The notes under the pieces were generated by a model. The model was not told the origin of the DNA. It was given only the letters and a program-made list of their open reading frames with translations, and did not search any database. A DNA stretch of 29,118 nt from Prasinococcaceae sp. CCMP 1430 (taxonomy: Eukaryota; Plantae; Prasinodermophyta). The DNA lies in contig RQSC01000523.1 in the NCBI GenBank assembly GCA_013416795.1, forward strand, positions 105,712 to 134,829, given 5' to 3'. Shown here in pieces: positions 1 to 29,118 of this stretch (positions within the stretch are counted from its first letter, which is position 1; each line of letters begins with the position of its first letter). Made by a program: the position numbers and the translations under genes.

Positions 1-43
1 CGCCCCGCGGGCGGCGGCGCCCGCGCACCGGGCGCCGGGTGTG

Positions 44-1340
44 ATGGTGGCGCACTGGGCGCCGAAGGGGGCGGGGGGCGGGAGCGGCGGCCTGCGCGCT
101 TTCACGTCGCGCCACGAGGCGGGCGAGCAGCTCTGGGACGCGGAGGCCGCGGGCGGGCGATTGGACGATTGCTTTGTGCCCACGGCCGGACGGCCCGTGT
201 CGCTCTCCCTCCCAGAGCTGGAGCGGTGCTCGGTGGACGTGTGCGGCAGGACGATCCCGTTGCACCAGCCGCGGGACATCGATGCGGTCCTCGACCAGTA
301 CGTGGAGGCGAATGCGCTGGGATCCGATCCGTACTGGGCGAGGCTGTGGCCCTCGGCGCTGGCCATCTCCGAGGAGGGTGCGCACCGCGCGCCCGCGCGA
401 GCCCGCGCGCGCCTGTCGCCGCGCGCGCCGCAGACGCCAATGCGCGCGGGGCGCGGTCGCCAACAGCAGGGTTCGCCTGGCTGACTCGCGCCATGCGGTG
501 CCGCGCCGCGCCGCGCCGCGCGGACCCGCAGTGCTCCGACACCCCGAGATCGTCAGGGGGCTGCACGTGGGCGTGCTCGGGTGCGGCCTGGGCGTCGAGG
601 GCCTCGCGGCTGCCGTCGCCGGGGCGGCCCGCGTCACGCTGCTCGACCGCGAGTCGACCGCACTGGCCTGTGCGGTGCGCTCGGCAGCGGAGCTGGGCTA
701 TGTGTCGAAGGAGCTGGCGAACATGGAGCCCATCGACGTGCCCGTCGCGCGCGAGTGCGAGCGGGAGTTCGACCGCTGCTTCGGGATCCGGCAGACGCGC
801 AACGCGGAGGCGTTCATGTCGGTGGTGCGCTCGCATCGAGACGTCATTCGCGCCGAGTTGTTCGATTGGAATCACGTCAGTGAGGATGCCAAGCCGCGCT
901 TCGACGTGCTCCTCGCGTCCGACGTGATCTACGAGAGCGGGGCGGTGTCACCCGTCGTGGGCCTGGTCCCGCGGCTCCTCAAGCCCCCCAGGCGCAACGC
1001 CAACAACGAGCTCTGCGGCGGCGTGCTGCTCGCGGGCGATCCCCCCCACCGCACGCCGGCGAACAGGGCGAAGTTCATCGCGGCCATGAAGGAGGTGCAT
1101 GGCATGGTGATGGCCTCGCGCGCGCACAGGGTGAAGTGCACCGTGTGCGCGGACGACGCTCTCAGTAGCGCCCCCGTGACGTGCGACGAGGACGGCATGA
1201 CGGATGAGGTGGTGCTCATGGCCGGACGCCTGCCGCGTCGCAAGAGCAGGAAGCAACACCATCACCACGGGCACCATCGCGAGGACCACCACAACAAGTC
1301 GTCCGCGCACCGGTCCATCTGGATGCGTCACGTCGACTGA
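44..1340 (+). CDS. SAM-dependent protein (lysine) methyltransferase, Methyltransf_16 / METTL20-21-like; 2 exons (44-377, 532-1340), about 380 aa; may extend 5' beyond the window
   Basis: PYWARLWPSALAIS joins VLRHPEIVRGLHVGVLGCGLG in frame across a GTGCGC...CCGCAG intron (378-531, phase 1, CTGAC branch at 481). Downstream motifs VTLLDRE and FDVLLASDVIYE. The frame is open from position 2, so the true start may be upstream. TGTAA follows at 1413. Confidence 0.85.
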
Positions 1341-1412
1341 GGCGTCTCGTTGGGCCAACTGCCATCCCGGCGGGCCGACGCCGAAGCGACGCACCCCTGT
1401 ACAGAACCTCAC

Positions 1413-1417
1413 TGTAA
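1413..1417 (+). terminator. TGTAA green-algal poly(A) signal
   Basis: TGTAA(CA) about 70 nt after the methyltransferase stop. UGUAA is the known chlorophyte near-upstream polyadenylation element. Confidence 0.6.
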
Positions 1418-1587
1418 CAAACCAGTTTTTGAAGCGCCTCCTCCGAGTTCATCGCGCGCACGCGCGCTTCGCGCGATGGCCACGCGCGAGCCGAAGGAGC
1501 GCACGCGCCTGTGCGCGCGGCCAGCCCGGCCAAGCCCGCCCGCCCCCCCCCCCTCCCCCGGGACGTCCCTTTGCTCTCCTAGGTTTG

Positions 1588-1592
1588 TTACA
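1588..1592 (-). terminator. TGTAA poly(A) signal for LSM8
   Basis: + strand TTACA (minus TGTAACA) about 50 nt downstream of the LSM8 stop. Confidence 0.6.
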
Positions 1593-1642
1593 AGCAGCGC
1601 TCAACGACCGCGGGGCGGGCTGCGGGGCGCGCGCCCGGCGCC

Positions 1643-1939
1643 CTAGTGCTGCACCGGCTTGAGTGGTGCGGCCTTGATCTTGTCGAGTTCCAGCTGCGCG
1701 TCCAGGTCCTCGTCGAGCTCGCCGACGATGGCGATGGTGTCACCGCGGATTAGGTACACGCCCAGCACGTGCTGCACGACGCCCTCGGCGCTCGAGTAGA
1801 CGCGCTCGTGCGAGTCGTCGAGGATGAGGTTGGTCGTCTGGTCGAAGCCCTTGAGCACGCCAACGATGTTGCGCCCGTCGTTCGTAATCACGCTGATCAC
1901 GTTGCCGACGAGCGGCTCGAGCGCCGCCGCCGCGCTCAT
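1643..1939 (-). CDS. LSM8: U6 snRNA-associated Sm-like protein LSm8, 98 aa, intronless
   Basis: VISVITNDGRNIVGVLKGFDQTTNLILDDSHERVYSS...LGVYLIRGDTIAIVGELDEDLD...IKAAPLKPVQH: Sm1/Sm2 motifs plus the LSm8-specific ERVYS and C-terminal PLKPV.H. Confidence 0.95.
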   Translation of the reverse strand: MSAAAALEPLVGNVISVITNDGRNIVGVLKGFDQTTNLILDDSHERVYSSAEGVVQHVLGVYLIRGDTIAIVGELDEDLDAQLELDKIKAAPLKPVQH

Positions 1940-1980
1940 CGCTGCCGCCGCCGCGCCGCGCTCCGGCTGTCGCCCCGCGC

Positions 1981-2306
1981 NNNNNNNNNNNNNNNNNNNN
2001 NNNNNNNNNNNNNNNNNNNNNNNNNNNNNNNNNNNNNNNNNNNNNNNNNNNNNNNNNNNNNNNNNNNNNNNNNNNNNNNNNNNNNNNNNNNNNNNNNNNN
2101 NNNNNNNNNNNNNNNNNNNNNNNNNNNNNNNNNNNNNNNNNNNNNNNNNNNNNNNNNNNNNNNNNNNNNNNNNNNNNNNNNNNNNNNNNNNNNNNNNNNN
2201 NNNNNNNNNNNNNNNNNNNNNNNNNNNNNNNNNNNNNNNNNNNNNNNNNNNNNNNNNNNNNNNNNNNNNNNNNNNNNNNNNNNNNNNNNNNNNNNNNNNN
2301 NNNNNN
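1981..2306. other. Assembly gap (326 N)
   Basis: Run of N. Confidence 1.

Positions 2307-2397
<91 letters not shown>
2307..2397 (+). repeat. 91-nt poly-G run abutting the gap, probably a sequencing or gap-filling artefact
   Basis: Pure G homopolymer starting at the first base after the N run. Confidence 0.7.
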
Positions 2398-2398
<1 letters not shown>

Positions 2399-2419
2399 GG
2401 CGGACGCGCGTGCGCAGCG

Positions 2420-5400
2420 ATGTCGGCGGAGGGATGGGACCCGCTCGAGGCGGCCGGCGCGCCGCCGCCGCAGGCGTCGTGGAGCGCGTGCGTCGAGCGG
2501 CTGCGCAACTCGTCGGTGCGCGACCACCGCGCGCTCGTGGCGGCCTTCGAGGCGGCGGGCGAGATTGTGGACGCGCAGGGGCTGCCGCGCTCGCCCACGG
2601 CGTACTTCGCCTGCCTCATGCAGTCGCTCGATGCGCAGGGCCGCGCGGGCGGCGACGCCGAGGCCGCCGCCGCCGCCGCGACGCTGCTCGCGGCGGTGCT
2701 GCCGGCGACGCCGCGCGCGGTGCTGCGCTCCAAGTGTGAGATGGCGCTCGGCGTGCTCGCGCGCGTTGAGGTTGCTCACGACGGCGCACAAGCGGTGCAG
2801 AAGGCCGTGCTCGGCTGCCGCCAGCACCTCTTCTCCGCGGCCGTCGGCGCCGACGGCGGCTGGGCGGCGACCGGCGCGTCGTTCGGCGCGATGCTGCGAC
2901 GCTGCGTGGACGCGCGGCCCAAGGTGCGCAAGAGGGCGCTGGTGGCTGTGCAGGGAGGGCTGCGCGCGGCGCAGGGCACGCCCGCGCACCAGCACGCCTC
3001 TGAGGCCGTCGCGCGCCTCGTCGGCGAGGTTCTTCCCGGGGCGGCGCGCACCGACGATGCCGCGGCGGCGGTGGCCGCGGCCGCGCCCGACGGCGGCGTC
3101 AGCGAGGCGGAGCGCCGCGCGCGCGAGGCGCTGCAGCTCGTGAGCTCCCTGCGCTCGCTGGTGCCCCTGCTGGATGCGCGCGCGGCGTCCACCGTGGCGA
3201 ATGCGCTCGCCGCGCTCCTCACTGCCTCGCGCGACCGCCAGCCCATGCTGCACAAGCTGGTGGTGGACGCGGCCGCGATGCTCTTCGCCGACCTGAGCTC
3301 CGACATGGGCGTGGCACCCGCCGAGGGGCTGCTGGGCGCGGTGCTCTCGTCGCCCATCAATGCGCGCAAGGACCCCGACGGCGCGGCGGCGCTCTGCCGC
3401 CTGACGGCCACCGCCATGCGCCGCATCGGCTCCCTGGACGGCTCGGCCGCCGCGCGCTTGCTGCCCCGCGCGCTGCACGCAGTGCTGCCCATGCTCGCCG
3501 AGCTCGACCACGAGGCGCTGGCGTTCGCGGCAACCGAGGCCACCGCGGACATGCTTCGCCACGTGAGCCCCGCCGCATGCGCGGCGGACCCGCCGCCGCA
3601 GGCTGGCGCGCCGGGCGCCGCGGGACCTCCGCGCACCGTCGGCGAGCGCTGCGCGGTCGCGCTGGAGAACATGCTCGGCGTGCGCCACAAGGACGCGTGG
3701 CCGCTGGTGCTCACCGCCCTCGCTGCGTTCGCCGAGGCGGTGGGCGCCGACCATCCGCAGCTGCTTGTGAGCGTGCTGGCCGCAGCCGCTGAGCTACACT
3801 CGGACAGCGCCGACCCGCTCGCAAAGGCGAACGACCTCGACCTTTTCGACGCGCAGCTCGGTGCGGCGCTCGGCGCCGCGCTGCGCGCCATGGGCGCTGC
3901 GCCCTTCCTTGCGACGCTGCCGCTGCAGATGGAGCTCGACCTGGACTCGCCGGACTCGCGCGCGTGGCTGCTGCCGCTCGTCATCGAGCACGCGAAGAAG
4001 GCCACGGGCTCGATCGGCTACTGGGTGCGCACGCTCCTGCCGGCCGCGCGGCAGCTCGAGGCGCGCGCCGACGCCTTCCACGCGGCGGGCGCGGGCCACG
4101 GGGTGGAGGCGCAGGCCGCGTACGCTGCGGTGGCGCAGCTGTGGGAGGTGCTCGCGTCAATGTGCTGCTCGCCCGACGACATCGCCACGTCCTTCCAGCT
4201 GGTGGCCAAGGACCTTGGCGCGGCGCTGCAGACCGACTCGGCCGAGCGCCGCTCAACGGCGGCGCGCGCGCTTCGCCGGCTGGCCTTTGGCGTGTCGGAG
4301 CGCCGCAAGGCCGCGCGCGAGGAGGGCGATGGCCAGGTGGTGGCGCGCGAGGATGCTGCCGCCGCGGCCATCGCGCGCTTCAGCCGCAACTTCCTGCCCA
4401 TCCTCTTCAACCTCGCGTTGGCCGCCAAGCCCGAGGAGCGCGAGGAGCTGCTCGCCACCGTCGAAGCGATCGCGCTGGTGACGCCTGCGGATGCGCTGGA
4501 CGGCTTCTTCAAGCAGGTGCTCCGCAAGCTGCTCGAGGCGACCGCCGAGGCCTCGGACGGCAACAAGAGTGCGGAGGAGAACAGCGCCGCCGCCACCCGT
4601 CAGGGCATTTTCGTCGAGCTGGCCATGTCGCTGTCCGAGGGGCTGCCAGCCGAGGCGACGGCCATGCTGCTGCGCGGCAGCCGGCCGCTGCTGAGCGCCC
4701 CGGCGGCGTCGGTGCAGAAGAAGGCGTACAAGTTGCTCGCGCGGCTGGCCGAGCGTAGGCCTGAGGTGGTCGCGGGCGCCCTCGACGAGACCGTGGCGGC
4801 CCTCGCCGACGGCCTGGGCGCGTGCGCCACCGCCGCGCGCCGCAACCGGCTACGCTGCCTGCGCCACGTCATCGCGCTGTTCGCACTCAAGCGCAGGGAG
4901 GCCATCGAGGCGGTGGAGGCCGGGCAGGGCGGTGGCGAGGGGAGCGACGGCGAGGACGGGGGCGACGGCGCGGGCGGCGCCACAGACCCGCTGCGCGCCG
5001 TGGCGCCGTTCGTGGGCGAAATCGTGCTGGGCGTCAAGGAGTCCAACCAGCGCACGCGCCTGGCGGCGTACGAGCTGTTGGTCGAGCTCGCGCGCCACAT
5101 GGAGGAGGCCGGTGGCGATGAGCTGCTGCGGCGCTTCTTCATGATGGTCGTGGGCGCGCTGGCGGGCTCAACGCAGCACATGGTGGCCGCGGCGGTCGCG
5201 GCGCTCGCGCGGCTTCTCTTCGACTTTCCCGAGGCGCTGCTCGAGGCGGCGCCCGAGCTCATGTCGACTGTGCTGCTGCTGCTTCGCTCCAAGTCGCGGG
5301 AGATCGTCAAGAGCGTGCTGGGCTTCTGCAAGGTGCTCATCTCGAGATTGTCGCCCACCGAGATGACGCTGCTGCTGCCCGAGATGGCCGAGGGGCTCTT

Positions 5401-6541
5401 CGCTTGGTGCGACGACAGCAAGAACCAGTTCAAGATGAAGGTGCGCGTGCTGGTGGAGCGCCTCGTGCGCAAGTGCGGCTACGAGGCCGTGCAGGCGGCC
5501 ATCCCCGAGCACCACGCGCGCCTGCTCGTGCACATCCGCAAGGAGAAGGCCAAGGAGGAGCGCAAGCGCCAGGCGCGCTCGGAAGTGCGCGCTGGCGACG
5601 ATGCGAAGTCGGGGCGCACGACGCGCACCGCGATGACCGCGATGACGGCGCGCACTCTCGCCAGGGACTGGGCGGAGGACGATGTCTTCGGCGACGGCGG
5701 CTCGGACGAGGGCATGGGCGGCGCGAGCGACGAGGACATGGACGGCGGCAGGGGCGGCGGCGGAGGAGGCTACGCGAGATCTATGATGGCGCGCTCGCGC
5801 GCTCTGAGCAGCGTCGCTGCCGGTGCGCGTCGAAAGGTGGTGCTGCCCGACTCGGACTTCGACCTGCTGGGCGGTGGCGCCACGCGCGCGGCGCTTGCGG
5901 GTGCGGCGGCCCTCAAGGAGCGTCGCCTGGCACGGCGGCGCGCGCAAGGCGAGGACGACTTCGGCGTGGACAAGAAGTCTGGCCGCCTCGACTTCAGCGA
6001 GGTGGGCGGTAAGGGGCGCGCGGCGAAGCGCGGCCGCGATGTGGACTACGACGACGACGACGACGAGATGGAGGGGGACGAGGAGGGCGACGAGGGCGAC
6101 GACGACGATGACACGCGCTCCAAGAAGCGCGCACGCGGTGGCAAGGCGCGCAGCGTGTCGGGCATGAGCATGGGCGGGCGCTCGGCGCGCACTGTCGGGG
6201 GTCGCTCGGCGCGCACGGCGGGGGGCAGGTCGGCCGGCGGCCGCAGCGCCAAGTCCAACCGCGCGGGCACCGGCCGCGAGTACGCCTCGGCCAGGGCGGG
6301 CGGTGACAAGCAGCTCGCCGCCGAGAAGCACGAGCCGTACGCCTACTGGACGCTGGATGCCGCGCTGCTCAACAAGAAGCGCGCGGGCAAGAAGGCGCAG
6401 GCAATGCGGCAGATGGCGAGCACGGGACGTCTGGGCGCCAACAAGGAGCAGAGAAACAAGGCCTCGCTCGGCAAGGGCACCCGCGCGCAGCGCAAGGCCA
6501 AGGCCAAGCACAGGGCGATGGAACGGGCAGGCGAGCGCTGA
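2420..6541 (+). CDS. RRP12: RRP12-like ribosome biogenesis HEAT-repeat protein, 1373 aa, apparently intronless
   Basis: N-terminal SPTAYFACLM and DARPKVRKRA; NFLPILFN; SVQKKAYK; VLGVKESNQRTRLAAYELL; SKSREIVKSVLGFCKV; FKMKVRVLVERLVRKCGYEAV...LLVHIRK; disordered D/E- and K/R-rich tail containing EPYAY. Confidence 0.9.
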   Translation: MSAEGWDPLEAAGAPPPQASWSACVERLRNSSVRDHRALVAAFEAAGEIVDAQGLPRSPTAYFACLMQSLDAQGRAGGDAEAAAAAATLLAAVLPATPRAVLRSKCEMALGVLARVEVAHDGAQAVQKAVLGCRQHLFSAAVGADGGWAATGASFGAMLRRCVDARPKVRKRALVAVQGGLRAAQGTPAHQHASEAVARLVGEVLPGAARTDDAAAAVAAAAPDGGVSEAERRAREALQLVSSLRSLVPLLDARAASTVANALAALLTASRDRQPMLHKLVVDAAAMLFADLSSDMGVAPAEGLLGAVLSSPINARKDPDGAAALCRLTATAMRRIGSLDGSAAARLLPRALHAVLPMLAELDHEALAFAATEATADMLRHVSPAACAADPPPQAGAPGAAGPPRTVGERCAVALENMLGVRHKDAWPLVLTALAAFAEAVGADHPQLLVSVLAAAAELHSDSADPLAKANDLDLFDAQLGAALGAALRAMGAAPFLATLPLQMELDLDSPDSRAWLLPLVIEHAKKATGSIGYWVRTLLPAARQLEARADAFHAAGAGHGVEAQAAYAAVAQLWEVLASMCCSPDDIATSFQLVAKDLGAALQTDSAERRSTAARALRRLAFGVSERRKAAREEGDGQVVAREDAAAAAIARFSRNFLPILFNLALAAKPEEREELLATVEAIALVTPADALDGFFKQVLRKLLEATAEASDGNKSAEENSAAATRQGIFVELAMSLSEGLPAEATAMLLRGSRPLLSAPAASVQKKAYKLLARLAERRPEVVAGALDETVAALADGLGACATAARRNRLRCLRHVIALFALKRREAIEAVEAGQGGGEGSDGEDGGDGAGGATDPLRAVAPFVGEIVLGVKESNQRTRLAAYELLVELARHMEEAGGDELLRRFFMMVVGALAGSTQHMVAAAVAALARLLFDFPEALLEAAPELMSTVLLLLRSKSREIVKSVLGFCKVLISRLSPTEMTLLLPEMAEGLFAWCDDSKNQFKMKVRVLVERLVRKCGYEAVQAAIPEHHARLLVHIRKEKAKEERKRQARSEVRAGDDAKSGRTTRTAMTAMTARTLARDWAEDDVFGDGGSDEGMGGASDEDMDGGRGGGGGGYARSMMARSRALSSVAAGARRKVVLPDSDFDLLGGGATRAALAGAAALKERRLARRRAQGEDDFGVDKKSGRLDFSEVGGKGRAAKRGRDVDYDDDDDEMEGDEEGDEGDDDDDTRSKKRARGGKARSVSGMSMGGRSARTVGGRSARTAGGRSAGGRSAKSNRAGTGREYASARAGGDKQLAAEKHEPYAYWTLDAALLNKKRAGKKAQAMRQMASTGRLGANKEQRNKASLGKGTRAQRKAKAKHRAMERAGER

Positions 6542-6676
6542 CTGGTGCGACCGAGATACAGTAGTACGCTTTTCATTTAAATACGCAAGGCGCAGCAGCC
6601 CGTCTCTGTCTGTCGGCGCGGCTGCGCTCTTCGACTACGACACGTATAATGGTGCACTCTCCTTCTGCGCGACGAG

Positions 6677-8605
6677 CTAGAACATGCCCGGACCCCGTGT
6701 CGGCGTCGCGGTGGGTAGCGGCGGCGGGAAGCAGCCGAGCGCGCAGCACTGCGTGCCCTGGATGGTGCCCGCGTCGAGGCACTTCACCCCCCCGGTGCCG
6801 TCGCCCTTGAGCGCTGGACGCTCGCCGTCCGGGCACTGCCCCGGCCACGATGACTCGATCCAGTAGTAGTCGTTGGGGTCGCACAACCCGTGGCCCGGCT
6901 CGAGCTCCGAGGCGTAGCCGAACTGCTCTCGGGTGCAGAGCGCCGCGCCCACCGACGCGCACATGGCCGCGGAGTTCACGTAGTTGGTGTTGGTGCACAC
7001 GCCCGGCAGCCAGCCGCCCGCGCGGGAGGTGCACACGCCGTCCGCGTTGTCCAGGGGGTCGGTCCAGTTCTTGGCCGCGTCGAAGATCTTCACCGACTCG
7101 GCGATCTCCTCGCAGCACTGCACGAAGCGCGTGGGCGCCGCCGTGGGCATTGCCGTGGGCGCTGCGGTGGGCGCTGGCGTGGGGCACGTCGCGGACGCGC
7201 AGCACGCGACGGCGCCGAGGAAGGCGTCGCGCGTGCACTCGAAGGTGCCCGAGGCCGGATTGTACGCGATGTGCTCCTTGTCCCCGCAGCGGCCGGTCTG
7301 CAGATTCCACTGCTCGCGCGTCCACAGCATCGCGTTGCTGAAGTCGCAGCCCGTGCCCTCGGTGGCGGGCAGCTCGGCCGCGCTGCACAGGTCGGCGTTG
7401 ACGGTCTGGCACATGGCTTGCGCGGTGTGGAAGGTGGTTGCCTTCACGCACTGGTCGGCGAACCAGCCGCCCTTGGTGGCGCCGCACACGCCGGGCACGC
7501 CGTTTTTGCCAGTCTCGCCCCAGCACTGGCCTCCGAGGACGGGATCGCACTCGCCGAGCCAGCGCTGCAGGTTGGGGCAGCAGCCGATCTCGGGGGGCAT
7601 GCCGGCCTGCATCTCCGTGGTCGGCGCCTTGGTGGGCGAGGCGGTCGGCGCTGTCGTAGGGGCGATCGGCCTGGGGACGATAGGATCGGTGAGCACGATG
7701 AAGGAGTCGAACTGGCCCAGCGCAGAGTTCGGGTCGCCGCCCGCCGCAAGCTGCAGGGCCGACTGGATGATCGCTTGCGTCGCAGGCGTGGTGCCCGGCG
7801 GGGCAAGGACGGTGTACGTGAGCTGGGTAGTTTCAATGCCTTCGTTGAGGAATGTTGAGCAGCTGAGATGCGAAGCGCGAGGTCAAAGTCGCGTGCGTTG
7901 GCGGAGCGACGGACCGGCCAACGAGTGAAAAGCGCGCGTGTGGGGGTGGGGGGAATGCGCGGAGGGCGATGGGGATGCGCGCGGCATGCAATGAGGTCAG
8001 CGCGCAATCTCGAGCACGTGGTCGTCAGGTCTCCGCTTTCGCGGCCTATCGCGCGCTTGGGCACGCATGCGCCCGTCATGAAGCATTCGCGGTCGGTCAC
8101 GAGCCTCCGCGCGCCACCAACGCAGCACCGCCAGTTGTGCATCTGCGAGGGCACACCACCAAACGCCTCCGCCGCCGCGCGCACTTTCACAGCCCCGCAC
8201 TCACCTCACGTCCACGAACGCAATGGGCGTGGGAGAGCCTTGAACGGCGTACACTGTGTTCTCGTAGATACTGAGGATCTGCAGCTCCAGGAGGGGGCAG
8301 CTCGGATTGACCTGCGCAGCGACCACGCTCGCGGGTCCATTCTGCTGCTGCTGCTGACCGGTGAACTCGTCCTTGGAGATGGGGACGATCGGCAGTGGGA
8401 GGGGCACCGCGCCTGGCGGTGCAGTGACATCCAGGGGCGGCCCAACGAGACCAGCGACGCGCGTCACGGACGCGCTGAACGCCACCGACATTGCCGCGGC
8501 CGTCGCTACCACGCTGGCGGCGCCCGCCACCCGCCGCATGGCGCCGCGCTCGGCGGCGCGCCCCCGCGCGCCCATGCCCATGGCGGCGGCGAAGGATTCC
8601 GCCAT
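6677..8605 (-). CDS. Putative secreted/cell-surface protein with two tandem Cys-rich domains and PT(A/T)-rich linkers; 2 exons (8605-8205, 7862-6677), 528 aa
   Basis: AG|GTGAGT donor at 8204 and TCTCAG acceptor at 7863, with a TTGAC branch, join the 8201-8605 ORF in frame to the 6677-7696 ORF. N-terminal hydrophobic stretch; two homologous 12-14-Cys domains separated by PTAAPT repeats. Confidence 0.75.
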
Positions 8606-8710
8606 CAGTATTCATATCTTTCCCCTTTCGGATACGCCCTCGCGTCCGCTCCCGCCCCGCGCGCGCCCGCGAGGCGACGCCGCCAATTCCCCGGCGAGCG
8701 GAGCTCCCGA

Positions 8711-8752
8711 GGCCGCGCGCGCGCGCGCGCGCGCGGCCGCGCGCGCGCGCGC
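8711..8752. repeat. (CG)n tracts forming a perfect 28-bp palindrome GGC(CG)11GCC, followed by a further 15-nt alternating CG tract
   Basis: Read directly: 8711-8738 is self-complementary; 8738-8752 alternates C/G. Confidence 0.9.
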
Positions 8753-8873
8753 TCGAATTCACCCCCCATCAAAACGCACGCGGGGCGCGCCGCGCCGCGG
8801 ACAGAGCCGTTACGACCCCTATCGGCATCCCGCCATCGCTATCGATGCGCGTAAATGCGACGCAATGTGGTGC

Positions 8874-8889
8874 GATATAATATTATATC
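8874..8889. promoter_or_regulatory. 16-bp perfect AT-rich palindrome GATATAATATTATATC in a divergent intergenic region
   Basis: Self-complementary; lies in a 44% GC island (61/140 at 8861-9000). Function is inferred only. Confidence 0.4.
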
Positions 8890-9233
8890 AATCAATGTCT
8901 GATGCGGCGCGATGCCATTTGATCCCCACCGAAAGCTTCATAAAAATCGCATCGTCTGGCAATGCCTGGTCACGACATTGATATGGTATTGTACAGTGTA
9001 CGTTTGCGCACAACACGGCTAGGCCTGTGTCGCGTCATCAGGTCAGGCAGCATCAGCAGGCGCCAATCCGTTGGAAGTCTATAGTGGACTACGAACTCGT
9101 GTCATTTGATGGCGTTCGGGGAGGGGTCAGGTTTCAGGCAGGCGGCAGCGCGCGCCCAACGGCTGGGCGTGGCCCCGCAACCCCACTGGCACACGCGACG
9201 TCAGTCGACGGTTGGGCGGAGGTGACGAGGTAA

Positions 9234-9779
9234 CAACGCCGCGCTGCCGGCGGGAGCGCGCGCGCGCCGCCTCGGGCGCGCCGCCGAGAGGCGCGGCGGT
9301 GCGGCGCGGTCGCCGCGGGCCTGGGGGTTGCGGCGGTGGTGGGGGGGGCGCTGCTGTGGTGGACGTCCTCGTACGAGGCGTCGTCCGCGGGCGTCCGCGC
9401 GGCGTTCGACGAGCGCGCGCGCGCCTACCGCTCGGTCTACGTCGAGCGCTTCGAGCGGACGCGCTGGCTGCTGCGCGTCGGTGAGGGCGGCGAGACGGAG
9501 CTCGATAAGGTGGAGGAAGACGAGGCTGACCGCTTTCTCCAGGGCAGCCTGCACTCGGGCGCGCGAGGGGGCGACGTGGACTCGGCCAGCGTGCGCTTCG
9601 CGACGGGCGACGCCGCGCTGCGGGGCGGCGCGGGGCGATGCTGGGCGCGCGTCAGTGCTGTGTGCTGCCCGCACGCCAAAAAGGTACCGCAGGGCAGGAC
9701 AGGCCTTTTGGAGGCACCGTGTGTGTGGTGGTGGTGGGCGCGTGAGAGAGGCGGCGCGCCCGGCCGCGCGTGCGCCAGC
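9234..9779 (+). other. Coding-like, ATG-less segment in frame with the downstream oxidase (TM helix followed by a charged helical region)
   Basis: Open frame from 9234. RRCGAVAAGLGVAAVVGGALLWW then TSSYEASSAGVRAAFDERARAYRSVYVERFER, with strong G/C-ending codons to about 9640. No in-frame ATG before 9780. Confidence 0.35.
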
Positions 9780-11457
9780 ATGTTGCCGCCTCCCAGCTCG
9801 GACGAGTTTGCGGACCTGCGGTCGGCGCTGAGCGGAGACGCCGCGCTGGTGGTGCGTCCCCCCGCCTCCGCCGCCGCCGATCAGCAGGCCGAGGCGTACG
9901 AGCGCGCCCTGTGGGGCGCCAAGTGGGATGTGGCGCAGCTGAAGCGCCGAAGCTCGGGCTGGTCGCGGGAGGCCAACGGGACCAACACATGGAACGTCGA
10001 CGGCTTGGAGGAGCGCATGCCGGCGGCCATCGCCTCGCCCGCGAGCGCGCGGGACGTCGCCGAGTGCGTGCTCTACGCCGCGGCCAGGCGCTCCGAGGGC
10101 CAAAGGCTGTGCGTGGCGGGCGGGCGCTTCTCGCAGCTCTCGCTCGCCGAGGGCGCGCTGTGCATCGACCTGTCGCGCATGCGAAGCGCTCGCTGTGACG
10201 CCACAACCGGCACCGTCGTCGCACAGGGTGGGTGTCTTGTGGGCGACGTGATGAGCGCGTGCCAGCCGCACGCGCTTGCGGTGCCGCTCGGCGCGCACCC
10301 AGGCACGGGCATCGGCGGGCTGGTGCTGCAGGGCGGGCACGGCTGGCTGGAACGAAGCGCCGGGCTCGCGGTGGATGCGCTGCTCTCGGCACAAGTCGTG
10401 CTCGCGTCGGGAGACATCATGCGCGCCAGTGCCGACGAGAACGCGGATCTGTTCTGGGCCATCCGAGGCGGCGGCGGCGGCTTCGGCGTCGTCACCGAGT
10501 TCGTCTTTCGGGCCGCGCCCGTCGGCGAGGCCGGTCAGGTACAGCGCATAACGAAGGTGTACGTCCCGCTCAAGGCCTTCTCGGCCCTCCGATTCCAGCC
10601 GTCGCGACTCGAATGCCTGCGCAACTTCCGCGACGCATGCATCGCGGTGGATGGCGTCGACGAGCTCGCAATGGAGGCGGTCGTACTCGTCGGGGGGCCG
10701 ACGATCGCGAGCATGGTGAGCTTCAGCAGCAGCCTCGCACGGGGCGAGGCCGCGCTCAAGGAGCACGGGCGGGCATTCCAAAAGCTACGGGCGGTCGCCA
10801 ACGCGCTCAAGCCTTGCTCGTATCACGACGGGCTCATGTACGACGTATTCAGCCCTTCGATGGAGGCGAACCTCCAGAGCAGGTATTACCGCACCGGCAG
10901 CCTGCACGAGGACCTGCCCGACGCAGCTCTGAAGGCCATCTCTGACGCCACCTCGGGCAAGCAGCCGTGCTCCAAGGGCACTCAAGTGCTCATCACGCTG
11001 CTGGGGGGCAAGGCCAAGCGGTGCGTCGTCGGGACGCGCGCGCCATGGCATCGCCCATCCCTCGAATCTCAATGGCGAGGGCGACGCTCCAGCCGCTGAA
11101 GGCACCCACTGACCGACGCCCGCCCGCGCGCGTGCGCTCACGACTCACTCGCTCACGTGCAGCGTTCCCGATCACGCCACGGCGTACGCGCACCGGCGTG
11201 CGATGTTCTGGGTGACCATCACGACGTACCTCCCGCCGCCCAAGGCCGGCAAGGGCAAGCGCACAGACGCCATCCGATGGGCAGAAGACCTGCGTGCCAA
11301 GCTCGCGCCGCACGCCATGCATGAAAGCACCAGCAGCGGCCCGCACTCCGGGCTGGCGCTGCCGCCACCACGTGGCCACCACGCGGAGAGGCTGCGGGAC
11401 TTGAAGGCGCGCCTGGACCCCGCGAACGTCTTCAGCTCGGTGCAGCCCATCGCGTGA
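9780..11457 (+). CDS. FAD-linked oxidoreductase, berberine-bridge-enzyme/VAO-like (FAD_binding_4 plus BBE C-terminus); 2 exons (9780-11020, 11163-11457), 511 aa
   Basis: PAAIASPASARDVAECV; GALCIDLSRM; VVAQGGCLVGDV; GIGGLVLQGGHGWL; DALLSAQVVLASG...ENADLFWAIRGGGGGFGVVTEF. The GTGCGT...GTGCAG intron (11021-11162) restores RVPDHATAYAHR. C-terminal RLRDLKARLDPANVF. Confidence 0.88.
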
Positions 11458-11598
11458 GCTCGCGCGCGCACCGCCGCCAGGGGCAGAGCGCGGGGCGTGA
11501 GCATATGCATAGTGGGACTAGTGATGCGCGTCGCAGACGCTTCTATTGTACAGTACGGAGACGAGCGACGCGACCTCGAGCTACGCGGCGCGACGCGC

Positions 11599-12063
11599 TC
11601 ATAGCATGGCGGGCGTCGCATTCGTGGTAGCTCGCGCTCGGCTGCCCCCCTGCGCTCGCCGCTTGGCTGGTGTCGCCCCCGCCTCGGCGCGGCGCAGCAT
11701 CTCCGCGACGGCGCGGTTGCCACGGCGGTCCGCCCATCCTGCGGGTGTCATGGCCAGGTCGTGGGGTACGTCCGGCTGACGCAGCCTGCTGCACTCGCGA
11801 GCGTCCGCGCCCGCGCGCAGCAGCAGAGCGGTCATGGTCTCGTTGCCGCGGTAGGCGGCCTCTGCGAGCGGAGTCGCGCCGCACTCTGAGTCGCGCGTGC
11901 CAGGCGCCGCGCCCCACCTGCGCACGAGTTCAGCGGCACACCGCGCGGCACCCACGCGCGCCGCGAGCGAGAGGGCGCAGAAAGGGACCGCCTCGCCGAC
12001 GGCATTGATGTCGAAGGCGTCCTCACCGACGCGCTTGCGCCAGGATCGCAGGAGCTTGTTCAT
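11599..12063 (-). CDS. Small ankyrin-repeat protein, about 154 aa from ATG 12063; start uncertain
   Basis: ALSLAARVGAARCAAELV, GATPLAEAAYRGNETMTALLLRAGAD, TPAGWADRRGNRAVAEMLRRA. The frame stays open upstream of 12063. Confidence 0.7.
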   Translation of the reverse strand: MNKLLRSWRKRVGEDAFDINAVGEAVPFCALSLAARVGAARCAAELVRRWGAAPGTRDSECGATPLAEAAYRGNETMTALLLRAGADARECSRLRQPDVPHDLAMTPAGWADRRGNRAVAEMLRRAEAGATPAKRRAQGGSRARATTNATPAML

Positions 12064-12993
12064 GGCACAGACATCGTTCGAGGCCACAGGCCCTCGCGCC
12101 CAGCCGGAGAGTCCAGTGCGCGTGCGAAGCAAAGCACCGAGGTGCAGGTCCGCCGCGGCAGACAGCGCTTCGAGCCGGCGCACCGCCGCGACCCCGACGA
12201 GTGACGCGGGCGATCTCCTCGGGGCGCGCGGCACAGCGCCGCGCAGGCCGAGCGCTTCGGCGGCGGCGCGTGCGTGCTCAAGCCGGCCGCGGGGACGCGC
12301 TGCGAAGGCGTGACGCGCGTCACGCCCTCCGAGTGGGACCTGGGGTGCGCGGCGCGCGCGCGCGCGCTGCTCGCAGAGGGAGACGTGCTCGCGCAGCCGC
12401 TCCTGCCGCCCGTGCGCGTCGGTGGGTCGACGTGGGGGGAGGTCAACGTCGTGGTCGCGGACGGCGAGGTCGTGCACGCCGTGCACAAGCATCCCGCGCG
12501 CTGGGGCTGGCACGCCGCCGGGTGCCCGTGCGCGGAGCTCGCGCCAGGCGACGAGGAGCTCGCGCGCATGGAGTGCACGTGCGGCGGTGTGGCGGCCGCC
12601 GTCGCGACGGCGACGGCGGGCGGACAGATGCCAGAGCCGCTCAACGCCCCCGCGGGCTGCGACGTGGTGCCGCTGCGCCTCCCGCTGCCGCATCCACTGC
12701 AGCGCGCGGCCGAGGCTGCTGCCGCCGCGCTCGCGGGACCGTGTGGCGATGTGCGTGGCGGGTGCGCCCGCGATGACGGCGCGGAGCAGGAGCACGAGCG
12801 CGCAGCCAGGAGCTCGCCCTGCCTGTGCCGCGTGGACTTCCTGCCGAGCGTTGAAGCGGGCGTGCTGCGGTGGCTCGTCTCTGAGATCGAGGGCCAGTGG
12901 GCTGAGTACTTCCTGCGCGCGGCGCCCGCGCGTGGGGCCGCCGTCGCTGCCGCGCTCGCGCGGCGCTGCAGCGCAGGAGCGGGGGCGGCCTGA
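12062..12993 (+). CDS. ATP-grasp fold protein (RimK/glutathione-synthetase-like); core exon 12237-12993, putative first exon 12062-12141
   Basis: VLKPAAG; GDVLAQPLLPPV...WGEVNVVVADGEVVHAVHKHP; CRVDFLP...WLVSEIE. These are ATP-grasp-type motifs. TGTAA 19 nt after the stop supports the + strand. The 5' exon (GTGCAG donor 12142, CACAG acceptor 12236, TGAC branch 12202) is frame-consistent but tentative. Confidence 0.65.
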
Positions 12994-13011
12994 ATGATAT
13001 GGTGCATAGTA

Positions 13012-13018
13012 TGTAACA
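13012..13018. terminator. TGTAACA: + strand TGTAA poly(A) signal overlapping a minus-strand TGTTA variant
   Basis: Lies in the 74-nt spacer between the convergent ATP-grasp and SCAI-like stops. Confidence 0.5.
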
Positions 13019-13067
13019 GTAGCTTGCATGAATGCCGCCGTGCTGCCATGCCAGCCGCGGGGGCCGC

Positions 13068-14348
13068 TCACCTCGAGCGCCGCGGCGGTGGCGGCTCGAA
13101 GGTGACGGGCGGGCCGCCATACGGTCGCGCGGGCGCGGACATGGCGCGCAGCGTCGGGTGCAGGGCAGGGGTTCCGACGAAGGCGTTCGGCAGCGGGTGC
13201 GCGCGGAGGGGTCCCGACGCCGGCCGCCCCTTGCCGTTGTACACGTGGTGTCCGTGCGCGAACGCGTGCGCGCCATGCTTGGCATAGTGACTCTTCGGCT
13301 TCGGACGCGGCGGTGACTCCTCACAGTTGTAGGCATGCCCGATGCCGAGATCTCCGGCGATGCGCCGCACGCCCTCGCGTACAATTTTGGCGTGGGGGTC
13401 GAGATCGGGCGGAAGCTGCGGCACCGAGTACGGCCTCGTCTCGCCCTTGCCGCCGCGCTTGCGCCTGTCTGCCTGCAGGCGAAAGGCGGCGCGGCACAGA
13501 AGAAAGCGCATGATGAGCCTGAAAGCATGCGGATCGGCGGCGAAGCGCGCCCAGACGCCCGTCATGCCGTTCCTCGCATTCTTCTGTAGGACTTTCTCCC
13601 AGCTGTCGAAGATGCGCTCCATGGTGACGCTCGCCGCGGCGCACTGCTGCGCGCTCGGTGCGCGAGCGCCAGCCAGCGCGACCATCGCGTGCAAGGGCCC
13701 CGACAGGAAAAGCGTGAAGAGCCCGCCGCGGTTGTCGGGGTGATCGCCCTCGCTGCCCCACTGCCTGTTTGCCAGCCCGGCGGGCGACACGAGCACGCCC
13801 ACGGGCCCCCCGCGCGCGACACCGCCGAGCGCCGCGAAGCCCTGAACGCGATCCGAGTCAACCACCACCAGCATGGGCTTGCGCGTGAAGGGGAGCAGGT
13901 CCGAGGGGAAGAGCTGCCTACTCTCGTCCTTGGACAGCCCGACGCCCGCGTGCTGGTACGCGCGCGCGCCGGCGTCCTTCTGCTGCCCGCCCGCGTCCTC
14001 GGACCCGTCGCCGCTTTCGCAGAGCGCGCCGTCGTCGCCCGGGAGCAGGCGCTCGGGGGGGCGCTCGGGCCGCGGCAGTCCCGGCGCGCTGACGTAAAAG
14101 ATGAGCGCCGACTCCGGCGGCAGCTCGTCGACGGCGCTGGAAAGCACCTGCAGCAGCTGCGTGGCGCGCGGGCAGAACATCAAGTACTTGGCCGGGTTGA
14201 TCAGCGCGAGCCCCTGGCGGGCTGGGCGCGCACCGTGGTCCGCGCCGCCCGGGGCACGCGCGTCGGCCGCGCCGCCCACCTCCACGGGGGCGCGGCGCGC
14301 GGCGCGCGCGGCGCGCGCGGCGAGTGCCGTGCTCGGGAGGCGCTGCTG
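13068..14348 (-). CDS. SCAI: SCAI-like protein, C-terminal half only; 5' end unresolved
   Basis: NPAKYLMFCPRATQLLQVLSSAVDELPPESALIFYVSAPG; LFPSDLLPFTRKPMLVVVDSD; GGLFTLFLSGPLHAM; FAADPHAFRLIMRFLLCRA; PYSVPQLP. These match the SCAI C-terminal motifs as I recall them (NPHKYLLYKP, HPGDLYPFTRKPLFIIVDS, GSLFTLFLNNPL, PESYPQLP). A tandem CAG acceptor-like site lies at 14351-14343. Confidence 0.8.
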   Translation of the reverse strand, partial: QQRLPSTALAARAARAARRAPVEVGGAADARAPGGADHGARPARQGLALINPAKYLMFCPRATQLLQVLSSAVDELPPESALIFYVSAPGLPRPERPPERLLPGDDGALCESGDGSEDAGGQQKDAGARAYQHAGVGLSKDESRQLFPSDLLPFTRKPMLVVVDSDRVQGFAALGGVARGGPVGVLVSPAGLANRQWGSEGDHPDNRGGLFTLFLSGPLHAMVALAGARAPSAQQCAAASVTMERIFDSWEKVLQKNARNGMTGVWARFAADPHAFRLIMRFLLCRAAFRLQADRRKRGGKGETRPYSVPQLPPDLDPHAKIVREGVRRIAGDLGIGHAYNCEESPPRPKPKSHYAKHGAHAFAHGHHVYNGKGRPASGPLRAHPLPNAFVGTPALHPTLRAMSAPARPYGGPPVTFEPPPPRRSR

Positions 14349-14375
14349 CTGCAATTCTGGTCATCATCAAGGGAT

Positions 14376-15955
14376 TTACGAGGGCTCGCCCTGTGCGTCG
14401 TAGACGCGCGCCCGAAGCGGCACGCTCGCTGCGAGCGTCGCGACCGCCCGCGCTCGCCAGACGTCCTCCGGCTCACACTGGGGCGCGGGAGATGCGCTCG
14501 CTTCGGCCGTCGCTGCTGTCGCCGCCGCTGCCGCCGCGCGGCGAACGAGAGCGAGCAGCGCCTCGCCGTTGGCCTCGCGCGCCGCGAGCAGCTCCGCCAG
14601 GTGCTCCTGCCTCTCCTCCTCGTCGCGGCCTTCCTCCCGCTCCTGCGCCTTGGAAGTCGCGCTCGGACTTGAGGGCGCCGAACGCCCGCCGCGAGTGCTG
14701 CCGTCGTCGAGCTCTGCGCTACCACCGTCCGCCTGGCGGGCCAGCGCGAGCGCAGCCCTGCCGGCCTCGAGCTGTGCACGCGCCTGGGCGTGCGCCACGC
14801 TGGGCACAGCCTCGCAGCCTCTGCTCGCGCGGCTTGCTTCGAGCGCAGCCTCGCGCGCCTCCCATCGCTCGCGACCCTCACGGATGCACTCGGCGACGAT
14901 CGTTGCACCGCTGGGGAGGGGCGCCGCCTGCGCGCGGCGCCTCTCCTCCGCGGCTGCGCGCACAGCGAGCGCCAAGCGGCGCCGGCCTTGTGCCTGCGCG
15001 TGCTCCTTCCTCCGCACGGCGACCTTGTCCGACACAGAGAGGCGCGACGCCAAGTATTGTGTCAGCGAGTGTGGACGTGTTGCCATGCGGCATTTGGCAT
15101 GCGTGGGCACGTGGTAGCTTGCGCGAGAAGGAATGGCCGCGCGCGCGGTTCTACACTCACCTCCTGCGCGTACTTGCGCAGCTCAGCGTCCATCTTCCGT
15201 GCCTCCGCCGCTTGCTTCGCGGACGCCGCAACGCACTGCAAGCGCGCGACGAGCGTCGGCGGTGCGCACACGACGCGAGAGGGTGCGCGCGGGTCGCGGC
15301 AAGAACGGCGCTTGAGCACCTGTGCGAGCGTGTTCCGCGCATGCGGCGAGGTCGGCGGGGCGCGCGATGCGTACGCCTGTCGCTGAGGGGCGGGGGTGCG
15401 CAGCAGCCGGCACAGAGCCGCCGTGCCCTCTTGGGCCGCGCCCTCCGCGCCCCCGCTCTCCAAGTCCGAGTCGCTGCTGTAAATCGAGGACGCCCTCTCT
15501 CGCGCGCCGCTCAGCCCTCCGGCTCCCATCTCACGCGGCGATGGCGACGACGAGCGCGTGCGCGGGGGCGCGCCCGGCGAGCGTCGCGCAGGATAGCCGC
15601 TGCTGCGGGTGCTCGGTGGCGCGCTCGCAACGTCAGAGTCCGTCTCGAAGCTCTCGCTGGAGTCAGAAAGCACAAAGGATGCGTCCTCGTCGTGGGTGGC
15701 GGCAGCGTTGGCCTCCGCTCGGCTCACTCGAGCGTGCGCCTGCGGCAGGCGGGCGGTCTGCGCGCGCGCTCGCGGCGGCTGCTGCAGCGGCAGAGGCGGC
15801 AGTGCGCGCCGCGGCTGCGGCTCGTTGCGGGGCGTGGCGCCACCGGAGCGCACGCCGCCGTCCGGCTCGATCTCGAAGCTGCCGACCGTGTCCGCGTACG
15901 ACGACTCGCTGCCGGAGCTACCATCGGTGTCGATTTCGCTCGCGGGCGCCGACAT
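14376..15955 (-). CDS. Hypothetical Ser/acidic low-complexity and coiled-coil protein; 2 exons (15955-15161, about 15023-14376), about 480 aa
   Basis: ATG at 15955 (MSAPASEIDTDGSSGSES). Strong GAG|GTGAGT donor at 15160 and GCTGAC branch at 15066. In-frame acceptors at 15024 (AAG) or 14994 (CAG). E/R/A-rich helical C-terminus. No family recognised. Confidence 0.55.
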
Positions 15956-16778
15956 AGCGCAATTGCGTGCGCGCGAGCGAGGGAGAGTCAACCGCGGGCG
16001 CCCGCCCGCGCCCGCGCCAACAACGCCCGCGACCCCTCCCCCCCTTCTTCCCCACGCCGCCCCGCTCGCGCCCGCCTCGCGCAGCGCCGAAGCCAATCGC
16101 GGCCCTGACTGTCGAAATCTCGCTCCCAAACCCTTCGCCGCGCCACCCCGCCCCCACCCCTTCACCCCCCTCGCGCACGCTGTGGCGGGCGGCGGCGGCG
16201 GCGATGGCGCTCGCTCGCTCCCTCGCTCTCGCGCGGTCGTCGCGCGGGGGAACCGACCCCGCAAACCGCCGGTCGAAATGCGCAAAAATGCGCACAACGC
16301 GCGCCCATCCGCAATACGAATCACCATAGGTGCCTCCCAACAACACGAGCAAAAAACGCTCCCCAAATTTGCCAAGGCGTCGTTTGTGTTTGTTGTTTGC
16401 CGAATTCCGATCACTGACGTCGATCGCTGACGCCTAACGGCCGCATAGGAAGGGAGTGGGGCGCGCGGCGAAAACCTCGATACCAGTTTTTTGGGGGTTG
16501 GTTGGAGTTCGAGCCCGCGCGGGTGGTGCGGCGCGCAGGAGACAGCTGCCCGCGAGCTAGGGCTGGTGTGCCACACGCCGCGCGCGGGGAGGCGTGTGGG
16601 GGGGGAGGAGGAGGCGGTCGGGGGGCTTGCGAGGACGCGGTCGCGGTGCCGCCGCGTGGGGGCCGCGCGGGGTGACCCCCCCCACACACACACCACACAC
16701 ACAAGTGCGTGCGGCGCACGTTGTGGCGGCGGCGGCGGCGCGGGGCTCTCTCGCGCCCGGGCCGCAGCGGCGCGCGCG

Positions 16779-18920
16779 ATGGACGGCGGCGGCAGCGCCG
16801 TGCCCTCGGCGTCAGATGCCCGGAACGGCGCGCCCGCCGGCGCGGAAGGGCACGCGCCGGGATCGCATGCGCCGCCACCAACGGAGCTCGGACACATCCC
16901 TGGCGCCCAGCCAGATGACGCGACGCGCTTCGTGTCGTCGCTCAAGGCCTTCCTGCTCGAGACGCAGGGCGTGATTCTCTTCGGCACAGCCGGCTGGGAG
17001 CAGCCCTGCGTCGGCCCAGCGAGGGACGTGCTCAGCCTCACGCAGCTCTACCGGTTCGTCGCGCTGCGCGGCGGCGCTGGCGCGGCCGCACAGGCCACCT
17101 TCGATTGGCGGAGCATTGCGGCGCAACTCAACTTCCCGCCAGAGGCGGCACCGGCCATCAAGCTCACCTACACGCAATTCCTGTCGGCGTACATGAGGCG
17201 CTACCTCGCGCCTCTGCACATGGTAGCCGCGCCGGGCGCCGCCGGCCGTGCGCCCGGTGCCGCAGCTCCGAAGCGTGAGAGGAGCCAGGTCACGGGGAAG
17301 CGATCGTCGGCGACGGCCGGCCTGCCCGCCGTGCGCGTGCCAGACGGCGCTGCCGGGCCGAAAATGGAGAGTGGCGCCGCCGGTAACTCCAACAACGGGA
17401 CGAAGGAGCCGCCGACCGAGCTCGAGCTCGCGAAGATGCGCAAGCTCCTCGGGGATATGACGCCTTCGCTCGACCCATCGATTTACGCGTCGGCGGACGT
17501 CGAAACCGCGCAGGGGGGCATGGGCCTGCTGCAGTCGCTCGTGTGCGGCGTTGCTGCGGAGCGCGCGTGGGCGCTCAACGCACTCATGGCGGCGTCGAGC
17601 GCCAGGGAGGCCGGGCTCGCGCCGGAGCGCATGCCCTTGCTGCTTCGGGGGCTCGTGTCCGTGCTGAAGGCATGGCTTTCGAGGACTCACCCGTCGATGC
17701 CCCTCAAACTGCCGCGATGGCTGGTGGAGGGACTGCCAGAGCACTGCCCTCGACCCAAGCACGTGGACGAGGCTCTCGCAAACATCGCCGGTGCGCCAGA
17801 CGAGATCCTCGGGGAGCTTCGCAATTCGCGGCTGCTCGGCGATCCCTCGTTCTGGCCGGAGGCGTGCCATGCGCTCGCCGATGACCCTGACGGCCTGACG
17901 TCAGCGAGGCACGCCGCCGCCGCGGCCGTCATCCTCTCAAACTGTGCTCTGAGCAAGGAGGGCGCGACGTGCATGGTCAAGGATATCCAGACGCTGTCGC
18001 ATTTAGCCGCCTGCGTCGAGGTTGCGCGCTGGCGGTGCAGTGCGCCCGGCAGCACAGGCAGAGGGGCCGACGGCGGCGGCACCACCACAGGGGTGCCTGT
18101 GCCCGAGGAGGAGGACATATTCAGCGCGTGCGCGACGGCGCTTTGCAGGCTTGGGGGGCTGATTGATCTCGGCAGGCCAGACATGCTGCGCTGTGTGTCT
18201 GAGTCGGCAGACGCCATCAAGGAGGGCGTTGCGATCTCTTCGCGCGTCCTCGATGTGATGGTTCGGCAGTGTCTGGACGCCAGCGCTCCGCCGTCCTTGC
18301 AGGCGCAGGCGCTGCGCGCGCTCGCGCGGACGGCCACGCCCGACATGATCGACAGGGAGGCCGAGCTGGAGGTGGAGGCGGAGCCCCCCATTGATCGACA
18401 CGCGACTGGCGCGGCAGCAGCGTCAAAGGTGGCCGCTGAGGCCAGGCGGGCGGCCGCGCACGCGCTGAATCCTGGCATGGACGAGCCACTGGCGCGCATG
18501 TGCCAGAACAACAGCGAGGTCATGGTGACTCTCGCGCCGAGCTTGGTCAGTCGATCTGTCGAGCTTGCGCGATGGGCGCTCGCACAGCCAGGTGGCAGTG
18601 CTCAGGACGCCGCAGACGTGATCAGCGGCGTCGCGCAACTGCTCCGCGCGCTGTGCGATGTCGGTCCCTCAGGTAGGAAGGCAGTGGCTGGCTGCGCTGC
18701 TGCCGTGCGTTGCCTCGCGCAGCTGCTCGCCTCGCCGTTGTCAAGCGCGTACGCACGCCTCGACGCGGCGCACGCGCTCGATCGCGTGGCGGCATCGGGC
18801 GCCGCTCTCGCGGCGCTGCGGGCTGTGGAAGACGAGCTCGCGCAGGCTGCGGCCTATGCCAGTCCCGCGCTGGCGCACCCGCTGGGGCGCGTGCTGATCG
18901 CCGTAGCACATCCTCACTAA
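16779..18920 (+). CDS. ARID-domain plus ARM/BAF250-like chromatin-remodelling (SWI/SNF) subunit, 713 aa, apparently intronless
   Basis: ARID consensus FVSSLKAFL...LSLTQLYRFVALRGG...DWRSIAAQLNF...IKLTYTQFLSAYM (about 16915-17210). GLLQSLVCGVAAERAWALNALMAAS resembles the start of the BAF250/LFR ARM region. A helical repeat region follows. Confidence 0.75.
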   Translation: MDGGGSAVPSASDARNGAPAGAEGHAPGSHAPPPTELGHIPGAQPDDATRFVSSLKAFLLETQGVILFGTAGWEQPCVGPARDVLSLTQLYRFVALRGGAGAAAQATFDWRSIAAQLNFPPEAAPAIKLTYTQFLSAYMRRYLAPLHMVAAPGAAGRAPGAAAPKRERSQVTGKRSSATAGLPAVRVPDGAAGPKMESGAAGNSNNGTKEPPTELELAKMRKLLGDMTPSLDPSIYASADVETAQGGMGLLQSLVCGVAAERAWALNALMAASSAREAGLAPERMPLLLRGLVSVLKAWLSRTHPSMPLKLPRWLVEGLPEHCPRPKHVDEALANIAGAPDEILGELRNSRLLGDPSFWPEACHALADDPDGLTSARHAAAAAVILSNCALSKEGATCMVKDIQTLSHLAACVEVARWRCSAPGSTGRGADGGGTTTGVPVPEEEDIFSACATALCRLGGLIDLGRPDMLRCVSESADAIKEGVAISSRVLDVMVRQCLDASAPPSLQAQALRALARTATPDMIDREAELEVEAEPPIDRHATGAAAASKVAAEARRAAAHALNPGMDEPLARMCQNNSEVMVTLAPSLVSRSVELARWALAQPGGSAQDAADVISGVAQLLRALCDVGPSGRKAVAGCAAAVRCLAQLLASPLSSAYARLDAAHALDRVAASGAALAALRAVEDELAQAAAYASPALAHPLGRVLIAVAHPH

Positions 18921-18934
18921 TGATTTGCGATTGG

Positions 18935-18944
18935 TGTAATTACA
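18935..18944. terminator. Palindromic TGTAATTACA: a TGTAA poly(A) signal on both strands
   Basis: 15 nt after the ARID gene stop (+) and 50 nt after the Amt-PP2C stop (-). Confidence 0.7.
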
Positions 18945-18993
18945 GTTGGTTGCGTTTGTTGCCCTACCCCACTCAGCTGATGCTGGGCGCGGG

Positions 18994-21765
18994 CTATCGC
19001 TCACCGAGGTCGCCGGTGGCCACGACGGTCGCCGCGTCAGAGAGATGTTTGACGAAGCCACCTTGCTCCTTCACGGCCTTGAGCTGATCACCGACCAGTG
19101 GCTCGCGCTCAAGCTTCAAGCAGACGACGCTTATGTCATCGGGCTTGTGCTGCTCTCGGCGACGCAACGTTGCAACGTAGCTCAGCCGCCGGGCGGCGCG
19201 CGAGCACGACTTGGCTCTGCGCTGTCTCGCCATGACTTCGTGGTCTTCCAGCATATCCCAGAGCCCGTCAGACGCGACAGTCACCAACATGCGAGTCGTT
19301 GCGGGGGCGAGCGTGTTCAGGTCGAAGCGGGATATGTATGGCTTTGCGTTCACCGCGGGGTGTGCCTTCCCGTCGCCCAGCGAGCGGCTAACCGCCAGTC
19401 CCCCAGGCCATGCTCGCAGAGGCCCGACTTCCACACCCGACGAGCGCTCGCGCAGGCGTGACACCTTGGCGCCTCCCAACCGCAACCGCCTCACCTCTGA
19501 GGGACTGTCGTCAAGGCGGTGGTCCACAGTCAGCCTGAACGTGTGCTCGCGCCTTTGAAACAAATTGATGCCCAGCACCCCGCACGACATCGGCATCTCA
19601 ACTCCCCCTTCGGGCAACCCGATGACGCCGCGCGAGTCACCCACGTTGGCAGTGGTGATAATGCCATCGCGGATGACCATAGCAGTGGCAGTGCAGCCCG
19701 CGCGCGTCTGACTCTCCTTGGTCAGCGCATCTATCTCCGCCATTGCCTTCGACAGGGCCTTGGGGAGCGCCTCGCTCATTCCGCGGCGCTTGCGCAGCCG
19801 CGTCGACAGCGCCGACAGCAGTGCCCAGGGAAACCGCTCGCGTGCAAGCTCGGCCGCCTCGAACCCAGCATGGCCGTCGAACACGCATACCAGCGTGGCA
19901 TTGCCCAGTTCACCCGCGCGCCACTGCGAATCGGACATAGCGCCCTCGCCATTCCCCCCTCCGTCGGGTGACGGCAGCACAAGGACGCGGTCTTCTCCCT
20001 TCGCAGTGACCGTGGCCGCCTTCACCTCAACGTTCCAGTCCTTGCGCTCGTCCAGGAAGCGCACCCTCGTCCTGGAGGCACTAGTGCGCCGCTTGCCTTC
20101 GGGGACCACGCCGCACAGGCAGTGTTTCAGCCACTTCCACTGCGCGCGCATGACGACGTAGGCGTGCTCCAACTGGTGGGAGAGCTCATCGGCCATCGTC
20201 AGCGGGGCGCTCAGGAAGTCGTACAGCGGCTCGATCCCATTGAGGAGGTCCATGTCCACATTGGTGTACGACAGTGCTGCATCACCCGGCGTCCTGTCGC
20301 TCGCATCAGAACTTGCGCGGGCGACAGAGCCGTCGGGCACAGACGCATCGGGGCTCTCGCGCTCGGCCGAGGCCCTCGCGCGCTCGCCCTCCTTCGCCTT
20401 GCGCCGCTGCACGACACTTATCGACCGCAGGTTTTGGACGAACTTGAGCAACTCACCGCGATCAAACGGTCCTGAGTTCAGCACCGACTGGTCGACCCCA
20501 GGCAGGAACTCAAACTTGTTGTTGCTATCGGACCTCTCCGAGCTTCCGGAGGAAAATCCGGAGGAAAAGGACCCGCAGATCGAGTTCGAGGGAGAGTCCA
20601 CCATGGTTCGTAATCTTCGCCTCCTCAGAGACGCCTTGAGGGACGGCCACGCGAACAGGCTCGAGGTGCCGAGGAAGCTCATCGCACAGACGGTGACCAC
20701 CACTGCCAGTGCGTGCAAGAGCCGCATGCCCGCACCGCCCATCGCGTCGGCGGCCTCCTGCCCGTAGGTCAGCGAGACGAGGTGAGGCTGCGCGAACACC
20801 CCGCCCAGCAGCATGCCAACGAGGCCGCCAACAAGGTGTGAGGCAATGATGTCGAGTGCGTCGTCGATGCGCAGGTACGCGAGCCCGTACACCGAGGCCA
20901 CAAAACCGAGGCCGGCGACCGCCCCCACCGCCACAGACCCTCCCGAGGAAAGCACGGGGGCGCCGCACGCCACCGCCGCCGTGCCCGCGATGGCACCACG
21001 CACGCACGTCGATGCTGGCAACGCACCGCCATACCCTTTCAGCTTGCTCACGAGCACCGATCCCGCCGCTGCGGCCGCAGACCCGGCCGCCGCCGCAAGC
21101 ACCGTGCACAACAGTGTGCGCCCCAAGAAGTCGGGCATCGCTGCTGCCCACGGCGCCGCGCCGCACGCTGAGAGCGACAGTCCCCACATCGCCATCAAGC
21201 CGCCAATGCCGGAGAGCGCCTCGTCGTGTCCCTCGAAGGCACCGCTGAAGGGCTTGCCCGCCGCGTCACGCGTGCCACCGGTGATGGCGCTGGCCTTGAG
21301 GAGGCTCGCCGCGCCCGCGTTTGCCTTCTCGTCGAAACGTCTGCGTCCCTGCGAGTCCTTGCGCGGCCCGACGAAGACCGCGCACGCCAGCGCCGCGGCG
21401 CCGCTCACGATGTGCAGCGGGCCGCAGCCGGCGATGTCGAGCGCCGCCGAGCGCGCGCCGCTCTCCGGAGCGAAGAGCGCGCCCGGCGCCCACTCGAGCC
21501 GCATCGCGAGCGGGCTGAGCACCCCACCGACGAGCGTGCCGACCATCAGGACGTTCAAGGCCGAGAAGGCGCGCTCGGCCATGCCGGCCACCGCGAAGGT
21601 CGCCGCGAGGCCCGCGAGCGCCGCCACGTGCAGCCGCGCGACGCCGGCCTCGACGCCCATGTTTGCGCCGACGCCCGTCGCGGCCCCGGCGGCTGGATAC
21701 GTTTCGTGGCCGGCCACTCGCCACCCGAAGAGGCCGAACGCCGCGAGCGCCGCGGTCGTCGCCAT
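18994..21765 (-). CDS. Ammonium transporter (Amt/Mep/Rh)-like domain fused to a PP2C/PPM Ser/Thr phosphatase; single ORF, 923 aa from ATG 21765 (997 aa from the alternative ATG 21987)
   Basis: Amt motifs: AGMAER, LDIAGCGPLHIVSGAAAL, GPR, GAIAGTAAV, IDDALDIIASHLVGGLVGMLLGGVFA (about 21765-20640). PP2C motifs: KGEDR, VFDGHAG, GCTA, ANVGDSR, LTVDH, GGLAVSRSLGD, VASDGLWD, DDISVV (about 20030-19090). No stop codon between the two domains. Confidence 0.9.
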   Translation of the reverse strand: MATTAALAAFGLFGWRVAGHETYPAAGAATGVGANMGVEAGVARLHVAALAGLAATFAVAGMAERAFSALNVLMVGTLVGGVLSPLAMRLEWAPGALFAPESGARSAALDIAGCGPLHIVSGAAALACAVFVGPRKDSQGRRRFDEKANAGAASLLKASAITGGTRDAAGKPFSGAFEGHDEALSGIGGLMAMWGLSLSACGAAPWAAAMPDFLGRTLLCTVLAAAAGSAAAAAGSVLVSKLKGYGGALPASTCVRGAIAGTAAVACGAPVLSSGGSVAVGAVAGLGFVASVYGLAYLRIDDALDIIASHLVGGLVGMLLGGVFAQPHLVSLTYGQEAADAMGGAGMRLLHALAVVVTVCAMSFLGTSSLFAWPSLKASLRRRRLRTMVDSPSNSICGSFSSGFSSGSSERSDSNNKFEFLPGVDQSVLNSGPFDRGELLKFVQNLRSISVVQRRKAKEGERARASAERESPDASVPDGSVARASSDASDRTPGDAALSYTNVDMDLLNGIEPLYDFLSAPLTMADELSHQLEHAYVVMRAQWKWLKHCLCGVVPEGKRRTSASRTRVRFLDERKDWNVEVKAATVTAKGEDRVLVLPSPDGGGNGEGAMSDSQWRAGELGNATLVCVFDGHAGFEAAELARERFPWALLSALSTRLRKRRGMSEALPKALSKAMAEIDALTKESQTRAGCTATAMVIRDGIITTANVGDSRGVIGLPEGGVEMPMSCGVLGINLFQRREHTFRLTVDHRLDDSPSEVRRLRLGGAKVSRLRERSSGVEVGPLRAWPGGLAVSRSLGDGKAHPAVNAKPYISRFDLNTLAPATTRMLVTVASDGLWDMLEDHEVMARQRRAKSCSRAARRLSYVATLRRREQHKPDDISVVCLKLEREPLVGDQLKAVKEQGGFVKHLSDAATVVATGDLGER

Positions 21766-21987
21766 GATGAGGCGCACCGCCGCGGCGGCCGCGCCGCCGC
21801 GCTGGTTGGACGCCGCGCCTCCCGCGGCGGCCGACCTCGCGCGGCGGCGGCGGCGGCGGCGGCGAGGAGGAGGAGGAGGAGGCGCGCGCGAGCGGGGGCC
21901 CCGGCCGCGTTCCCCGATCTTTTCCGCCGCGCCCGCGGCGCTCGCCCCCTCGCGCGCCCTCCTTCGCCGCACCACGCACCGCGCCAT

Positions 21988-22692
21988 GCAAATACCCACG
22001 GGAGACCATATTTGACCTAAAAATGCATTGGGGCGCGGGGCGCCGCGCGGGGCGCCATCGCCGGCCGGGAGGGTGCTGCGTTCCTCCCGGCCGGCCCCCG
22101 GCCGGAGCCCTGCGAGGACATTCGGATTCGGATTCGCATGCATTCATTTGGGAGGAACAAAAAAGAGGTGCGCGGGCGCGGGCGGGGTGCGTTTTGCCCT
22201 CGCCGCGTTCCCCGAGCGCGCGCGTTCCCCGAGCGCGCGGATTTTTTTTGGGTTTGGGGGCGGGGCGGCCGCGGCGGCGGCCCACAACTTCAGNNNNNNN
22301 NNNNNNNNNNNNNNNNNNNNNNNNNNNNNNNNNNNNNNNNNNNNNNNNNNNNNNNNNNNNNNNNNNNNNNNNNNNNNNNNNNNNNNNNNNNNNNNNNNNN
22401 NNNNNNNNNNNNNNNNNNNNNNNNNNNNNNNNNNNNNNNNNNNNNNNNNNNNCGGCGCGCGCGCTCGGGGCGCGCTCGCGGCGTTCGGGCGCGGCGACGC
22501 GAGGGCGCGCATCGGCAGCCCCCCCCCCCCCATCCCCCCCCCTCCCTCTTGCAGCCACCGACCTCACCGTCTCGCTCGCGCCGAGCTGCACTCGCGGCCG
22601 CGGCAGCAGGGGGCGGGACGGGCTGGGGCGGAGAGGCGGGAGCAGACGGAGAGGCGCAGCTCGCGCGCGCGGGGCCTGCCATCGCCGTCGCG
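21988..22692. promoter_or_regulatory. Putative bidirectional promoter shared by the Amt-PP2C fusion and AMT1
   Basis: Divergent starts. Contains (ATTCGG)n at 22120-22136, a 17-bp tandem duplication at 22204-22237 and an N-gap. Confidence 0.5.
22294..22452. other. Assembly gap (159 N)
   Basis: Run of N. Confidence 1.
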
Positions 22693-24660
22693 ATGGTCGA
22701 GGGCGACACCGCCGCGCCCACCCTGGAGGAGATGCTGTTGCGGGTCGGCACGGCCGAGCGCGCGGTGGACGCGCTGTGGGTGACCTTTGCGACGGCCATG
22801 GTGCTCTTCATGCAGATGGGCTTCGCCGCGCTCGAAGTTGGCGCGGTGCGCACGAAGAACACGCGCACGATCTTGCTGAAGAACATCCTGGACTTTTCGG
22901 TGGGCACGCTGACGTTCTGGGCCCTCGGGTACGGCGTCGCGTACGGCGGCGGCAACAACCAGGCGGGCGGGAGGTCGGGCTATTTCCTTTCGGACACGCT
23001 CGTGCCCCAGGTCAGCGACGGCGAACCAATCACCGCCGACGACCTCCCCGCGGCGGCAGCCGAGGGCACCTTCGCGCACTTCACGCTGCTGCTGGCGTAC
23101 GCGTGCACGTCCACCACCATCGTGTCGGGCGCGCTCGCCGAGCGCGTGCGCCTGCGCGCCTTCCTCATCTTCACCGGGCTCAGCTGCTGGATCCTGTCGC
23201 CGCTGCCCATGCGCTGGACGTGGTACACGGGCGGCTGGCTCAACGCCAGCGCGTTGAGCACGACGTACACCGAGGGGCGCGCGCTCTTGGACGTGGGCGT
23301 GGTGGACTTCGCCGGCGCGGGCGTGGTCCACGCCGTGGGCGGCTTCTGCGCGCTGGTGGCCGCCAAGATGGCCGGCCCCAGGCTCGACGAGCGCGGCGTG
23401 AAGCGCTTCGAGAAGGGCGTGCGCGAGCACGACTTCGCGCCTCACGGCCCTGCGCTGTCCATCATCGGCGCGCTGTGCCTCCTCTTCTCGTGGTACGGAT
23501 TCAACGCGGGCTCCACCCTGGCCATCGTCGGCCAGGAGGACGTCGTCGCGTCGGTGCTCGTCACCACGACGCTCTCCGGCGCGAGCGCGATGATCGCCGG
23601 CAGCGCGATGCTGCTCGCCTCTTCGGGCTCCGCCAACGCGCTCGACCTGACCAACTGCCTGCTGGCGGGGCTCGTGGGCGTCACCGCCGGCTGCGCGGTG
23701 TTCGAGGCGTGGGCGAGCGTGGTGACGGGAATCCTGAGCAGCGCCGTGTACATCGGCGCCTCCAAGCTGCTCAAGCGCTTCAAAGTCGACGACCCGCTGG
23801 ACGCGAGCGCGCTGCATGGCGCATGCGGCAGCTTCGGCGTGGTCGCCGTGGGGCTCTTCGCCTCTTCGGACCTGATCGAGCAGGTGTACGGCCCGGGCAC
23901 CGGCGAGCACTACGGTCTGCTGCTGGGCGGCGGCTGGCGGCGCTTCGGCGCGCAGACTGTCGGCGTGGTGGTGTACGCCGCGTGGAGCCTCGCCTTCTCG
24001 GTGCTGCTCTTCTACGCCCTGAAGTACTCGGACCGCGCCTTCGAGTTGGGCAAGCGGATGGTCACCGGGAAGCCCTGCGAGGAGTCCGTGCCCAACGAGA
24101 GCGCCGAGGACCGCGAGCGCCGCGTGGGCAACGGCCTGCGCGTGAGCAGGGAGGTCGAGATGAGCGGCATCGACGTGTCGCACCACGCGGGGCTGCCCTA
24201 CCCGCCCTACCTGGCGCCCTTCATCGACAGCGTTAATATCGTGCGCGAGCTGCAGCTGGCGTCGCTCGAGCAGTCGGACCCGGTGCCCGCACCCGCGCAC
24301 GACGGCCCAGGGGGCGCCACCAGCAGCCCGGCCTCGTCCCCGGGCGCGCCCCGTGCGGACGACGGCAGCTTCCACGAGTTCAACCTGCTGCTGCGTCCGC
24401 GCGTCAACGACCTCAAGGACGACACCGTGCACGGGGCCAGCTCCGTCGACGAGATGCTGGGCGATGCGATCGACCCCGCCGAGGTCGCGGGCGGGACGCC
24501 GCACGCGGTCGACGAGGACGGCGTGCGCTTGCAGGGCGTCGCGGGCGGCGGGGACGGGGACGGGGGCGAGGCGGCCGAGGGGGGCGATGAGACGGGCGAG
24601 GACGGGGACGGGACGGGCGAGACTGGGAGGAAGCCCGAGGAAGCCGCAGCAGCATCCTAG
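22693..24660 (+). CDS. AMT1: AMT1-type ammonium transporter, 655 aa, apparently intronless
   Basis: FMQMGFAALEVGAVRTKN...LKNILD; IVSGALAER; VDFAGAGVVH; WYGFNAGST; LLAGLVGVTAGC; VDDPLDASALHGACG; C-terminal LRVSREVEMSGIDVSHHAG; long acidic tail. Confidence 0.95.
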   Translation: MVEGDTAAPTLEEMLLRVGTAERAVDALWVTFATAMVLFMQMGFAALEVGAVRTKNTRTILLKNILDFSVGTLTFWALGYGVAYGGGNNQAGGRSGYFLSDTLVPQVSDGEPITADDLPAAAAEGTFAHFTLLLAYACTSTTIVSGALAERVRLRAFLIFTGLSCWILSPLPMRWTWYTGGWLNASALSTTYTEGRALLDVGVVDFAGAGVVHAVGGFCALVAAKMAGPRLDERGVKRFEKGVREHDFAPHGPALSIIGALCLLFSWYGFNAGSTLAIVGQEDVVASVLVTTTLSGASAMIAGSAMLLASSGSANALDLTNCLLAGLVGVTAGCAVFEAWASVVTGILSSAVYIGASKLLKRFKVDDPLDASALHGACGSFGVVAVGLFASSDLIEQVYGPGTGEHYGLLLGGGWRRFGAQTVGVVVYAAWSLAFSVLLFYALKYSDRAFELGKRMVTGKPCEESVPNESAEDRERRVGNGLRVSREVEMSGIDVSHHAGLPYPPYLAPFIDSVNIVRELQLASLEQSDPVPAPAHDGPGGATSSPASSPGAPRADDGSFHEFNLLLRPRVNDLKDDTVHGASSVDEMLGDAIDPAEVAGGTPHAVDEDGVRLQGVAGGGDGDGGEAAEGGDETGEDGDGTGETGRKPEEAAAAS

Positions 24661-26219
24661 CTGGGGAGAGCGTTCGCAGCGCGAGTAAGCGTGGTCCTTT
24701 GATTACACCCTCTGGCACGCACGCCGGGCCGCGCGGCGCCCGCAGTCGCCGCCACCCACGCGACGGCGGCGGAGGCGCCCCGCGTCACTGGCCTACATCG
24801 GCGAGGACGAGGGAGGCGAGACGGCCGACGCGTCGTTCTTCGCGGTGGTGGCAGCCGGCTGGGACGAGCGCCCCCGCGCGGCTGCCCCTCCGGCAGGTCG
24901 GCGCGCGCGACGCGCGGCACGGCCTCGCACGCGCGCAGCGCCCTGCGCGCCTCGCCGAAGCCCGGCCTCTTCCTGCCCAGCGCGTCGCTCACGTCGGGCG
25001 TGATGCCCGTGGCGTCGATGTCCACGCCCGAGGGCGTGACGTACTTGCCGACGGTGAGCACGACGCCCGACGCGTCGGCGAGCTCGTACACCGACTGGAT
25101 GAGCCCCTTGCCGTACGTGCGGCTCCCCACGAGCGCCGCGCGGCAGTTGTCGTGCAGCGCGCCGGCGACGATCTCGGACGCGCTGGCCGTGCGCCCGTTG
25201 ACGAGCACCATCAGCGGCAGGCTGGTGGCCGGCGCGTCGAACGTCACCACCTGGCGGCCGGCGGTGCCGTCCGCGCGCCCCTCCTGCTTGACGATGGTGG
25301 AGCCCTCCTCCAGGAAGAGGCGCGCCACCTCCACGCCCGCCGACACCAGGCCGCCCGGGTTGTCGCGCAGGTCGAGCACGAAGCCCTCGGCGCCCTGCTC
25401 CTCGAGCGACTGCACGGCCGCGCGCAGGTCGCGCTGCGCGCGGCTGTTGAACTCGCGCAGGCGCAGGTAGCCGACCGTCCGCACCTCGTCGTCGCCGCCG
25501 CCGCCGCCGCCGAGGCCGCCGAGCGACGCGAGCAGCCCGCCGCTGTCGCGCTCCAGCCGCGCCTCCACGGGGCTCGCCGGCCCCTCCGCGGTGCGCGTCA
25601 TGGCGTACTCGCGCTCGCGGGCCGCGCCGGCGCCCTGCGGCGCGCCCTCCTCGCCGCCCTCGGCGGCGGCCTTGCGCACCTTGAGCACGAGCGGCGCGCC
25701 CACGTTGCCCACCATGAGCGTGCTCGCGTCGAAGGGCGACATGCCGCGCACGCTCTGGCCGTCGACCTCCAGCAGCACGTCGCCCTGCTCCACGCCCGCC
25801 CGGGCGGCCTCGCCCTCGAGGATGAGGCCCAGCACGACGAGCTCGCCGGGCGCGTCGCCCTCGCCGATGTTGAGCCCCACGCCGGTGATGTCGTACTTGG
25901 TGAGCGCGGTGAACTGCGCGGGCGTGACGAAGCGCGTGAACTGGTCGTCGAGCTGCGCGAGCATCGCGCGCACGGCCGCGTACGTCTCGCGCCTCGACGT
26001 GTACGGCGCGCCGCGCATGGTCCGCTCCTTGACGCCCGCCCAGAACTCGGGCGTGTACCGCTGCCCGCGGGCGTCGAGGAAGTGCTCGTCCACCACCGAC
26101 CACGCCTCCTCGATGACCGCGTCGCCGTCGAACGGCGGCGCGTCCGCCTCGGCGGCGCCGCCGGGGCCCGCCAGCAGGTCGCCCACGGAGAACGCGACCG
26201 GCGGCAGCGCGGGCCGGCG
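24657..26219 (-). CDS. CTPA: Carboxyl-terminal-processing peptidase (S41A, CtpA/CTPA1-like, PDZ plus peptidase); 5' end lies in the gap; true stop may be 24793
   Basis: VIEEAWSVV; LDDQFTRF; KYDITGVGLNIG; GYLRLREFN; VLDLRDNPGGLV; VLVNGRTASASEIVAGALHDNCRA; RTYGKGLIQSVYEL. The catalytic Ser/Lys dyad is intact. Confidence 0.9.
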   Translation of the reverse strand, partial: RRPALPPVAFSVGDLLAGPGGAAEADAPPFDGDAVIEEAWSVVDEHFLDARGQRYTPEFWAGVKERTMRGAPYTSRRETYAAVRAMLAQLDDQFTRFVTPAQFTALTKYDITGVGLNIGEGDAPGELVVLGLILEGEAARAGVEQGDVLLEVDGQSVRGMSPFDASTLMVGNVGAPLVLKVRKAAAEGGEEGAPQGAGAAREREYAMTRTAEGPASPVEARLERDSGGLLASLGGLGGGGGGDDEVRTVGYLRLREFNSRAQRDLRAAVQSLEEQGAEGFVLDLRDNPGGLVSAGVEVARLFLEEGSTIVKQEGRADGTAGRQVVTFDAPATSLPLMVLVNGRTASASEIVAGALHDNCRAALVGSRTYGKGLIQSVYELADASGVVLTVGKYVTPSGVDIDATGITPDVSDALGRKRPGFGEARRALRACEAVPRVARADLPEGQPRGGARPSRLPPPRRTTRRPSRLPRPRRCRPVTRGASAAVAWVAATAGAARPGVRARGCNQRTTLTRAANALPS

Positions 26220-27007
26220 NNNNNNNNNNNNNNNNNNNNNNNNNNNNNNNNNNNNNNNNNNNNNNNNNNNNNNNNNNNNNNNNNNNNNNNNNNNNNNNNN
26301 NNNNNNNNNNNNNNNNNNNNNNNNNNNNNNNNNNNNNNNNNNNNNNNNNNNNNNNNNNNNNNNNNNNNNNNNNNNNNNNNNNNNNNNNNNNNNNNNNNNN
26401 NNNNNNNNNNNNNNNNNNNNNNNNNNNNNNNNNNNNNNNNNNNNNNNNNNNNNNNNNNNNNNNNNNNNNNNNNNNNNNNNNNNNNNNNNNNNNNNNNNNN
26501 NNNNNNNNNNNNNNNNNNNNNNNNNNNNNNNNNNNNNNNNNNNNNNNNNNNNNNNNNNNNNNNNNNNNNNNNNNNNNNNNNNNNNNNNNNNNNNNNNNNN
26601 NNNNNNNNNNNNNNNNNNNNNNNNNNNNNNNNNNNNNNNNNNNNNNNNNNNNNNNNNNNNNNNNNNNNNNNNNNNNNNNNNNNNNNNNNNNNNNNNNNNN
26701 NNNNNNNNNNNNNNNNNNNNNNNNNNNNNNNNNNNNNNNNNNNNNNNNNNNNNNNNNNNNNNNNNNNNNNNNNNNNNNNNNNNNNNNNNNNNNNNNNNNN
26801 NNNNNNNNNNNNNNNNNNNNNNNNNNNNNNNNNNNNNNNNNNNNNNNNNNNNNNNNNNNNNNNNNNNNNNNNNNNNNNNNNNNNNNNNNNNNNNNNNNNN
26901 NNNNNNNNNNNNNNNNNNNNNNNNNNNNNNNNNNNNNNNNNNNNNNNNNNNNNNNNNNNNNNNNNNNNNNNNNNNNNNNNNNNNNNNNNNNNNNNNNNNN
27001 NNNNNNN
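26220..27007. other. Assembly gap (788 N)
   Basis: Run of N; hides the 5' ends of CtpA and probably of the ankyrin gene. Confidence 1.
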
Positions 27008-28000
27008 GCGGGCGGCGCGGGCGGCGGCGTGAGCGGGCAGGGCGCGCCGTCGGCTGGAAGCGCGTGCCAGGCGCTGTTGCTGGCAGTTCAGGCGTGTGGC
27101 GTGAACGAAGCCGCCGTGTGCGAGGCGTCGGAGGAGTGCCTCGGGATGGACGAGGAAATCGAGTGGGCAATTGCTGTGTGCTCATTTGAAGAAGAGGATG
27201 ATGACCCAGTAGTAGATGAGGATACGTTACGCGCGGTGGGGGAGCAGGCGCGCTTCTACCGCGCCAGGGCCACAAAGTGGGCCACAGGCGGCAGCGGCAG
27301 CGGCAGCCGTGGCATGGACGTCAGCGGCGACGTGGACGGCCCTGATGCTGCGTGGGCGGAGCGCGCGCGCCAGGCGTTGCTGCTGGTTACGCAGTTTGCG
27401 GGGGTCAGCGCGGTCGCCGTGCGGAAGGTGCGCGCGATGCGCGACGCGAAGAAGAAGGATCTCGTCCGGGTTCTTGATGAGGTGGCCGAGGAATGGGACA
27501 AATGGCATCCTGAGTCTGGCTTAGACTGGTTGCTCGAACGTGCAGCACACTACGGCATTGCATCTGCGCTCCGCCACGCGCTTTTTCGCGGCGCGAATGT
27601 GCATCAAGCGACGTATTGTCGTTCCGCCGACTGCCTGCGGCTGGTGCTCGAGGCTGGCGGCGACGCGGACAACGTGGACGTCGACGGCAATACGCACTTG
27701 CATCGCATCTTCAGGGAATATACATTCTTGCATTTCCCCCGGTCGGACTGCGCCGACTGCGTGCGGCTGCTGCTCGAGGCGGGCGCCGACAAGAACAAGG
27801 CGAACGCCCGCGGCGAGACACCCTTGCACATCGCGGCGCAGAGACACATTCCCGACTGCCTACGGCTGCTGCTCGAGGCCGGCGCCGACGCATCCGCTCG
27901 CAACAAAGTCGGCCGCACGCCGCTCGATTACGCCGAACGGTGGAACTGCAAGGACGCCGCGGCGGTGCTGCGCCAGCACGCCGCCCCCGGCTCGCCGTAA
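27008..28000 (+). CDS. Ankyrin-repeat protein; frame open from the gap edge
   Basis: Three DC.RL(L/V)LEAG(A/G)D units; GNTHLH, GETPLHIAA, GRTPLDYA. TGTAA at 28045. Confidence 0.8.
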   Translation, partial: AGGAGGGVSGQGAPSAGSACQALLLAVQACGVNEAAVCEASEECLGMDEEIEWAIAVCSFEEEDDDPVVDEDTLRAVGEQARFYRARATKWATGGSGSGSRGMDVSGDVDGPDAAWAERARQALLLVTQFAGVSAVAVRKVRAMRDAKKKDLVRVLDEVAEEWDKWHPESGLDWLLERAAHYGIASALRHALFRGANVHQATYCRSADCLRLVLEAGGDADNVDVDGNTHLHRIFREYTFLHFPRSDCADCVRLLLEAGADKNKANARGETPLHIAAQRHIPDCLRLLLEAGADASARNKVGRTPLDYAERWNCKDAAAVLRQHAAPGSP

Positions 28001-28044
28001 AAGGGCGCGCTCGTCGAGGAGGCGCAAGCAAGCGCCTGCCCTGC

Positions 28045-28049
28045 TGTAA
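28045..28049 (+). terminator. TGTAA poly(A) signal
   Basis: 44 nt after the ankyrin gene stop. Confidence 0.6.
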
Positions 28050-28093
28050 ATGCGTTTGTAGAGCCATGCACGACGCGGGCCTTGGCGCGCGTC

Positions 28094-28095
<2 letters not shown>

Positions 28096-28130
<35 letters not shown>

Positions 28131-28139
28131 CGTGCGTGC
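28096..28139 (+). repeat. (GT)15 microsatellite grading into (GCGT)3
   Basis: Read directly. Confidence 0.95.
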
Positions 28140-28401
28140 TTGGTGGGTGGGAGTGAGGGTGGGGGTGGTGCAGTCGCACACGCGCTGCCGATGGACGGAT
28201 CGTGTTGCTTTACGGATATCGCGTCGCGTCACGCGACGTATTCCTGTCTGTGGCAACTCCACTAACTGCTCGTGCGCCTGCCCGCGCCGGAGTGTGCGGC
28301 GCGAGAGGGCGGTGAGCGCGACGCGTGGTGATGTGCGGCGGCGGTGAGCGCGGCAGAGTTCAGCGCCCCCTTCACGTTGGCGTGCGTGCGCGCGCCTCGC
28401 T

Positions 28402-28889
28402 TTACGCCTTCCTCGGGTGGTCGGCGTTCCACTTGGCCACGGCAGGCAGGCAGTGGACGCGGCTGTAGAGGGCCTGCGTCTTGGGGTATTTCTCAGCCAG
28501 CTGTGCCGGCGGCAGCAGCTGCATGCTCACCAGCCCGGACAGCGTGGTGTACAGCAGGACGTCCGCCACGGAGTACGTGTGCATGGCGGTGGGCGCCTGG
28601 CGTGCGCGTTTGTCGTTGTTTTGGGTGTTGCCGTCGTTTTGGATCGGCGTTGCCGGTGGCGGCGGCGTCAGCAGTCAGACTGGCCATGGCGCCAGGCGCT
28701 CGCGATGGGGCATCTACTACACGTCTGGCAGGGCGCCTGTTCATGCCGCTCACTCACCACGAGGTGGCCGTGGTCGCCCTCGGCGGTGAGGTGCACCTCC
28801 AGCTTGGAGAGCCAGTCGGGGAGGACGGTCGTGGCGATCTTCGTGCGGAGTTCCTCCAGCTCGTCGGCGGGTCCGTTATGTGACATCAT
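28402..28889 (-). CDS. Glutathione S-transferase, C-terminal domain exons (28889-28758, 28596-28402); 5' exons lie outside the window
   Basis: LPDWLSKLEVHL...HLV|APTAMHTYSVADVLLY...KYPKTQALYSRVHCLPAVAKW is a GST_C pattern. GTGAGT...GCCAG intron at 28757-28597, phase 0. Upstream AAG acceptor at 28890. Confidence 0.75.
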
Positions 28890-29118
28890 CTTGAGGGGCA
28901 GGTTGAGGCGGATGTGTGTGTGTTTGTTGGGGGTGACGATTGCGATTGGTTGGTTGGCGACAGCATTGTTGGTTGGGGATGGGGGGGCGGGGTGGGATCG
29001 TGAGGTGGGATGGATGGGACGGATGAATGGGCGCGCGCCGGTCGTCAGCCCCCGGCAGCGGCGCCAGTCGCGGCCGGCGCGTGCTCGATGCGCGCGACGA
29101 GGGCGGCGCGCGGGTGGG

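Follow-up and report, generated by a model that had tools for sequence, protein, structure and literature searches.

The 29,118-nucleotide stretch of DNA analysed here (the window), from Prasinococcaceae sp. CCMP 1430, the green picoalga Prasinoderma coloniale, contains a single eukaryotic gene that joins an ammonium transporter (Amt)-like membrane module to a PP2C protein phosphatase, and this fusion is real and conserved. The gene stands head to head with a canonical AMT1-type ammonium transporter gene, an arrangement that is conserved in both Prasinoderma coloniale loci. Together, the fusion and its arrangement suggest an undescribed eukaryotic route linking ammonium to protein dephosphorylation. 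We consider it somewhat probable that the encoded protein is an ammonium-binding receptor, an AMT1 partner subunit, or both, and couples ammonium status to PP2C dephosphorylation at the membrane.

As the original prediction had read from the letters, one open reading frame joins the two domains (18994..22143, minus strand, 1049 codons without an internal stop). Pfam profile searches placed PF00909 (Ammonium_transp) at ORF residues 276-499 (E 3.2e-26; 92 bits, curated cut-off 23.2) and PF00481 (PP2C) at residues 747-992 (E 1.9e-28; 100 bits, cut-off 20.3), and the same architecture was kept in homologues. A long frame is weak proof by itself, because a GC content of ~70% gives overlapping frames at this locus that are also long (264-441 codons). 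GC3 of the fusion frame stayed between 0.72 and 0.97 over the entire gene, linker included (0.77-0.87), and comparing the window to a Tara scaffold revealed seven synonymous and two non-synonymous changes plus one in-frame 3-bp indel. These patterns, along with the shared architecture of homologues, indicate that the whole stretch is coding. The fusion protein is identical to the public P. coloniale gene model PRCOL_00004094 (P0003; 990 aa), and copies of 990-991 aa were present in at least seven independent Tara/Logan assemblies. In the collections searched, no P. coloniale transcript of the fusion gene turned up. The gene turned up repeatedly in Tara Oceans picoplankton metagenomes, and may therefore have ecological relevance.

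Within the window, the coding sequence occupies 18994..21834 on the minus strand. It covers PRCOL_00004094 from codon 45 to codon 990 along with the stop codon (18994-18996), and shares 99.6% identity with positions 457-5559 of Tara scaffold L001. The 3' end of the frame had thus been placed correctly, but the proposed start codon at 21987 was wrong because the window does not contain the 5' end of the gene. Relative to scaffold L001, ~340 bp are missing at the 21834/21835 junction, and these carry the gene's actual ATG together with its first 44 codons, including helix 1. Loss of helix 1 from the protein was therefore ruled out. The 44 codons are present in PRCOL_00004094, Tara contigs and the ortholog P0002, and were absent when looked for throughout the window. 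Upstream of 21834, the frame reads through DNA (21835..22143, minus strand) that comparison with homologues showed to be noncoding in every one of them.

Homologous fusions fall into two groups. P0002 is a positional ortholog (48% identity over 99% coverage, with the same downstream gene), and P. coloniale has a paralog, PRCOL_00000477, that is also a fusion (40-47% identity). In the residue table described below, group A comprises the window fusion (P0001), P0002 and P0021. More distant Amt-PP2C fusions, group B, came from two transcripts of MMETSP and from a small number of environmental contigs; in a set of 1.84 billion proteins they make up roughly six clusters at 50% identity, and the complete MMETSP transcript of one member spans both domains. 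Our word-indexed profile search missed group B because it takes search words from the first 500 residues only. Between orthologs, identity is 51-57% in the Amt helices and 55% in the PP2C, so within its group the Amt module is conserved to the same degree as the phosphatase. In the Amt tree, the fused modules have a stem 3.6 changes per site long and group with the AMT1-type neighbors from the two P. coloniale loci, NB1 and NB2, not with bacterial sensor Amts (SH-aLRT 97). The free PP2C tree kept groups A and B apart and a constrained single-origin tree was not worse (lnL +3.0, p-AU 0.58), so the PP2C phylogeny neither shows nor rejects one origin for all fusions. An unfused Amt-then-PP2C neighbor pair (L090) was considered as a pre-fusion state and rejected; its PP2C lies on a branch of 3.7 changes per site with no clear affinity, and the pair could be chance since it is one such case among 80 loci.

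The phosphatase end of the protein looks competent. The PP2C catalytic domain (19024..20034, minus strand; residues 646-982, C-terminal to the Amt module) was supported by PF00481, by Foldseek matches to ABI1 and PP2CA (TM about 0.8) and by its motifs. The domain carries KGED, DGH, GDSR, SRSLGD, SDGLWD and DD, and all the motifs picked out beforehand (GED, DGH, GDSR, SRSLGD, SDGLWD and DD) are in the translation and invariant in six fusion proteins. Also invariant in these six are the acidic residues E659/D660, D698-H700, D778, D901/D905 and D944/D945, to which we assign metal-binding roles by what is known of PP2C-alpha, and on this basis the metal site is intact. Identity to ABI1 and HAB1 is about 20-24%, and the nearest sequences were unnamed PP2Cs from the green lineage (Mesostigma, Chara, Chlorokybus and Bryopsis); the PP2C tree was built without the Arabidopsis clades. 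On these sequence comparisons, the fusion PP2C is not demonstrable as an ABI1 ortholog.

Between the two domains lies a linker of ~190 residues (20035..20598, minus strand), defined from the alignment, the structure model and its GC3. It begins immediately past TM11 with a Ser-rich tract in which 12 of 30 residues are Ser, and includes a long predicted helix at residues 504-541 and conserved helices ahead of PP2C, including LLNGIEPLYDFLSAPL. A GxDx(T/S)xH motif past TM11 was clear in NB1, NB2 and the group-B proteins P0187 and P0028 (0 to 1 of 1000 shuffles). In group A, the shuffle test for this motif was not significant (31-999 of 1000 shuffles), and for this reason the idea that the fusion, too, keeps the conserved Amt C-terminal motif and a T460-like Ser, plausible by eye, was dropped.

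The Amt-like membrane module in the window covers residues 45-456 and helices 2-11 (20599..21834, minus strand), and was defined by PF00909, an AF2 model, Foldseek and a residue table. The AF2 model has 11 TM helices (pTM 0.86) and matched Ks-Amt5, Sd-Amt1 and Af-Amt1 (6eu6, 8qj3, 2b2f) with TM scores of 0.74-0.77 over about 440 columns, giving a complete predicted 11-helix Amt fold. The twin His and the outer-site residues W148 and D160 (AmtB numbering) are kept as H185, H377, W159 and D177 in P0001, and are also present in P0002 and P0021. The gate Phe (F107/F215) and S219 are replaced by L, S and A in all three group-A proteins, and the pore exit position carries Arg instead of Asn (in the residue table, F98 = L, F221 = S, S225 = A and N269 = R). 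Distant members vary, as P0187 has lost both pore His and others such as P0184 retain F221 and the exit Asn. The two characterised receptor Amts, Ks-Amt5 and Sd-Amt1, are defined by an N1/N2 ammonium-sensing site with the ligand signature Q22, E29, N45, D48, T104 and S107 (PMC11152129). P0001 has T104 only, the other positions being A, a gap, L, A and V, and the ligand set is absent from every fusion in the table, group B included; both neighbors, NB1 and NB2, have all six residues. N1/N2-type sensing was thus rejected for the fusion, and sensing, if any, must use another site.

NB1 (22693..24660, plus strand), identified as a canonical AMT1-type transporter gene by Pfam (E 6e-83), alignment to Sd-Amt1 and the residue table, faces the fusion in the window and is its likely partner. 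The paralog locus L009 is arranged the same way, with an Amt gene (4524-6329, minus strand) facing the fusion (6969-9980, plus strand). NB1 and NB2 are 53% identical, and both keep GIDVS at the GMDMpT motif (PMC9516733), with the NB1 C-terminal motif GIDVSHH placing a Ser at the AtAMT1;1 T460 position. The pairing could be checked in these two P. coloniale loci, since ortholog contigs end no more than 366 nt upstream and group-B contigs are transcript-sized. As a pair, the two genes have survived a duplication that took place before the ortholog's species diverged. A search for cis-elements shared by the two divergent promoters returned GC-rich low-complexity words only, and both regions contain assembly gaps, that of the window being 159 N at 22294..22452 in the shared divergent intergenic region.

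From these features we propose that a single nuclear P. coloniale gene encodes a membrane protein of ~990 residues with an intracellular C-terminus, in which a remodelled 11-helix Amt module would be followed by the linker and a cytoplasmic, predicted catalytically competent PP2C. The Amt-like module is probably no longer mainly a transporter; it may be an ammonium-binding receptor and/or a partner subunit of the adjacent AMT1. As such it would place or control the PP2C at the membrane, tying dephosphorylation to ammonium status. The most obvious substrate would be the C-terminal regulatory Ser of the co-expressed AMT1 or the Ser-rich linker of the fusion itself. Counting against the receptor view are the missing N1/N2 set, the lack of pore His in P0187 and the undetectable C-terminal motif in group A.

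The loss of gate and N1/N2 residues, the head-to-head AMT1 partner in both loci with its T460-type Ser, and the clustering of fused modules with NB1/NB2 and not with bacterial sensor Amts would also fit an Amt-like module that senses nothing and acts purely as a tether, bringing a constitutively active PP2C, through mixed trimers with AMT1, to the phospho-switch in the C-terminus of that transporter. We regard this as unlikely, because W148, D160 and the twin His survive the long stem branch in all three group-A proteins and a mere scaffold would not need those residues. It is doubtful that the protein is instead a working ammonium transporter whose own PP2C keeps its Ser-rich linker dephosphorylated. 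The complete 11-helix fold, the twin His, the Ser-rich tract straight after TM11 and the retention of F221 and the exit Asn in P0184-like members would suit such a transporter, but group A has replaced both gate Phe and S219, carries Arg at the exit, where even the Asn of Sd-Amt1 is restrictive (PMC11152129), and is joined in the window by a canonical transporter gene. A membrane module re-purposed for a non-ammonium ligand or role, with the AMT1 neighborhood a relic of local duplication, could account for the very long stem, the many pore substitutions and the loss of both His in P0187; survival of the pair through a duplication predating the split from the ortholog's species and the NH4+ recruitment residues that are still present make this quite improbable. 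Finally, although chance frames are frequent at the locus and there is a real assembly defect at 21834/21835 with gaps close by, it is extremely improbable that two genes or a misassembly were taken for one frame in GC-rich DNA, given the unbroken architecture in PRCOL_00004094, at least seven assemblies, the ortholog, the paralog and the MMETSP transcript, the coding signal of the linker, and the finding that the internal ATG at 20604, raised at the outset as a possible start of a separate PP2C gene, is not conserved in the ortholog.

A receptor or AMT1-partner role touches two open questions: ammonium sensing in eukaryotic cells and the identity of the phosphatase that re-activates AMT1. Ammonium receptors in which an Amt module is fused to an output domain have precedent (PMC5764959, PMC11152129), and Ks-Amt5 is an ammonium sensor kinase, as originally stated (PMC5764959). 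The fusion would extend the idea of Amt as receptor from bacteria to a eukaryote, in a protein without the only sensing site defined so far. The plant background given at the outset also holds: phosphorylation by CIPK23 at a conserved Thr near the C-terminus switches AMT1 off, whereas ABI1, a PP2C, binds AMT1;1 and AMT1;2, lowers AMT1 phosphorylation and is implicated in AMT1 re-activation, with direct dephosphorylation still open (PMC9516733). The suggestion that the fusion is a Rosetta stone for this AMT/PP2C pair stands in part, as an AMT1-type gene with the T460-position Ser adjoins both fusions but the PP2C, at ~24% identity, does not qualify as an ABI1 ortholog. A covalent Amt-PP2C fusion kept beside an AMT1-type gene through duplication of the pair is independent genomic evidence that both activities cooperate, and offers a compact system for expression in yeast, oocytes or proteoliposomes. 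As for novelty, our literature search found no paper describing an Amt-PP2C fusion, but a public gene model of the sequence already exists, as do uncharacterised bacterial Amt-SpoIIE fusions.

Among known systems, Ks-Amt5 (Amt with a histidine kinase) and Sd-Amt1 (Amt with HAMP and a diguanylate cyclase) resemble the fusion in having an N-terminal 11-helix Amt and a cytoplasmic enzyme, share its outer recruitment residues and twin His, and are the best structural matches of its Amt model. The fusion differs in its PP2C output, its lost Phe gate and the N1/N2 set that it does not keep, and is eukaryotic, with an Amt module that groups with the alga's own AMT1-type genes. Fungal Mep2, regulated via its C-terminal region, is another Amt-family protein of eukaryotes for which a role in signalling ammonium status has been proposed. 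Unlike the fusion, Mep2 transports, has no fused enzyme and retains the Phe gate; it belongs to the cluster without N1/N2. In bacteria, Amt-(PAS)-SpoIIE fusions (P0260, P0261, P0265) also place a PP2C-superfamily phosphatase after Amt, and their pores have changed in parallel, with F98 now L, F221 now A and the exit Asn now Arg beside a retained twin His. Their phosphatase is PF07228 and not PF00481, however, and their Amt clade is separate, so their origin is independent. A tentative and unlikely extension is that ammonium receptors include a second class with a distinct mechanism, the Amt-phosphatase fusions, which arose independently in bacteria (Amt-SpoIIE) and green algae (Amt-PP2C), with a convergent pore (Phe gate removed, twin His kept, exit Arg) replacing the N1/N2 pocket, and that the algal receptor directly resets the phospho-switch of the co-transcribed AMT1. 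If true, no eukaryotic ammonium receptor with enzymatic output would have been defined before it, and it would condense the plant CIPK23/ABI1 circuit into one protein. In that plant circuit, a PP2C acts on or near an AMT1 with a C-terminal Thr/Ser off-switch, a motif kept by the alga's neighbor gene; plant ABI1 is a separate, soluble clade-A PP2C under ABA-receptor control, whereas the algal PP2C, ~24% identical, is covalently tied to its Amt-like module.

The longest ORF of its region (18994..22143, minus strand, 1049 codons) contains both halves of the fusion. The window DNA is ~70% GC and also has ORFs of 264-441 codons in other frames, so a stop-free stretch alone is weak evidence for a gene. 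Pfam placed Ammonium_transp (residues 276-499, E 3.2e-26) and PP2C (residues 747-992, E 1.9e-28) in one frame, bearing out the original prediction of a single ORF joining an ammonium transporter to a phosphatase, and the PP2C motifs it had named are all present in the translation. A search of 5.8 billion proteins recovered a 100% identical protein on a Tara Oceans scaffold (P0001, 991 aa) and a second protein with both domains (P0002, 994 aa, 48% identity, 99% coverage). The P0001 cluster includes EukProt EP00793 Prasinoderma coloniale PRCOL_00004094-RA (P0003, 990 aa) and six further full-length copies from independent ENA/Logan assemblies; the fusion is a genuine gene, for which a public model already exists. 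P0002 is the positional ortholog from a related alga. On its contig the gene downstream of the fusion, and its orientation, match those in the window, where an ARID-domain gene (Pfam) is convergent with the fusion. Third-codon-position GC was 0.72-0.97 in the fusion frame, linker included, and the window differs from the Tara scaffold by 7 synonymous and 2 non-synonymous changes and one in-frame 3-bp indel; the coding signal is unbroken along the gene. The internal ATG at 20604, suggested as the start of a separate PP2C, coincides with a gap of the P0002 alignment and is not conserved in this ortholog.

The start of the fusion, originally placed at ATG 21987, was wrong. The matching Tara scaffold (L001) aligns in two blocks, L001 1-116 with window 21953-21835 and L001 457-5559 with window 21833-16734, and therefore ~340 bp (L001 117-456) that the scaffold has and the public gene model implies are absent from the window at 21834/21835. 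The true ATG (L001 324) and 44 codons comprising helix 1 lie within this segment. Because the published model, the Tara copies and P0002 all have this N-terminus, and its 44 codons found no match anywhere within the window, window 21835-22143 is non-coding. The break, located in GCC/GCG repeats, reflects either a collapse in the assembly or a deletion allele. An N run of 159 bases (22294-22452) comes after it, and others lie at 1981-2306 (326 bases) and 26220-27007 (788 bases); these three runs, not AT-rich DNA, account for the low-GC bins of the window's composition profile.

When 1.84 billion representatives were scanned exhaustively with HMMER, only three proteins reached E <= 1e-30. Among the matches listed, both domains were found in P0021 (47% identity), P0022 (1092 aa), P0027, P0028 and the fragment P0267. 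Since P0021 clusters with P. coloniale PRCOL_00000477, it is a paralog in the same species; P0001, P0002 and P0021 are here called group A, and the distant fusions, such as P0022, P0028 and P0187, group B. MMETSP Transcript_3695 (1099 aa, flagged complete) and Transcript_28494 cluster with P0022 and P0027, and the Amt-PP2C architecture thus has transcript-level evidence in other cultured marine eukaryotes. Family-specific peptide patterns found 80 PP2C loci on metagenome contigs, one of which (L090) had an Amt nearby; the fusion is rare and its family small. On L090, a canonical AMT1-like gene (140-1726) lies ~1 kb upstream of a separate PP2C gene (2706-3647) in the same orientation, across a spacer with stops in all frames; this PP2C sits on a very long branch, so that any relation to the fused family is unproven and the two genes may be neighbors by chance. 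The transcript-sized contig of P0022 (L010, GC 62%) ends in CCCTAAACCCTAA (3783-3795), a plant-type telomere-like repeat. The public model of PRCOL_00000477 (P0170, 1288 aa) appears to join the paralogous fusion with a downstream DUF2064 gene that is a separate call on Tara scaffold L009.

Divergent from the fusion is an ORF (22138..24660, plus strand) encoding a full ammonium transporter (Pfam E 6e-83), and this AMT1-type gene (NB1, 22693-24660, plus strand) stands head-to-head with the fusion. On L009 the paralogous fusion PRCOL_00000477 (6969-9980, plus strand) is likewise head-to-head with a stand-alone Amt 640 bp away (NB2, 4524-6329, minus strand). NB1 and NB2 are 53% identical and sisters in the Amt tree, and P0001 has a closer relative in P0002 than in the paralog. 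The two genes were thus duplicated together before these species split, and the head-to-head arrangement has been kept in both copies since. Both neighbors carry a C-terminal ...EMSGIDVS(H/Y)H... that aligns with the plant GMDMpTRHGGFA, in which the phospho-Thr (T460 of AtAMT1;1) turns the transporter off (PMC9516733). NB1 also has Tyr at the first gate Phe position and a long C-terminal extension containing a PPYLxPFIDS motif, which NB2 and the group B fusions have as well.

AF2 predicted 11 TM helices in the Amt module (full-length model pLDDT 75; domain model pLDDT 82, pTM 0.86), and Foldseek aligned ~430-456 columns with Ks-Amt5, Sd-Amt1, Af-Amt1, Mep2 and AmtB at TM 0.7-0.77. Residues were numbered by mapping NB1 to Sd-Amt1 and then aligning NB1 with the fusions. 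Group A retains W139 (AmtB W148), the D160 equivalent and both pore His, and has substitutions at F98 (to L), F221 (to S), S225 (to A) and exit Asn269 (to Arg). Characterized ammonium receptors are defined by six N1/N2 ligands (PMC11152129), of which group A has only T104 left; the more canonical group B also lacks the site. All six are present in NB1 and NB2. Plant AMT1s have been reported to have all six as well. The Amt domain of the fusion, a putative ammonium sensor, keeps the fold, the recruitment residues and the twin His, but not the N1/N2 site of known receptors. In P0187 (MMETSP Transcript_28494) both pore His are lost (to L and C), while W148, D160 and the Amt C-terminal motif remain and the PP2C is intact.

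A tree that included 78 other Amts placed the six fusions, NB1 and NB2 in a single clade (SH-aLRT 97), with 3.6 changes per site on the group A stem. As NB1 and NB2 were its only eukaryotic AMTs besides the fusions, just two conclusions are safe: the fusion Amt module is nearer to the AMT1-type genes of the alga itself than to the sensor Amts of bacteria, and the algal fusion originated independently of bacterial Amt-SpoIIE fusions. Within group A, conservation of the membrane helices equals that of the catalytic domain (orthologs 51-57% and paralogs 40-44% identical in the helices, 55% and 45% in the PP2C). The Amt module is not decaying; it was remodeled once and has kept that form.

TM11 is followed by a tract rich in Ser and modeled with low confidence (12 Ser in 30 residues), then a long helix (504-541) and conserved helices (573-619) that include LLNGIEPLYDFLSAPL, identical in P0002. 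Group B clearly keeps the Amt C-terminal regulatory motif (0 to 1 of 1000 shuffles); the same 1000-shuffle test does not detect it in group A. The PP2C domain is modeled confidently and matches ABI1, ABI2, HAB1 and PP2CA (Foldseek, TM ~0.7-0.8, 20-24% identity), and its acidic metal-site motifs are all invariant across the fusion family. Its nearest stand-alone relatives are green-lineage PP2Cs: for group A those of Mesostigma, Chara, Chlorokybus and Bryopsis, and for group B those of Tetraselmis, Botryococcus and others. In the PP2C tree, group A forms one clade and most of group B another, on a weak backbone, and a tree with all fusions forced together was no worse (lnL +3.0, p-AU 0.58), so that the PP2C trees are compatible with one origin or two.

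Amt proteins have their N-terminus out and C-terminus in, a topology that would make the PP2C cytoplasmic and bring it next to the C-terminal regulatory region of whichever Amt trimer it joins. Ammonium entry into the fusion pore probably still matters, because the external recruitment site and twin His are retained across a very long branch, and efficient transport seems unlikely because the gate, S219 and the exit Asn (now Arg) are lost. These two arguments lead us to favor, at somewhat better than even, a receptor-phosphatase functionally tied to the adjacent AMT1, a function that is wholly inferred. An Amt module serving purely as a tether would accord with the missing N1/N2 ligands and less readily with the retained pore residues, and is doubtful. 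A self-regulated transporter would draw on the Amt fold and face the lost gate and exit residues, making it quite unlikely, and a role unrelated to ammonium, set beside the long stem branch and the many pore substitutions on one side and the maintained recruitment site on the other, is very unlikely. That the gene is not real as read, a concern at this GC content, is practically excluded in view of its independently assembled copies.

Full-text searches found nothing on an Amt/PP2C fusion in the published literature, and neither of two papers on receptor Amts mentions a fused phosphatase. The suggested novelty holds to that extent, but the protein sequence is public, if unnamed, and a bacterial phosphatase-fusion analog exists: a profile search found bacterial Amts fused to histidine kinases, GGDEF/EAL, MCP and SpoIIE-type PP2C-superfamily phosphatases. 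The bacterial Amt-(PAS)-SpoIIE proteins (P0260, P0261, P0265) have L at the F98 position, A at the F221 position and an exit R, with the twin His kept. These pore changes parallel those of algal group A, a likeness that may reflect convergence; kinase-fused Amts, unlike both, retain the canonical residue set. Fused Amt receptors are a known kind, from which the algal fusion differs in being eukaryotic and carrying a PP2C; what is new here is a eukaryotic Amt-PP2C without the N1/N2 site, paired with an AMT1.

Follow-up and report, generated by a model that had tools for sequence, protein, structure and literature searches.

A divergent gene pair encoding an Amt-like/PP2C fusion and an AMT1-type ammonium transporter in Prasinoderma coloniale

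How AMT1 transporters are reactivated after phospho-inhibition in eukaryotic phototrophs is only partly understood. The PP2C phosphatase ABI1 was reportedly implicated in the reactivation of Arabidopsis AMT1 in 2022. ABI1 binds Arabidopsis AMT1;1 and AMT1;2 and lowers the phosphorylation of a conserved threonine in the tail (PMC9516733). A protein in which the two activities are joined, AMPC (AMT-PP2C.D), was described in charophytes and bryophytes (PNAS 2024, PMC11665922), and its describers proposed that the AMT is autoregulated by the fused PP2C; bacterial fusions are phylogenetically distinct from those of plants (PMC11665922). Amt-PP2C fusions as such are already known in other plants, and nothing specific was found in the literature on an Amt-PP2C pair in Prasinoderma. 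Here, a head-to-head pair of such a fusion and an AMT1 gene was analyzed in the window, the whole stretch of 29,118 nucleotides under study.

Layout of the locus and state of the assembly

As claimed by an initial annotation of this DNA, the window contains a divergent pair of a sensor-like and a transporter gene: a minus-strand gene matching PF00909 and PF00481, which encodes an Amt-like/PP2C fusion, and a plus-strand Amt gene matching PF00909, diverging from one spacer (Table 1). These genes are PRCOL_00004094 (fusion) and PRCOL_00004095 (AMT1) of Prasinoderma coloniale. In tblastn searches with P0335/P0001, the fusion matched window positions 21834-18997 at 99.6-99.9%, and the same uninterrupted fusion ORF was found in many independent metagenome contigs. 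AMT1 is 100% identical to P0324 from position 22552 onward.

Table 1. Features of the gene pair, with positions in the window
Feature	Position	Strand	Evidence
Amt-like/PP2C fusion, part in window (residues 45-990 of PRCOL_00004094 and stop), intronless	18994..21833	-	tblastn, Pfam
PP2C catalytic domain with metal-binding motifs and VGPLRAWPGGL	19129..20004	-	PF00481, 100 bits
Degenerate Amt-like membrane domain, helices 2-11; helix 1 missing from assembly	20599..21833	-	PF00909, 92 bits
IASHLVGG, second twin-His of the fusion	20824..20847	-	
WGLSLSAC replacing WYGFNAGS; inner Phe-gate residue, Asn and S219-equivalent lost	21163..21186	-	
GPRKDSQGRRRF, subclade-marking 5-residue insertion, fusion copy	21334..21369	-	alignment, motif search
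LDIAGCGPLHIVSG, D160 and first twin-His equivalents kept	21400..21441	-	
SPLAMRLEW, MR replacing family VH, AmtB W148-equivalent Trp kept	21490..21516	-	
Junction with ~343 bp absent from window	21834..21839	.	L006, blastn
Shared divergent spacer, putative bidirectional promoter, including gap 22294-22452	21840..22692	.	
AMT1-type ammonium transporter, 655 aa, PRCOL_00004095, pore motifs intact	22693..24660 (ATG 22693, stop 24660)	+	PF00909, 280 bits
SPLPMRWTW, MR variant that AMT1 has in common with the fusions alone	23197..23223	+	
GPRLDERGVKRF, same 5-residue insertion, transporter copy	23374..23409	+	
C-terminal regulatory region: GIDVSHHAG, then subclade motif YPPYLAPF	24166..24222	+	alignment

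The assembly is defective at two points. At a GCC/GGA repeat, the window skips about 343 bp (between positions 21833 and 21840). The missing sequence was found in a TARA scaffold (L006, 99.6% identical; by blastn, L006 1-113 corresponds to window 21953-21840 and L006 457-5559 to window 21833-16734) and is also implied by the reference protein PRCOL_00004094, whose first 44 residues occur in no frame of the window. It carries the real ATG of the fusion, residues 1-44 (helix 1), and 210 bp of upstream sequence. Because the true start codon and helix 1 lie in this missing segment, the N-terminus of the 1049-aa fusion ORF and an apparent loss of TM1 are artefacts, and the true ATG-to-ATG spacer is therefore ~1.06 kb plus a gap of unknown length, not the 0.7-0.9 kb initially annotated. 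MALVRFVRA, the first exon in the reference model of 4095, likewise occurs in no frame of the window. The second defect, the N gap at 22294-22452, is intergenic, 241 bp before the AMT1 ATG and outside both coding sequences; ORFs that cross it are artefacts, since N was translated as X. The only motifs common to the window spacer and the spacer of a paralogous pair were GC-rich low-complexity k-mers.

The adjacency of the two genes relies on a scaffold join over this gap and would be an assembly artefact if the join were false, a concern raised in the initial annotation. In favour of an artefact, none of the independent contigs matched via exact proteins bridges the gap (L008 and L009 end 10 bp within its right-hand edge; L006 begins at window 21953), metagenome contigs of both genes all break within the spacer, and the other assembly defect lies 450 bp away. 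Against this, the paralogous pair is also head-to-head on TARA scaffolds (at least L001 and L018), where the "gap" of L018 is a mere 55-nt contig overlap, and the ends of contigs from both window genes face each other. Consecutive gene models in the reference (4094/4095) agree with adjacency as well, but add no independent support should the window derive from that assembly. We consider a false join extremely improbable.

The paralogous pair, PRCOL_00000477/478, is a second head-to-head pair in P. coloniale and was found on several independent scaffolds. Its fusion is 35-40% identical and its Amt 53-55% identical to those of the window, and its gene numbers in the reference are consecutive, as are those of the window pair. 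The trees of the two genes are congruent, with the fusions grouping as ((window, P0002), P0003) and the neighbours as ((window, P0005), L001), each with a support of 94-100; the pair was therefore duplicated as a unit. In a third lineage (P0002/P0005), every one of the 12 fusion contigs and 6 Amt contigs stops in the spacer, 45-460 bp upstream of its gene, and no ends overlap. The head-to-head pairing is old and has been kept in two paralogous loci.

The fused protein and the neighbouring transporter

In the fusions, the domains are arranged as Amt-linker-PP2C within one uninterrupted ORF. The PP2C motifs KGED, DGH(A/G)G, GDSR, DGLWD, and DDI(S/T) are conserved in all three fusions, the window copy reading KGED, DGHAG, GDSR, DGLWD, and DDIS, and the fused PP2C, intact by these motifs, is a predicted phosphatase. 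Among solved structures, it came closest to plant PP2Cs, namely those of clade A and PPH1, with scores of only 41-44 bits, too low to assign it to a clade. Were it a member of clade D, the plasma-membrane H+-ATPase and not AMT would be its usual known target (PMC11665922), a point against AMT1 as its substrate.

The fused Amt-like domain scored 92.4 bits against PF00909 (gathering cut-off, 23.2), in two stretches, and the range across three fusions was 49-92 bits. An AF2 model, built from an input alignment dominated by canonical Amts, had 11 long helices (pLDDT, 84.5; pTM, 0.88), and its top Foldseek matches were Ks-Amt5 (6eu6) and Sd-Amt1 (8qpf), with TM scores of 0.69-0.80 to 6eu6, 8qpf, and AmtB. 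This modelled 11-helix Amt fold would therefore place the PP2C on the cytosolic side. The window fusion keeps 35 of the 79 family-conserved columns (34-35 in the Prasinoderma fusions), so that ~56% are lost. H185, H377, and D177 (P0001 numbering), the equivalents of the twin-His and D160, are invariant in 52/52 aligned Amts, fusions included. Within the Phe gate and S1 site, the W148 equivalent alone is kept, F107 being replaced by Leu, F215 by Ser, N216 by Ala, and S219 by Ala. The loss of the Phe gate and of the S1 recruitment site (S219) argues against canonical transport by the fused domain, which is devoid of an external ammonium-recruitment site, Phe gate, TM1/TM2 sensor sites, and regulatory tail. 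Mean column identity of the domain is 64% among the three proteins, with invariant pore residues, and judged by this pattern it is under constraint and not freely decaying.

So extensive a loss of conserved columns would suit a membrane-anchored phosphatase whose Amt domain is a mere polytopic anchor, with a target other than AMT1, such as the plasma-membrane H+-ATPase of plant PP2C.D, and with AMT1 as just a co-regulated nitrogen gene. The PP2C of the published AMPC belongs to clade D, for which the H+-ATPase is the characterised partner (PMC11665922). However, fusions with an identity of only 40% all retain the pore-lining His, Asp, and Trp, which a mere anchor would not need, and AMT as the target is suggested by the conservation of the pair and its duplication as a unit. 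We regard this explanation as very unlikely.

Alternatively, the fusion could be an autonomous ammonium receptor-phosphatase, in which homotrimers bind ammonium without transporting it and switch a PP2C that acts on downstream signalling and not on AMT1. Its layout, an Amt module with a C-terminal transducer, is that of the two top Foldseek matches, Ks-Amt5 (histidine kinase) and Sd-Amt1 (diguanylate cyclase), the former of which binds ammonium with no translocation (PMC5764959). Further Amt-signalling fusions are known from a ciliate, with a guanylate cyclase, and from bacteria, with MCP or SpoIIE, and the invariance of the twin-His, D160, and W148 equivalents is in line with such a receptor. 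On the other hand, a regular-expression search for the N1/N2 signature QX6EX15NX2D[F/T]X54-60TX2[S/T] (PMC11152129) found it in none of the fused proteins P0001-P0003, P0157, and P0359. Unfused neighbours carry it completely or in its first half, the latter in the window AMT1; P0006 and P0131 have the signature as well. S219, N216, and the Phe-gate residues, which are kept in Ks-Amt5, are lost in the fusion, and a receptor acting alone would leave the lasting head-to-head order and the duplication as a unit unexplained. An autonomous receptor therefore appears fairly unlikely.

The neighbouring AMT1 keeps 71 of the 79 conserved columns. It has the twin-His, F215, N216, and S219, with Leu in place of F103 and Tyr in place of F107. 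Its Ser496, in GIDVSHHAG, aligns with T460 of Arabidopsis AMT1;1 in the peptide GMDMT(p)RHGG (PMC9516733). AMT1 is thus a functional-looking transporter, with Ser496 a candidate phospho-site at the position where phosphorylation shuts plant AMT1 trimers.

Kinship of the two genes and age of the fusion

The fusion and AMT1 proteins are 29% identical over 317 residues (E 4e-20). The initial annotation had pointed to four pairs of idiosyncratic words shared by the two, and all four were found in place, but only two are clade-specific. Among 360 proteins, GPRxDxxGxx[RK][FY] is confined to the fusions, the neighbours, and a further four to five relatives, and xMRxxW is restricted to the fusions of Prasinoderma and the transporters beside them; FEGHDEALS.../FAPHGPALS... 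and LVSLTYG/LIEQVYG fit the general Amt consensus. The genome is 70% GC, and the MR change is possibly convergent. With a profile of the fused domain, the neighbour scored 67-68 bits, ranking ~50th of 270, and other Amts reached 90.6 bits; raw similarity was rejected as a sign of sisterhood on account of this rank.

To place the fused domain, the fusion clade was regrafted onto all 104-106 branches of a fixed backbone. It fell inside the insertion-bearing AMT1 subclade with a placement weight of at least 0.96, and beside the neighbour clade as sister with likelihood weights of 0.79 and 0.67 (UFBoot/SH-aLRT, 74/80), although AU tests rejected no alternative placement. In quick trees, the fusions formed a long branch of 3.5-3.9 substitutions per site that lay at the base. 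Of the proposed kinship of the pair, membership in one subclade is supported, and the sister position itself is not significant by AU. On these placements, the fused domain derives from the narrow AMT1 subclade to which its neighbour belongs, probably as the neighbour's sister paralogue.

The initial proposal of an inverted duplication in place agrees with the finding of adjacent paralogues on opposite strands. No DNA-level inverted repeat was found at the locus beyond two chance-level arms of 26-28 nt (71-73%), and if the duplication is ancient none would be expected. Better-preserved Amt-PP2C fusions occur in other eukaryotes and AMPC has been published; therefore, the birth of the fused domain by duplication of its neighbour is favoured but not proven.

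The better-preserved fusions are P0157 and P0359, Amt-PP2C proteins of marine eukaryotes known from MMETSP-derived transcripts alone. Their Amt domains score 169-189 bits and keep 48-52 of the 79 conserved columns versus 34-35 in the Prasinoderma fusions, and they retain the tail motif region. They belong with the Prasinoderma fusion to one Amt subclade, marked by the insertion GPRLDExGxPRF, and agree with it in domain order and in the set of ammonium-site residues lost, and their PP2C is the most similar one among those compared; they differ in having MH, not MR. The existence of these less-decayed proteins suggests that the fusion came first and the decay of the Amt domain later.

The fusion may accordingly be older than the pair: one AMT-PP2C fusion would have arisen further back, in an ancestor common to Prasinoderma and P0157/P0359 and perhaps also to the streptophyte AMPC lineages, and not beside AMT1. 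The Prasinoderma copies would then be its decayed descendants, likeness to the neighbour would be at subclade level, and adjacency would be secondary or kept for co-regulation. Besides the shared insertion-bearing subclade and the AMPC published for charophytes and bryophytes (PMC11665922), the PP2C domains are consistent with this. Those of P0157/P0359 match the Prasinoderma fused PP2Cs at 108 and 94 bits, whereas PP2C-only proteins reach 52-57 and the best PDB entry 44, VGPLRAWPGGL is common to the PP2Cs of both lineages, and these group at 90/87 on a 7-taxon tree. All five fused proteins (5/5) also lose the same columns, namely the N1/N2 Asn and Asp, F107, the first HWxW Trp, N216, and S219, and a tree with a clade of the Prasinoderma fusions and P0157 was not rejected (lnL +1.63), being as likely as sisterhood with the neighbour. 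However, the fixed-backbone weight beside P0157/P0359 was only 0.012-0.015, compared with 0.67-0.79 beside the neighbours, and MR links the Prasinoderma fusions with the neighbours alone. Moreover, the PP2C tree contained only two outgroups, and long-branch attraction would pull both fused lineages together. We hold this origin to be possible but doubtful. Of the initial proposal that a duplicated copy degenerated and captured a PP2C, the degeneration is evident in the Amt domain, whereas the grouping of the fused PP2Cs of both lineages hints at a single older fusion rather than at PP2C capture after local duplication.

A possible transporter-phosphatase unit and its described counterparts

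Collectively, the sequence evidence leads us to propose, tentatively and with a confidence just short of even, a two-gene unit of AMT1 and an Amt-fold/PP2C protein from its own subclade, in which the PP2C would reset AMT1 uptake at the membrane. The shared spacer would drive both genes, and the Amt-like domain would bring the PP2C to the membrane beside AMT1, whether by joining it in mixed trimers or by co-localising with it. In that position, the PP2C would strip the inhibitory phosphate from the AMT1 tail, and uptake would be reset; the retained pore core may render the action of the PP2C ammonium-dependent. In a more specific form, which we judge unlikely, a pseudo-transporter and a transporter would make up a module, the decayed subunit entering mixed trimers with its sister AMT1 and acting either through a PP2C tethered at the phospho-switch or through tail-less poisoning of trans-activation, and the module would have been duplicated and have co-evolved as a unit. 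If true, such a pseudo-transporter module would be a eukaryotic counterpart of amtB-glnK, made from the transporter's own paralogue. In either form, a deep-branching green alga has a phosphatase on a transporter-derived membrane domain beside a transporter, in an arrangement that was kept and duplicated. The pair offers a compact, genetically linked system for studying transporter-phosphatase coupling, and its practical value is limited for now.

Among described systems, bacterial AMT-SpoIIE proteins (e.g., P0354), amtB-glnK operons, and Amt-PII fusions (P0347-P0349) resemble the pair in that a transporter and a regulator are linked or fused, but they are prokaryotic, have another phosphatase or regulator family, and contain an intact Amt (335-354 bits). 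In Ks-Amt5 (PDB 6eu6, PMC5764959) and Sd-Amt1 (Amt-HAMP-GGDEF; PDB 8qpf, PMC11152129), as in the fusion, an Amt serves as the input for a C-terminal cytosolic enzyme. Those sensors keep all canonical Amt motifs and N1/N2, whereas the fusion is without the Phe gate, S219, and N1/N2, and it differs further in its PP2C output, its eukaryotic host, and its dedicated neighbouring transporter. The plant AMT1 phospho-switch (CIPK23, ABI1; PMC9516733) is matched by the AMT1 tail motif, with Ser at the T460 position, and by the PP2C partner in Arabidopsis; there, the enzyme is soluble, belongs to PP2C clade A, and is encoded at another locus, while in the window pair the PP2C is tethered to an Amt-like domain and its gene lies beside the transporter. 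AMPC, likened here by architecture alone, has the same N-terminal AMT domain and C-terminal PP2C within the green lineage and the same proposed role, the control of AMT phosphorylation by an attached phosphatase. Unlike AMPC, the window fusion belongs to Prasinodermophyta, a lineage outside Streptophyta and unsampled in PMC11665922; its Amt domain is heavily decayed; and its head-to-head partner is a canonical AMT1 from its own subclade, in a pair that has been duplicated. With this locus, the known range of the AMPC-type architecture reaches outside the streptophytes and includes a pseudo-transporter variant.

The head-to-head pair and its spacer

At 18994-24660 of the window, whose G+C content is ~70%, two long open reading frames (ORFs) diverge from a common spacer. 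One encodes an Amt-like domain joined to a PP2C domain (the fusion), and the other encodes the Amt AMT1, whose start, the ATG at 22693, is conserved among AMT1 orthologues. The two proteins are 29% identical over 317 aligned residues (E 4e-20). All four pairs of similar words that the initial annotation had listed for the two genes were found in place; overall, its observation of a head-to-head pair was partly confirmed and its interpretation partly supported.

Features of the fusion/AMT1 locus (Pfam scores in bits)
Feature	Position	Strand	Content
ARID/BRIGHT-domain gene	16491-18920	+	Convergent with the fusion
Fusion ORF	18994-21833	-	Ammonium_transp, 92 bits in two stretches; PP2C, 100 bits
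Unflagged collapse or deletion	21834-21839		~343 bp missing
N run	22294-22452		Between the 5' ends of both genes
AMT1 ORF	22693-24660	+	Full-length Amt, 280 bits
PDZ + Peptidase_S41 gene (C-terminal processing protease)	24657-27275	-	Convergent with AMT1; broken by a 788-N gap (26220-27007)

The right edge of the N run lies 241 bp from the AMT1 ATG. ORFs running through the run were rejected as artefacts in which N had been translated as X. No contig spanning it was found among independent contigs: L008 and L009 enter its right edge by 10 bp only, and the TARA scaffold L006 starts at window position 21953, short of the gap. Comparison with L006, which is 99.6% identical, revealed that ~343 bp (L006 114-456) are missing from the window between 21833 and 21840, at a GCC/GGA repeat. 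These bases encode the true ATG of the fusion and residues 1-44, comprising helix 1; the 44 residues are also present in the reference protein PRCOL_00004094 and were not found in any frame of the window. Because the real start and helix 1 sit in the missing bases, the N-terminus of the 1,049-residue ORF read from the window (MHANPN...RRRRRR) was rejected as a spurious in-frame upstream ORF produced by the assembly defect, and the notion that the fusion has lost TM1 was discarded as well. With the missing bases counted, the distance from ATG to ATG is ~1.06 kb plus a gap of unknown length, instead of the spacer of 0.7-0.9 kb estimated initially. The metagenome assemblies of all three lineages break without exception within the spacer between fusion and Amt, whether read from the fusion or from the Amt; the spacer is extremely GC-rich, with homopolymers and CT/GC repeats, and seems to be systematically hard to assemble.

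A second pair in Prasinoderma coloniale

In cluster look-ups, the fusion and AMT1 of the window grouped with PRCOL_00004094 and PRCOL_00004095 of P. coloniale. Searches of 5.8 billion and 1.84 billion proteins brought up just two further strong relatives of the fusion, P0002 (48% identity) and P0003 (35%), both with the Amt+PP2C architecture. P0003 falls into the PRCOL_00000477 cluster and lies head-to-head with a 601-residue Amt on the TARA scaffolds L001 and L018; this Amt clusters with PRCOL_00000478. Two paralogous fusion/AMT pairs are thus present in P. coloniale. The spacer of the second pair carries a 100-N gap (L018 6686-6785; L001 6732-6831), and since the same 55 nt flank it on either side in L018, the supposed gap is really an overlap of two contigs and the L018 spacer is continuous. 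L001 lacks ~320 bp of AT-richer spacer that is present in L018.

Downstream of P0002, the ARID-domain gene is kept at the same position (42% identity to the gene in the window), which shows that the two loci are orthologous; P0002 is the counterpart, by orthology, of the window's fusion in a related species. The presumed partner of P0002 is P0005, an Amt 62% identical to AMT1; every P0002 and P0005 contig breaks in the upstream spacer. Synteny does not extend to the AMT1 side: in the related species, the gene after the Amt encodes an Ion_trans + cNMP-binding channel. Fusions branch as ((window, P0002), P0003) and neighbours as ((window, P0005), L001 Amt), two congruent trees with supports of 94-100; the pair has duplicated and diverged as a unit. 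Three of the gene models probably contain errors: the 1,288-residue PRCOL_00000477-RA (P0289) has no N-terminus and reads into a downstream DUF2064 gene, the 711-residue PRCOL_00004095-RA (P0324) has an extra, non-conserved 5' extension whose first exon is absent from the window, and P0005 has an unspliced intron inside helix 1.

Origin of the fused Amt domain

The Prasinoderma fusions retain 34-35 of 79 family-conserved columns, against 69-71 in the neighbouring Amts. Overall likeness did not single out the adjoining AMT1: when scored with a profile built from the fused domain, the neighbours reached 54-68 bits (ranks ~46-181 of 270), and other Amts outscored them with up to 90.6 bits. Unlike raw similarity, rare characters point to the neighbour. 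A 5-residue insertion, GPRxD(E/S)xGxxRF for the family's GPRxG-RF, is shared by the three fusions, the three neighbours, the unfused Amts P0131 and P0171, and the Amt-PP2C proteins P0157 and P0359, and was not found in the remainder of the 360 proteins compared. The family motif PVVVHWVW has become xMHWxW in P0131, P0171, and P0157, and within the same 360 proteins xMRxxW is exclusive to the Prasinoderma fusions and their neighbours. Of the four words regarded as idiosyncratic, the GPR insertion and the MR words are thus restricted in distribution, while the other two are general Amt consensus.

Amt trees were computed under LG+C20+F+G4 (PMSF). In quick trees the fusion branch, 3.5-3.9 substitutions per site long, stays basal. 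Careful searches returned (fusion, (neighbours, (P0171, ((P0131, P0157), rest)))) with supports of 74/80, 76/91, and 78/99, weaker in another search. When the fusion clade was regrafted on every backbone branch, likelihood weights of 0.79 for a position as sister to the neighbours and 0.98 for any position within the insertion subclade were obtained; with a different alignment plus P0359, these were 0.67 and 0.96. None of these placements was rejected by the AU test, and a tree constrained to unite the fusions with P0157 even exceeded the unconstrained tree by 1.6 lnL units. The fused domain can therefore be assigned firmly to the insertion subclade; a sister relationship to the neighbour is favoured but unproven. 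A DNA-level inverted repeat between the two genes was sought and not found, so any duplication would be ancient.

The fusion may also be older and unrelated to a local duplication. P0157 (1,092 residues) and P0359 (1,122 residues) come from marine eukaryote transcriptomes; their Amt domains score 189 and 169 bits, much better than those of the Prasinoderma fusions, keep 48-52 of the 79 conserved columns, and retain the tail motif. Their PP2C domains are the nearest available relatives of the Prasinoderma fused PP2C (phmmer, 108 and 94 bits; PP2C-only proteins reach 52-57 bits and the best solved structure 44), share the string VGPLRAWPGGL with it, and group with it in a 7-taxon tree (support 90/87). 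In addition, a common set of conserved residues is missing from each of the five fused proteins: the N1/N2 Asn and Asp, F107, the first Trp of HWxW, N216, and S219. Together with the constrained tree, these features hint at an older fusion; placement of the Amt domain mildly conflicts with them, the weight being 0.012 beside P0157 and 0.015 beside the P0157+P0359 stem in the different alignment. The PP2C and shared-loss data can be explained by one old fusion with later decay, or by events that joined this AMT subclade repeatedly to its cognate PP2C. L024, the P0157 transcript contig, terminates at its 3' end in CCCTAAACCCTAA, complementary to the telomere repeat TTTAGGG; the assembly may be chimeric there, or the gene may be subtelomeric.

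Possible function and known Amt fusions

Modelled with AlphaFold (pLDDT 84.5, pTM 0.88), the fused domain contains 11 long helices; its closest matches by superposition are the sensor Amts Ks-Amt5 and Sd-Amt1, followed by AmtB and Mep2. Given Amt topology, the PP2C domain, whose metal-binding motifs are intact, is predicted to be cytosolic. All fusions retain the equivalents of W148, D160, H168, and H318, lack F103 (replaced by an invariant His), F107, F215, N216, and S219, and have lost the regulatory tail. AMT1 keeps the canonical pore except that F103 is Leu and F107 is Tyr, and its tail sequence GIDVS(496)HHAG aligns with the Arabidopsis phospho-peptide GMDMT(p)RHGG. In Arabidopsis, phosphorylation of this tail site inactivates the entire AMT1 trimer and is opposed by the PP2C ABI1 (PMC9516733).

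The reading that best fits the whole evidence is that the fusion would be a PP2C tethered to the membrane by a transporter-derived domain and dedicated to the adjoining AMT1. Both genes may be under common control from the spacer between them, and the fused PP2C could act on the AMT1 tail switch, possibly inside mixed trimers. Alternatively, the Amt-like domain might do no more than anchor the PP2C in the membrane, with the phosphatase acting on another target, or the fusion might be an autonomous receptor-phosphatase. Bacterial ammonium receptors are defined by a TM1/TM2 N1/N2 signature (PMC11152129); in contrast, this signature was absent from all of the fusions, and AMT1 has its first half.

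Other Amts are also joined to signalling domains. P0347-P0349, P0351, P0353, and P0354, seemingly prokaryotic, carry P-II (GlnB/K), MCP signalling, or SpoIIE phosphatase domains on intact Amt domains (335-354 bits). P0129 and P0181 (1,672-1,825 residues; one from the ciliate Artemidia motanka), in which tandem Amt domains are joined to an adenylate/guanylate cyclase domain, are another eukaryotic fusion of Amt to a signalling enzyme. AMT-PP2C.D (AMPC) proteins of charophytes and bryophytes, as well as bacterial AMT-SpoIIE proteins, have been published, and the authors suggest that the AMT is autoregulated by its attached phosphatase (PMC11665922). In domain order, AMPC resembles the window's fusion; that study sampled no Prasinoderma and mentions no paired transporter (PMC11665922), whereas the fusion described here is paired with AMT1. 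AMT-PP2C fusions and sensor Amts are thus known, and what is new is a decayed Amt domain, paired and co-duplicated with a canonical AMT1, in a non-streptophyte.

Follow-up and report, generated by a model that had tools for sequence, protein, structure and literature searches.

What does an Amt domain do once it is fused to a protein phosphatase and the residues that canonically recruit, gate and deprotonate ammonium have been exchanged? This question is raised by PRCOL_00004094 of the green picoalga Prasinoderma coloniale, a minus-strand open reading frame that encodes an Amt/Mep/Rh domain and a PP2C domain. The frame is open for 990 codons (fusion protein length 990/991 aa) and lies in a stretch of 29,118 nucleotides, referred to below as the window. 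The Amt domain matches Pfam PF00909 (E 3.2e-26; its 92 bits clear the cut-off of 23.2), and its sequence matches in the PDB are Ks-Amt5, Mep2, Sd-Amt1 and Af-Amt1. The PP2C domain (residues 681-960) forms a C-terminal cytoplasmic transducer module, which is the architecture of a sensor Amt; it matches PF00481 (E 1.9e-28), carries the metal-binding acidic motifs and has plant PP2Cs as its PDB matches. GED, DGH, GDS, DG..D and DD are invariant in 8 fusion sequences, and by sequence the catalytic motifs of the fused PP2C are intact. No HAMP domain was detected in the Amt-PP2C protein. The main parts of the locus are as follows.

22693..24660, plus strand: canonical AMT1-type ammonium transporter, divergently oriented, probable functional partner (Pfam E 6e-83)
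21833..21835, minus strand: junction from which 340 nt are missing (blastn of four Tara scaffolds, strain protein model, tblastn)
20632..21834, minus strand: Amt/Mep/Rh-like membrane domain, the portion within the window, end of TM1 to TM11, residues 45-445 (PF00909, PDB matches, AF2, Foldseek)
19930..20631, minus strand: vestigial C-terminal regulatory region and linker (alignments; predicted helices of low confidence)
19090..19929, minus strand: PP2C domain with catalytic motifs GED, DGH, GDSR, DGLWD and DD (PF00481, invariant columns, PDB matches)

Within the linker region, LLNGIEPLYDFLSAPL at 20200-20247 (minus strand) is fully conserved, and the vestigial region and linker have a helix motif in common with the tail of the canonical neighbour.

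N-terminus and predicted fold of the Amt domain

A sequence-only reading of this DNA had described TM1 as absent, a claim that is not borne out. The N-terminal start of TM1 lies in 340 nt that are missing from the window at 21834 and that were found, by blastn against the window, in four independent Tara metagenome scaffolds. This missing segment comprises 5' UTR and codons 1-44, among them the true ATG and those with which TM1 begins. The strain's own protein model includes the residues encoded by this segment and agrees with the window translation at 945/946 downstream residues. The window does contain the second half of TM1, which precedes the ATG at 21765, the start codon assumed earlier. 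TM1 is therefore not lost, because the four scaffolds and the strain's protein model hold its start, and its apparent loss is an artefact, produced by the window sequence together with the choice of start codon. The TM1 motif FMQxGF is degenerate, reading AMAAAGM.

An upstream exon encoding TM1 was also considered and rejected: in the scaffolds the N-terminal coding sequence runs on without interruption, no acceptor-like boundary marks the window junction, and tblastn of the 44 N-terminal residues across the whole 29 kb window gave no match. Among Logan contigs, DNA coverage from the likely source run ends at 21828, no long near-exact contig covers 21829-21906 and no RNA contig spans it. Gene models at GC-rich promoters of the P. 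coloniale genome, and sequence-only readings of such places, need to be checked against metagenome contigs.

With the native N-terminus, the AF2 model of the Amt domain has 11 TM helices with TM1 included (pTM 0.75; pLDDT 71, a moderate value); the window copy by itself is 44 codons short at its start. Foldseek gave target-normalised TM-scores of about 0.6-0.77 over some 440 columns, with Ks-Amt5, Sd-Amt1, Af-Amt1 and AmtB as the best Amt matches and Ks-Amt5 as the top match in both sequence and fold. The module is thus predicted to have the 11-helix Amt fold. The full-length AF2 model, with a pLDDT of 54, is too poor for domain packing to be read from it.

Replacement and conservation of the transport residues

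Residues are numbered after E. coli AmtB from MG1655, aligned to the Amt domain; from residue 45 to residue 469 of the full protein, window position 21969-3n corresponds to residue n. The segments that matter most are listed here.

21616..21636, minus strand: TM3 segment RLHVAAL, with His at F103 and Leu at F107 (outer Phe gate); conserved in orthologue and paralogue
21490..21531, minus strand: TM4 segment VGGVLSPLAMRLEW, ending in the W148 equivalent; top-conserved 15-mer of the domain, 14/15 against the orthologue
21412..21438, minus strand: DIAGCGPLH, with D160 and H168, the first of the twin His (AmtB alignment, translation)
21334..21369, minus strand: cytoplasmic loop 5 motif GPRKDSQGRRRF; G, R, G, R and F the same in all fused and canonical Amts compared
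21157..21186, minus strand: TM6 segment WGLSLSACGA in place of G-W-F-G-F-N-A-G-S (ungapped alignment); 13/15 identical to the orthologue
20836..20865, minus strand: DDALDIIASH, with the DD motif and H318, the second of the twin His (AmtB alignment, translation)

D160, H168, H318, the DD motif and W148 had all been described as kept, and translation agrees to the exact codon: D160 is D177 at 21438-21436, H168 is H185 at 21414-21412, H318 is H377 at 20838-20836, W148 is W159 at 21492-21490 and the DD motif lies at 20865-20860. The twin His and D160 of a canonical conducting Amt are thus in place, and together with W148 they are kept in all three decayed copies. These residues, like the DD motif, belong to the core of the fold. 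The proposed changes in TM3, F103 to His and F107 to Leu, likewise hold. F103 has little value as a marker, since Leu occupies that position in the canonical neighbour. In TM6, the ungapped alignment agrees with W212L, F215S, N216A and S219A. W212L alone depends on the choice of alignment (one MAFFT run set Trp at W212 with a one-residue gap), and F215, N216 and S219 are lost under both. The Phe gate of F107 and F215 has become Leu and Ser in both the fusion protein and its orthologue; in the paralogue F107 is likewise Leu, and F215 is not Phe. At the outer recruitment site W148 is kept and S219 has become Ala. F215 is reportedly essential for AmtB conduction, as found by Javelle et al. in 2008.

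The basic cytoplasmic loops of the module are kept, and the Arg of loop 3 is invariant, as are the loop 5 residues listed above. The greater retention in the cytoplasmic loops (14/23 vs 48/121, p 0.07) is a trend only. The helices are very rich in Ala and Gly. The C-terminal tail had been called absent, which holds in part: the trans-activating region LRV..E..G.D..H is largely gone, but TM11 is present and a vestige can be aligned (LRTMVDSPS, with ENLGSISH in the orthologue). The tail is a decayed vestige and was not cut off. The same region is intact in the canonical neighbour and in two other fusion lineages, and partly kept in a third.

Taken with the loss of the Phe gate and of S219 at the outer site, the state of this region supports, on sequence grounds, the earlier view that the protein is not a canonical transporter. 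The word "decay", which had been applied to the gate, is wrong for it. TM3, TM4 and TM6 are the best conserved segments between orthologues, with 13-14/15 residues kept in the substituted segments against a domain average of 55%, so that the vestibule has been rewritten under constraint and the domain is not left to drift. The syntenic orthologue is 55% identical in the Amt domain, with 42% for the neighbouring gene. Within the population, pN/pS is 0.18 for the Amt domain (13 synonymous and 6 nonsynonymous sites; p 3e-4 against neutrality), as low as the 0.23 of the PP2C domain. Neutral evolution, which would have undercut the earlier case, is countered by these values; that the gene is not a pseudogene is upheld by purifying selection, by the syntenic orthologue in a sister species and by metatranscriptome contigs that cover the fusion gene. 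Between species, dN/dS is 0.44 for Amt and 0.25 for PP2C. Polymorphism counts are preferred to these ratios because dS is saturated (1.0-1.8).

Three other marine protist lineages carry Amt-PP2C fusions, which are less decayed. Conduction residues are partly lost in all four of the other Amt-PP2C clusters found; examples include TM6 segments reading WYGFVWGG and GGHGLNSF, and H318C. A regular-expression search for the N1/N2 signature, QX6EX15NX2D(F/T)X54-60TX2(S/T), found it in none of 5 Amt-PP2C fusion sequences, and its first half in both canonical neighbours. No description of a natural Amt-PP2C fusion was found in the literature searched.

The adjoining transporter gene and possible roles of the Amt module

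The canonical neighbour has, besides that first half of the signature, an intact C-terminal regulatory motif in which the Ser of GIDVSHH occupies the phosphosite position, and its best solved relatives are Sd-Amt1 and Ks-Amt5. The head-to-head pair of a fusion and a canonical Amt recurs at a paralogous locus in P. coloniale; identity between the two loci is 55% for the canonical partners and 41% for the fused domains. A recent local inverted duplication of the neighbour was rejected as the origin of the fused domain, which is only 25% identical to the neighbouring AMT1, no closer than to other lineages.

The role of the Amt-PP2C protein is probably to regulate ammonium uptake, not to transport. 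F107, W212, F215, N216 and S219, which serve canonical ammonium recruitment, gating and deprotonation, have given way to a different set that is itself conserved, and the module would no longer conduct ammonium by the canonical mechanism. We favour a non-conducting, receptor-like or regulatory module for the fused phosphatase, and would give this a little under an even chance. Such a module would hold the PP2C at the cytoplasmic membrane face and modulate the phosphatase, the trigger being either a ligand in the remodelled vestibule or contact with the AMT1 trimer. The likeliest PP2C substrate, a guess from gene adjacency and plant analogy, would be a tail residue of the co-expressed AMT1 partner, the phospho-Ser at the T460-equivalent. 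If the PP2C removes this tail phosphate, the protein would be an on-switch for ammonium uptake. Some points weigh against a non-conducting module: the retained twin His, D160 and W148 appear compatible with some conduction or ammonium binding, and small Ser, Ala and Gly at the gate could widen the pore.

The fusion may further serve as a "Rosetta stone" of how AMT1 is regulated, with a pseudo-transporter subunit or receptor bringing PP2C onto the AMT1 trimer, where it removes the inhibitory tail phosphate; this is conceivable, if rather unlikely. Were it true, transporter and self-contained uptake switch would have been duplicated as one, and the link between AMT1 and PP2C known from ABI1 in Arabidopsis would date far back in the green lineage and extend to other marine protists. 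Phospho-regulation of AMT1-type transporters is a live question in plant nutrition. Should the PP2C act on the neighbour, the pair would offer a simple, genetically linked system for how ammonium uptake switches back on, and would separate the parts of the Amt fold required for signalling from those required for transport.

A different role, unlikely though still to be taken seriously, is that of a pseudo-subunit or scaffold, in which the module forms heterotrimers with the neighbouring AMT1 as RhCE/RhD do with RhAG, and takes the AMT1 tail on its basic loops; the PP2C would then be set directly at the phosphosite and the module would need no ligand sensing. AMT1 heterotrimers and trans-regulation are known in plants. 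The loss of the substrate-site residues, of the N1/N2 signature and of the module's own tail, next to the invariant loop 5 and loop 3 Arg, suits this role, as do the duplication of the gene pair as a unit, the known RhAG-RhCE complex (PDB 7UZQ, among the Foldseek matches) and inter-subunit AMT1 regulation (PMC13745463). However, some 25% identity to the neighbour is low for co-assembly, and the best conserved helices are those of the vestibule and gate, not the interface helices TM7 and TM9.

The constraint on the former gate also bears on whether the Amt fold is a passive anchor, kept only to insert and trimerise the PP2C, with His, Asp and Trp as structural leftovers. D160 and the His pair do have structural roles too, the helices are very Ala/Gly-rich and the between-species dN/dS exceeds that of the PP2C (0.44 vs 0.25, with dS saturated). 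We nevertheless consider an anchor improbable: 13-14/15 former-gate residues are kept though the species are 51% identical overall, eleven helices are needless for a simple anchor, and a lasting pairing with an AMT1 gene at two loci would not be expected.

Distinctly improbable, too, is a module that is still a pore, passing ammonium or another small solute or ion along a remodelled, less selective path with the PP2C as a merely attached regulator. This would fit the presence, in each of the three decayed copies, of the twin His, D160 and W148, the purifying selection on the domain and the exchange of gate residues for small or polar ones. Against it stands the loss of F215, W212, S219, F107, the TM1 motif and the trans-activating tail. 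The fused family can also do without the His pair, since H318 is Cys in another fusion lineage, and the adjacent gene encodes a canonical transporter. A decaying pseudogene, or an artefact of annotation or assembly, suggested by a window copy without start codon and TM1 start, is largely refuted by four intact metagenome scaffolds, the N-terminus in the strain's protein model, 990 open codons, a pN/pS of 0.18 and metatranscriptome coverage.

Comparison with known systems

Transporter folds have been put to other uses elsewhere. RhCE and RhD belong to the Amt/Rh family but do not transport; they form heterotrimers with RhAG. Like the algal module they lack the conduction residues and yet are maintained, as structural or regulatory subunits; they differ in having no fused enzyme and in belonging to an animal lineage and the Rh branch, and the algal heterotrimer is putative. 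The yeast Mep2 transceptor, Ssy1 and Snf3/Rgt2 are transporter-like nutrient sensors, in which, as in the alga, a transporter fold is re-used for signalling. The yeast proteins work with separate partners and generally keep the substrate site, whereas the algal output enzyme is fused and the known site remodelled.

Plants offer a parallel on the phosphatase side. In Arabidopsis, AMT1 transporters are bound by the PP2C ABI1, which influences their phosphorylation at the C-terminal site (PMC9516733). Basic loops L1, L3 and L5 are the docking place of the AMT1 tail, regulation acts between subunits, and in AtAMT1;1 loop 5 docks the C-terminal regulatory domain (PMC13745463). The AMT1/CIPK23/ABI1 system acting at Thr460 thus resembles the algal pair in its AMT1, its C-terminal phosphosite (Ser in the algal neighbour), its PP2C and its conserved basic loops L3 and L5 (PMC9516733; PMC13745463). 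The plant phosphatase is a separate soluble protein, whereas the algal PP2C is covalently joined to an Amt-fold module. It is from this analogy and from gene adjacency that we infer a link of the fused PP2C to the neighbour's phosphosite.

Amts with fused modules occur in all kingdoms, also outside the N1/N2 cluster (PMC11152129). Sd-Amt1 of Shewanella denitrificans (Amt-HAMP-diguanylate cyclase, PDB 8QJ3/8QJ4) has the bimodular receptor layout in common with the algal protein, and it carries all canonical motifs and the signature QX6EX15NX2D(F/T) (PMC11152129). Ks-Amt5 of 'Ca. Kuenenia stuttgartiensis' (PDB 6EU6) is a bacterial Amt fused to a histidine kinase, whereas the output in the alga is a phosphatase. 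Its selectivity filter, Phe gate and His pair are retained, and sensing takes place at an additional high-affinity site (PMC5764959); the algal domain, in contrast, lacks the gate, S219 and the N1/N2 signature. Sensor Amts retain all canonical pore motifs (PMC5764959, PMC11152129), while the algal domain has lost the gate and S219, and because the known sensors keep every motif, sensing with the algal set of residues is without precedent. Fusions of an Amt fold to a signalling enzyme have been characterised only in these two bacterial receptors, both with every transport motif; the algal fusion differs from them in its eukaryotic host, its phosphatase output, its rewritten yet selected ammonium sites and its adjoining AMT1-type gene.

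Gene structure and the amino terminus of the fusion

The DNA of the window is eukaryotic, with about 70% G+C and three runs of N, and contains the following genes.

18994-22143, minus strand: Amt-PP2C open reading frame, with Pfam Ammonium_transp in its first half (E 3.2e-26) and PP2C in its second (E 1.9e-28)
22693-24660, plus strand: canonical Amt neighbour, head-to-head with the fusion (Pfam E 6e-83)
24660-26219, minus strand, continuing past the N run at 26220-27007: peptidase S41 with PDZ (C-terminal processing protease; Pfam E 1.6e-50), interrupted by 788 N
16734-18920, plus strand (3373-5559 of Tara scaffold L001): convergent gene downstream of the fusion, with a weak match to an ARID/BRIGHT DNA-binding domain (E 1.3e-5), syntenic in the sister species

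From residue 46 on, the translated fusion is identical at 945 of 946 residues to EukProt EP00793_Prasinoderma_coloniale_P005620, the strain's official model PRCOL_00004094-RA, which identifies the organism as the green picoalga Prasinoderma coloniale. The motifs of its PP2C domain are intact. Metatranscriptome contigs from three marine runs cover 18987-21683 piecewise at ~98-100% identity, although DNA carry-over is possible.

A sequence-only reading had taken TM1 to be absent and the ATG at 21765 to be the start codon, neither of which holds: this ATG is Met68 of the full protein, and TM1 exists, although its motif is degenerate. Versions of the fusion protein with 991 residues are found in databases from Tara metagenomes. 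Scaffold L001, which is 99.6% identical to the window across 5.1 kb, carries 340 nt missing from the window between positions 21835 and 21833. The insert is also present in three scaffolds from other samples (L011, L012 and L013), where both of its flanks are collinear with the window. This segment contains a 5' UTR, an ATG and 44 codons, whose residues are included in the official model but were found nowhere in the window by tblastn. A Logan contig from the probable source DNA run ends at 21828, and 21829-21906 is without any long near-exact contig; a (CCT)n(GCC)n microsatellite occupies 21840-21905 of the shared promoter. The promoter region is clearly hard to assemble, because the metagenome contigs of both clades (L001-L005, L007-L009, L011-L013) all end at most a few hundred bases upstream of the fusion gene, and in none was the intergenic region assembled through to the neighbouring Amt. 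Their absence from the window, that is, of the 340 nt, is probably a sequence error in this copy; the promoter there is of low complexity and very rich in G+C.

The existence of TM1 follows from three observations. In the N-terminal alignment, AMAAAGM..AAAAGGAASNQ lies opposite the neighbour's FMQMGF..LEVGAVRTKN; an AF2 model of residues 1-462 predicts eleven membrane helices (pLDDT 71, pTM 0.75); and the matches of this model to the best Amt structures span ~440 columns, at target-normalised TM-scores of ~0.6-0.77. The structure model of the full-length fusion was poor.

Rewritten residues and selective constraint

E. coli AmtB from MG1655 served as the reference in an alignment of the fused domain, its relatives and the neighbour. 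For residues 45-469 of the full-length fusion protein, residue n corresponds to window position 21969-3n. The codon coordinates of the sequence-only reading proved exact. D160 (D177 in the fusion) and H168 (H185) are retained in DIAGCGPLH, the DD motif and H318 (H377) in DDALDIIASH, and W148 (W159) at the end of the TM4 segment VGGVLSPLAMRLEW. In TM3, F103 has become H and F107 L, inside RLHVAAL; F103 is a weak marker, the canonical neighbour having Leu there. In TM6, an ungapped count from the conserved pre-helix His sets WGLSLSACGA against I-G-W-F-G-F-N-A-G-S, giving W212L, F215S, N216A and S219A. One MAFFT run instead placed the Trp of this segment at W212, with a gap, and the paralogue has no Trp at that position; F215, N216 and S219 are lost in both alignments. 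Loop 5 (GPRxDxxGxRRF) and the loop 3 Arg are invariant, and canonical residues are kept at 14/23 positions in cytoplasmic loops versus 48/121 elsewhere in the domain, a trend only (p 0.07).

The regulatory tail, described earlier as absent, is indeed reduced in its LRV..E..G.D..H motif to LRTMVDSPS (ENLGSISH in the orthologue), but TM11 is present and a vestige is left. The neighbour's motif is intact (GLRVSREVEMSGIDVSHH), and the fusion linker (GPFDRGELLKFVQNLRS) still shows a recognisable form of the helix motif that comes after the tail in canonical neighbours (YPPYLxPFIDSxN..REL). A second linker motif, LLNGIEPLYDFLSAPL (20200-20247, minus strand), is 16/16 identical between orthologues, and the paralogue carries a related one.

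Polymorphism was counted across the window and four scaffolds, five sequences that are nearly identical. Of the segregating sites in the Amt domain, 13 are synonymous and 6 nonsynonymous (pN/pS 0.18, p 3e-4 versus neutrality); the domain is under purifying selection, in line with the sequence-only argument against pseudogenisation. The corresponding pN/pS is 0.23 in the PP2C domain and 0.37 in the linker. In four sister-clade contigs, the three differing Amt-domain sites are all synonymous. The sister-clade protein P0002 is a positional orthologue, since the genes downstream of the two fusions share 42% identity; it is 51% identical to the fusion overall and 55% in the Amt domain, where dN/dS is 0.44 with dS saturated. 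The best-conserved 15-residue windows between the orthologues are TM4 up to W148 (14/15) and the rewritten TM6 (13/15), followed by the end of TM1 into loop 1 (12/15) and TM3 (11/15), and coincide exactly with former vestibule and gate elements. Given the pN/pS and these windows, the fused Amt domain is remodelled under constraint and not, as first described, decayed.

Relatives and the probably duplicated gene pair

Among 1.8 billion representative proteins, a profile search identified five clusters that combine Amt and PP2C domains: the window's clade, the paralogue P0021, and three further lineages (P0022/P0184, P0026/P0187 and P0028; loci L014 and L015 among them). P0021 corresponds, at 99% identity, to PRCOL_00000477 among the official P. 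coloniale models. This model (PRCOL_00000477-RA) begins at Met40 of the metagenome frame (L010 6969-9980), so without the TM1 start, and extends ~285 residues beyond its C terminus; it is probably wrong at both ends. MMETSP culture transcripts match two of the three further lineages, which are therefore transcribed as single mRNAs.

Some conduction residues are lost in all five clusters. For instance, TM6 of P0022 keeps WYGF followed by V-W-G-G, that of P0028 reads GGHGLNSF, and P0026 has Cys at H318. The regulatory tail is kept in P0026 and P0028 and in part in P0022. The Amt domains of these lineages are less decayed than the Prasinoderma copies, which are the extreme of a graded series of conduction-residue loss. 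The paralogue also lies in a pair.

L010 4524-9980 (Tara scaffold): paralogous head-to-head pair, a canonical Amt of 601 aa on the minus strand and a second Amt-PP2C of 1003 aa

Identity is 55% between the canonical partners of the two loci and 41% between their fused domains, against only ~25% between either fused domain and either partner. By these figures, transporter and fusion seem to have been duplicated together, and a recent origin of the fusion as a copy of its neighbour is rejected.

A candidate role and comparison with sensor Amts

The regulatory tail of AtAMT1;1 docks on the basic loops L1, L3 and L5, and phosphomimetic T460D loosens this contact (PMC13745463). The PP2C ABI1 binds AMT1;1 and AMT1;2 and affects their C-terminal phosphorylation state (PMC9516733). 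In the window's neighbour the regulatory tail is intact, the residue equivalent to T460 is Ser (GIDVSHH), and the protein carries a long acidic C-terminal extension. The reading we tentatively prefer is that the Amt-fold module, its ammonium sites rewritten, would no longer conduct but would position or control the attached PP2C, which could act on the partner's tail, the likely target being this Ser. It is suggested by the Amt fold with rewritten sites, the invariant loop 5 and loop 3 Arg, the intact PP2C motifs, purifying selection and AMT1 pairing at two loci, and by analogy with AtAMT1;1 docking and the ABI1 link. Alternatively, the module may be a pseudo-subunit inside mixed trimers, which we consider rather unlikely; a passive membrane anchor and a remodelled pore are both improbable, in that order. 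That the fused gene is an artefact or a pseudogene is very improbable.

Full-text searches of the literature turned up no report of a naturally occurring Amt-PP2C fusion, and fused-module Amts are said to occur in all kingdoms and to await study (PMC11152129). Ammonium sensing by Ks-Amt5 and Sd-Amt1 relies on N1/N2 sites, with the proposed signature QX6EX15NX2D(F/T)X54-60TX2(S/T) (PMC5764959, PMC11152129). Not even the first half of this signature is matched by any of the fusions searched for it (P0001, P0002, P0021, P0022, P0028). Both canonical neighbours contain the first half (QX6EX15NX2DF in the window) and that of L010 the whole, and the sensor Amts are the best solved relatives of the window's neighbour (bit scores: Sd-Amt1 148, Ks-Amt5 143, AmtB 89). 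Judged by its sequence, this neighbour belongs to the N1/N2 "receptor-type" AMT1 class, and the receptor-type site therefore lies with the partner rather than with the fused module. Ks-Amt5 and Sd-Amt1 keep the canonical motifs, namely the selectivity filter, Phe gate and His pair (PMC5764959, PMC11152129), whereas the fused module of the window has lost the gate, S219 and the N1/N2 signature.
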